Below, in pieces: positions 1 through 64,000 of a stretch of 64,000 nt of DNA. Below the pieces are notes generated by a model. That model had not been told where the DNA came from. It saw only the letters and a program-made list of their open reading frames with translations, and did no database searches. Position 1 is the stretch's first letter. Each line of letters opens with the position of its first letter. The stretch comes from Setoptus koraiensis (Eukaryota > Animalia > Arthropoda), in contig CM106586.1 in NCBI GenBank assembly GCA_048013815.1, forward strand, positions 17,236,001 to 17,300,000, in the 5' to 3' direction. A program made the translations under genes and the position numbers.

Positions 1-590
1 TGGCGGCCGCCGCCAATGCCAGCCCGAATACATTAATTCATAATGCGGCCGCCAGGAAGACAGAGGCCAGAAATTAAATGGGCCGCCAGGCAGCCAGTTA
101 CGTGGCCCGATCGTGGCCAACTGAGCGCCGGCCAACAGACGAATCGGGCAGCCGCGCCAACGAGCACAAGCGGCCACGGGCGACCAGAGAGCGGGCCGCT
201 GTGCCGAACTGGGGCCCGTCATTAATAAAAAAACAAGCCCTCTTATTGCGCGTGTCGTATTTGCTCGGCCACATTGGCGCGTGCTGGCGCCTCGGTGCCG
301 ATCGCTGTGCGCCCTGTTGTGCTCAAGTTTTGTTGCGTCGGCGGCCCGTGCGCCGTCATGCCGGTCGCTGGGCCGGCCAGCAGATCGCAGTGGCGGGCCG
401 ACGCGGACCAGCGGGCGGCCGAGATGCCGGCACCGATGCGGGCAGCACGGCGAACGTGTTGTGTGCTTTCGGACCTGGGCCGACGGGGCCACGGCGCACC
501 CAGCGCCCACCGAGCCCACGGAGCCCGCAAAGCCCGCAGAGGCAATCACGGCGGCCGGAGAAGTGTCGGGCGCAAAAATGAATTTCGTCT

Positions 591-667
591 GGCCGAACGC
601 GGCCGAATGCGCCGAACGCGGCCGAATGCGCCGAACGCGGCCAAATGCGGACGAATGCGGCCAAATT
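591..667. repeat. Tandem repeat of ~9-10-bp unit GGCCGAAYGC
   Basis: ggccgaacgc ggccgaatgc gccgaacgc ggccgaatgc gccgaacgc ggccaaatgc ggacgaatgc read directly. Confidence 0.9.
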
Positions 668-1952
668 AAAGCCGCTCGGCTCAGCGAGCGGCCCGCTCGC
701 CGGCGGTCGTTTTGTTTTTTCATCAGCGGCCGCCTTCGAAACAACAATGGCGTGCAATATGGCCGGCAATATCGGTGAGGCTTGCGGCAACCGGCCAACC
801 GGCAACTAATAAACAGCGCCCGGCAGCACGTAGCACGTACACAATTGCATAGCTCTCCATCTTGGCTGCATGAGCCCGTGGCATCATTAGGATGACACCG
901 GCCGCTTCTCGGCGCTCGTGGCGAGACCATTCTGGTTAGCCAGTTGGCGGACAGCGATTGCCGGCGAGCAGCCGCTGGCGTGCTCGTTGGGCGCCGGCCC
1001 GACAGCGCGTTATTGGCGCTCTCGGTGGTGGCTAGTCTAGCCACCGCAATGAGCAGTTTGGGCCCAAGTGAGATTTGGATAATTCATCATCGCCACTGGC
1101 CGGCCAGAGCGGGGGCCAGCGAGCGCCAGAGCGGGCGCCAGCAAGCGCCAGAACGGGGCCAGATGGGGCCCCACCGGCCGGTGTGTGCCGTGCGCCCGTG
1201 ATTGTGTCAATTGATTATGATTTATTTTACACTGTTCGCGCTCAATATAAATCAATATGCTCAAATGGCCTGTCGCTCGCACATTCGAACCAGCGGGCAC
1301 CTTGGGGCCGGCGCCGCTGCCAGCCAACGGCCAGCATCGTCAGTTCCAAGTCGGATTTCGGCAGTGCATTGGGCCAAATGAACTGCCCAAATCCGACGAT
1401 TGTCTCGCAAATGCACCGCCGAGACGTTTCGCGGGGCGCCAACGTTGGCGGGCTGCAGCGAGCGAGCGCCCCAGTTGCCGAGCAACCATCACGGTGGCGC
1501 CTCGAGCGAGCGCCTTCATGAACTGGCGGCCATAATTATGGCCGCATAGTTAACAAGATAAACAGTGTCTGCCGGCCAGTTAATGTTGTCCGCTCGCTAT
1601 TCGCGGCCCGTTGACCAGCGCTATCCGCCCTTTCGCTATTCAATGAATTCGTTGGATTCGTCGGGCACACTGATAGCCATCGGTGTGCTCGTTGACCGTT
1701 ATTCGTCCGAAGCGAAACGTTGAATGCAGCGCATTTCGGATTGCGATTTTGGAATTTCGAATTGCCAAATGCGAAATGCCAAATACGAGCCCCAATTTGC
1801 AACGCGCGATCCGAAAATCGCAATCAGGGCGGCTCATTTGGGTTTTCGGTCCGTTGCGGAACCGGCCCGGCGCCGGCCGCAACAATGGACGCATTCGTTG
1901 GCCTGTCGAGGCCCGTCGCGGCGGCCGGCGTGACCATTTGATCTATTTGTCC

Positions 1953-2036
1953 TCGGTTTGTCGGTCTGTCGGTCTGTCGGTTCGTCGGTTCGTCGGTCTG
2001 TCGGTTCTTCGGTTTGTCGGTTCGTCGGTTTGTCGG
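1953..2036. repeat. Tandem repeat of 8-bp unit TCGGTYYG, about 10 copies
   Basis: tcggtttg tcggtctg tcggtctg tcggttcg tcggttcg ... read directly. Confidence 0.9.
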
Positions 2037-2266
2037 CCCGTCCGCTTGTCGGCGGCTCATTTGCCCGCTCGGCTCAGTGAAACGGTGTAAAATTGTCGGC
2101 TTTGCGCGCCCATGTCGCCATATGCCCATATCGCACGGGCCCCATATGCCCGACGGATCGCTCGCCATCAGGCGCCTCAGACGCCTCAAATGCCTCAAAT
2201 GGTGGCCATCGGATACCAGCGGGCGAGCGATTTAATGGCGCCACTGAATCCGTGTAACATGAGGCT

Positions 2267-2370
2267 CGCCCGCTTGCTTTATCCGCCCGCTCGCTTTATC
2301 CGCCCGCTCGCTTTATCCGCCCGCTCGCTTTATCCGCCCGCTCGCTTTATCCGCCCGCTCGCTTTATCCG
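2267..2370. repeat. 17-bp minisatellite CGCCCGCTCGCTTTATC x6
   Basis: Six consecutive copies, the first with one mismatch. Confidence 0.95.
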
Positions 2371-3747
2371 CTGGCCCGCGCCGAGCCAATCGCGGGCCCT
2401 TGTCGGCAAAAGTCGATGGCCCGCTCAGACGGGTTCGTGTTGCCGCGCCACACAAAGGCAACACCGTCTATCTGTCGATCGATCGATAGCATCTCAAGTT
2501 AAACGACCGCAAGCATCGCGGCCGCTCCCACAACCGTTATGGAGCGAGTTATGAAACGGCCGGCCGCCACCGCCGCCGCCGCGTATTAACGGGCCGGCCG
2601 GCTGCCATGAGGGGCCAAATTAATCATCTGGGCCCCGCTACATCTTTATATCCGTCTATTTATTTATAGCCGGCCAGTGGCAGCGGCCGATCGTTAGGCT
2701 CAATCTTGGACAATTGTTTGGCGCGACGGTTTTGTTGTTGCTGGTCGCCGTTGGGGCGCCATTGAGCGGCAACGCTCGCCGTGCCGCTTGCCTCCTCCAA
2801 TTTCAGCCGCCAGCTCGCTTTATTGGCTCGCTAATCTCGCCGAAGAAGCGGCTGAAGGAAGAGAACGGGCCCCCACCCCAAACCGGTTAAAACCGGTGCG
2901 CTTTAAACGGGTGCGCGTTGCTCTTTTTGTGCCCGACGAAACGGTCCGCGGCGGCCGCGGGTTAAATGGCGAACGGGAGGCGCCGAAACTCAATTGCATT
3001 CAATTGGCTCACAGCGGCTTAGCTCAAGTTGATCAGTTTTCCGGTGGCCGGTTATTGCGCACTTTGCACACATCAGCGCCGAGCTGCCAGTGGCGCGGCT
3101 ACTTGCGAATCGGCCCGGCCGGCAGATTGCGGCCGGCCCGCCTAGCGGCAGCGAGAGGTAAAACGGCCTGCATTGGGGCCCCTCGTGCGGCCAGCGGGCA
3201 AATCTTTACCTTGCCGCCCCCCCCCCTCACACGCTGTTAGCTGTCAGCGTGGCTGGCGCAGATAGCTGCTGCGGGGCCCCAGATCGGCCAACTCGATACA
3301 ACTGGCCAAACAATGGCGCGGCCCCAATGAATAACGGGGCCGTTGTTCGGAGGGGCCTCGGGCGAGGCGCGCGTTTTTCCTGCGCGACGTGTCGTCATGA
3401 TTCGTGTCGGTGCGCTTTTATTTGCGCGCGCGGCCGCACCGTCTCCCGGCGCGCTTCTGTTCGGGCCGGCCGCTGCGCTACGCAGCAGGCACGCAGCCCA
3501 AACGGGACCTAACCATATCTGGCCACTGGTCTGATATGGTCGGATATATCTGACCAGCGAGCGTGGTATTTATGATGATGTCTTTATCCGCTGTGTAATG
3601 TCATGTTGCAGCGACTGGCCGCCAGTGACGCCACCAGTGGGGCCGCCGGCGGACAGAGACAGATTATTGGCGGGTTGGCTTTGATTTGTTTGTTGCATCA
3701 GTTGGGCGCAGTTGGGGCGAGCTTTTGTTTTTGTTCGCGCCAGCGCG

Positions 3748-3846
3748 GGCCCCAAACTGGCGTCGCCGAGGCTGGCCCCAAACTGGCGTCGCCGAGGCTG
3801 GCCCCAAACTGGCGTTGCCGAGGCTGACCAGAAAACTGGCGGCGCC
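3748..3846. repeat. 26-bp minisatellite GGCCCCAAACTGGCGTCGCCGAGGCT x3 plus a partial copy
   Basis: Copies at 3748, 3774 and 3800, then a degenerate copy from 3826. Confidence 0.95.
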
Positions 3847-5264
3847 AATATCCAGCAATATCAAACTGGGCTGTTTATGGCGTTTTATTGCCACGGACAT
3901 GTACCAATAGATCACTCATCGGAGCGGCAACTATTTCATCGTGCCATTTCGTACAAATCTGTCTCTGATTGCGGCCCGGGCGGGCGCCGCTGCCGCTCCG
4001 ATTTGTTGCGGCGCGCGCCGATCCCTCACATGCCGTCATGTTGCGCTGCCCGTCTTCCAGTCCGACGTGCGTTCGGTGTGTGCTATCCAATACAGTATTG
4101 ATGATCTATTGATGGTGAATATTTCTCGGCGCGTCGGATCGTGGGCCCACTTTGGGCACCTCCGCTGGCCAATTGCCGCATTCGGGCGATCGGGCCAGCG
4201 GGCCAGCCACCGATAGCCGCGGCGCACACACGCCAGATACAGTGGCGGCGCATATATTTGCAGTGGCCTGTGTAAACTATAGACGTCGGATATAGATGAC
4301 GGGCACTGGTAAATAATTCATGAGCCAATCAGCGTCACGTTGTCTAAAGCTTCTTTTTCACCTTGAATACTCTTGCGCGCTCGCTCACTGGCCACTCGCC
4401 GGGCTGCACTCACTCGCCAGACCTGGCCGGACCCCTGATTTTTCGGGGGCCTCTCAGCCTCAGAGTCTCAGGCGAGAATTGGCCGAATTAGCTGCCCGAT
4501 GATCGGCGGCATCGCACACCTACCGGCTGTTCTGGTCAGATAGTAGCGCACCAACCGACACACTGCACACTGATCAGCGCACGCAACGACTCAACAAAAG
4601 GGGCCCCATTCTGGTGCACCAATTCTAACTCCACTCAATGCTGGCCGAACAACAATGGCCTGTCAGTGGTGCGTTGCCTCCGCCAGTGAGCTGCCCCTCA
4701 CCTGCTCACCTGCTCACAGGGGCGATCCACTCACTCAAATAGGCACACGGGCATAATTAGATAATCATCACTGTCGCTCGCTCACAATGAACGCCACTGA
4801 CCAATAATTAGCACCACTATTACCTGATAACGGTGCACAATGGCCAACGCTGTCGCCCGTCTCACGCACAACGTAATAATAACGATACCAGTAGGTACCA
4901 GTAGTTGCACCAGTTGTTGTGTGTGTGCGATTAGTCTGTCATCATATCCGCTTAATATGTAATTTTTCCATCCCAAACTGAACTTATCTGGCGAGCGCCC
5001 TAGTGGCGCATTGCTGTGGCCAACTTTTCGATGCGCTCCTCTTTACCTATTAGGCTGTTCGGGGCCTCTTTGCACTGGCCAGACTATTTATAGACTTGCC
5101 ATTTGGCTGCTTCATTATAAGTAGTTGCACTGAAATTTAATTCGCGCATCGGTGACTCAGATCGCAGTGCACAACATTGGCGCTTTCTTCATCAACGAGC
5201 GAATCGATTCAATATCTGGCCGATGCGATTCGAAGCGAAATAAAAATTGAACAAAATTAGAACG

Positions 5265-5394
5265 ATGATTGCATTGGTTGATGGTTTCGTCGCGACATTC
5301 TGACGCGCGCGATGCAAACGAAATGCGATTCAAATGTTACGTATGCAAGCCGAATTCGGGCCCGGCCATTGGACATCATTTTTTGCTTGCATAA
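5265..5394 (+). pseudogene. Decayed 5' fragment of an eighth member of the six-Cys secreted family
   Basis: gattgcattggttgatggtttcgtcgcgaca matches the G1 signal-peptide DNA aattgctctggttgtttgtttcgtcgcaaca (IALVDGFVAT vs IALVVCFVAT). After a frameshift, atgcgattcaaatgttacgtatgcaagccg (MRFKCYVCKP) matches G1 MRFKCSVYEP. A stop follows at 5392-5394. Confidence 0.7.
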
Positions 5395-5592
5395 CACTTG
5401 TTATGCGAGTAAACGTTATCTCAGATAACTTATCTGTGACTGTTCATCTGCATAACTATTGCGACATCGTTGATTGGTCGAAATAGCTGAATGATGGCTC
5501 GGTAATCATTTCCGCCGTGCATGGCTGCAGTGCAGCTTTGAGGGCCGGATCTAGGTTGGACTCCATGAGTCCAACATATCGGAGCCTGATAC

Positions 5593-5845
5593 GAAATGCA
5601 ATCTATTCTTAGGTTCGAGCATGGCATTCCTGCGACTATCAAATGCCACGGTGGATGCGCTCGCTACCTCGCTCAATTTCTATATTTAGCGTCTGAGAGT
5701 GCCCAACTCGGCTTCACATTCTGCTCTCGGTTGAAGCTAGCCTAAATCCCTGTATAATTTCAATTTTTTGTGGTTTTTACAGCTTCAAACAGCATTAAAC
5801 CCGATTTCGGTAGATGCCATCGATCAGCACATAGACAAATATTCA
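5593..5845 (+). promoter_or_regulatory. Shared upstream module of the secreted family (G1 copy): block A GAAATGCAATCTATTCTTAGGTTCGAGCATGGCA, block [12 protein letters not shown], block C AGACAAATATTCA
   Basis: Block A-like sequence lies at 5593, 6886, 8707, ~10291, 11570, 12870 and 14608. Blocks B and C recur in the same order upstream of G1 and G3-G7. Regulatory function is inferred. Confidence 0.5.
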
Positions 5846-5976
5846 TTCTATAGTTGATAAAAGTCGAAGCGAATCAGTGGATAAATTTACCGTGAATCTC
5901 AACCTAAGCACAGATAAAATTGTGATCAGAAAACGTTTATTTGACCCATCAATTAACATTAGTAGAGAAACCTAAA

Positions 5977-6555
5977 ATGACAATGATAAGTGCGGCAATT
6001 GCTCTGGTTGTTTGTTTCGTCGCAACAACAACAGCTACCAACGAACTCGATAGAAACGCAATCAGCGATATGCGTTTCAAATGTTCCGTTTATGAGCCAA
6101 TTGAATTCGGCAATGGCGAAATGCGTTGCCCGAAGTTCAAAACTCACATTCCGGCCACTATTTTATATAAGGGATTGGAACAATGTGTGTGCTATTATCA
6201 CCAGCACTCATTAGTTTGGGCCGCAATGGTACCTAACAGTATCAGACATTTGCTTGCCTCGCTACAGCAGCCGATATATGAATTCACGGGATTGGAATGG
6301 AGACTGTTTGGCAAAACACTGGACAGTGAGGAGGCAGACCAAGAGGCGCAGAAGCTTGCAGATTCATTGGGGCAACGTAGCGACGTTGAAAGTTTGACAA
6401 CGGATTGTCAGATATTAATGAATCACAGCGAGACTGAGGTAAACAGACTTCTCAACTATGTGGGAATTCCTCACATGGAGCTTGTGGTCGCACAAAATGA
6501 TAGCAACTTCCTCACCTTGCTCAACGCTTTCACGATTTGCGAGAGTTTCGTCTGA
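5977..6555 (+). CDS. Secreted six-cysteine protein, novel tandem family member G1 (192 aa)
   Basis: Intronless ORF. The first ATG (5977) precedes a hydrophobic signal peptide MTMISAAIALVVCFVATTTA. Motifs FKC, CVCYYHQHS, YEFTGLEW, DC and ELVVAQNDSNFLTLLNAFTIC are shared with six neighbours. Confidence 0.9.
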   Translation: MTMISAAIALVVCFVATTTATNELDRNAISDMRFKCSVYEPIEFGNGEMRCPKFKTHIPATILYKGLEQCVCYYHQHSLVWAAMVPNSIRHLLASLQQPIYEFTGLEWRLFGKTLDSEEADQEAQKLADSLGQRSDVESLTTDCQILMNHSETEVNRLLNYVGIPHMELVVAQNDSNFLTLLNAFTICESFV

Positions 6556-7142
6556 CAATCCGATAGTCAGAAATATGACCTAAGCCAACCCTTGCGAATG
6601 TCGATTTCATAAAAATACCATAAAAAGGTTTCAATTTGAGCAGATAATCCGGATTTTTTTCCAAGAAGCTTTTCTATGATTTCGTCGAGTAGCTCGACAC
6701 TTGCACGCACGATATAATTGAGCTGGCAGAGTGAATTATCTTCGTCAATGATGCATCGTTGAAAATGGGACCACAACCCTAGTTTTCGGTCTAGGCGTCT
6801 TTGGGTTAAGTAGTAGTGGGATCTCATCCTATTTGAAATCGAAAATTTCATTTTCACTCCGGCCATAGCGGGCAGAGGCTGATTTGAAATGCAATCTATT
6901 CTTAGAATGGGCATTGCTTGAATGCGAGATTTCATCTAGCGACGCTTGCATATTTATAGCTTTTATAGCTTTTTTGATCGCCACTGCGGCACAAGGTTAT
7001 CATTCAACTCGAATCCATTGTTGTTTTCGCAGCTCGTTATATTCGTCATCACATTCGTCTCATGACATTTCATCAAGCGACCACAAAATCTTCGAATGAC
7101 ATCCACACAAAATTCACCAAGTCGATTTTGAAAATCAATACA

Positions 7143-7709
7143 ATGGGCGTTATTTCATCGCTAGTCCTCATGGTTTTTCTGGTGGGCGCTGCCGAGGCCT
7201 CTTACGAACAGCAAGTTGGCAGAAACACACAATTTAAATGCTCTTTATACGAGCCATCTGACTTCGATGACAACAAGCGTTGTCCGACGCGCGAAGTCGC
7301 TGCAACATACTCACAAATGGAGTCATGTGTATGCCACTATTTGCAGCATTCATTTGTTTGGGCCGCAATGACACCCATTAGTGTCAGAAATTTTTTGTCC
7401 GAAGTGAAAGATCCAATTCATGATTTATCTGGACCGAATTGGAGAATATTTGGTCAGGCAGTTGGCAGTGAAGCATCACCCGAACGAGCCGAGGACTTTC
7501 TTAAGCGTGTATTCAAATCTCGTAGTGCGATTATCAATTATGAACTGCTAAGAATAGATTGTAAAAAATTGAAAGAGGAAGCCGGCAAACAGATCGAAAG
7601 ACTGAAAAGTTTAAACCCGGCTGGTCACCTCGAGCTCCTGGTGGCGGCCAACGACAACAATTTCCTAACTCTGTTGGATGGATATGTGCTATGCAAGAAA
7701 TATTTTTAA
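7143..7709 (+). CDS. Secreted six-cysteine protein, family member G2 (188 aa; G2/G7 subgroup)
   Basis: Signal peptide MGVISSLVLMVFLVGAAEA; FKC, CVCHYLQHSFVWAAMTPISVRN, ELLVAANDNNFLTLLDGYVLC; AATAAA at ~7857. Confidence 0.9.
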   Translation: MGVISSLVLMVFLVGAAEASYEQQVGRNTQFKCSLYEPSDFDDNKRCPTREVAATYSQMESCVCHYLQHSFVWAAMTPISVRNFLSEVKDPIHDLSGPNWRIFGQAVGSEASPERAEDFLKRVFKSRSAIINYELLRIDCKKLKEEAGKQIERLKSLNPAGHLELLVAANDNNFLTLLDGYVLCKKYF

Positions 7710-8130
7710 TAAGCGTGGGCCACCAGCCAGTGGGTATGACAGGTCTCACCTGTTCAACTAACCATGTCGAGTTTGATCAATAGTAGAGTAGCATATCGGG
7801 TGATCGATCAACTTCACAAACATGTCACTCGACACTGTCTAGTCGACAGTAATGCAATAAATAAATTTTCTAGTCACTTCAGATACCGTTCGTTCACTGC
7901 GCTCACTGGATAATGATCCTGTTTATCGTCATGTACAGCGTGTAATAATCAGAGTAGTAGAGATGTGATGACAATCAATTTTCGTGTCTTGCCACCCCCG
8001 GTAGCCGTAGTGTTGATCAAAGCGAGCAAAACATGACTACCGAAAACCAAGCTGTCATTGAGTACAATCGTTGACAGAAATTTGGTAGACGTTTTTCTGT
8101 CTCAGCGTCATGAATTTGATGGCCGGAAAT

Positions 8131-8450
8131 TAGGGTGGAGATTTTCTTGGTTTAAATCATGATTTAAATCAAATGATTTAAATCAGTGGTTTCAAACAAC
8201 ATAAATGTGGTCACAATTGAAGATGTGATTAAAATTTCGGTTTCTCTGGTTTTTGTCGGCTTGATTTCAACCACAGCGATTTTATTAATAGTAGGTTTAA
8301 TTCCTAAAAAATCATGAAAACCGTGATTTAAATCAAGAATAAAGAAAACAATTCGACCATTCAGAGTTCAAATTCTGAATTTCAGACCATGAATTTGAGT
8401 TTAGCATGACTCTACAGCTTACTTATTTAAGTAAAAAAATCTCGACGCTG
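8131..8450. mobile_element. Non-autonomous hAT-type DNA transposon (MITE), 320 bp
   Basis: Imperfect 18-bp terminal inverted repeats (tagggtggagattttctt vs reverse complement cagcgtcgagattttttt, 14/18). Flanking 8-bp near-direct repeat ccggaaat (8123-8130) / ccggaagt (8451-8458). Internal GATTTAAATC repeats. 8-bp target-site duplications and YAG-starting TIRs are hAT hallmarks. Confidence 0.65.
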
Positions 8451-9102
8451 CCGGAAGTGTACATGACCAGGCGAAAAACGTGTTGAGAGGGCTGAGGATG
8501 CAATTCGCCAATCGGAAAAAGTTCGAATTGGGTATATATTAGTGCCGACAATTCAATAGATCTGCAGAATATTAATATTAATTGCAAGTTTCATCCAATG
8601 CCACGGTGGAAGCTTTTGCTATTCTTGCCGTAACTTAATTGAGGGTACTCTATAGTTCGATTCATAGCAAAAAAAGTTGAAATTCCCTATCACTGGAGCG
8701 AGATGCGAAATGCAATGTATCCTCAAGTTCGAGAATGGCATCCCTGCGACAACATTCAAGGTTATTCTGGATATCATGCAATGCCACAGTGGATGCTTAT
8801 GCTGTTTGCAATAATTTCTATATTTAACCCTCTGGGAATGTCTGACTCGGACTGACGTCTCAATATCCATCTCAGCCAGTTCAGATCCTTGTACGATTTC
8901 CAAAGTTTGCAGCTTTATACTGCATGAGACCTTTTTTGGTTACAAGTCATAGATCACAATATAGACAAATATTCAATTTCTGTTCGTAGAATCGAGGGAT
9001 AAACTAAGTGAAAAGAATCGAATCTCAACATAAGGACAGTTAAAATTGTCCCCAGAAAACATTGATAGGACCTATCAATTAATATCAATAGAGAAACGAA
9101 AA

Positions 9103-9675
9103 ATGACAATGATACGTGCGGCAATTGCCTTGGCTGTTTGTTTCATCGCAGCAACAACCGCTACTAACGAACTCGATAGAAACGCAATCAGCGATATGCG
9201 TTTCAAATGTTCCGTATACGAGCCTCACATGTTCAACGATTATAATTGTCACAGTCCATCGTGGGAATACAGCCATCCTACCGAACATTATCATGCTGTG
9301 GAAGCATGCGTATGCTACCATTACCAGCACTCGTTGGCTTGGTTCTCGATGGTGCCCAACAGTGTCAGACATTTACTTGCCGAGATGCATCGTCCATATT
9401 ATGAATTTACGGGATTGGAATGGAGAGAGCTAGGCGAAACGTTGGACAGCGACGAAGCATACGAAAATTCTCAAGAACTCAAGAAAACATTGCAGCTACG
9501 TGAAGACGTTGAACTGCTGAAAAAGGATTGCAATAAATTGAAGCTGCATTCTCAGATGCACCTGCAGAAACTCTACAAGATGGATTTGGAGCATTTTGAG
9601 CTTGTGGTTGCGGCACACGATAACAACTTCCTCACTTTGCTCAATGGCTTCATGGTTTGCAAGGCCTTTTTCTGA
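9103..9675 (+). CDS. Secreted six-cysteine protein, family member G3 (190 aa)
   Basis: Signal peptide MTMIRAAIALAVCFIAATTA; CVCYHYQHS; ELVVAAHDNNFLTLLNGFMVC. Confidence 0.9.
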   Translation: MTMIRAAIALAVCFIAATTATNELDRNAISDMRFKCSVYEPHMFNDYNCHSPSWEYSHPTEHYHAVEACVCYHYQHSLAWFSMVPNSVRHLLAEMHRPYYEFTGLEWRELGETLDSDEAYENSQELKKTLQLREDVELLKKDCNKLKLHSQMHLQKLYKMDLEHFELVVAAHDNNFLTLLNGFMVCKAFF

Positions 9676-9735
9676 AGTTCTGATAACCACGGCGCAGGGG
9701 CAGATAGGCAGGCAGACCGAAACGACGAATGATTA

Positions 9736-9793
9736 GAAACAACGAAACTATCGAAACAACGAAACTATCGAAACAACGAAACTATCGAAACAA
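9736..9793. repeat. 17-bp tandem repeat GAAACAACGAAACTATC x3.4
   Basis: Three perfect copies plus a partial; further GAAAC(A/G)ACG-like copies at ~9719, ~9829 and ~9844. Confidence 0.9.
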
Positions 9794-10667
9794 GTCGAAA
9801 AAGTTTCTATGGGAATGACGAAAAATCAAAACAACGATTTGTCGAAACAACGACCGATTGAAATTACAAAGCGGGTCGCGTGCACTGCTGATTCAAGCTG
9901 ATTTCGTAAAATAATAACTATGCGTAAATAACAATTAATTGAGATAGCCTTGCTGATTGATCGGCTGAAGGTCTCGCGCTCTCTTTATCTCTGTCGACTA
10001 GTGCTACTAGCTACTCACGCTGCCGTCTCGTAGCAGTCTGATTCTTTTTTCTGTTGACCCAGTGCGGCCTCACATTAAGTGACAAATCGTAACATCCATT
10101 TCTTTGATAAAATATTGTCCGCGGATCATTGTCGTAAACCAACATTCGATGATAGCACCGATATCAAAAGTGAGTAAGAAGTGCAAATCATCAAAACATG
10201 TAAGGGCAATACCCTTGCTATTGTCGGTCGGTATAAATGCCTGGCTGACAAAACTGTGATAGCTCCAAATGGTAGCTTCGAAATTCGAGCAACGCAATCT
10301 ATTATTATGAGGTTCGAACATTCCTGCGACAATTCGCTGCCGACGTTACTCTGGCTGCAGCTTCTATATTTAGCGTCTGAGAATGGCTCGGCTCTACGTT
10401 CGACCCCCATTGGATTTAGCCTAAATCCCTGTATACTTTCGATTGTTTGCGGTTTTTGCAGCTTTTTTACAGCGCTAGAGCCCATCTCGGTAGACGCCAT
10501 CAATCAGCACATAGACAAATATTCAATCTATGATCGATAAAACTTGTATCACAAAAGAGAATCCGAGGATAAATTGAGCGTGGCGAATATAAACTTAAAA
10601 ATAAATAAAATCGTGCCTGGAAAACATTGATTGGACCTATCAATTAATATCAACAGCGAGACGAAAA

Positions 10668-11237
10668 ATGACAACGATACGAGCGGCAATTGCCTTGTCT
10701 GTTTGCTTCATCGCGACAACTGCTACTAACGCGTCTAATGGAAACGAAGCCATCAATATGCAATTCAAATGTTCCAATTACAAGCCTAGACCATTCAACT
10801 CTTATTATTGTCAGACTACAGCTTACAATGACAATTCTCCAACTGAATATTATAAAGATGTAGAAGAATGCGTGTGCTACTACTATCAGCACTCAATAGC
10901 TTGGTACACCATGGTATCCAACCCTGTCAGACATTTACTTGCCGAGATATACCCGCCATTTTATGAATTTAAGGGTTCGGAATGGAGAGAGCTAGGAGAA
11001 AAGTTGGACAGCGACGAAGCATACGAAAAGTCTCAAGATCTCAAGCAAACATTAAAGCTACGTAGCGATATTGAAAAGTTGAAAAACGACTGTCAAAGAT
11101 TGGTACGTCATTTTTCAAACCAATTACAGAGACTCAAGATTGGTGCAATTTCTCACATGGAGCTTGTGGTGGCTGCCCATGATAACAACTTCCTCACTTT
11201 GCTCAATGGCTATTGGGTTTGTAAGAAGTTGGTTTGA
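10668..11237 (+). CDS. Secreted six-cysteine protein, family member G4 (189 aa)
   Basis: Signal peptide MTTIRAAIALSVCFIATTA; CVCYYYQHS; ELVVAAHDNNFLTLLNGYWVC. Confidence 0.9.
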   Translation: MTTIRAAIALSVCFIATTATNASNGNEAINMQFKCSNYKPRPFNSYYCQTTAYNDNSPTEYYKDVEECVCYYYQHSIAWYTMVSNPVRHLLAEIYPPFYEFKGSEWRELGEKLDSDEAYEKSQDLKQTLKLRSDIEKLKNDCQRLVRHFSNQLQRLKIGAISHMELVVAAHDNNFLTLLNGYWVCKKLV

Positions 11238-11264
11238 TGTTATAATGACCAATGCAGAGAAGTA

Positions 11265-11282
11265 GAAATTGATATCCCTCGT
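11265..11282 (+). promoter_or_regulatory. Conserved 3'-flank/UTR motif GAAATTGATATCCCTCGT
   Basis: Copies 28-63 nt after the stop codons of G4 (11265), G5 (12559), G6 (13918) and G7 (15463). The G4 and G7 copies are identical over 18 nt. Function is inferred. Confidence 0.45.
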
Positions 11283-11958
11283 CGGCATGGGTTTCTACTC
11301 GACCGACTGCAGTCTCTACTATTTCATCTGAAACCGGAATCTCCAGTTTGATTCCAGTGGTCAGAATGAATACAATTAGTATGCGACTAAGTGACGATCG
11401 AACTGCTAACTCGATGCTTGATTCATCAAAACTAGATTCTGATGAATAATAGCTATTTCAAATAAATGATTATTATTGTGAAATTAATGACGCGGAGTTA
11501 CCAACACCAGTTGAGGGTATCAATTCATGGCGAAAAAAGTTGAAGTTCCCTATCACTGGGGCCTGATGTGAAATGTAATCTATGCTTAGGTTCGGGCAAG
11601 GCACCTCTGCAGCAATATTCTAGATCATTCTAAGTATCATGCAATGCGACAGTTGATGCTTATGCTATTTTTGCCGTAATTTCTATATTTATCACCTGAG
11701 AATTCGTTCGGATTGACGTTTCGAAAACGATTGCAGCCAGATCCCTGCACAATTTGCAAAGTTTGCATTTTTATAGAGCATGAGACCTGTTTTGGTTACG
11801 TGTCATCGATCACAATATAGACAAATATTCAATTTCTGTCTGATGCAAATTGAAAGACAAACTGCGAAAAGAATCGAATCTCAACATAAGCACAGATAAA
11901 ATTGTCCCCAGAAAACATTGATCGGACCTATCAATTAATATCAATAGAGAAACGAAAA

Positions 11959-12531
11959 ATGACAATGATACGTGCGTTGATTGCCTTGGCTGTTTGTTTC
12001 ATCGCAACAGCGACCGCCACTGACGTGTTTGGTGGAAACGAAGCCAGCAATATGCAATTCAAATGTTCCAATTTCAAGCCTAGACCATTCAACTCTTATT
12101 ATTGTCAGCCTACAACTTACAATAACAATTTTCCCACTGAATATTATAGTGATGTAGAAGAATGCGTGTGCTACTACTATCAGCACTCAATAGCTTGGTA
12201 CACGATGGTATCCAACCCTGTCAGACATTTACTTGCCGAGATAAAGCCGCCATTCTATGAATTTACGGGTTCGGAATGGAGAGAGTTAGGCGAAGAGGTG
12301 GATAGCGACAAAGCATACGAAAAGTATCAAGCTCTCGGAAGAACATTGAAGCAACGTAGCAATAATGAAAAATTGATAAAAGACTGTCAAAGATTGGTAC
12401 ATCATTTTAAGCAGCAGCTAGAGCGACTCCCGATGAGCGGTATTCCTCGCATGGAGCTTGTGATTGCTGCCCATGATAAAAACTTCCTCACTTTGCTTAA
12501 TGGCTATTGGGTTTGCAAGAAATTGGTTTAA
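11959..12531 (+). CDS. Secreted six-cysteine protein, family member G5 (190 aa; G6-type N-terminus on a G4-type body)
   Basis: The first 38 residues are identical to G6; the remainder closely matches G4. Confidence 0.9.
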   Translation: MTMIRALIALAVCFIATATATDVFGGNEASNMQFKCSNFKPRPFNSYYCQPTTYNNNFPTEYYSDVEECVCYYYQHSIAWYTMVSNPVRHLLAEIKPPFYEFTGSEWRELGEEVDSDKAYEKYQALGRTLKQRSNNEKLIKDCQRLVHHFKQQLERLPMSGIPRMELVIAAHDKNFLTLLNGYWVCKKLV

Positions 12532-13258
12532 TGTTCTAATTACCACTTCAGAGAAGTAGAAATTGATATTTCTCGTCTACATTGGTTTCTACTCGGCCGA
12601 CTGCAGTCTCTACTATTTCATCTGAAACCGGAATCTCCAGTTTGATTCCAGTGGTCAGAATGAATACAATTAGCATGCATCTAAGAGACGATCGAACTGC
12701 TAACTCGATGCTTGATTCATCATAACTAGATTATGATCAATAATAGCTATTTCAAATAAATGATTATTAATATGAATTAATGACGCGGAGTTATCCGTTA
12801 CCAACACCGGTTGAGGGTAGCAATTCATGTCGAAAAAAGTTGAAATTCCCTATCACTGAGGCCTGGTGCGAAATGTAGTCTATCCTGAGGTTCGAGCATG
12901 GCATCTCTGCGACAACATTCTAGATTATTCTGAGTATCATGCAATGCCACAGTAGATGCTTATGCTATTTTTGCCGTAATTTCTATATTTATCGCCTGAG
13001 AATTCTTTCGGATTGACGTTTCAAAAACGATTGCAGCCAGATCCCTGCACAATTTGCAAAGTTTGCAACTTTATAGAGCATGAGACCTGTTTTGGTTACG
13101 TGTCATCGATCACAATATAGACAAATATTCAATTTCTGTTTGATGCATATCGAAAGATAAACTGCGAAAAGAATCGAATCTCAACATAAGCACAGATAGA
13201 ATTGTGGCTAGAAAACATTGATCGGATTTATCAATTAATATCAATAGAGAAAAGAAAA

Positions 13259-13855
13259 ATGACAATGATACGCGCGTTGATTGCCTTGGCTGTTTGTTTC
13301 ATCGCAACAGCGACCGCCACTGACGTGTTTGGTGGAAACGAAGCCAGCAATATGCAATTCAAATGTTCCAATTACAAGCCTGTTGAAATTCAAGATAATG
13401 GTTGCAAGAATTTCTGGACCTACGATCCAGACAGGCCCTTTGATTATTATCGAGCCATGCTAAACTGTTTGTGCTACTATTATCAGCACTCATTGCAATG
13501 GGGCGCCATGGTGCCCAACAGTGTCAGACATGTGCTCGCCGAGCTACAGCCTCCCGTGTATGAATTTACGGGAATTGAATGGAAGCAACATGGCGAAACA
13601 TTAGACAGTGCAGCGGCAATGCAGAAGAGAACTTATATACGAGGCTTCGTCGAGCAACGGATGATCCCACTGAATCCTGCGTTGAAAGAGGACTGTAAGA
13701 TATTGTTGGACCGTTCCAATGAGTACATAGAGAGACTTTTCAAATTGAAATCAATTCCTCACGCTGAGCTACTGGTGGCCGAAAATGATAAAAACTTCCT
13801 CCTCTTGCTTAGTGGTTCAATAGTTTGTGAGGAACTCATCTTTCCTAGGGACTGA
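13259..13855 (+). CDS. Secreted six-cysteine protein, family member G6 (198 aa)
   Basis: Signal peptide; CLCYYYQHSLQWGAMVPNSVRH; ELLVAENDKNFLLLLSGSIVC. Confidence 0.9.
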   Translation: MTMIRALIALAVCFIATATATDVFGGNEASNMQFKCSNYKPVEIQDNGCKNFWTYDPDRPFDYYRAMLNCLCYYYQHSLQWGAMVPNSVRHVLAELQPPVYEFTGIEWKQHGETLDSAAAMQKRTYIRGFVEQRMIPLNPALKEDCKILLDRSNEYIERLFKLKSIPHAELLVAENDKNFLLLLSGSIVCEELIFPRD

Positions 13856-14174
13856 TAGTGGAAAGTTGCAAGAACTTGAGCCAGAATAACCAATGCAAAA
13901 AGGCAGAATATTAACAGGAAACTGATATCCCTCGGCTGATTCGAGTGGCCAGAATGATCATAAACGAACGAATACAATAAACTGAAAGATGATTAAACCA
14001 ACTAAATTACTGAATCATATATCATAAATAGATTTTGACGAATAATAGATATAAATTATCCTCCCTTTTTTTTCAATTTTTCTCTTGGAGTCTCATCAGA
14101 CATCTTGCAATAAAGCGCGGGTTTGACAACGGCCAGTGCATACAATTATTTCAATCTCGTTGATTGGTCGAAAT

Positions 14175-14490
14175 CAGCCGGCTTAAATGGTTTTAACCAC
14201 AAGCCTTTTGATTTCAGAAATAAAGGGCATTCTCTGCCAATAGGCCTAACATGCCACTTTGCCAGGAATATAAATGCCTTAAAATGCCTCAAAAAGCCAA
14301 AATTCAGTTTAGAAAGCACATATGCCATAGAATGGCGGAATTGAAGGCATTTTAAGGTACAAGAATGACTCAAAATGCAATTTAAGGCATGCCCTTTTCT
14401 ATTTCTGGAAAGTGCCCATTTAGGGCAACCGGCATTAATTCAAAACCTGCCTTAAATGCCTTCAATGACTGAATCTATGCAGGCACACTA
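14175..14490. mobile_element. 316-bp insertion with an 8-bp target-site duplication, probably a hAT-type MITE
   Basis: The uninterrupted homologous site upstream of G1 reads cgttgattggtcgaaatagctgaatg (5468-5493). Here it is split, with gtcgaaat at 14167-14174 and 14491-14498. The insert has internal inverted repeats (14341-14357 vs 14450-14465) and AAATGCC/GGCATTT motifs. Terminal TIRs match poorly (cagccggc vs tagtgtgc). Confidence 0.55.
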
Positions 14491-14834
14491 GTCGAAATAG
14501 CTGAATGATTGGTTGTGTAACTATTTCCGCCGTGAATGGCTGCAGTGCAGCTCTGAGGGCCGGATTTACGTTGGACTCCATGAGCCCAACACATCGGAGC
14601 CTGATACGAAATGCAATCTATTCTTAGGTTCGAGCGTGGCATTCCTGCGACAATCCACTGCCACTGAGGATACACTCGCTAACTTGCTCGACTTCTATAT
14701 TTATCGCCCAAAAATGACTTGACTAAAAAACTTGGCTTCACGTTTTTCTCTCGGTTTAACAGACAAATATTCAATTGCTCGTTGACATCCATAATTTCAT
14801 ACGCGTTTTAAAGATTTTGCTAATAATCAAGACG

Positions 14835-15407
14835 ATGCGCAACATTCCATCGCTATTTTTTTTCGTTTGCCTCATCAGCGTGGTCAAGGCATCGATTGGA
14901 CAACAAGTTGCTCAAAATTTGCAATTGAGATGTCCGAGCGAGCGTGTTGGCCCTTTCGACTGGAGGCGCTGTCCGGATAGTACAGACAGTGATCTCAACG
15001 ATAAAACATATTGGAATCAACTGGAGTCATGTACATGCCATTTTTTGCAGCATTCATTTGTTTGGGCCGCTATGACACCAATCAGTGTCAGAAACTTGCT
15101 CGCCTCTTTAGATCATCAACCTTATGAATTATCCGGCTTGAACTGGACACAATTCGGCCAGCCGATCGGTAGTGTTGAAGCTGATCATGAAGCCCGCGAC
15201 CTGGATAAGAAGTACAATTTCAAATACCGTGCTGATTATAGCCAAGTAAGAATGGATTGCGAGAAAATGGTCGCTTACGCACGGAAACCTTTAAGTAATT
15301 TGAAGAAGGTGCACGCAACAATTCGTGCTGATCTTATAGTGGCAGCGCACGATGAAAACTTTCTAAATTTCATGAATGCTTTCATTATCTGTGGTAATTA
15401 CGTTTAA
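14835..15407 (+). CDS. Secreted six-cysteine protein, family member G7 (190 aa; G2/G7 subgroup)
   Basis: Signal peptide MRNIPSLFFFVCLISVVKA; LRC, CTCHFLQHSFVWAAMTPISVRN, DC, DLIVAAHDENFLNFMNAFIIC. Confidence 0.9.
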   Translation: MRNIPSLFFFVCLISVVKASIGQQVAQNLQLRCPSERVGPFDWRRCPDSTDSDLNDKTYWNQLESCTCHFLQHSFVWAAMTPISVRNLLASLDHQPYELSGLNWTQFGQPIGSVEADHEARDLDKKYNFKYRADYSQVRMDCEKMVAYARKPLSNLKKVHATIRADLIVAAHDENFLNFMNAFIICGNYV

Positions 15408-16203
15408 TAGGCTGCATCGCCTAATAGACGAAAACCAGTCAGTGATGAACTGCATAGGAGAAGAAATTGATATCCCTCGTAGATATCGGTTTTTTCACGA
15501 CAAGCCAAGTCTGATTAGCGAAGAGAGATGATGAAACTGATAACTGAATGACGATGAAAATAAATTATGATTAATGAATGATTAAGTTTGCTTGTTATAG
15601 CTGGGCTCCTCATTGACTTTACAAAATGGATTTTCCAATCCGGGTCTGTTTGCGTGAATTGCTTGGACAAAAGATAATTAAACTTTCAGCAACCGAAGTG
15701 AAAATCAGCGAGAAAAACAAAACTTCTTTTGGAGATTGAAAAAACTCAAATCTTCCAGATCCAACCAGATGTCTCCATTGATGATGTTCAGAGATGTTGC
15801 TCAGGACTCGCGCAGAGAATTCTATTCCGGTGAAATTTTGAGACTGAGCGACTTGAGTTTCATCAAGAGAAAAAAAAAATTTTTTTCTCATTTTTTTTTT
15901 TCTGAAATTTTCTTTCCGGTCTCAGCTGCTTGCCGAAACGACTGAAAAAGGTTGATTTTCGGGGAAGAATTCCTCCGACGAAGCAAGCAATCTTTCTTGG
16001 TGATGCTCAGCTTAGTGCGCCAGCTCCAGCAATGAATTCTCAAAAAATCGGTGCGATAATCGAGCTTACTGGCAGGATTGCCGGAAAAAAAAATCTCTGG
16101 GTTGCATGAGATTGGACCGAAGTCTTCGTACTTGATTTCGACACTAGTTTATGACGGCGCCAGCTATCGCAACAATGTAAGACGAAGATATCAATATCAT
16201 GCG

Positions 16204-16370
16204 ATGCCCGAGAAGAATCTGCGTCGCTTCTCTGGTGAAACCAGAGACGACTTTGTTGTTTGGAAATCCGAAGTGTGCCGGAGCACCGAGCAGCCGGACC
16301 TAGAGTCGCTTTGTCGAGCTAGCGGGCGCGCGTTGTGTCAACTGGATGCTCGCCGCACTAATTTGATACA
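16204..16370 (+). mobile_element. Possible degenerate Ty3/Gypsy Gag (capsid, PNMA/Arc-like) fragment
   Basis: LRRFSGETRDDFVVWKSEV...LCRASGRAL resembles the LxxFSG-x-E/D-F-x-x-W ... LxGxAL pattern of Ty3/Gypsy capsids. Resemblance by eye only; no pol or LTR seen. Confidence 0.3.
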
Positions 16371-19300
16371 TAATGTTGCCAGGAATCAGCCTGAACAAGT
16401 CAATATCAATCGAGCATCGATACACACGCAAAATGGTAGAGATAATGGATACGCCAAGCAAATGGGTCGATTCGGATGTGGGCCAGCGCGGCTTGCTGTT
16501 GGAAGCCGAATAACAAAAGCCGAGCCAAATTATCCCCTATCTTTGGGCCGTATTAATATTGTTGCATCATTTATCTTAGTCTAAGCCAATTGTGCGCGTT
16601 AGTTGTCTCAGCACTCGCACTGACTGGCTTGTTGTGGCGCCAATTTAGCTAGCTAGCGAAGTTACCTAGTGTGCCTAGTCACATGGGCTCTGGTAGGAAT
16701 AAGTTTGTCGGTTTATAGTTGACTGACTGGCGGCTCCCCTCCCCTCCCGCCACTCGATTTATCTCTAATGGGTGCCCACTAGACGACGAGTATTATTCAG
16801 TGGAGGCCCAAAATTGTGGCGAACGGCGGATAAACGGCGCACACTTTGCGCTGGGCCGCCTCAGCACAACAACGTGTTAGTTAGTAAACAAAAATTTGCC
16901 AGCGGTGGCTTCGTTAGTCGACTAATCTTGGCCGCCATTACGAGCAGCGTATATTATCAGCCAGCCAGCCAGCCAGCCCAAAACGCGAGTCAACAGTGGC
17001 GGGCCCTCCAACGGGAGCTTGCCAACGGGAACTTGCCAACAGTAGCTTTGCAACAGTAGCTTTCCGACAGTAGCTCTCCGACGGTGCCTTTGCAAGGGGG
17101 CCCGCCAAGGCGGGGGTGGCAGCGTGCTGGAGCACTCGAGATGTGTAGAGAGTTATATTATTATTACTATTATTATTGTTATTGTTATAAGAAACGCAAC
17201 AACAACAACAACGACGACGACGACGACAATCGTTTTAGTTAATATCCAGCTGCCCCCTTGCAGCTCGGCAACGGGGCACGCGCTGCCAGCCGCCGCCAGG
17301 CCGCCGCTTATTGAAATGGGGCCCGAGTCGGCCAGCGAGCCTCCAAAGCAAACACACCCACCTCGGCGAGCCAGGTTAATATTCAATTGGGTCTGGCCGT
17401 CTCAAAGTGGAGCCGCTTTTTTACGACAACACTGCGCCGTGCGAGTCGTACTGGGGCCGCGCACTGGGGCCCCGTAGCGGGGCCCGTTGTGGGGCATTCG
17501 CTGTCGCGTTGTTTATTCGCCTTGTTTGTCTGTTTGCTTGGTTCTGTGAGTGTGTGCGTGTGTGTGTGTGTGTGTGTTTGTCTGCCAATGCCAATGACAA
17601 AAACAAGCCAGTAAAACAACAACGACGACACAAGCAAAATTGTGCGCGCAAAAACAAAGCCAACAAATGGGGCGCCGAGCCAATTGCAGAAACTAGATTG
17701 CTTTCGTTGGCATTGGGGTCCCATCGGCGGGGCCCCGAACGCTCGCTGATGTCCCATCAGCCCGATGCAGCGGGACAGGCCCGATGCAGTGGGACAGGCG
17801 CGCCGGCAAATCTATTTTTTAAATTTACTATTATTTCTGCCCTTCAATGCATTATAAATTTGGCCAGCGGTGCCCAGATAAAGCAGCCAGGCGATATGCG
17901 ATACACGATGTGCGACACGACATGTGCCTTATCTGTCGCTTGCCATCGCCAGTTCTCATTGTGCCCAATTGTTGGCGGGCCCAACGTGACAGCCCGCCAA
18001 CAAACAACAGCCTACGCTCTGGCGCTCTAATTTTATCTTGATTTCTTCATCAAGATCATTGTGTAATCTTGCAGCCTTTAGTTTTGTTTGTGGGCGCGTT
18101 TGTCTCACAGCGACGACGAAAATCGGCCCCCCCCGCCTGTCCAGCGTTTGTGCGAAGCGCCCCCTGGTTCGCAGCGCCACCAGTGTGCCGTTTTTCCGTT
18201 TGGGGCCCACGGGCGATGCGGGGCCCCAAATGGCCATGCATTCTGTTCGGTTCGGTTCGGCACGGCCACTCGCCAACTGGCAGCGAGGTAAGAGCTCCAT
18301 TGTGTGTGTGTATATAACATTAGCAGTTTAGCGGCGCCCAGAATAGCCAGACAGAATGGAAATGGACAAGAATTGGACGCCGTCTCCATTTATATATTTC
18401 ACTTTGGGGAGCTATATTTCATCTTCAGCCCGCAGCGCCGGCTCAATTCGCGTCGGGGCTCGATTCACGTTGGGGCCCCTTGGCCGGGTTTCGGCTGGGG
18501 CCCCAACGCAATGCTGGCGGCCATTCTTTTTTCTGGCGCTCCGGCCGCTGTGTGTGCGATTGTAAAGAAAACTGACCATCATTAGGTTGCGGTGTCTTGG
18601 GCGCGTTAAGTGATTCCCGGCCCGTCGTGTTTGTTGTTGTCTATTTTTGCGATTCCAGCAAACACACAACAAGATATAACAAGATATATAGAGGAGATAA
18701 AGAAAAGAAGAGGGTGCTCCATTTGAGTGGCTCGATGCTTTTTGTTGGCGCTGTTGCTGTCGCCGTTACCGCTGTTATTGGCGCGTCTTATTGTCCGTCG
18801 CTGTTAGGACAATCGCGACGCGGGCCCAATCCCTCGGTCGTGTGTTTGTGTCAAGTTTTGCGACTCACAGAATGGAGCGAGAGAGAGAGAATAAAAGAAT
18901 AAGGCGTTCGAAATGGCCAGACTGCCACTCTCACTCGGCTGGCCGGCCACTTTGGCCCCTTGCGAGGGCACGCGCACCACTCAATACGCGGCGACATGTC
19001 ATTTTGGGGCCGCGCAACGTCGCTCTAATGCCGCCGATATTCAAACGAGCCGGCCCCGACACAAACGCGACATTAAGTCGGATGCGGCTCGGCCGGCCAG
19101 CAAGACCGACTGGATAAGCCGATCTTTTCTCCCGTCCGCTGCCATTTCCCCAATGCTCGCGATGCCTCTCTGAATCGGACACTCTGGTGTGTCCGACGTC
19201 GCCCGTGCCGCCCGTGCCGCCGACGATGTCCGATTTGCGCCCTAGCGGAGGCCAGATTAGCGTGTCAAATGATTGAATTAGAAATGGAGTGGCCTCGTTT

Positions 19301-21290
19301 ATTTTGCATGCAAATGCTCAAAACAGCCAGCCTGGCCGGCCCGTCGCGGGGCCGCCGTCCGCGTTTAAACTGCGACCTTTTTGTCGCTTCCTCGTCCTCA
19401 CTCCGACCGTCCACTGTGACGCTGCAAATCACTGGCCGGCCGGCCGGCCGGCCAGCTTACCAAATAGCCGCTTATTAATTCAGCACGCGGGCCCCACAAG
19501 ACAGCCAGCCCCAAGACGGATAATCCCTCTTAATGGGCGGCCTGGCGGGCTAATTCCGGGCACTAAATGAGCTTTGTTTGTTTCTGATTTCAGTTGACAT
19601 TCCGTCGGCAACATTCAGTGATTTTTGCCATTTCGGCAGTCCGTCGCGCCAGTCGGACAGTCAGGTTTGTTGTAGTCGACATTGATGAGATGACAAATCT
19701 GGCGCGACGCCAAACAGACACTGGACCAGCGGCGATTTTGCTGACCAGTCCCAGCAGAATGGTCACTCAATCGGGGCTGCACGTGTTTTCGGCAGCCCGT
19801 CTGGCGCGTCGCACGCGGACAAGGAGCGCAAAAGTTCAAGAGCAAAAAAAAGAGCCGGCCGCGATCAACGTTCACATGCGACCCATCGGGGCGCCCGACG
19901 AGGGGCGCCCCCCGTGGCAGTTGGGCCAGTTTCGAGCTGGCCCCAGAAGCGGCCCCAAACAAAAATGTGCGCGCGCTCCAATTTACGCTTAGCTGCTTAT
20001 CGCGAACGGCACGCTTCACTTAATTTTACAATTGGGGACCCTCGCTCTCTCTCTGTGCCCTTCACTTATCAAGTCAATATCTGGTATGTATTTGACTTTT
20101 ATGAAACGGCGACTTTTATCTGGGGGCCGCCGCTCCATAACTTAGGCCCACTGTGCCCATGTCAACTGGCTTGGCGACGCACAAAAATGACGACAAACAC
20201 CAAAACAAACGGACCAATATTTTCCAGCAATGCCAACAAACTGACAATAAACTGCCAGCCACCGAGTGGGAGCTGCGTGCCCAGACTTTGGGCCCCAAAG
20301 TGTTATGTGGGGCCCGGCGCGTCTTTTGTCACTGATTTCGCGCAATTGTCTGGCCGTGTCACCGCCAGACAATTGCGATTGCGGCGACAATCTTGGGGGC
20401 CGCTTTCGGCTTTCGCTTTTGCTCGACGCTCACACTGGTTATTTATTCACACTGGCAACTGTGGGCCTCGTGACAACGGGGAATTAAAACACAATTATGT
20501 CGCGACGCGACAACAATTGGGCCCAATCTCGATTTATCTTCATTCAATTGTTCGTCAAGTGACGCGAGCGCCCCTGACGGCCGGCTTCCAATTATAATAT
20601 TGGCCGGGAAAGGATGATTTGGGGCCGACGAACCGGTTTTAGTTTGCTCAATGTTTGCAACAGCTCAAGTTGCCATAGTTGCTTTAGGGCGACATCCCCT
20701 TCTTATCCCCGCCATAATGAGTGAGTTGTTGTCGGCGTTTCGTGCGATGCGATATTCGCATTAGCGCCACTGGCGACGCCAATTGAATTGGGGCCCGAGC
20801 GTGTTTGTGCGCTGTTGCTTATGCGTGCCTGCGTTAGTTAGTTTTGTCTGCTGTTTGCGATTATTATCTGCAATTTATCAACAAAATCAGCCAACTTGAA
20901 CTGTGTGCTATATGATTATTACATGTATTTGCATACGCAACAGCGGCGTGTGTAATCACACAACAAGAAACAACGACAGCGACGATAATAGATTCTCAAC
21001 AGAGATAAATGGCGCTCGTTGTAGATTGATGATTTTATCTATTATTCACTTCCTATTGCGTTTGTTCGTTTGTTTGTTGATCTCTCTCTCGCTCTACACA
21101 CACGCCTGACGTATATCTGGCTGGTGCGCGCCAGAGTGGGCCGGCCAGTTTGTTCGGGGTGCATGATTTGAATTCGTGACGACGCCGAAACATGCTACGG
21201 GAATGGGGCCCAATTTCGCTGTTGTGGCTCGTTTAATTTACAATTGGTTGACCGGACCGGGCGCCAGCTAGGGGGCGCCCTGTCCGCTCA

Positions 21291-21330
21291 CCCCTCAATT
21301 GCAACGGCGCGCGCCGTTGCAATTGAGGGG
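21291..21330. repeat. Perfect 40-bp palindrome
   Basis: cccctcaattgcaacggcgc|gcgccgttgcaattgagggg is its own reverse complement with no spacer. Confidence 0.95.
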
Positions 21331-21775
21331 CGCGACAAACTCCAATGAAAATATAACAGTTTCCAATTGATTTAATTTGAGCTCGCCGGGCCCCAATTGC
21401 GCAATTGGAGCTTGCCAGCGCAATTGGGCTCCAATTCGCTGGCTGGCTGGCTGGCTAGCTGGCTGGTACGAGCTGATTGTGAGTCAGTGATCAGCTGTTG
21501 GGCTTGAGTCAAGTATGAGCACACAAGTAGCGACACTCCACTTCACTGGCTCTTTATGAGGGCGCCCTTTTGCCCCCCCCCCCCGCCCGCCATAATATCC
21601 GTTGGCACTACAATGTGATCGCGCAGTCACTGCCACTGCTGGATTGCGTAATGCCGATGAATGCAGTGGGGCAAATGGAAATATACAAATATTTGCATAA
21701 GTACAACTATAAGCTATTAAGTTTGTTTGTGCGTGTGTGTTGTGCCGTTATTCAGTAATATCCAGTGTATATGCC

Positions 21776-21839
21776 AACAGTACATACGAACAGTACATAC
21801 GAACAGTACATACGAACAGTACATTCGAACAGTATATAC
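21776..21839. repeat. 13-bp tandem repeat AACAGTACATACG x~5
   Basis: Three perfect and two degenerate copies. Confidence 0.9.
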
Positions 21840-24800
21840 AGCGGGCCCCATTGTTGGCTGTGTCTATCTCGTCCAGACAGCTGACTCTCTCAAGAGAATA
21901 TTACCGTGTGTGTGTGTGTGTGTGTTGGCGGGCCCCATTCAGGTGAATTACTGCGCTCTCGCGCGCTGCTCGGCGTTACTTGTCAAGGGCCCCGGCCGAT
22001 AATCTGGTGTGTACAGTGAGACGACATGTGTATATCATTATATAAGCGATTGGAAACATTGGCAACACACGGGGCCAACTCGACAGGCTCGTTCGAGTAG
22101 CGCCAGATGGAAAAAAGCAGTTCTCGCCAACAAACTACTTGATGTGGCTACAATGAGACGGATAATTTATCACTATTTTCCATTTGCTGCCAATGGCGCC
22201 GCTTTCAACTCGCCTGCTTTCACTGCGCCACTTGATCAATATTTCATGCCGGCCGGCCGGCCACCAACTAACCCGCCGAATCGCCGGCTCAGTTCGCCAC
22301 CAGCACCGGCAGTGATGCAACTGATTTTTGGGCCCCTCGTTTGGGCTCTCTTACGTTGGACTTTTATTTGGATTCGTTTTGCAACATTTTGCCCATTCAA
22401 TTGTACCAAGACAAATCTACGCACACACTGTTCAACAGTGACTGTTGGCCAACAAAAATGACGATGCAAATTTAGCATAATGCAAATGATGATACACTCT
22501 CGATGCTGGTCGCTATTTGCACGAGTACGCTGAATTTTTACGCATATTATGCACTCCGGCAAACACCGAAACACTCGCAATGCCCACACAATAACGCCAA
22601 TATCCAATTTGGGCTAGACACACTGTAACAGTCGGACAGAGTTAACGGTTGGCCAGCAAACGTCAAACGCTGTCATTATAACGGTGCCACTGGCACGATA
22701 AAAGCAAATAACGGCCCACACAACGATTACAGTGCTCGGCTAGCCCCATTTGGCAGCGACCGATACGAGTCGCCCCACAAGCCAAAAAACTTTACTTTTT
22801 TCGATCCATTCGCATCCATATCGGACAGCTAAAACTGCCAACGATAAACATTGTCTGCTAATGCCCGTCGCTGTTGTTTTGGCGCAAACTTTAGTTTACA
22901 AGTTTTCAATTTTAATCATATTATATGATTCGCATAGCACACTGCAAGCGTCCAGCAACCAACGCACGAAAGGTATTCAAATCAATCAAACGGTCATTGC
23001 TGACCGACCTCACCTTGCTCTGCGTGCGTTTGTTGTGTCGCGCGTCTGGCCGGATTTTCACTGAAATTCACTGATATTCACAGCCCAGAGGCCCCAAACG
23101 AACGTGATTTGATTAGACGATCGCAGCCCATTGACACTTTGCTGGCCTCACGAGCGCCGGCTGCGCTTTTGGGGCCAGCCCAACGGCGACAGTTTCGCGC
23201 CGCTGACATTGAGGCGACCAGATAAAACGAGCCAAAGATAAAACTTTTAAACTAGGCACACACTCGGCCAGCTGCAACGGTGAGCAACCTCAAATGGGGC
23301 CGCACGCACATTCATCAATGACACCGTCAGAGCGGCTCAGTGTCGCCAATATCAACATGTCAAGCATGAAATTGATAGCTGCTACTTTGGGCCTGTCCAC
23401 TGCCGTTAAACAATTGGGGCCCTGCTCAGACAAACAGGCGACTTGTCCCACGACGACGAGCAACTTATCCGGCGCGCCAGGCAACCTATCGAGCCGTGCC
23501 AGCGACGATCGACGCGCTATTAGTGGCCGCCAGTAACTTGCTGATAGGCATGGTAATTGCTTAATTTGTGCCACCTTGATCCCCATTATATATCTAGAAA
23601 TTGGCACACATTGTGCAGATCTCTGGGCGTTTGCACGCCACAGCAGCGCGCCATCATGTGTCTCCCTGGGCAGCCCGCCGGCGCAAATGGGGCCCGCCAG
23701 CGCAAATGGGGCCCGCATTGTGTGAGTCGCTTTGTGCGAGTCGCGCGCTGCCAATCGGCCAGGCCGGCTCGGGTCGCCATCCTAGGGGCACTTTCGACAG
23801 CAATCATTCTGTTTGACATGGTCTTTTGCGGCTTTGCGTATGGCCGCCAGTTAGTATGGCGAACGAGGCGAACACGACGACCGGCTAAAGAGCTCAAACG
23901 CGACTAATGATGCATACAATTGACGGCTCTCCATAGATACATCTCTAGCTGGATACATGAGACGTGGCTCGAGAGCCGTTCGAGAGTTGAGGTCGTGGGG
24001 GCTTCCGACAATTTGCCTATTTGCCGTCCTAACGATGCAACGGTGCAGCCACGCGGCAGCACCACGAGCAGCGGCAAGTACGTGCTCGCCATACAGCGCT
24101 CTCGATATATCTCTATTATCTCATCATATTCTATTCAAACGGTTCTAACAACATTACAACGCACTGCATGCAGATAATAAATAAGTAGCACCAGTCGGCT
24201 GGCTGGCTGGCTGGCAGTGGGCCCCAAAGTGGATATTCAGAGCTCGCCGTTGAAATAAACACACAAAGAATTCATGTAGCATCACTCAAAAATCAGCCAA
24301 GCTTGACAGGTCCACGTGCGCCGTCATCATCGTCACTGGCGCTGATGATGATGAATGAAGAACCCAGTAAGACCTGTTCTTTTTCTTCAAGAAAAAAACC
24401 CAAAACATCGCACGGGCCCCCATTACTTTTACTTGTTATGCTGTATAATATGCCGTATGCGGTATGTATGCGATGTGACGCGCTGATAAATGTAAATATA
24501 ACATGTTACAGTTATATTGTTACATTGGGGCTGCATAGAAAGTGAAATTGCAAGTTGTTGGCCCCAGACTCTCACTAGTTTGTTCAGCTCTCACTAGTCT
24601 GACAAACAACGGAACTGGCTCGGTTGACACTTTGAATTTTTTCTGTCAGGTGATTCGATCAACACTGGCCCGTGGATCAGGCTTTCGCTTTCGCTATCGG
24701 TGTCGCCCCGGGTCGCTTGTTAAAATTGACTGCCAACTACGGGGGCAAAAGAGTTCTTATTACCTGTTTTGCACTTTTTATCCCGAGCTCTTGGAGCCCT

Positions 24801-25696
24801 CATTTATTTGTGTGTGTTTTTTTTTACTTTGATCGCATCGGTAGAATGGCACGTATATCACTGATACAGTATGAGGATATACTCGAATCTGGCTGACTTC
24901 GGGATATTCAGAGTTTCGTCCGACGCTGGATGTCGCCGCTAGTTTTGCCGTAATTTCTGCATTTAAGGACCAGCGATGACCAGCTCGGAAGGTTTCTTCA
25001 GAAGAACGAGGGATGCTTAGGCTGCTCCCTGGATTGTGATGGAATTAGTTCAAATAAATGATTGTGATTTACCAATTTATTGTATTTGTGGCCAGACTCG
25101 AAATGAAATCTCGAATTCATTCTGTTTGTCAGAGTCTTGTCGCGCAATTTTGCGTTGCTTGGACAAAAGATATTTGAACTTCAAGCAACAGAAGTGGAAG
25201 CGAATCAGCGATATAAACATACTTGTGAATTCGAAAATTTGAATTCTAGTCCAGTCTAGATTTCCTCTAGCCGTAGAGATGAATACGTACATAGATATTT
25301 GCAATACAATGATGCGATATGAGAGCGACAACCGGTGTGCACAAAACAAAGATGGTAAGACCATCTAGCGGGCCCCGTATCAACTGTGGGGCCCCAATTT
25401 CGTAACTAGTTGCCATTATTGTTCACCGGATGGCGCCAGGGTGGCAAAGTTCAAAAATTCAGGCGCCAACATGAATCCGATTATCTAATCTGTGATCTGT
25501 TTTTCTTTTCACTTTTCTCTTGATTATTTTTATTCATATTGGCGATTGGACACTCGATTGCGCTTAGAAAGCACAAATCACGACATCAGAGATCAACGGT
25601 CAACAGTGATGGCGAATTACAGACTGGCGGCCGTGGAGAGCAGCCAGAGATAGCTTGTTGTTGTTGTTGCAAGTAGCCACACTCAAGTCAGTCAGT

Positions 25697-27654
25697 ATGT
25701 ATGGTTATTCTCGGGCCCCAAGTGGCGCCACTGGGCCCCCAGCAACAAATACACAACAAATAGAGGAGGACAATGGAATGTGTAGTAAAGTGACGCCAGG
25801 AGCAACAAGAATGAGCAAAAGGAGCAGCGTTAGTAGGCGAAAGTGCAGAGATTTGACAAAATTGGTTACCAGTGGCGCCCTCTATAGAGCCAGAAACAGC
25901 TTAGATGGTGGCGATGACATGCGCATAGGGTCGCTGTGTGATGATATTAACAAACGACAGTCAATTGCGCAACAGCAACAGCAACAACAACAGCAGCAAC
26001 AACTCGATGATGGAGCCGACAAATGTATTTCGCAGCCAACACAAGCGGCCAATAGCGGCACTAGTGACGACGGTGGTGAGCCGAGAAACGACAACCACAA
26101 CGACAGCCAGCAACAGCCACATGCTAATGAGAAGACAAGTGCAAGTGATGAGGAGCGAGCAGTTGAAAGACCGATCGCATTGTTGGCGGATAAAGTAGCA
26201 GCAACAGAACAAGACGACGACGACGATGATGATGATGAAAAAGTGGCCGCTGTTGGCAGAATAACAAGAAAGAGAAGTGCTGAAAAAGTGCCAAACGAAA
26301 ACAGACACAAACAACAATCTAATGTTACATCATTAGCGCTGTCGTGTACCACTAATAACGATGATAATCATTCGGCAATAACAAGCTGCCAGCAGACAAT
26401 ACCTGAAATTGGAGCATCTCGGTCAGAGCAGCAGCAGCAACAGCAACAGCAACAGCGACAACAAGACAAGACACAACAATCGGCGAGTTGCGATTTAGCA
26501 GCGACAAGATCAAATGAATTTGCATACAATCTCAAGCAGCAATCACACAATCATACTTTTGGCAGCAGATCAGAGCAAGATAGCGGTGGCACTATTGTGA
26601 GAAAATGTCTCATACAGCCCACATCAAGTGAAATCGGCACCAGTAGAGCGAGCAAGCAGCACACCTCGAGGGCCAAAGACAAACAACACAACAGCGGCAG
26701 CAGCAGCAACAACAACAACAACTTGCTAATTTGTTCTTACCAGAGCTCATCAATATTGGCGACAAATAACAATAGTAACGATGGTACCAGTTGGAGAGCA
26801 AAAAAGACAATATTGAACAGCGTTGAATCGTCGCCACAATCTGGCTCGTCATCGACCTATCACTCTTCATCGGTGTGCTCGTCTCCGCTGTCATCATCAT
26901 CCAATAATCCATCAACTAATTATATAAATATAAATGCCAACATCACTGTTACAAGCGCCAAACAGCAGCAACAACAACAAGATTTGCGCAAGACACAAAC
27001 GTCCACAGTTGTTCATAATAGCATATTGCATCATATCAATAGTGATACCAATAATGATGAGCTAATAGAGGACGCCTATTACAACATATTACCATACAGT
27101 ATCAACAGAGCCAACATCAATGTGACAGACAATCCTGTGAACGCATTGTTTCTATCAAATGTCCAACAACAAGAAAAAAGAGACAAATTTAAAATATATT
27201 CAAATCCGCTGGACCAAACTGGCCAGCACCAACACCAACAGCGTCACTCAAACCCATACAACTGTCCTCGTCATATAATTGCGCCGCATAGCAACGATCC
27301 AACAAACAATAAAACCACACATAATGTGCAAACACCCATGGCATTAGATAGGCAGCAGCAGCAACAAAACGATTACGAGTATTATTGCGATTTAAGTTAC
27401 AACAGTAGCTCGCCAACCAACACCAACAACACACTGTCAGAAGCGCCAACAACAACAGCAACAACAACAAAACTGGATAGAGCGTCAATCAATAATGAAA
27501 GTGCCATGGACAACACACCGGCCGGCTTTCAATTAGGCAATAGACACATATCACAAATGTCACTCGACGACGATGACGGGCAACGTGCCGACGATGCAAG
27601 CCGCCATCAATTGACATTGGCCTCTGCCCGGCAGTCTAATTACATGCCAACACG
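25697..27654 (+). CDS. TENM: Teneurin exon 1: low-complexity Q/N/S-rich intracellular region
   Basis: Long ORF from ATG 25697 ends at cg|gtaagt (phase 2). It joins ttatag|a at 39344 to give an in-frame CGA codon. Assignment to teneurin rests on phase compatibility and similar composition, not on homology. Confidence 0.6.
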
Positions 27655-30600
27655 GTAAGTTCAATTCTCGGGCGCAATTCAATTTTACACTGAAATTATT
27701 TGCGTGCAACATAATGCATTCAGCATGTTTCTATCCAGCTTGAGCTTGACATTTTGCCTGCCCTCTGCTTGCTCTACATAATGGAAACACAATCTGTATT
27801 ATTATTTATCTGTCTGTCGTGTCGTATTTATCTCGGGTCTGTCCAACGTGTTGTGCCGACGAGGCATCAAATTGGCAGTTTGTGGGTCACAAACTTTGTG
27901 TGTCATAATCGCCACACTAATAGTTTATTTTTCTATTAATGGCCAGACACGAATCTATTTATTGGCGAGTCTGTTTGCGTCACAATGGGCACAAACTGGC
28001 GAGTAGTCTGACAGTTGCCACAATCAGGGTCGCGTCGGGTCGCGTCGCGAGCTCGCCACTTGGCTTCTCTCCATCAGCGGCGGCGCGCCTCGCCAACAAA
28101 TTTTGGGCCCCGCCCAAGCAATTGCAAAATCTCTCCACTTTAGCCCTTGCACACAAAGGGCAGATTTTCGCTTTGCTCTGCTGCTGGGTATATACCGAGG
28201 GGGAATATCCGCGGGGAATATCCCTAGCAGCAGCAGCAGCAGCAGCAGCATAGTGAAGAGCTGGCCAATTTTTTCTCTCTTATCCCCTGTCGGGTACGTT
28301 TGTTTGTGTGCACGAGTGGTTGTGCTCGTCGTCATTATGTCACCACGGGCACGGCAGGCCATTGAACAGCCAGATGAAAAGGTGAACTGTTAATATTGTC
28401 GTCTGGCTCGACTTTATTAAGTTTGTTTCTGCAGTTCAACAACGACAATGTATACGCTTGTGGCGCTTGTTTTATTTGTGCCCGAAGTTGTTGGGTTTCT
28501 GAAAACTAGCTGGCCAAGCCAGCCGCTGCAACTTTGCCGAATGAAAAAAAAACTTAATTAAATGCGTCATATACCACCGAACAACGCGGGCCGCACTTCT
28601 AAAAAGTGCGAGCACATGTTGTTGCTATAAAAACTCCATTGCTTGTGCGAGTGCGAGGTACAAACTGGAGCAAACACCAACCAAGTCGAGAGATTTGATC
28701 TCGCTGCCCGGCCAGCGCCCCTCATCATGGCAGCCTAGATGTTGTTGTTTGGTAACGGGGTTGCGCTGTCTGGAATTGGATCGCCTGCAGCCGACCAAAC
28801 TCGGCTAAACTGTGTCAGTTGCTGTTGTTGCTGTTGTGGCCGTTGTTGCTGTTGTGGCCGTTGTTGCTGTTGTTGCCGTTGTTGCTGTTGTTGCTGTTGT
28901 AATTTAGTATGGCCAGTCTAAAACTTCCACTAAACTGTCGTGGCCATTGAGTGCGCGAGTTCCAGTTTCATTTCATCATCATTTAAGGGCACACACACAC
29001 ACACACACACACTGACTCACAATGGTGATGTATGGGTCTAAGGCGATTACGTCATCATCGTTTCACCCAACGGGCTTTGGCCGGGTGTGTAAGTGTGTCG
29101 GATGGCCGTTGCACAAGCAGCAGCAGCAGCAGGCTTATACAGGATTATCTTTCGTATTTTGGCTCGGTCAGCTGCAGCGACCTAGAGGCCGACATGCCGG
29201 CGAGTGAGACGTGTAGCGGGTTTGTTGAAAGTTGTCGCCAGTTTCTTCTTATTTATTCATAGTTTATTTCCGATTCTCCGATTGTATCGATCGACACACT
29301 CACACACGAGAGAGACATTATATTATTTATCTGGACACACACACACACACACACTAACACACAGTGGCGATTCAGCGACAAATACATGGCGATCATGGTG
29401 GCATATCTCAATTGAGCGAGCCGTAACACACGTCGTAACCGTCACATCGTCGTCGATAGTTCACAGATTGTATCTACATGATGTGTGCGATTGTGAGTGA
29501 TAGTGTCAGATCGATAGTATCAGATTAGATGACGAGGCATTGATTGCCAACGCGCTGACCTTTTGTATAAAGTAACGGTGCAATTTTGCCAAAAACGCCA
29601 GCACCAGTAAAGCAGAAAAGTAGCAAAGTGGGCACCCTCGACGCCGGCCCAGTGATCTGTTTCAACACTTTCAACAAAACTCCTTTGGCCAGCCATTGGT
29701 GAGCTTTCGCCCGGTGCCCCCCGTTGGGATTATCCATGTATAGCCGATAAGACGAGTTTACCAGTGCCATACACACCGAGTAGTTACGTGTCCCCTCGCT
29801 GGGCCCAAAAATCTCTGTGTGTTGTCCCTGTCCGAGCTATCGCGCTGGCTTAGACCTGTCAATCAAAATGAGACACGCACACACCCGCCAACCTTGCGCG
29901 AGCCAGCCAAGATATTATTGGCGCGAATAAATGGAGCGCGAATGATATCTCACGCTATTCAGGGCCCAATCCGCTTGCCGGCTGCACTTTTGAATAGCAT
30001 CCTTCGGGCATCCTCGCAGTAGCTGGGCTCGTTATGGGCGCCAAGCGCCAGTTACATAACAAGCATTGGCTGTGTGTGTGTGTGGGGGGGGGGGCGACTT
30101 TGGGCGCATTCGGGGCGAATCCATTACGTGCTGTCGGCGCTGGAAATTTGCAAATTCCTATAAGAGACGCTGCGGCGTCGTGATTCGCTTCGCTCCCATT
30201 TCAAGTTTATCCCATCTCATCCCAGGCGAAACCATTGTTCTTGAAAGCGTGCGCGAGCGCACTAGAAGTTGCTGGTGCGTGCTGGAAGCCAATTGAGAAT
30301 TAGATTCAATTCAAGATTTGATCGATCTATCCCCAGCAGCAACTTCCACTCGTGCCGCTGGCTCGTGGCAACACCTACAAACATAACACGTGAAATATAA
30401 GATGACTCGGCAGGCAATTTGCTCCACTTTCAAACATCCAACGCTTGTGTACTTGAATGACTTTATGCAGCGTGAGTAGCGTTGAGAGGCGCCTGGCAAC
30501 TTGTTTGCGAGCAACACTCGATATTGCATATTCGCTCATTGCATTCATTCGCTATTCAGTGCCGTGATCTACTTGCCGGCATTAAGTTGCTGGCGCCGTC

Positions 30601-33600
30601 GGTGTTGTTGTCGGTGCCGCTGGAAAAGCCCACTTGAGTCACTGTGCTCAAAGTGGGAAAAGTGTGCCTGGACTGGGGACCCGCATAAGCCGAACCAATT
30701 GGCTGTGCACCTCTGCTGGCTTTTGATAGATGCACTCGCTTCAATCACTGTTCATCTGGAACACGTGCTACCTCTATTAGCCCCCCGTTCACCTTTGGTG
30801 CCGCGTCTAACAGCAGTTATTGTTATCTAGTATTAGTACAAATAGACAATATGCAAATGGCTCAATATTGTCGATATTCTCTTTCCCTTTCTCAATCCGG
30901 CGCGCGCCAACTACTCATGTCGCCGCTAATGATTTGCATAAAATCCTACTGGGTGCTGTGCCGCCGGCACTATTGTTGTCATAGCGTGTGGGCTTGCGAA
31001 AGGGCCGCCTGCAGCCCTTTCACCTGACGAGCTCGCCCGGGTTGTGGCTTACATTTTAAGCGTGCGAGAGGCCGATAAATTTAATCATCAATGCTGTTGT
31101 TCAATTCGATTTCTTGATCTCATTTACAGCCACTGACCAAATCCTCGTTTATTGGTTTATTGCGCGATCCATTATTGGCGAGAGATTCGCCTTCGTCTTG
31201 GCGCTGTGTCATGCCGCTATCAATATTGTCACGATTGCGCAACAACACAAACATACCAGATAATCACCCCGTGCACTAATCTCGTTGAATTAGTTTAGTG
31301 GTAATGGCGTTGAGGCCGGCATTGTTTGAGAGAGTCTTATGGCCTTATGTCGAGTTTGTGCGACACGATTGTGCGCCCTAGCGACAAATTGTATCTTGTG
31401 CGACCCCCGAGACCAGTGCTGTCCACTTGCGCTGACCCCGGGCTCCAGCTCGCCCGGTCGTGTCCGTCCAACTGGGCACCTATATCTGAGAGCTTCGCTC
31501 GTCCGCTGCAAACGGTGTTCAGCTGTCCGATTGGAAATCTCGTCGATGCTGTGCGGTCGTGAGAGCACATGCATACAAAAACGCATCCTTATCGTTTATT
31601 GATATAATCAATCAATCGTCCACCGCATCAGTGCCTGCTATCACTTCCGACCATCTCGCCCCTGACTCCTACGAGGGCTCATAGGAGCTTGCCAGAAATG
31701 CTCGTGTGTGTATGTTGGCAAGCAGCTATCTAAATCAGATCAGAACGCGCACTGCAAATATTGTGCGTAAGTGCTTAGCTCGCCAAAAGGTCCGTCGTGC
31801 AAGCGAGCATGAGGTAGCTAACAAAACAAGAGCAAAAGTCTAGATTATCGACTCATGCCGCCGGCCTCTGACCGGCCCATGTCCAGCGATCACCGAGAGA
31901 TGGATGTTATCGTGTCGAATGGCTGTTGAGCACTCTCGCTTCCACTGGTCTCACAGCAGCTGGCGCACATGTGCTATCTGGCTTTCCATCGGGCCGGCGC
32001 GCTCTGTCATTTAGAGTCATCTAATAAAGATATCCAAAGGAAGCCTCCATAATGCGCTCGGGCATGTGTGACAATGGCGCCCATTGTCGAGCTCGCTGGA
32101 GGAAGACGAATCTATAATCTCATCATTTCGAACATTTATTTCAAACATTCTTTCTTTGTTCGTTGCGCCCCCAGCGCAACAACTGCAACTGAGCGCGCGT
32201 TAGATTCCAAGCCGGGCCACCAGCATCCATAATCTTTCACTTTCATCTTTAACTGCATGACCGGCCACTGTACTGTCCCAGGGGCTGCTTTTGTCTATTA
32301 TCTGTCATATCAAATCTTTTGCTTGCTCTCGTTCGTCGTCTGGTCGCCCATTCGCTCGTTCGCTCGTCCGTTCGCTAATATTCGCTCGATGTTTGTGTGT
32401 GTGCCATTCGTCACATTACGCTCCTTTGATTACAATAATCGTAAAATTTGCTACCAACAAATCGCTGCCACATCCATCACCATGTCTTATGGGTGATATC
32501 ATCCATGTGCATGTTGTATGTTTTTCACTTACAAAATGCAAGTTACAACTCACTTGGCAGAACAAGCGCAGACAAAGCGCAGTTTTACTGTCACAATTAC
32601 CATTTATGACAACGACAGCCATAATGAATATGTGCCACTCACAGTGCCTGTCAATGAGTGACGCTCTCTCGGTCTCGAACATCATTGGAGAATGCCCTTC
32701 AAACATTAAAATCCGATACTATGTTGCCCATTCGGGTCAATATGGTCCAAACGGTGGGTTTTGGCCTCGTGTTCAACTGCAACTGCGGCAGTGTTAGTAT
32801 CAGTGCACGGCCGGATCAGGTGCCAGTCAGCCGGCCAGTCGGCCATGATACAGTGTAAACTGTGTCAGTTAATGGCGATAGGAAGTAGAACAAAACGCGC
32901 TGATATAACTTGATTTTATGCTTGCTCCATTGTCATGCTTGTCAGGCCATTTATGATGATACCAATCGTGAAATTTTAGCGCAACATAGCAAATGTGCCC
33001 CTGCGCTTTCGCTGTTCCTCTGCTCATCATAGCGCACCAATAGCTGCAATTTAATTGTTATATAATCATTTGTTACTCTCAATTTAATGCTGCTTGCTCA
33101 CGCGCCAGTCCCCTTGATTGTGCTCGCCAACAGAGACTGTCTATCGTTATTGCTTCTATTGTTCTAGCCGGGGCTGCAATTGTAACTGGTCAATCTCTTT
33201 GTCGTGTGCGTGTCTCAATGAACAATGAATTGGGCGCACACACACACACTGAATGAATAGCGACAGTATTACAACTAGGTAACGGTGGCCACACAGTTGT
33301 GCAACGACACACTAAATTATTTGATGTATCCATGGTTTTGTTTGCAAAGATTCTCACTATTGATCACCAACGGCAACAACCAGTTTTACTATTAGTAGTC
33401 GGCGTTGTTATTGTTGTCGCTGGGTGTGCAGCGTGTAAATTGTCGTTGTTTGTACAAGCACCATTTGTGATTATGATATCTTATTTGGTCAGTGATGTGA
33501 GTGGGGTTATATGTCCAGTATGTAGCTAAATGCAACAGAAACAGAAAACCAACTCCATCTTACAAATAGAATGGGCCGATTCTCTCATCGTGCTTGATTA

Positions 33601-36600
33601 TTCTGTATATCCCTGTACATATATGCTCCCTCTCTTTCCCTTCCTCCGGCCAATGGCTTGTGCCAGTTAATGTCGCTCTGTGGACACCGAATCTGGGCCC
33701 GCCAACATGGCCAACGAAACAGAGCCATCAACGAGGATCTTTCTGCAGCTAACAATGTCTGGCACGGTTTTATCAACTATGCTTGCAATGGCAAACACTA
33801 AAAGCGATCAAACCCAATGAATCGTGTGTGTGGGCGAACCAAATTAGTGATTATATCATATAGATTATGTATATGTAGAAAGAGAGCGCGCGTGATCTGA
33901 GTGCTAGTTGTGGTCATGTAATGTTTATCCATCAGGGCACCTAGTACGGCTCATATAGCCATTGCTGACCAATGTGTACTCAAGCCATACCAGCCCCATT
34001 CCGGGCACAAGTTTGCCTGGTTATGCAACCCGACGGTTTATTGGTTTTGTATATATGGTATAAGTAGATGTGTTTCTGTGTGTGTGTGTGTGTGCCGACA
34101 AAATACACGAGACCTCACAGCAATGGATATATTGCGTGTCTCCATAGACTTTCGTTCGAGATGCGGCCCCATAAGCGACTAGCCAGTAGCCAATGTATTT
34201 GTTGTCATTGATATTATATACGGTAATATAGAACCCGTAAAAGTGTAAGGTTTGTCGTTGTGTGCAACGAGGCCATTAAATTGAATCACGGAATCATTGA
34301 CGAGCCTTTCGTGCTGGCCTCACTCGTAAAGTTATTTGTGCAAGGCACTAAAACTGCCCGCTAACTAAAACGACTCTCCAGAGCTCGTCGCCCTGATGTT
34401 GCCGGTCATTTCCCCCGGGGTGACGCATAAACAAACCGATCTATCAGGTGGTGGCAGCAATTTTTGCTTTTGTGTTGTCACGAGGCCCAGGTCTCATACA
34501 ATGTGCCTCAACATTTGATTTTGTCTCTATCAATGCATCCATTAACTTGAGTTAAATATGCCATTGCTGTTTTTAACACTTGTAGCTTGTATGGAGATCG
34601 ATTGCCTCAATATTTGTCTATTTAGTATATACAGAGTGTCGTTTAGTGGTCCGCTATAAGTGCGCTAAGCAGCGAGAAAACAAAATCAACCAGAACATCA
34701 CTTATCTTGCTGAAATGGTATTATTATTTTGGCGGATCAAAATTACTATTGTCGTGCTGCAATTCATTTAATACCAACAGCAGCATATATATTTAAGTGC
34801 TGCTGAACAAGTCTGTGTGCATCCGCACAACACAATTGTAGAATATAAAATATGTATTCATAAATCACTTTTGACAAGGCTTGATCGTGTTCCAGTATTG
34901 AGCTGACATTCTCACAATCACTTAGCGAGTTGTATAAGTGACCCTAGTAGGAAAAATGCCATTCCCGATACTTGGCGCGAATCGTGTGCACCAGCAACAC
35001 ACACACACACACTGTTTAGAGCCCCGTTCAGCTTTTTACTTTTGTTTTACTCAATGACCAATGTCCATCACCTTCGTTCTCATGGTGCCACTGAAGCGAG
35101 CGCCCTCAGTGGCAGTTCAGTATCCGTTATTTATGCTCGCATGAGCATCAGTTCCACAGGAAACTACAGTGATCTGGTAGGATAAAAAATAATAGCCAGC
35201 CGACTGGGTATAGTCCACGCTAAGTGCATGACGTGCAGACCCATTCAATTAGGGTGGCCACGCTATGATGTGAATTAAAATTTTCTCTCTGTTTGTTTTG
35301 CTAGTTGGTCTCGTTGTTGGTACATCGGTTAGTTTATACGCGAGGAGCCCTACATATACAGATGTTGTATTTAGTTTGTGTGTTGTGTGAATTGAATAAA
35401 GGTCGATAAATTGAACCCACCAGCTAGTCTAACATGACATGGCGGTTATATTGTTTGGATATTGTGTATCTTGATAGAACCACTATAGTATGTACAGACA
35501 TGAAACACAATGTCAAGCATGGAGTAACATAACTCTTACGTCTTTTTGGTGCTTATGTAACGTTTGGCAAACTAATCCACGTTTTGTGTAACTACAACAC
35601 GACACGCGAACCTTTTGACTAGGCACGAATTCTCGTTTCTTTGGCTAACGTAATTTAGAACCTTGACTTGTAGTAGTTGGTGTTTTTACCCGTCACTATA
35701 TATATATCGTCCTCTTTTTGTGCACAGCAAAGCTAATAGTTCGCCCCCAAACGCACAGATAGATGGCAAACATTTATCTCTGACTGGGGTCCAATATCTC
35801 TGTCCAATGTGTGCGCACAGAGAAACTACTGTCACTGCTTGGCTAATAATAGAAAAAAGACGATGGAACAGTTTGACTATAAAGACTGCCAGAGCTAACT
35901 GGCAAGTTAGCATAGCATCGACATGTTTGACTCGCGGACACGAAATAGAGAATAGTGTTCCCATTTCGTCCGTTGGATTGATTGACTCTAGCGATACCTG
36001 CTAAACCTGAGTTCGTTGTTGATTGGTGGCGGATTGCACTAGCTAACTTCACCTGTAATTACACTCAGACTTGAAATAGTCTTAATTTGGAATCAAGTTA
36101 GCAGAATTATTCGCTATGTCTAGATGAGGTACACTATAAACTATCTTAGTGTTGCTGTGGCTCTCTTATTAATGCTAGCAAAAAAGCTATTCGCAAATGA
36201 ATGGGGACTGCTCGAGTGCACGAGCTAACACAGTGAGTAGTCTCATGGCTGTTGGCCATAGCCATTAACAGGCTATGTTGTGCTGGATATCTACTTGCTT
36301 AGTGTCATTAGGTAGCGATAATTAGAATTTCTAGTATGGCTCCTATTTCTCTGTACTTCTTTGTAAACAAACACGTATAGTTGATAAGATACATTCACTT
36401 TGTGTCGTCCTTCCTAGTTTATTTGATCATGGGCAAAGTCGATCCAGGGCTCACAATACTAGTCAGCTAGCCATGAGTCTACGTTAATGGGATCTCTTTG
36501 AATAATAATGATTAACGGTATATTAAAACATAGAATAGAACCTCGCTGTATTGTTGCAATTGAACGCATGGCGAACCATGAGTATAATTCCAATTGGATG

Positions 36601-39600
36601 TGTGTGAGTACGAAAGCGCAAACGCGTATTATCATTGTGTGCACTATAACTGACATTAATCCATGATGCCAATGAATGATACTAGTCCATGAAATAGTTA
36701 GCTCGGGCACATTCATAATGAGAAATCAGCAAGATTAATGAGAGTAATGTGAATGATTAAACGATTCATGATTACGTTATAATTATCATTGCGCAAAATT
36801 TTGTCGCTGTTGGTTGCTTCTAGTCTGTCCGGAGTAAATAAGTGTGGCCACACACATCTTCCTTGTGTGGAAATGGCTGAAATAAGATTGTGTTAATGTA
36901 GTGGTCTCTCAATGTTTTGAATTCAATTCTTCTATGGTAGATAGTCTGTTATGGCCACAGTTTATGAACTTTGTTCCTTAGTACCAGTGGATTGTCCAAA
37001 GTCCGCCCGCTATCAGAATATTTTGATATTCTATTATATTTATTATAGACGAATGCTCTAAATAGAGTATATCTAGACTGAGTTATTTATACTGTTGCCA
37101 CCAGTTTGAATTTTCCGAACTGATAATGGTCATTTACTTGACAGACATGATAATTTAGTATGCGATGGGGTGTCATAATCCGGTTAGATCATAGTTCGCA
37201 GACCAGCAAGATTGGTGTTGTTTGTGTTAAATACAGTTATGAAATTGTTGTTGTTGCCTATACTCAACTACACTTATATTGCTTGAATCAATCGATTGGC
37301 AAGGAGCATTCTGCTAATGGTGCTTTGATGTTAATCGTAACTCTTCATTATCAGTCTAGCTTAAATATGCCATTCCGATAGAGGCAGATAGGAACACAGT
37401 GTCGCGAGTGACACTATAAAGACATACTGGAAATAGATATACCATATCTTGTTATTCCCAGAGTGAGGTTGGGCAGTATCATGCTCTCCCTCTCTCTTAG
37501 TGACACTGTCATCCATAATAACATAATCACTTATCAATTACAAACTGGGCCGTATCACGATGGCTGTTTATCATTTCTTTGTATGCCAGTTCCACTTTCT
37601 CTACTTCCCCTTACGCCTTTTATCGTCATAAATCTTATCCCGATATCTTTGCTCGTTGTGTGTGCCCTGTACCCGTTACTCGGACACTGCAACTTGCAGT
37701 GTGCACGTATGGCAGTGGCAGTACCGATGAAGTCTCTAGCAAGCTCGCCGGGGACAGCACAAATGAATGAGCAAAGGTTCCCTTCTTCAATCAGTAAATA
37801 TTATATTGTGTATTGGTCGTTCGTTACGTCGTCTCCATGCAGGGTCCAATCAGTGGCGCGCCAGCATTGTTGTTGGGTGTTGGCTATTGGCTGTTGCATT
37901 TGATGCTGGCGATGGTTAATATGCAAATTAGTTGCCTTCCTGACTTTCGGCTGGCGTTTAGTGTCTGAACGGCCAGCATGGAACAGAAAAACAAAGAGTG
38001 AGTTTTTGTGTGCGTTCAAGTTAGTTAGATTGCACGTCTGGGGCATCATGAACAAAATGAGCTGGCCCCCGGATTGCTCATTGGGGAACCGAGTCCCACT
38101 GACACTTTGTATGCGAGGCGTTGGTTCTCTGGCTCATCTCGCGTCCGCTGATGTGTACAAGTTTGGCACAGCCACGCACTGAGGGCCTTGCCAAGCTATC
38201 GGGTCCTGGAATGAATTTGGATTTTGCCTCGCAAGAGAAGTTGGCCGCTGAAACACAACGCTGCACTGTTTGAGCAAACTTTTTTGCGTGGCACACTCGC
38301 TAATGTTGTTGCCATGTTGCCAAGTCGCCATGTTGCCGTGTTGCCATGTCGCCGTGTTGCCGTTGCCGTGTCAAGGCTTACAAGTTTTACAGTTGATAAT
38401 GGTTAGCCCGCTGATGATGATGATGGTAATTGACGATGATACAAAATGATTTGAGAATGGAACGGTGCATGATGCCGGCGTCGAAATGATCATCGTCAAT
38501 CACACTAGAATAACTATGAATAATTAATGGTGATTAATAAGCGTGAACTGCCGTGCGTAGCCGTCCATCATCGATTTATTTTGCCGAGTCTTGAGCGTTT
38601 ATTTTACGTTGTAAAAATTCGCCCATCGACCTCTGGCAATGGGGCCGATCGGGCCGGCAGGAACTGGCACACACAAAGATATACAGACACACAGACGCAC
38701 AGACCGATGCACGGCGAGCGTGGTTGTTTTCAGTTGTTCAGTAGTGCAACGGCAACGGAGGAGGCCCTGTTACAGAGTATATCCGCGAGGACATGTTACA
38801 ACGATAATCGAATGATTTATGGCCAGCGCCAACGCAGTGGCACGCGCTACCTTCCCGTATGTGTGAGTGTGTGTGTGTGTGTGTTGGCACATGATTGAAA
38901 CGAGCGAACTTTTTAACCAGTGCACTCACACAGCCGCGCACACGCGTACACAGTTTACACGAATTCCACCCCTACAGACTCTGTAGTGCAGACTCTGTAG
39001 TGCAGACTCTGTAGTGCAGACTCTGGAGTACAGAGTGGTGCACAGGATGCAAATCGACGATGTAATGAACTGTAGTTGGGTTCACAGAGTGGGGGCATCA
39101 AGAGACCGCCGCCATCTTGACGACATTCAGACTGTAGATTGTAGAGCCAGAGCGCGCGCACACTGGAGAGAAAAGTTCTATTCGAGTCACAGCGCACACA
39201 CTGCTGCATACACATTGTATAAACGCACGCCCGCTAACTAGCTCAACTTTTTCTGTTTTGTTCTCGCCCCCCGTCCGATTGGATCGCCCCGTTTGTTGTT
39301 TGTCGCAACACTCTCTTTCGTAACGCGCATGCATGCGTTATAGATCCAACACAAATGGCACGAACAAATGTGATAGCGCCACGGCCGCATCCAGAGCAGC
39401 CAATAAACACGCCAGCGTCGCAGAGGAACGTTTCAATTTGCAACAACAACATGGTGATAATGACAACAACAGTGATGGAAAAAATCTGCAGGATTCCAAC
39501 GCGCTAACAAGAGGCCCAGAGCAACAACTATCGAACAAGCAACAACAATATTCGGCGCCGTTCGCAGCCAACCAACAACAGCGCCAACCAATGGTGGATA

Positions 39601-42600
39601 ATGTTGCAGATGATGCAGCACACAAAAATATCCTCTACAATTCTCGTCACCACAAGAAATCTCGCAATTCTATTGCGTCAGATTGCTCAGAATCCTCTAG
39701 GCAGCATCGCGACGATCGCGATGCCAACATCAAGTTGGACCACAAGACCAAAACGAATCATCATGAGCAGCTATTAAGCATGACAACGCCGACTAATCAT
39801 AATGATATGATGACCGCCCCATCACTGGACAACACCAAACACCATATCCATCAATGGCAATCGACTATATCTGCTAGCACTGTTGGCAACACCACCAATA
39901 GTCTTCTCTACAACGAACACGATAACAGCAATCATGCACTTGTGAATAGATTGCAAACAGCTATTGCGCAACAACCAATTACACCTAATGCCACCGCAAG
40001 AAACGGCCAACAGCAGTCGGCCACCAACAGGAGAACGCTTGCAACTTTTCAGCGAACCAGACATATTAGCGATGATCATTGCCTCAATCAACAGCAACAA
40101 CAACAACAACAAAACAATTCTTTATTCTTGGTGGAAAACTCAAACAGAACAACAGTTCCTACTAACAGTAATGTCATGATGAATCTTAATTCGAACCGAC
40201 AGCAATGTTACAATTTTAACGCTGCAATCATGGATGATCACGAAGATCATCTATATCAAGATATTCAGGAAAGCGACAATCAAATCAACAACAATAACAC
40301 TGTGCCCAATCATTATCAGAGCCCCCTATATACTGCACCATCTTTTGCCCCTCATTACGCGTTGAATAGTGAAACCATCAATCATCAACAAAATTTGAAA
40401 GCTAAACTATCACAAAACCCCTGGCTCATGTCGGCCTCTAATCATCACCAGCAACAGCAGTTAACACCCAGTTACAATCATCAGCCCCTCATCCCGTGCC
40501 CGGGCACTAATCCTGATGCTGTCACCACATTGATTACACCGGCCCATCTTGAGCATCATACAACAACGCGAACACCAAATGCAAGTCATGACGGGCATGT
40601 ACTATCAATTAATCATAATAGCACACTCATTAGTGATAATCATGCAAAACATGTACCTTTTCAATTTCAGCCCATTGCAAATTTATCGTCACATAATATG
40701 CTGAATCAACCGATTGGTTTAAGTAGTCAAATGTTGCATACATTTAACCATTCTTCGTTGGTGGCTGATAAAGCTTTGCTGAATCAGCATCACAATCAGA
40801 AAAGACATCATGAGACCTCCACAGGTAGGAAACTCTTCAAGAGTATCTTAGGCCAGAGTGTCTCGGTGAACCAAAGCCAGCCTCAACTCAACTCAAACGG
40901 AACTACATCCGCTTCTTCGCCTTCCACCTCTAGTTGTTATGGTGACTCTACAACTAGCGCCAACCATTTCACTCAACATCTTTCTCATAACCATAATAAC
41001 AAGATCATACTCATGTCCAATTCAAGAGGCTCATTCGATGCTATCCCAAAACAACGATCATTCATTAGTGATCAGAATCTAGGCTATTATCACAAAGTTA
41101 CACCAACAAAATTTAGGGGTTCCTCGGCTTTCAGATTTTTTCTGAATCCCAAATGCGGGGCAGCTAGTGAGAATAGACTCTGTTTTTATCTGATATTGCT
41201 GCTCATGATAGTTTTTGTTTGGCTCGGTATCGTTATCACAAAATACGGTGAGTATTAGAATTAGTTTTTTTGTATTCAAGAATATGATTACTTTAGAAGT
41301 TATTTTTTCTAATAGAATATACAATAAATTGTTCCAACAGATCTTTGGCCTCGCCGTCAGACAGAAAGATTAGAAAAAGGTCCCAACAGTGCTACCAAAT
41401 TCGACTATACGTCCATAGATTCCTATGATAATGCTACAATTTTGTTTGAAGGGACATTCAACTTGAGGCCGCATGGATCATACATGATAACTTATCCAAA
41501 TCGAGAAGTAACAGTTCCATCTTCACCATGCCGCATAAAATTGGATCCCCAACTTATAGATTCCAACACTCAGTTCGGTGATTTAAGGAACTCGAGCTCC
41601 CCTTTGGTAAACTTTTTATTCATGGCCATGATAAACAAACCACCAACCCTGTCAGATAATATTATAATGTTTTCAGCAACAACAGACTTGAATGATAGAA
41701 TGCAATACCAAATATTCAAATGGCCGAAAACTCCTTCCAGTGACGAGTTGATGCCGATAGATAATAACCAGCAATTGCCGTCCATGGCATGCCTTCAGCC
41801 CGGCAATTGGTGGTTCTATGCTCTGAATAATAATGATAAAGTTGGAATCAAAATCAAACTTAGAATTCTATATCAAGATCGACTGCCGACATCCTCTAAT
41901 CCACCAAATGGTAAGTAATTTGCATTTCTATAAAAATCTGGTTCGCCATGATTGTTCTACCGAAGCATGTCTATAACTTGTAACGTTGACAGGGTTCATT
42001 CTTGAAACGAGCTTCCCCAATTTGTCTCTGAATACTCTTTGATAGTACTAAATAGCCATCATTTGTTTGTTTAAGCAACTATGCCTATGGCAAATGAACC
42101 GAAAGAAGAGTAGACCTTGATTCACATCAAGCAATTCATAGTCAACTCTCATGGATAGGAGGTTTACTTGGTTTAGGTATTGGGTCTATTGTAATCTTTC
42201 GGCGCCAAGCACCTCTCTGATGCTGGTCTACGTCAGATTTGAGGCCTTTGTTTATTTACTGCCTTCGTTAATGATGCTAATGATTGCGTAATTGTGTATG
42301 CACTAGTTAATTCGGACACGCTTTCGTTGATGATTCATCCTGTATTACGCGTGGAATAAACAAGCTGTCTAACAAAATGAGAAACAAGCAGATTTGTTGG
42401 CTCGTATGTGAAGTGAGAGCGTTGTCGCGTGTGTTGTGTTTACAACTAGCTACAGCACCAAGAACAACTTGCTAATTAAAGTGGACAAGGCAAGTTGTGC
42501 TATTGTTCGTGAAGGATAGTCAGTTAATATTGGTCTCGTTACATTTAGGGCTTGTTAAGGAAATGGAAATTTCACAGTCACATCTTATCTACTAAGAATG

Positions 42601-43472
42601 AGCATCGCCTCATCAGTATATGGTGGACATAAGCGAATGGACCATGAGGAATCGTGCCACTCAGAGCATAATTTTGATCGGTATTGCATCAAATCGAACT
42701 AGAAATCTAGAAATTTCAGGGACTGTCATAAGTGATAATGAATAGGCGAAAATGTGAGGCGAATGGGGAGGTTCGGATGATTCTATCTATCTTCAGAGTA
42801 ACTTGTCGGATATAACACACGAAATCGACATCTGTAATGTGTCCATAAAATTCGTTTTCTTTCTGGTGCAAATAGTAGTCCATACAGCTAGCCCTACTCG
42901 GTTGGCTGGACACACTAATAAAAGGAAGTGCTTACTAGCTTCAGCACTACAGTGACCAAGGTGCGACCATGGCACATATCCTTGAGATTTGGCATTTCTA
43001 CAGAAATCAACAATAATCTATCTTAACAAGCTAGCTAACACTTGACATGCATCCATACAGTTGGACGTCTATGTGAGTGATGGCTTAGATGAAGATGTAT
43101 GGCTTCCATTGACTGATCCATATCCGTTTTTACCAAAGAAAACTTGGACATATACTATCATCATTTTGAGGGCTGCAACACTCTCTCAGCTGATCTATTG
43201 TAAGCATACAATTCATTTGGTTGGTGCTAAAAGAGCTTTCAATGTATTAGCTACATAGTCACAAGATTTGTGATTCAACTAATGGCATTCTGTATACATT
43301 CTGTATGTGATGATCTAGAAATGTGGTAGTCGAACAATGTAAACGTCAAAGAAAAAGAGACATAGGCAAGATGGAACGGAACAGAGTGTATGGCTAAAAA
43401 ATGTACAGAGAGGACATCCGATAGTGGCAGAGACAATTCTGGCTCGCAGAAGAGTCAATCATGTAGTCTCTG

Positions 43473-43514
<42 letters not shown>

Positions 43515-46500
43515 GTTTCTCCGCGACCAAAGATAGATGATATAATAACCAATAGTGTGTTGGTTATATACTAATACCATCTAGATTATCAAGCATTATC
43601 TCCATTTCCAGATAGGATGAAATGAGTTATATCAAGAGATTGAATGCAGCATTACTATCATAGTTTTGCTGCTCTTTCTTCCTCTGTGAGCAGCACCAAC
43701 AGACACTGGAGGCTAGCGGAGGGCTTTGTTCGCCATAGAATAAATCAAATTATTTTCAGTACACACACAATATCCATGTTGTACTCTCAAGAACCATCAA
43801 CATCATTGGTTCAGATCCTCTGGCTCTGGTCCATGTGTTGTGTAGTTAAAGAAGAAGGCCATTCTATCTCTGTCCTCCTCTCCCGCAGTATATCGCGAGT
43901 TGCTGCCAAGTGCGATAACAACTGCAACATAGTAGTGTGAAGATAAATAATAATAGGGCGAAAGAGCCAGAGTGATGATAATTCTATTTGTCATGCACTA
44001 CCATTGGCTGGTTGCAGTCCATGTCAATAACTGTTTTGCCATTGGCCATCGTATACAGTTGGCCCAAGTTGTAGGGACGTGACTTGTCATATATCGTTGC
44101 GATCGTGGGCGCCTGTGGCGTGCCAAGCCTGTTTCTCTTTCTTGTTGTTGGTGTTTTTTCCTCGTTGCCGATTGCCGTCTACCACTACTACAGCCGCCGA
44201 TATTCTGTTCTGATCCTTTGTAAATAAGTTGTCAGATTGCAAATAGTGAATAGACAGCAGCGAAATGGTTGCATTGTCCAACAGTGTTGCTCCTTATTAG
44301 ATTCGATTGCTCGAAGCGGCAAACGCGCCCACTACTTGTGTGGTGGCCCGAATAACTCCCCGGTCTCTGCGGATATGATTATTTCTTGCAAATAAGCGGG
44401 GAAGAAGAAGAAGAAAATTTCAAGTTTAGCACAACAAATATCCAGACACAGTACAGTGTTGTCTTTGATCAACAGCAAACCAAACGCTGCTCTCTATGTG
44501 ATAATCAATAATCATTAACTGGATTGGGAGAGCTAGAGGCCAAACAAGCGCCGCTAATAAAATGTGTCCACTCATCTTTTGTTGTGCGCCTATAGTAGCA
44601 ATCAGTAATAGCTGCAGCAGCAGCCGAAGCAATAATGATAACAATGGCAATAATGATAATCAACATTATTGGAGCAAATTATTATTATTGCCCAATAGTC
44701 ACTGGCTATATGTGGGTGCTTGCCCAGTCGCTCGTACACCTCGTAATTGGTATTTATTGTTCATGGTATCGGACAGTTGGCACCAACGCCGCTAGTATTG
44801 TTGTCATTGTCAGATATCATACAAATTCATCGTTGCTTCGCTCACAAATCATATAAATAAATGCAATAACATGAGCTAACCACGCATTGTTGGCTCATGG
44901 ATATGTGGACGCAGCAGAGAGTAATTTATTTAATTACAGGCGATTATCCAGTTGGCGCAACTGCGGCAAGTAGGTGACACGCAGTCGTCGGACATGTCCG
45001 CTGCACGCTTGCTGTGCAATTCAGCTTAAGACTACTAAAGACTCATCGTCCAACAGACAGTTTGGTAGAAATGAACTAATTTCAGCCTATACACGGACAT
45101 GATGTAATAATACTCTGGCATGGTCATAATGAATATCCGTTAGACGGGCGAGAAATCATTCAAGAATGACGGCGTACACATGTGTCCAGATCAATGTGAT
45201 GGCTCCAAACTAATTCCTATTCCATGTTCTTAGGCGTGTTGGCTGAATTGAGATGGTCTGTCTGACAGCACAGTGACGCACTTCGGCCCCAAAGACGACA
45301 CGCATAGTGGACCACCTAATAATGATTGGGGATTACCACTGAGACACAACCGTTTATACGGCTTCTCTCGTGTCATAGAACTCATAACAGATAGTTGAAT
45401 TGCCAGTTGACGAGATTCGCCATAATGAGAGGGACCTATGACCGTCGGACTATCGACTGTTTGAATCTTTCACTGTCGCTCCTAGCATAGATTATATATT
45501 CATGAATCAATTATTGGCCAAATCGTAAATCAAACTTCAACACGACATGTATTTGCACGCAAACACACATGTGGCAGTGAGGTCTATATCGCCAATAGCA
45601 GCAACACCAGCATCCAACAATCGTACGCCAAAGAGACTAGCCTCTAATGAATTTATTGGCCTACAAACATTGCCTATTCGATGGTATGTAGTAAACTGCG
45701 ACTAATAGTTGGAGCCGAATGATGCCATCATTATGATGGGCAACGTTCGAACAAACAGCATTTGGCGCATTCATTGCATCATTTCTACTCTACTTCAAAT
45801 CGTTGGTGACATTTCATTACATGTCATAATGTGATTGTGTTGTTACGATGGTTATTGTGTGATAGATTGGACAGTTGCTCTACCAGAGAGAGTATATGGT
45901 GAAAACCATAGTTGCCTGCTCCTAGAACCAACGAACGATATAAATGACCGAGGCACAATTACAGCAACAGCGAATGCGACGACAAATAGAACGTGATGAT
46001 TGGAGGTTTGGCGCTTATAGTTTGCTCCAACGCAATAGAGATATTCCTGAAAGAGGCTCACCAGTGACAGCTTATTTGTCTTCGGCAGCATGTTTAGTTT
46101 CATTCTGGGTGCAAGCCTGTATAGGGGGACGTTCAATACTGTCGAAACTGGAGAATTTTCCACTGTAGTTCGCTGTTAAATAAAAAACGTGCGCTAATTC
46201 AAAGGGACAGAGGAGAGTGAAAATTGAATTCTTAGCAACTTGTCTGGGGTACTTATTTATTCAAGATTTGCGTGAGGGCTAAGTTGGGCGCTAGACATCC
46301 TATATTCACCTCTTATATATCGGCCATCTTAATAGACAAATACAAATAACAATAAATGACAGCCACATGTACTTACAGCATTTTATGAGTGTTTGTCTCT
46401 TGTCGCGCATTTTCCTCGTGGCCCTGTCGCGATATTTATCTAGCCCCGGGCGTGTTCAAAAGCGACTGCATAACAAGATTGATTTATTCAGGTTTCTTGC

Positions 46501-49500
46501 TTGTTGGCAGAGCTAAAGGCCTTAATAAAAGTGACAAATCTATCAAGCTGGGCTGGATATTCTTCGTTTTTTTGGTTTAAACAAATTTAGATTCTATCTG
46601 ATGGCCGGGATAGAGTTTATTTGTTTAAATCTAGCCAGTTCTATTGGGAGTAGATCCGGAGAATTGTTCTTCGGCAGCATAATTTATGACGCGCGAATTC
46701 CTCACTGCTCCCAAATTTGGCGCTAAATCCACATAAAACTTGTGCACTATTCTGACATAATTGTCGATCTAGACGACTTGCTAAATCTTTTACATCAACA
46801 ACGATACCACAAACAAAAAGACACTACATCACTGATCTTATAATTCAAAAATTTCTCCTTCATAACATGTTATCTGAAAACAGGCGTTAATTTTCCGACT
46901 AGTCAAGATAATAATGATTCGGTTATTAACATTGGATCCAGTGTTTGCTCAAGCGAAATGTGCCAGCATGGCGAATGTTCGGCAAGTCCTCAAAGCAGCA
47001 GTAACAGTAGTTGCAATTGTCATGAAGGATGGACCGGAATTATCTGTGATGAAAAGGTGGCCTCAACAACGCCGGCGCAAGTGCAGATTCAGGAATCCAG
47101 AGAGGAGCTGAGGCGCAAAAATCAAGAGAAATGGGCTCAAGAGTGTGATAGCAACTGCGAGGAACACGGTGTTTGTATCAACGGCACTTGTTATTGTTTG
47201 TTTGGCTGGACGGGACCCTATTGCAAAACAAGTAAGTATAGACTTTTCTAGGGCAACTCGGCAGATCAACTGAAAATGGATCTCATAAAAACAATACAAG
47301 CGTTTAACTTCGTTTTCTTTATCCATACTCACCCACACAAACACGCAGAATCATGTCCGAACGATTGCTCCTACAATGGCCATTGTGTTGAAAAGGCATC
47401 AACGAGCAACACCGACAGCATCGGTTATTCGTTCGTGAAGAAACAACTCGAACTTAATCAACTTCCCGGCGATAGTACTGCACTCAAAAAGATATTCCTA
47501 GTTAAGAATGTCACTAAGTTAAACGATAAACTTGAATATAGGTACCAATATAATCCGAACGGTCAGCAGTGGCTCCAGTCAAAATCGGACGAGTTTAAAC
47601 ATCCGCAAAGAATATCTCAAAATCTCAAAGATCTAGCTAACAATCTCAATAGTCCGGTTGTATTAACTTTGTTTGACAATCGAAACAAATGGACTTGTTC
47701 GTGCCATCCTGGTTACTCTGGTGAAGATTGCTCTAAATTGAAAGAAACAGACTGCTCTGATGGCAAAGATAATGACTCAGATGGATTGGCGGATTGCTAT
47801 GATTCCGAATGTTGTGCTGCCGCTGTCTGCAAAGAGCACATGTCATGCTTACCTTCGCCGGATCCAGTTGAAATATTAAATTCCTCAAATAAAAATCAAT
47901 TGTGGCTACCAGATGGTGCAAGCAAGGGCACCTCGAGGAATTTCGATTTATCAAATGCAACAATACACGACAATCTGCTGGAAGCGAGACTCGATGGACC
48001 TCAAACCTATTCTTTCTACGAAAAGGTTAAATTTTTAATCAAAGAAAACTCTGTTCAGCAGTACGCCATAGAGAAATCGTTCGACAAAAAGTAAGAACCT
48101 TTTCAGAATGAAATTCTTTGATCCGTGTTCGGGTGAAGAACCCCAACATAATTGATGCTCTGTTTTCAGCTTAAACAAACACACCAATATATAATCTCTA
48201 TTACACGTCTTTACCCAATATCTAGGCATGTGGCTGTCATTCGAGGTCGAGTGGTGTGGCAAGGCGAAAGTGAACGAACCGAAAAAGTAGGAATGTCGTC
48301 TACCGGTGGCAAAGCATTGATTGCAGTTAGAGTGGGCGTTGAAGGTAGTCCAGACCTTGGATTCACTTTGACACGCCATGATGGTTGGTTCGATTTACTT
48401 GTCAACGGTGGAAACTATGTAACTCTTCATCTAATGAAAGATCCCTACATGTCAATGAGAAGAAATATATATATCAAAACAAATTCCATCAACGTTATTC
48501 CCCCGATCATCATGGTGATGCCAAAATCGCCCAACGACCATCAGAGTCTTAGTAGTATAACTGGTGATAGGTTTGTGTGGCCTTATGACGCTCATGGAGC
48601 CATCCTGAAATATAGCTCCGAACTTTATAGTTCTGTCAGAGAATTCACTTCAAACCATTGTTTTCCAGGATTCAATCTGCCGGAAATTCGACCAAGAATT
48701 ATTTATGAGGACAAAGGATTGAGTGAAGTTGACCACATGGCAAAAGATTTCAATTATATGGATGCTCAGAAGATTTCTACCTCTGAGGCTTTGATCAACA
48801 ATGATCTGAGGAATTGGCATTCAGGAATTTACAGAGAATCTCGCGAAATTGGCGACACCAAAATTAATTTAACATATCTGTCCTCTCAATCAGCTCCGTT
48901 TTTCAGACCAGTGATCAAGATCGATTTGTTTGGCTCTATCTCGAATTCAGATTTAAAACAGGCATTAGAGGCGTTGAGATCTGTTGTCATAAAAATTGTT
49001 ATAGAAGGTATCGTCATTGAAGAAAGACTTGACCCGAAGCCCGATCTCGCATATTTATTCGCCTGGAATAGAAGAAACATCTATAATCAAAAAGTTTACG
49101 GTCTAGCTATGGCATACATTAGTGTAGGCTATGAATATAAGATTTCTGAGACCATAAAAGGTTGTGAATTGCTGACAGACTCCGCCAAATCTTTTATCCA
49201 TTGGTCAACAATAACAAGTAAGCTGAGGGGTTTCGATATAGATTATGGTTCATCAATAGGACATAGGAATATCGGTGTGCAGCACCGATACAACATAAGA
49301 GATAACATACTTCAATTTAGCGATGGTGATTATATTCCTTTCGGAGAATTATATCCACCCATGGTTTCAGCATACTATCAACCTTCAGCAGCTAAAAACA
49401 ACTCGTCGTCTAGATTCTCCAGTCTTGCGTTGGGCCCAAACGCAACAATTTTCTCCATCGACTCTAACAGACTTATACAACTTGATTCATACGGACAAGA

Positions 49501-51190
49501 GATCTTAGCATTATCTTTGCCTAAATTCTACAGATCAAAAAGCGCGACCGTGCCGGAACACTATCATTTGGTATATAGTCATTATGACAATTCCATCTAT
49601 CTTTCCGCCAGCTTGAGAAGACTGATTTATAAAATACCATGCGACTCCCTCAAGACAAATCATCTATCCTTCGAGAATGAAGAAAGAATATTAGATACCT
49701 TTGAAAAGTTTGCAGGTGGAGGATTGATCGAATATCAGAATGAGGATTCTATATATTGGCAGAACTCGGTTGTACCGGCATCAAAAGTTTCGCTCGTAGG
49801 ACCTAAGAGCATGACTATCGCCTCGAATGGTGTAATATTCTTTGTTGATGGTTCACATATTTGCTCTATAGATTTAACAACAAGGGCAATCAACATAGAG
49901 ATAAAAGGTAGGATACGTCCCAGAAATGATAAATTGACGTCACACACTAGCGATCGTTGGCAACTTAATACAGACCAGTGGAAAGTTGAGGGACCAGGTG
50001 ATATCGAAAGATCAAGCATGCCCAAAGAGACGGGCCAATCCAAGATGAAATTTGATGTGGAGCTCTCCTTGCCGGATAATGTGGTGTGGAATTCATTCGA
50101 CAAATCGCTCTATTTCATCGACTTCAACTCGATATTTCGATTGACACAAAATCATCATGTCCAGGCACTGATCATTGGATCTCAACCCGATCAGAGTCGA
50201 GAGGACGATATCCATGTGCCGTCACTAAGATTGGGTTTAATTCAAGCTATCGCGGTGGATGAGCGAGGCAATCTCATGTTCGTATCAAACGATTTGAAGA
50301 ACCGAGAGGCAAAGAACAGTCTTATGAAAATAGGTTTAGACACTTTGAGTAAGACATCAGATGCAATTAACTACCAGGACTATAATAATTGGTTCAAATT
50401 AGTTGAATTGTCTAATTATCTTTCAAACACCAGATCTATGCAAGGAAACTCTTGGAAAAAATCCCTGATGAAATCCATTGAAACTAAGTTTTATTCATCT
50501 GATGATAACAAAGAGGAAAACATTGTGTTCAAAAATTTTGACACCGTAGCCTCACTGTTGATCGACAATGAAGGAATTATATACCTGGGAGATAAGTTCC
50601 AGAATATTTTGTATCGCATCCATCCATTCCTACCACCAACATATTCTCCTGATCAGTCCCAGAATACTCAAGAACCAGACTCTATAGCCTCATACAATAT
50701 TTACGTACCCAAAAAAGATGAATATTACGAGTTTGATATGCGTGAAGGCTATCATCTCTCAACTCGATCTGGCCAAACTTATCAAGTTTTGAATACATTC
50801 TACTACAAAACATTCGACATCCAGGTTCAGGCAACCAGTAGCCCAGACTATCAAGTAGGGTTGAGGCGATTGAAATCTGTGAAGACACATCCCTATCTAT
50901 TGAGTTTTGAGGGTAAATTATTACATTCTGCAACGGAAGTAGAATCTTATCAAGTGTCTACGATTCTAGCCAATCATCATTTGGCTGGTAACATCCTATT
51001 AGACGAACAAGGTTATATGGTTTCATTTGAAGAGCCTAAATTCAATCATTTGGCCTCATTTGATTACGACAATGATACTAAAATACTAGTCAGTAGATCA
51101 GAAAGGGGCCTACGAACCAATATGGTTGATGCCTTCGAATTGAAGTTTGACCTTTTCAACCATTTAGTCAGCATTACAAACCTCCGATGA
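25697..51190 (+). CDS. TENM: Teneurin (Ten-m/Ten-a/Odz family), six coding exons, predicted 2,828 aa, C-terminally truncated
   Basis: Proposed join 25697-27654, 39344-41247, 41341-41910, 46884-47231, 47349-48090, 48226-51190. All introns are GT-AG, all junctions are phase-compatible, and the total (8,487 nt) is divisible by 3. Type II TM helix, EGF repeats, [40 protein letters not shown] and [15 protein letters not shown] are diagnostic teneurin motifs. Ten-m vs Ten-a not resolved. Confidence 0.85.
39344..41247 (+). CDS. TENM: Teneurin exon 2: intracellular region and transmembrane helix
   Basis: N/Q/H-rich ORF ending [23 protein letters not shown]; donor g|gtgagt at 41248. Confidence 0.8.
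41341..41910 (+). CDS. TENM: Teneurin exon 3: juxtamembrane Ig-like region
   Basis: Acceptor ccaacag|at, donor g|gtaagt; [14 protein letters not shown] resembles the teneurin PGxWFxAxYND motif. Confidence 0.8.
43478..43511. repeat. (AT)n microsatellite
   Basis: About 17 AT units. Confidence 0.95.
46884..47231 (+). CDS. TENM: Teneurin exon 4: two EGF-like repeats
   Basis: Acceptor aaacag|gc, donor a|gtaagt; [11 protein letters not shown]...[12 protein letters not shown] and [27 protein letters not shown]. Confidence 0.9.
47349..48090 (+). CDS. TENM: Teneurin exon 5: third EGF repeat (with long insertion) and Cys-rich region
   Basis: Acceptor cacgcag|aa, donor aa|gtaaga; [12 protein letters not shown]...[48 protein letters not shown]. 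Confidence 0.9.
48226..51190 (+). CDS. TENM: Teneurin exon 6: TTR/carboxypeptidase-like, FN-plug, NHL propeller and start of the YD shell; stop codon
   Basis: Acceptor tatctag|g; [43 protein letters not shown]. Ends [17 protein letters not shown]; AATAAA at 51394 and 51399. Confidence 0.9.
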
Positions 51191-52397
51191 TCAAATGTCT
51201 TCTAATGAAGAAATCTATCCAGGACAAAGATGTGTAATCCAAATTTGTGATAAACAAAATGTTGTTCCATTGAATCCTAAGGTAACAACGCTAAACTGAT
51301 AATGAAAATATTCTTCATTTTTGTATCGTCCTCATATTTATCTGAAAAAGTAATCAGCCGTGAGCGTCCCTCGTAAGTTCGATGTTGTGCCAAAATAAAA
51401 TAAATAATAATTTAATTCCCTACCAATTGATGACGGTTTGTTCATTCCTCAATCTAACACTTGATCGTCTGATGTACATATTTATTTGTTCAAGATAGTC
51501 TCATGAACATTGGTCTATTATCTTATGAATAATTCATCTATGAGCGTTGCTGATTTGACATGTCAATTTGTTGAAACTTCTAAAAAGCCATCTAACAACT
51601 TTGAGAGTTATCTACACTTGCTTGGGTCCGGAGATTAATCTACAGCTCCATTCTTATCTTGATTATTATCTGTATCTAGCTTTTAGAGCTAGATTCATTG
51701 CGATCAAAACAAGAAGTGAGTACTGCTACACAGTTAATTGGCATTCAAGCCAGCAACGGACAATGGACTGGCCACAAAAACAAATGTTCATTTCCTAAAA
51801 AAGACGGACCCATATATTCTCACTATCACATTTTTGACTATGACATACATGCAGATAGGAATGAAAGTAGCTGCATTTGTCAAACTATAAATACAGTAGA
51901 ATGTTCGGTTTCAGTTTATTCTTTTTTACGTGACTTGGGTTATGTGCAGACTCACTTTACAGTTAGGTGTTCTCGATAGATCAATCAATGAGCTACAAAA
52001 AAATGAGAAATTAATTGATTGATAACAATCCTTGCTAGTGTTCAAAGCCGACAATCTCACAAGCTACTTTCTAAATATACCCAGATATTCTTTATTTCTA
52101 TCTGGATAGCCGTATTCCAAATCTTTGTTTGTGTACTACGGAACTACGTAGTCTATTCTTGGTAAACTGTGACAAAATTCCGTCTATTTTTATGGCTCTC
52201 TTTTTAAGATCGTGGCTATAAAATGCTGTATATTAATGTGATCAGTCAGGAATCCATTGTTAGTCGGATCAAGTTGATATCTGATCAAATCATCATGTAT
52301 CAACTTGAAACATTGATCTGATGTATCAGACTTAAAGACTGTGATTTTAAAGAAATTAAGATAAAAGAATAATCGAGTGAAACTCATTTATCAAACG

Positions 52398-54808
52398 ATG
52401 AAGCGCGCCAGAGTTTCATCCGGCACCGTGGCGAAATGTCTGATAATTGTCGATTGTTTGCTGCTGTGGTCAATCAATACGTCAGCGAGTCACGAAATAA
52501 GTTCGAAAGACTGGCAAATCATCGAGGAGGCCCGAAAATCGGTTATTAATACCAATACAATAATTCATGAAGCTGACGACGATTGCTATGATAGACTAAG
52601 ATTGCCAAATCACGTCATACCCATGCATTATAACGTGGCTATTGAGCCAGAAATAAGAGACTTCACATTTAACAGTGCAATAACTATAGATGTTGAGGTC
52701 GATCTAGAAAAAAACGGGGACGGAGAGACACATTCGAACAACAAAATTGTGTTGCATTCGCTGGGATTGGATATCTTGCACGCTTTCTATGCCACCGACA
52801 ATGTTGAGATACTAGAGGTGGAAAAAGTCTGTCAGAGTCCAAAGTTTCAAGTAGTTCGGCTAGATTTACGATCGAATCTACCCAATGGGAAGGGAAGACT
52901 GAGCATCAAATACAGGGGCGAAATTCGCGATGACATGACGGGATTCTACAGAAGCAAATATACAAGTGTCAATGGCGAGACGAGATATTATGCAACAACA
53001 GATTTCGAGCCTACTAATGCCCGCAGAGCATTGCCTTGTTTCGATGAGCCAGCTTTCAAGGCCACTTTTGATGTGGTTTTGATAGTACCAAGCGACCGTC
53101 TTGCCCTGTCGAAGATGCATGTCAAATCAGAGCATTATCTTGGCGACAAGAAGGCTGTTTCGTTTGCAACGACACCCAAGATGTCAACGCAAAGCAATGG
53201 AGTTCATTAGTGGTAAACCAATCAAAGAGATGATGCAATCATGGACAAATCAAGCGGGCTATCCCTTCTTGGATGTATCGATTCCGGAGAAAATCTCAGA
53301 TGAAAATAAGCTCGCCATCAGTTTGGATATAGTTCAAAATAAATTCACAGATGGTCTCATGGAACCTGCTCATAAATGGAAAAATTATCTATTCGGAACT
53401 AATAAAGTTGAATCCGAATGGATTGTGCCTATTACACTCATTACGAGCTACGGAAAATCACATTCAACACAGAAGGGTGTTTTATCAGAGAAAAAATCCA
53501 AAATTCATGTTGATCAGCCAGGAGAATGGATAAAATTGAACGCGAATTTCAAAGGTTTCTATTCTGTTAACTATTCGAAAAAATTGAGAGAGGCTCTTTA
53601 TCCAGCCATAGAGTCTAAGCAGTTATCTGCAATGGATAGATACAATCTACTTGCCGATGCTCATGTTTTAACTTTGGCAGGTAAATTGTCAGCGAGAGAG
53701 TTGTTGCAAATGACCCGCTTTTATAAAGGAGAAGACAATGGTTCGGTGGCAACGAAGTTGATTGATGTCTATCTAAATATGCTAGGCTTTGTTAAGTCAA
53801 CAAATTCCCGAATAGAATTCAAAGAGTTTGGCAGACAACTTTTCGAAAGTATCTATTATCGGTTTGGTTGGGATGTAAAACCCGGTGAAGCTTATACAAC
53901 AACCATATCAAGGCCACTCATACTTAAGACTTGCCTTATTATTGAATACGAGTCAGCAATAGAGAAGAGTCTCGAGAATTTGAACTCATTCTTCACGACG
54001 AACGATTAGTCGATCCAACCATCAGGGGGGCTATCTATTATGCTGTGACACGATTTGGCGCCGACGATCAATTCGACACCTTATTTGAACTGTACAAAAA
54101 GACAGATTTAAACGGGGCACAACAATCATTGGTGCTAGCCCTATGTCAAGTCGAAGAAAGATCAAGAGCTAATAAAGTGATACAATGGATACTGGATAGT
54201 AGTGATATTCGCGACAGTGATAGGCATTGGTACCTAAGATATATGGCTGCATCAGATGTGGGTCGAAAAATACTGTGGGACATAATGGATAATAAGTTCA
54301 CTGAATTGTCTGATCGATTTGGCATGAATATCTTCATAAGAATAATCAAGGTAGGTTGCAAGGGGCGAAATTAACGAGCTAGCCACAACTCTCACTCGTC
54401 TGGGAAACAACTCATCTGAGTCTAGATGACTGTCGCGATTATTGTGCTTGTTGCAGCACATATTACCCTTGATCTAACTATTTCTGCTCTTATACTTATT
54501 TTCGTTATTGACAGGACGTTGGATCATCACTTATAAAGTCGTATTCAGAAAAAGAAGCGACTAAAAAGGTATATGATTTCTTCATGGGTCATTATTCTCG
54601 GCTCAAATTTTACACAGGACTTAGATCTTCCATGATTTCAGATTTCAAAGTGCATGCCACGCAAGAAATTCTTATCTCAAAATCTATTGAACAATTCTTA
54701 CATGGGGATACGGATGAACCAAATGATTCAAAAGGAGGAATCAATGAATTGGAAGAACATCAGCAAGGAGAATCTATTGAACAACTCCCACGAGAAGAGA
54801 TAATGTGA
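52398..54808 (+). pseudogene. M1-family (puromycin-sensitive/aminopeptidase N-like) aminopeptidase lacking its catalytic domain, with two frameshifts
   Basis: The N-terminal domain (RLPNHVIP, GFYRSKY, FEPTNARRALPCFDEPAFKATF, TPKMST) runs to 53189. It jumps out of frame at 53191 to KAMEFISGKPIKEMMQSWTNQAGYP, which normally follows the catalytic domain. No GAMEN or HEXXH is present. A second frameshift lies at ~53970-53978. GT-AG intron 54351-54514; last exon 54515-54808. Hydrophobic N-terminal signal/anchor. Confidence 0.8.
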
Positions 54809-55445
54809 AGACAAATGCGGAAGTCGGATTCAAAGTTGACGGACACGTTAATGATATCAAAACCGAACCAGCCTCTGGCGTCTAGATGACGATTGGAATG
54901 ACATAGATGCTATCGTCAGGCTAAGAGAGAATTTGAATAAAACAAAAAAAATCGATAATTTCATCAGGTAGTTGTCGATGCTGAGTTTATCTAACTTGAT
55001 TTCCGATTACTTTATTGATACTTTGAAATGGACTAGACGGGATTTTTTTTTCGTTATTTTCTTTCTGCCCTGGAAATGGACCTTCAGGTTTCCAAATTAA
55101 AACCACAGGTTCCCGAGTGAGCGAAAAAAGTAATGATTGGGGGAGTTGGGTAAGTCACCTTCCCTCCCCGTTACAGACCCGAAAGGCTGAGTAGAGTATT
55201 ACAGATGGTCATCGAAATGGTTATCTCGGTTATATCGGAAACCTGATATTGTAGAAGTGCATAAATATCTGGTTCCTAAGATAACCTAGGTTCCGCGTTG
55301 GAATTGTTTCTCCAAACCCGTCGACGGATTGCTGTCGCTGGGGTATTTTTTTGGTTGGTTGATTTTCAGCGCTCAATCTCAAAGGGTATCTTTTGAGTTA
55401 GGGATGATGGATGAACTATTAGCACTGCTAAAGATTGAAACTTTG

Positions 55446-57713
55446 TTATTTATATTGTAACAACAATACTATTCCCGAACCAATCCATCCAATCAGCTAT
55501 GGAATAAAGGTTGCGTTGACGTGAATATCGAAGAATACAAATTCGAGATCTCAAAGGAGATTTAACTTGCGACTTTTCCTCTTTCATGGTATACTTACCA
55601 CTGGTATATTTCCAAAAGTCAGGGGGCTTGTGACGAAGATAAAAAGCGCCACATTTCGGATATCATTTAGATCCTCTTCGATCGACAACAATCGTTGGAG
55701 ATCCCAGCTAGTCATGAGAGAATTATAGGTTATGAGATTCTGTATGCCATGATAGATGGCCCCAAACTGGAAACATGATCAGATAGATGTGAAATAGAGA
55801 TGAAATACCTGATGTTAGTTATGGTCAGTAGGCAACAAGAGGCATCGGGAAATAAGAGGAGTAAGCAGACGTCCTCAAACCCTTCAGTTTGCTCATATAT
55901 CACCATAGCCTGACCTACAGGTTGCCTCTCGAAACATGTTCCATTATCATGGAGGGAAGTTGTAGGCTGACTCGAGATGAAACCAGAGAAAACGAGATAG
56001 CGTGTAACATATTAGGCTATATGGGTGAGATGACCAACGGTAATAAATTTGCGCTCATCGCTGGGTTACAAAAGATAGGGTCACAGTTAAAGGCAAACAA
56101 ATGACTCATATCATGATGATTACCTTAGAATGGACGAGAGCGGGATAATAACTGAGGACGCAGATGGGGGCCAGATATACTTGCAACAGAAGACAAAGTA
56201 TTCCGACTTCTACAACTCTCAGGTCCGGATTCGCAATTGTAGACAGAGTTAATATAACACATGGCGTCTTGAAAAGAAATTCCAAGTTCATGTCAAGTGT
56301 AAAACGTCGCTTTAGATAATCAAAGTCTGAGCGAAGCTCCATAATCATTCTGATGAGTCTATCTATTTCTTCGGATGGGCCACTCCATGTCAAATTTGTC
56401 TCTTGTTCGTTGATAGTTGAACTAACTAATAGACTTGGTTGGTGCTGGACAGCGGGCCCTTGTTTGCTGATATCATTGTCTCGGGCAGTTTGAAATATTC
56501 TGTTCGTGTTTCTCTTTCTTAAGTACGTTATGCGGTCGCTCAAAATGCGGTTGGACCGATACCGTTCAATTAGCTGCGAGAGGAAATCGAGCGTATGCAT
56601 AGCTTTGCTGTAGCAGACTCCACAGTGGAGATTAGAGAGTGCAAACTCAACAAAATGACACACCAAGATTGCAACCCCGAAACACAAAGACAAATACGGG
56701 CCAAGACCTTGCTTGACGAATAATAACATTGAATCGTCACAATAATGAAACTCAATCATAAAAGATATTACTGCAGCTGGTATGGCGATCCCTACTATAC
56801 ACACGAATGTTCCTAGATAACCCCAGGTCCCGGCCTTCACCGTCGCCAAATTCATTATATGGGGTGATCCGTTTACAAGAAGTTGTTTTGGGAATTTCAA
56901 CTGATAATTGATTTCTCGAAATTCATAGTCGTAATCGAACAAATATTCCTTGCAATCCGTTTGTGCCGCAACTTTGGGGACCATATAAGACAATCCACGA
57001 TAGCGGACATCAAAACGTCCACGTTCATTATGATTTGCACTGAGTAATCGATCTGGATACTCTGCATTTGACGATGAGGCAGCCGGACACTGGAGCTCGC
57101 ATTGCTGAGCCTTGCGGCCGATTCTCTCACGATGAACCTTATCTTTGCATTGAACTCTATCCGTGAGCCCAAAGATATAGAGCCAACCTCTGGCAGTTAA
57201 TGACAGATTGTGCAAGTATGTCAGGCTCAGATCGTTGTGATCGCGCCCGGTTTCTATTCCCATGTCTGCGACGATGTTCACTATGCGAAATAGGTACAAT
57301 TCTGTATAAAGTATGGCACCAACTTTGTGCATTGTCCTAGAGAAGCTATCAACATAAGGAGTGAAACATTCGTCCAACAAATGCTTATCTCTAAGTGTAG
57401 CGATGAGACTATCGCTTCCAAAAGCGTACACCATCATTTCTGCTATGACCAAAAGTCCAAAAAGTAAGTCGACCACTACCCATATAAGATATCTCGGTTT
57501 TCGGTGTCTGTTCTTCAGAAAAATGGCCACGCGAGCCCGTATTCCACCGAGCAGTGTTCTTTCCTCTGGCCCCAGCTCGTGACAAATATCCGACTGGTTT
57601 ACATGTGCTGCTCTTTCTTCTTCATCGTCGGGCAGCACAAGATTTGCTGAACCGTGCATGTAAATGATAATTAAAGTTGTAATCCGAAATATATTGAACT
57701 TGATCGAATCCAT
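55446..57713 (-). CDS. Gustatory receptor-like 7TM ion-channel-superfamily chemoreceptor, three exons, ~602 aa
   Basis: Exons 57713-56124, 55766-55599 (FGAIYHGIQNLITYNSLMTSWDLQRLLSIEEDLNDIRNVALFIFVTSPLTFGNIPV) and 55496-55446 (LIGWIGSGIVLLLQYK*). Both introns are phase-0 GT-AG. The terminal hhhhhQY motif and 3' phase-0 introns are typical of arthropod GRs. Several hydrophobic helices in exon 1. Start codon uncertain. Confidence 0.75.
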
Positions 57714-58236
57714 ATCAATAATATCCACTCCCACACAATATGAACGATAAAGACAATGTTGCAAATATTTTTACAATTTGAGGCCGTTCAAATCTATTAC
57801 TTCGCTTTCCATTTTATTTCCACTATACTCTGTAAATTTTCACCTCGAGTTGTTAGACTGTCTCTAATCGAGTTACACTTTACTCGATACATTCCACCTC
57901 TTGAATCAAACACATCTAAATATAATCTAGAAATCTCGTCGAGATAAATACTGGAATTGCGCTTCACGGACCATAAATTCGCTGCCTTATAATCTCGTGA
58001 ATTCGAGGTTCTTGTGTGTGTTGAAGCCATCTTGATCTTTCCCTCCGACGTGTATAAGCTCTTGCTGATTCGATTAACAACACGTCGATGTGGTTCCCGG
58101 TGCAAACACAAAAACAACTATTATTGATAGCCGTCTCTTGACAGTCTAACCACGTTATGTATACTTCTCATTACTATCCTATCGAGAAATATCCTATACT
58201 TGTGACATTGTACACTGGCAAAATGGACTCTGATGT

Positions 58237-58274
58237 TTGCACGGAATCTCTTGCACGGAATCTCTTGCACGGAA
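58237..58274. repeat. 14-bp tandem repeat TTGCACGGAATCTC x2.7
   Basis: Read directly. Confidence 0.85.
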
Positions 58275-59349
58275 GTTCGGATAATCCATATCTGAATATC
58301 TGAACTTGAGAGCTCGAAAACTCTACAACAATCACAGGCAGTCATTCGCATCTCGAAGACAGAAATTGGTTATTGCACCGTCTCTTTTTATTTAAAATAA
58401 AAAGAGATCGCCTAGACTCCCTAAGATATCAGTGTCTGATGGTTGCGGCTCATTATTAGTGTCCCAAACTCAACCGAAGCGTCACTTGATCAACTAGCAA
58501 TCTATTCAGGATGTCGAGTATCATCCATTTAACATTTTTTGGCTCTTGATCTCCAAGAATACTATCGACTGATTAATTTAACCATTACTTGAAGGTATCG
58601 CGGCTTGGGTGCACTATGTTCCACGTCGCGGTTAAGTTCGGAAACGCTTCGAGAAATTCTACCTCACTATCAAAATCTCAACTTTCCTATAGATTGAGAA
58701 TCCAGCTGGCGGGAAAAATAGTGGGGGTGATCCTATCTATATTCGTCAAACGAAAAAACTGAACTCAATGACCCAGCTTACTGACTGAAAATACGTCATG
58801 CACCAGCGCGAATCTATTAGAATTTTATTGTTTTACATCTGTTCTCTTGAACTGATCAATCAAATCTTCAGACCCCATAGAAGCTATCCAAGCTACATTT
58901 GACTCGTATCGGAATGCAGCGGTTGGAAAAAAAACTTTTTCAGCAATGAAGTAGTTCCCGTTCTATACATGAAAAATGCACGGATAACCGTACTCTTCGA
59001 CATATTCAGATAGATTGTATTTGTGAAGTTGTATCCATGACTAGTCTAGCCAATCGCGTTCGTTTGATGCAAAGTTGATCGTGTCGCCACCGCATTCCAA
59101 AATAACACCGGTAGAGGAACCAGTGGACTGTCAATGTTACAATTGTTGGCAACTACTAATTATCAGTATTACTTCCTGAAAGGATGGAGCTCAACAGCTA
59201 ATCTGAGGGTCACAAATGAGAAACACACAGAAAAAAAAACAACAAGCATATCTTGTCCAGTATTGTAATGACCAGTTATGATTTTAATAAAATATTCGGC
59301 GCAAACAAAGAGGGATTACATGAGGAATTTCGATTTTGATGCATTTCCA

Positions 59350-60555
59350 TCAGAAATCAATCAATTTCTTGGCTGCCTCGTAGCATCTCCATTTATCTGG
59401 GGCGTAGAACTGCTCAAATACATGGGCCACCGGTACATCGTAGCCAGTTACTCTCATTACGGGCGCATTGAGTGTGAGGAAACATTGTTCATTGATCACT
59501 GCCGCCAATTCAGCCCCGAAACCGCCCGTTTTGGGCGCCTCGTGTGACACTAAACATCGGCCCGTCTTTCTCACCGATTCTAGCACAGTGTCCCTGTCCC
59601 AGGGTAGAATTGTTTGCAAATCAATAATCTCGCACGAGATATTGTTTCGCTCCAGAAGAAGCTTGCTGGCCTCCAGAAGAACCGACACCTGAGCGCCCCA
59701 GCCAATCATGGTGATATCTGTGCCCGATTGAACAACGTCAGCTTGCGTTAGTGGAATCTCGTAATACTCATCTGGCACCTCATCCACAGAGGAACGATAC
59801 AGTATTTTGGGCTCAAAAAACAAGCACGGATTGTTGTCCCTAATACAGCTGAGCAACAGTCCCTTGGCTTGATACGGTCCTCTTGGTATGACGATCTTTA
59901 GGCCGGAACAGTGCGCAAAGAAGGCCTCATTGCTTTGCGAATGATACAGGGCACCGTGGCCCACGAGGCCAGCCGGAGCCCTGATGGTTAGTTTGCCGCA
60001 GTCAAATTGATTGCCCGATCTGAAACGAAATTTGGCGGCCTCATTGACAATTTGATCGAAAGCGGGCAATATGTAATCGGCAAATTGTATCTCGGCAATA
60101 GCAGTGGAACCAGCACACGCTGCCCCAATACCGAAACCCACTATACCTTGTTCGCACAATGGCGTATTGAAAACTCTCTCTTTGCCATATTTATCTTGTA
60201 GGCCAACGGTGCAACGGAATACGCCACCGAAGGCCACGTCCTCGCCAAAAACTATGGCACTGGAATCTTGTTCCATGATTAAATGAAGAGCATTATTGAT
60301 GGCTTGCATCATGTTCAGACTCGTGGTAGTTTTTAATTGGTTTTCGCAGGCTATAGAATTCACATTTCTATTTTGTGTCGTCGATGGGCCTCTACTTCTC
60401 CTCTGTACGAATAATTGCTTGGTTCTGTGGTCTAATAGGCGTGCATTGTCCGATTTAGATAGAGTTGACAGAGCTCGGCATAGGATAATATGGTTTGGGT
60501 GACTATCTATGATGTTTTTGGCAATGATAGACATCAAGAATCCCGTTGGTTTCAT
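59350..60555 (-). CDS. BCKDHB: Branched-chain alpha-keto acid dehydrogenase E1 beta subunit, mitochondrial (401 aa from ATG 60555)
   Basis: [106 protein letters not shown] and a basic N-terminal presequence; intronless. Confidence 0.97.
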
Positions 60556-63500
60556 GTTGGTCTGATGGAACAGATGTCTCTCTGTAATTCCTGGTAGCCG
60601 AATAACGAGGAGAGATGGGAAAACTTTGAGATACAAACCAAAAACAAAAGATCACACGCTGTCCACGGGTAATTCGATTAATAGGACTGATAGAATGTTA
60701 GAGATCACTGGTAGGCTAAAATGGAGCTGGCCAGAGGAAACTTGTCGATGCTAGTTGGCACATGTATACGGCACAAAGAAGGGTCACTCTATCTGGTGGC
60801 GACGATTGACACCTTGATTATAATGTAGAAGATAGGAATCAGTATTATTCAACAACAACAAAATAATAATTATTATCAGCGAGTAGCAGCTAGGCTGTTG
60901 CTTTCAATAAGACATCGCTATCGACGTGTAACATAGTACTAATCGACCATGTCGATAGTAAATAAATTCAACAGCGATGAACCGTCCCGATGGCTTGCCA
61001 GCTTGTGTATACATAATGATGTATACATAACATGGGCGTAAGATCATAAATTAGATAGTAACACTCTTAAACTGATGTATGATTGGCAAGGCAGACATGG
61101 GTAACATTACATACAGACTTGGGGTAGTAATAGTACGCCAGTGTTCAGCCTGTTCAAAACCCGAAGACCATTGTCACGCTTGTTTTTATCCTTCCGTTTT
61201 TGGGATAATCTGGTTGATTCTGTGTAAACGGCCACCTTGTCCTCTTAGCCGATCATAAGTATCCCAATTAAAATGTTTACATACCCTCGCATACCTTAAT
61301 TTGTACAACCGCCATCATACACTGCCAACTAAACGTCTCTATCAGCTGTCTATCTCGCAACCTTAACTTCTACTAACAATATTGTAAGATTTTGGCAAGC
61401 TCGATGGCAACTCGTGCAGTTTCACCAGTGAAGCACACGCCAATGCTAAACACTGTTGCCATCACAAGTCTGCTCAACGTGACTATCGGTAGACAAGGAT
61501 CAGCGCGTTTTGGACATGTTGATGTCGTCGTCTTTGGTCTTTCTCTGTGGCAGCCTATTTACCTCATTTTATATCCTCTATGACTTTACTACTGTTGAAA
61601 CAGATTTACTCGTCAACAAAAAAATCAGTTAATTGATTGGTTCTTGCGGGGCCACAACGATCCAAGATGAATCTGTTTCATCCCCGACTAACTACAGTTC
61701 GTACGTGCGATCGTAAAACTCGCTCGTAAGCAGCATGCTGTTTACGTCAATCAAAACTGTTTTTAGTTATACACGAGGTATTGGCGAAACTCAGGCACAT
61801 GGCCTATCATTGTAACCTTGATGACCATTGTCCACCCCTGATGGGGTTGTTGTTGGATGTCTGCCGGAGTACCGGTATAAACAAAACAACAGTCAGTCTT
61901 CCATTCCTCATACAACTAGAGGTGAAATTGAATAAAACCGAAAATAGTCTCTATGGTCTTTTATCCATATTGACTTTTATTCTGATAATAGCGGTGATTT
62001 ATGGGTGTAAGTCATCATCGAGGGTGGCTTCAATGAATTTAGTGGAAAGTGTAATTTGAGACGACATATACTGCGCCCAAATTAGCAGTATTTACATATG
62101 TAGTATGTTGATGTTTATACAGCTATAACTTTCTACCATTGCACTTTATGATGATGTAAGAACATGGCCGCTCAGGTGCTCCGTTTTTGACAACAACACG
62201 ATAAATAGTTTAGTAATAAGCCAACAGCATAGGCCGTAGTGAATTAGTTAACATATACTGCGCTGGTTTATACTGTGTGTGCACTGGCGGTGCAAACAAG
62301 TCTCGTGGATGATCGCATGACCGACTGCAGCAAGCGAGCTTATCTATTGTAGATCAATGTGATCGACAAAACAAGAAACTCCGAGTAGTGAGTGTGAACC
62401 TTCAATCGCAGATCAGATGTTGACGACAGATACTGTGATTTACACTGATGGCACTATTAATAGAACCTCAAATGTATCATCAAAACTATGCTCGCCGGTA
62501 CCGTCAACAACTTGATCAGATTATTCCATTGTTTGATGCCACATACACACATACATATGTTTTCCCTAGACCACGATAAACAGCTAACTTTAAGCAATGA
62601 TGGCAGCTAACTGGGGAAAATCTGAGCAATAGTTGCGCCATAAGTGATAATAAGTAACAATGGCAGCAAGTTATAGCTTGAAAACTAGACCTGAGTGGCA
62701 GAATACCGTAAACAGGTTCACTGTATGCGTTGAAATATCCTCGGTGTTGGTTTTGGTAATTGAGCGCATCGATTTCGATGGTCATTGATACTTGTAATCT
62801 GTCTATCATACTCCTGCATTGCCCCTGTCGATAGCTTGGCGAGATCAGCCAGGTCGAATTTCGGCACATGCATACTGTGTGCGGATCCGTCACGTGACGA
62901 CTCATTTGAGGCACGTCAAGCGCCAATCGGTAGTCGAATCTCCCCTGGTTGATGCTAATTGTGGGTGAATCATAGTGGGCATGTTGATGCTCACAATTAG
63001 TCAGGGCTCTGAAATTCCTCTGTCAATTGTGATGGAGGGGGGGGGCGGCATCAAATGGTAATGATAATCCCAACGACGACAAGACTGTTTACTCATGCCA
63101 TCGCTCGGCAGACTTGTAAAGACTCGCTCACACAAACACATGTTACATGTGAGCTTCGTTGGTTTGGGCAGCGAAGTGAAATCTGCTTATATTCTCAGGA
63201 CAGTGGTAGAGCGTTGAGAAGATTAGTGTGACAATTTCCACTAGTTTAGGTTGTTTACTTGTTGGGCCGGCTCGGCTGTGAGCGTTAGACACTTGATATT
63301 CCTTGGCTTGTGGCGATGGCAGTAAATAAGTTTTAACTTTAAGGTAAATATCTAGTTTTATCACGGCAGCTGCCTTACTGTATACAAATCAGCACCAACT
63401 GTATGATGAATAGCAACAATAAAGGACAAAGATTAATAAAGCGGCAGTACAACAGTGTGTCCGTAAAGTTACGCGTAACAGTAAGCGACTCGGGCAGGCC

Positions 63501-63839
63501 AACCGTCGGGCTAATGTATTCTGGCCACCGACGACTCGCAAAGGCTGACGCTCATTTGGTGCACTATAGTAATGGTACACACTGTGCTGTAACTCAACTG
63601 ATTTGTTAGCACTGTGGAAGTCGCAAAGAACAGCACACTCTGCACGCACGTAATTTATTTGCTTGTGCAACCAAAAGCTAGCTCCCTGTGCCGAGCCGTA
63701 TATATTGTTTCGGTAAATAAGGCCCAACGAGTGTGCACAAAAGGCGTTTTGTGCCGGCGTACAAGCGTGCGCGCCCGCCTAGCCCCTGTTGTGCGAAAAT
63801 TCTCTCGCAAACATGTCATTTTCGACACCCAATATAAGC

Positions 63840-63871
<32 letters not shown>

Positions 63872-64000
63872 ACAACTACATTGTAGCACCGATTTGTTTG
63901 TCGCATTCCATGATGAATGCCCATGTATCTCGAACCTCTCTTTACAATTTGCTGCTGATTGCGTCGCGCTTTTCTCCCCACAGCACACAGTATACGGTGT

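Follow-up and report, generated by a model that had tools for sequence, protein, structure and literature searches.

The seven genes of the Hessian-fly SSGP-1 (or SSSGP-1) cluster lie within 15 kb and combine a conserved promoter and signal peptide with diversified mature parts, and their salivary expression has been demonstrated (PMC2955719). Aphid BICYCLE proteins are marked by two CYC motifs at a wide spacing, and their genes have 5-25 microexons (10.1101/2020.10.28.359562). Strong diversifying selection has been reported for both the SSGP and the BICYCLE genes (PMC2955719; 10.1101/2020.10.28.359562). In the eriophyoid mites, whose mechanism of host manipulation is stated to be unknown, secretomes are mostly lineage-specific, classical chemoreception gene sets are strongly reduced, and about 84% of genes are without introns (PMC7738191).

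A gene array in a 64-kb window (the whole stretch of DNA analyzed) of S. koraiensis can be compared with these systems. As in the Hessian-fly SSSGP-1 cluster, seven paralogs, mostly tandem, lie within about 10-15 kb; the mature coding part is less conserved than the signal peptide and the promoter-proximal flank; homogenization between copies is invoked; and the genes are taxon-restricted and without homologs. However, there is no sequence relationship between the two. The SSSGP genes have an intron, encode smaller proteins, and show strong positive selection, whereas the array genes have no introns, their mature products are ~170 aa long and keep a well-conserved core, and their dN/dS values are below 1. 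With the aphid BICYCLE family, the array has in common predicted secretion, a protein size of ~20 kDa, the lack of homologs, the clustering of paralogs, and motifs of the Cys-x-Cys type. Yet in place of paired CYC motifs and microexons there is one CxC per protein and a single exon per gene, and protein searches detected no BICYCLE similarity to the array family. The statement in the first-pass annotation that this is not a BICYCLE family is upheld by the single CxC and the one-ORF coding sequences.

In a tree built from a single gene, BCKDH-E1-beta, S. koraiensis groups with eriophyoid mites in 200/200 bootstraps, and a mite host, which the first-pass annotation had considered, is plausible. 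The BCKDH-E1-beta gene of the window is likewise one ORF. Given the proportion of genes without introns in the eriophyoid lineage, an intronless array is unremarkable there.

The tandem array

The + strand carries seven single-exon ORFs, all 188-198 aa in length and in the same orientation, between positions 5977 and 15407, with start-to-start distances of 1.17-1.96 kb. The start of each was taken as the first ATG preceding the hydrophobic segment. The genes, together with a short coding relic upstream of them, are as follows:

5319..5351, + strand: coding relic, not a gene; 33 nt around the first conserved Cys
5977..6555, + strand: g1, 192 aa, intact, single-exon
7143..7709, + strand: g2, 188 aa, divergent subtype, without the upstream 15-mer
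9103..9675, + strand: g3, 190 aa
10668..11237, + strand: g4, 189 aa; protein modelled with AlphaFold
11959..12531, + strand: g5, 190 aa; mosaic, upstream like g3/g6, body and 3' flank like g4
13259..13855, + strand: g6, 198 aa; 5' flank and first ~40 codons near-identical to g5, remainder diverged
14835..15407, + strand: g7, 190 aa, most divergent copy; mature part modelled with AlphaFold

These genes are real, intact, tandem, and single-exon. They are not a product of chance, because a protein from an unrelated metagenome matches those checked by tblastn and because dN/dS is <1 in every measurable pair. The start of g2 is ambiguous (7062 or 7143), since translation from the in-frame ATG at 7062 would place 27 more residues before the signal peptide.

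The first-pass annotation had described seven co-oriented ORFs of 188-198 aa about 1.2-2 kb apart, and these have been re-derived here with coordinates. Its range, 5265-15480, is correct in that it contains the genes at 5977-15407, but there is no gene in 5265-5976. An eighth gene in that stretch was considered and rejected, as only the 33-nt relic and shared upstream sequence are present. The relic, which scores below the tblastn threshold, is 85% identical by blastn over 33 nt to positions 9192-9224 and forms a small ORF with the same motif. Elsewhere in the 64-kb window, tblastn detected no additional copies of the family, and no RNA genes emerged when the window was scanned with Rfam and for tRNAs.

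Protein features and predicted fold

The seven proteins align over their full length, with pairwise identities of 27-80%. Each begins with a hydrophobic stretch (best 12-aa Kyte-Doolittle mean 2.3-3.0) that is followed by small residues at -3/-1, and none of the seven has a later membrane-like segment (best 19-aa hydropathy mean <=1.17). On these features, with the signal peptide called by hydropathy and the -3/-1 rule rather than by a trained predictor, the proteins are predicted to be secreted and soluble. The mature protein is ~170 aa, about 20 kDa, with a conserved domain of ~165 residues, and the pI values (4.95-6.9) are near-neutral to acidic.

Exactly six Cys, in aligned columns, are found in the mature part of 11/11 proteins (the seven from the window and four relatives), and these probably form three disulfides. 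All seven window proteins have one CxC followed by QHS..W..M, a central hairpin motif, DC, and D.NFL...C. Thus, the predicted signal peptide, the six invariant Cys, and the motif pattern noted at first reading are present in every copy. Across species, invariance is limited to the six Cys and a single Trp, Arg, and Asn. Among the 12 sequences compared there is no conserved set of candidate catalytic residues, and the low-complexity or repeat motifs that characterize structural proteins are absent from the family.

Insect OBPs and other six-Cys helical carriers resemble the array proteins in being secreted and helical, in having six conserved Cys, and in belonging to tandem multigene families. 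In the classic OBP spacing, three residues separate C2 from C3 and eight separate C5 from C6. In contrast, the corresponding intervals in the array are 19-20 and ~42-43 residues, and there are ~13 residues between C1 and C2, 1 between C3 and C4, and ~71-75 between C4 and C5. The domain is also larger than that of OBPs and contains a beta-hairpin, and the PBP_GOBP (PF01395) profile does not match the array proteins at E <=1. The saposin-like six-Cys domain has ~80 residues as opposed to the ~165 seen here, with no SapB Pfam match, and NPC2/ML proteins form a beta-sandwich, whereas the fold predicted for the array is mainly helical, with no ML-domain Pfam match. Taken together, Pfam, Cys spacing, domain size, and predicted fold agree with the earlier exclusion of six-Cys OBPs, saposins, and NPC2.

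The fold check that had been proposed, AlphaFold followed by Foldseek, gave two independent AF2 models (g4 and mature g7) with the same topology, a helical domain with one beta-hairpin. The confidence values (pLDDT 80.5 and 83.5; pTM 0.75 and 0.81) may be flattering because the input alignments are shallow (11-12 sequences). Foldseek found no significant match for either model in the PDB (best E 1.9 and 0.17, TM <=0.2), and a search of the viral predicted folds of BFVD likewise gave none (best E 1.4). Nuclear-receptor ligand-binding domains, the top PDB matches of the second model (E 0.17-1, TM 0.15), were rejected as noise.

Relatives of the family

Searches of Pfam-A with the seven window proteins and four relatives gave a best E of 0.024, and all matches are far below the gathering cut-offs; a PDB sequence profile search likewise gave no match to the family. 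Word-indexed searches of 5.8 billion proteins returned nothing useful for the family, scans of JGI metagenomes and of viral contigs found no relatives among the contigs, and an exact look-up of g4 gave no record in public assemblies. An exhaustive HMMER scan of 1.84 billion proteins did recover four full-length relative clusters, all unannotated, which come from one sequencing run and one metagenome (assemblies SRR33593474 and ERZ28604231). These relatives, in another organism's assembly and a metagenome, have the same length and the same Cys pattern, and at the foreign loci a single ORF holds the whole coding sequence, as in the seven window genes. A protein from an unrelated metagenome matches the tested window ORFs by tblastn with E values of 3e-24 to 6e-27. 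No family relative was found among the proteins of eriophyoid-like assemblies or the annotated mites in the searched libraries, and a search of the literature found no described mite family with these features.

In the HMMER scan, the hairpin segment (profile positions ~98-123) also draws in 70-odd multi-repeat FG-GAP_2 proteins. Kinship with FG-GAP_2 (PF14312) was rejected, this being a lone local hairpin resemblance: the FG-GAP_2 beta-propeller has several tandem repeats, whereas in the array family the motif occurs once, within a helical domain, and the family's own proteins do not match the FG-GAP_2 Pfam model even at E <=1.

The array family is real and new, and it has no known fold. The Pfam, PDB, and protein-library searches, as well as the predicted fold, all uphold the initial impression that it belongs to no known family; a confident match to a characterized housekeeping family was looked for, and none was found.

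Selection and recombination among the copies

The copies are under purifying selection, with a paralog dN/dS of 0.19-0.60. Windowed pN/pS ranges from 0.29 to 0.91 and peaks in two segments, residues 20-57 and 117-141. No positive selection was detected by Nei-Gojobori counts, whether pairwise or windowed, as no 20-codon window exceeds 1. Consequently, the family, which had been called fast-evolving, is so only moderately.

The copies are also mosaic through recombination between paralogs. Identity between g5 and g6 is 84-97% from -450 to +132 and 53-75% beyond, while that between g4 and g5 is 48-76% upstream and 73-100% from -24 through the 3' flank (86-100% from -24 onward outside codons ~124-173). 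This mosaic recombination explains why conservation is higher in the 5' flank and signal peptide than in the mature parts. Whatever its function, the array provides a small, clear example of tandem paralogs recombining in such a way that the 5' and 3' halves of genes are reshuffled, a process that mimics the pattern of conserved signal peptide and diverged mature part that is commonly taken as the mark of an effector.

A shared upstream element

An exact 15-mer is present upstream of 6/7 genes, with six on-target pattern matches in the window versus 0.61 expected by chance:

5833..5847, + strand: 15-mer, 144 nt before the g1 ATG
8963..8977, + strand: 15-mer, 140 nt before the g3 ATG
10513..10527, + strand: 15-mer, 155 nt before the g4 ATG
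11819..11833, + strand: 15-mer, 140 nt before the g5 ATG
13119..13133, + strand: 15-mer, 140 nt before the g6 ATG
14761..14775, + strand: 15-mer, 74 nt before the g7 ATG, in a flank otherwise unalignable to the other copies

It is absent upstream of g2 and from the foreign loci, where a 7-nt string resembling its core was noticed by eye but not counted. The 15-mer is a candidate cis-regulatory element, although its sharing is partly due to common descent. An upstream element common to the copies suggests coordinate expression, confined to a single tissue or stage.

Possible functions

These results have led to a model, which we regard as reasonably probable, in which the array codes for extracellular binding proteins that are not enzymes and that form a taxon-restricted, co-regulated family. 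In this model, the family would have expanded by tandem duplication. Unequal crossing-over or gene conversion would then have reshuffled the copies, breaking them close to the point where the signal peptide meets the mature protein. The common upstream element would co-regulate the copies. Each mature product would fold into one compact domain, mostly alpha-helical but including a beta-hairpin, with probably three disulfides, and it would act outside the cell by binding a ligand or macromolecule, with the paralogs differing in two variable surface segments. Non-enzymatic binding is inferred from the lack of a conserved set of catalytic-type residues, an argument that is based on only 12 sequences.

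The first-pass annotation went further and postulated salivary-gland proteins that are delivered into a plant or animal host and alter its physiology. The general profile (secreted, disulfide-stabilized, taxon-restricted, tandemly amplified, with variable surface segments) is consistent with this idea, as are the position of S. koraiensis beside the plant-parasitic eriophyoids in the single-gene tree, the likeness in layout to the Hessian-fly SSGP-1 cluster (PMC2955719), and the largely lineage-specific nature of eriophyoid secretomes (PMC7738191). However, in no window does dN exceed dS, unlike the situation in the SSGP and BICYCLE genes; the 5' conservation is accounted for by recombination; and no relative appears among the proteins of the eriophyoid-like assemblies or annotated mites searched. 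Furthermore, one relative comes from an environmental metagenome, and because of this the family may have a free-living carrier. Salivary delivery is a plausible but tentative candidate that we judge rather unlikely. The more specific proposal, that the proteins have a novel fold and are salivary secretions of a plant-parasitic, eriophyoid-lineage mite, with the paralogs serving as diversified host-targeting binders, seems unlikely. If the salivary binder reading were true, the array would supply one of the earliest protein effector families to be defined in these mites, for which the mode of host manipulation is unknown. An intact, predicted-secreted, taxon-restricted family with candidate co-regulation and no known fold is a concrete candidate for the question of host manipulation in eriophyoid and related mites; on present evidence, it is one more orphan secreted family, of which there are many in arthropod genomes.

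Rather than entering a host, the proteins might serve as internal carriers or chemosensory-type binders, functionally analogous to insect OBPs or CSPs, that carry small hydrophobic ligands through the haemolymph or sensillar lymph. Their small size, predicted secretion, helical fold, and six Cys would suit such a role, as would the presence of several paralogs with differing surface or loop segments, and the reduced chemoreception sets of eriophyoids (PMC7738191) would leave space for non-canonical binders. Yet there is no Pfam match to PBP_GOBP, OS-D, or lipid-binding families even at E <=1, no helical carrier in the PDB with a matching fold, a Cys spacing unlike that of OBPs, and a mature length of ~170 aa that exceeds both OBPs and CSPs, and so we consider a carrier role quite improbable. 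A different extracellular role, whether reproductive (seminal or egg-coat), immune, gut-lumen, or cuticle-associated, is to be thought of as similarly doubtful: a secreted, lineage-restricted, tandem, moderately fast-evolving profile is typical of these classes too, but nothing favors any single one of them, the absence of low-complexity or repeat motifs is at odds with a structural protein, and the pI range is unlike that of most cationic antimicrobial peptides.

The array is an AT-rich island flanked by GC-rich sequence, with GC and GC3 that resemble those of the adjacent host genes. No repeats common to the array and the rest of the window were found, nor were transposase-like ORFs, and bacterial promoter and terminator patterns occur at chance-level frequency. 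A foreign or viral origin was rejected on the base composition and on the absence of relatives. That the ORFs are non-functional (the result of chance, decaying pseudogenes, mobile or viral cargo, or a recent horizontal transfer) might be suggested by intronless genes in such an island and by the relic at 5319-5351, but this is extremely improbable in the face of the missing repeats and transposases, the merely chance-level bacterial patterns, the lack of relatives in viral contigs or BFVD, a GC and GC3 equal to those of neighboring host genes, the conservation of length and Cys pattern in other organisms, and seven intact frames of ~190 codons with dN/dS <1.

Organization of the array

The first-pass annotation had read the interval 5265-15480 as seven co-oriented ORFs for secreted-type six-cysteine proteins, and the ORF listing, alignment, hydropathy, aligned cysteines, and tblastn all confirm this; the sequence motifs that it described are found in each of the seven proteins. 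The first 700 nt of that interval, however, hold no gene, only a relic of family coding sequence together with upstream sequence common to other copies. The ORFs lie on the + strand within 5941-15407, and each gene is taken to start at the ATG ahead of the hydrophobic N-terminus.

Genes of the array (g1-g7) and the relic, in window coordinates
5319-5351, +, family coding-sequence relic, 33 nt (blastn and ORF listing)
5977-6555, +, g1 (ORF)
7143-7709, +, g2 (ORF), divergent copy
9103-9675, +, g3 (ORF)
10668-11237, +, g4 (ORF)
11959-12531, +, g5 (ORF)
13259-13855, +, g6 (ORF)
14835-15407, +, g7 (ORF), divergent copy

The products, 188-198 aa long and encoded at start-to-start distances of 1.17-1.96 kb, align over their full length with 27-80% identity between pairs. 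Each begins with a short polar/basic stretch, a hydrophobic core of 12-14 residues (mean hydropathy 2.3-3.0), and small residues at -3/-1; a hydropathy scan found no segment of membrane-spanning grade beyond the N-terminus. Once the predicted leader is removed, each protein has a mass of 19.4-20.8 kDa, a pI of 4.95-6.9, and exactly six Cys, which fall in aligned columns. No N-glycosylation sequon is conserved among the family proteins. A metagenome protein from an unrelated source matches the array ORFs that were checked (tblastn E 3e-24 to 6e-27) and nothing else in the window. At 9718-9800, directly 3' of the g3 stop, a 17-nt unit is repeated perfectly in tandem 3.4 times; no such repeat is seen after the other copies.

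The host lineage

A BCKDH E1-beta gene lies at 59350-60636 (-), with its conserved part confined to one ORF, and its protein is 67-75% identical to counterparts from diverse animals. Neighbour-joining places this protein as sister to a clade formed by Aceria tosichella, an eriophyoid mite, and five Logan proteins (from assembled public sequencing runs), a relationship recovered in 200/200 bootstraps. The BCKDH E1-beta genes of the closest Logan relatives are intronless and their contigs gene-dense, as in the eriophyoid Aculops lycopersici, in which 84% of genes are intronless (PMC7738191). Given these findings, the host is probably an acariform mite within or close to the eriophyoid lineage, a placement from one gene and a distance method in which long-branch attraction is possible. 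Since intron-free genes are usual in a genome of this lineage, the intronless array genes are uninformative on retroposition or transfer.

Relatives and predicted fold

The first-pass annotation had recognized no family, and the searches agree: there was no match in Pfam, even at E <=1, in the PDB by profile search of sequences, or in a word-indexed search of 5.8-billion proteins. When 1.84 billion cluster representatives were scanned exhaustively with an HMMER profile, only four full-length clusters of relatives emerged, all unnamed (P0001, P0002, P0003 with its cluster-mate P0078, and P0059); their sources are the Logan assembly SRR33593474, on three contigs, and an ENA metagenome. Every relative consists of one ORF, 186-211 aa long, and has the six family Cys. 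In the public gene call, P0001 (L001:1184-1834) is 216 aa long because translation was carried past a stop codon; its contig has an ORF of 186 aa, which stops where other family members end. Scans of JGI metagenomes and IMG/VR found no relatives.

The roughly 70 remaining HMMER matches are FG-GAP_2 propeller proteins, which cover only profile positions ~98-123, many times each. In the family, this hairpin segment (residues ~98-123, e.g. 10959-11036) is FG-GAP_2-like but present as a single copy in a helical domain. Kinship was rejected because these proteins match the hairpin alone, a resemblance of motif. The family lacks the features that were tested as defining OBPs, saposins, ML/NPC2, BICYCLE, and FG-GAP_2.

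AlphaFold2 was applied to full-length g4 (12-sequence alignment; pLDDT 80.5, pTM 0.75) and to the mature part of g7 (11-sequence alignment; pLDDT 83.5, pTM 0.81). The order of elements is identical in the two models: after the leader, a loop region with the first two conserved Cys, three helices, the first of which carries the CxC, a beta-hairpin, and four helices. Foldseek, the fold check proposed earlier, gave nothing significant for either model against the PDB (best E 1.9 and 0.17, TM <=0.2), nor did a search of BFVD (best E 1.4). By sequence the family is new, and its modelled fold is apparently new as well.

Mosaicism and selection

Conservation among g1 and g3-g6 peaks in two blocks, from -84 to +92 of the ATG (78-86% mean identity) and from -202 to -143 (78%); over much of the mature coding sequence, identity drops to 56-62%, with two better-kept stretches at 72-79%. 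This pattern is the product of mosaicism. In pairwise profiles, g5 and g6 are 84-97% identical over -450 to +132 and 53-75% beyond; identity between g4 and g5 is only 48-76% upstream and 73-100% from -24 through the 3' flank (86-100% outside codons ~124-173); the upstream flank of g3 resembles that of g5. Consequently, unequal crossing-over or gene conversion has recombined 5' and 3' halves, with breakpoints close to where the signal peptide gives way to the mature protein. The first ~40 codons differ less at synonymous sites (pS 0.24-0.30 vs 0.5-0.65 elsewhere), which is compatible with such recombined 5' halves.

Six of the seven genes are preceded, at a distance of 74-155 nt, by an exact 15-mer (chance expectation, 0.61 matches); a pattern search did not find it upstream of g2 or in the contigs encoding the relatives. 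At g7 it sits in a flank otherwise unalignable to the other copies, which suggests that it is under constraint there. It is a candidate shared cis-element, from which we infer that the copies may be co-regulated.

By the Nei-Gojobori method, dN/dS is 0.19-0.60 in every pair with unsaturated dS (dN 0.117, dS 0.261 for g4/g5, the youngest), and in 20-codon windows across the five closer paralogs, pN/pS is 0.29-0.91, never >1. Minima fall at the CxC helix, the hairpin, and the C-terminal helix, and maxima at residues 20-57 and 117-141. The reading frames therefore evolve under purifying selection that is relaxed in two segments. The "fast-evolving" profile described earlier holds to a moderate degree only; these values do not demonstrate diversifying selection.

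Possible functions

Taken together, the results best support a taxon-restricted, tandemly amplified, recombining family of secreted, disulfide-stabilised helical proteins that would act as non-enzymatic binders. Across the 12 sequences, only the start Met, the six Cys, one Trp, one Arg, and one Asn are invariant; no His/Ser/Asp-type set is, which argues against an enzyme. The proteins would bind extracellularly, with the differences among paralogs concentrated in two segments.

A role in saliva or host manipulation is possible but rather unlikely. It is compatible with the family profile and the likely host, and the array is laid out like the Hessian-fly SSSGP-1 cluster (PMC2955719). However, it is drawn from a general profile; the diversifying selection reported for SSGP (PMC2955719) and BICYCLE (10.1101/2020.10.28.359562) genes is not seen in g1-g7; and, within the searched sets, no member turned up in eriophyoid-like assemblies or in the proteomes of annotated mites. 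An internal carrier role is less probable still, and other extracellular roles stand equally low. The array genes resemble adjacent host genes in composition (GC 0.41-0.45, GC3 0.44-0.52), and the array has no repeats in common with the rest of the window; a non-functional or foreign origin is highly improbable.

The array of putative binders is of a familiar kind: tandem families, specific to one lineage, whose products are small, secreted, and Cys-stabilised. At present an orphan family, it is a well-defined candidate in a group whose mechanism of host manipulation is unknown.

Neighbouring genes and flanks

A very divergent teneurin-like gene with very large exons occupies 39333-51190 (+), possibly from 25655:

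39333-41258, +, exon 1, Q/N-rich, membrane anchor at end
47276-48094, +, exon 2, weakly EGF-like
48152-51190, +, exon 3, 1012 aa, TTR, FN-plug, and NHL domains

In comparisons with Drosophila Ten-m (128 bits) and vertebrate teneurins (teneurin-2, 116 bits), the teneurin ORF obtains similar scores, unlike the expectation for an insect. A Q-rich 667-aa ORF (25655-27658) is separate from these exons. An M1-aminopeptidase-like gene at 52377-54374 (+) comprises three ORFs in different frames; M1 N-terminal and ERAP1-like C-terminal domains were detected, and the interval between them does not match the catalytic Peptidase_M1 domain. The gene may be a paralog that is degenerate or non-catalytic; alternatively, short introns may conceal part of the domain. 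A 552-aa ORF (56106-57764, -) has no Pfam match at E <=0.1. No part of the window has a human or virus-like appearance.

The array (~40% GC) has GC-rich flanks (52-61% over 1-4000 and 16000-20000). The flanks 1-5000 and 16000-24000 have no repeats in common and no ORF with a Pfam match; they contain several minisatellites with repeat units of 8-29 nt. A perfect 40-nt palindrome (21291-21330) falls within the GC-rich sequence that follows the array.
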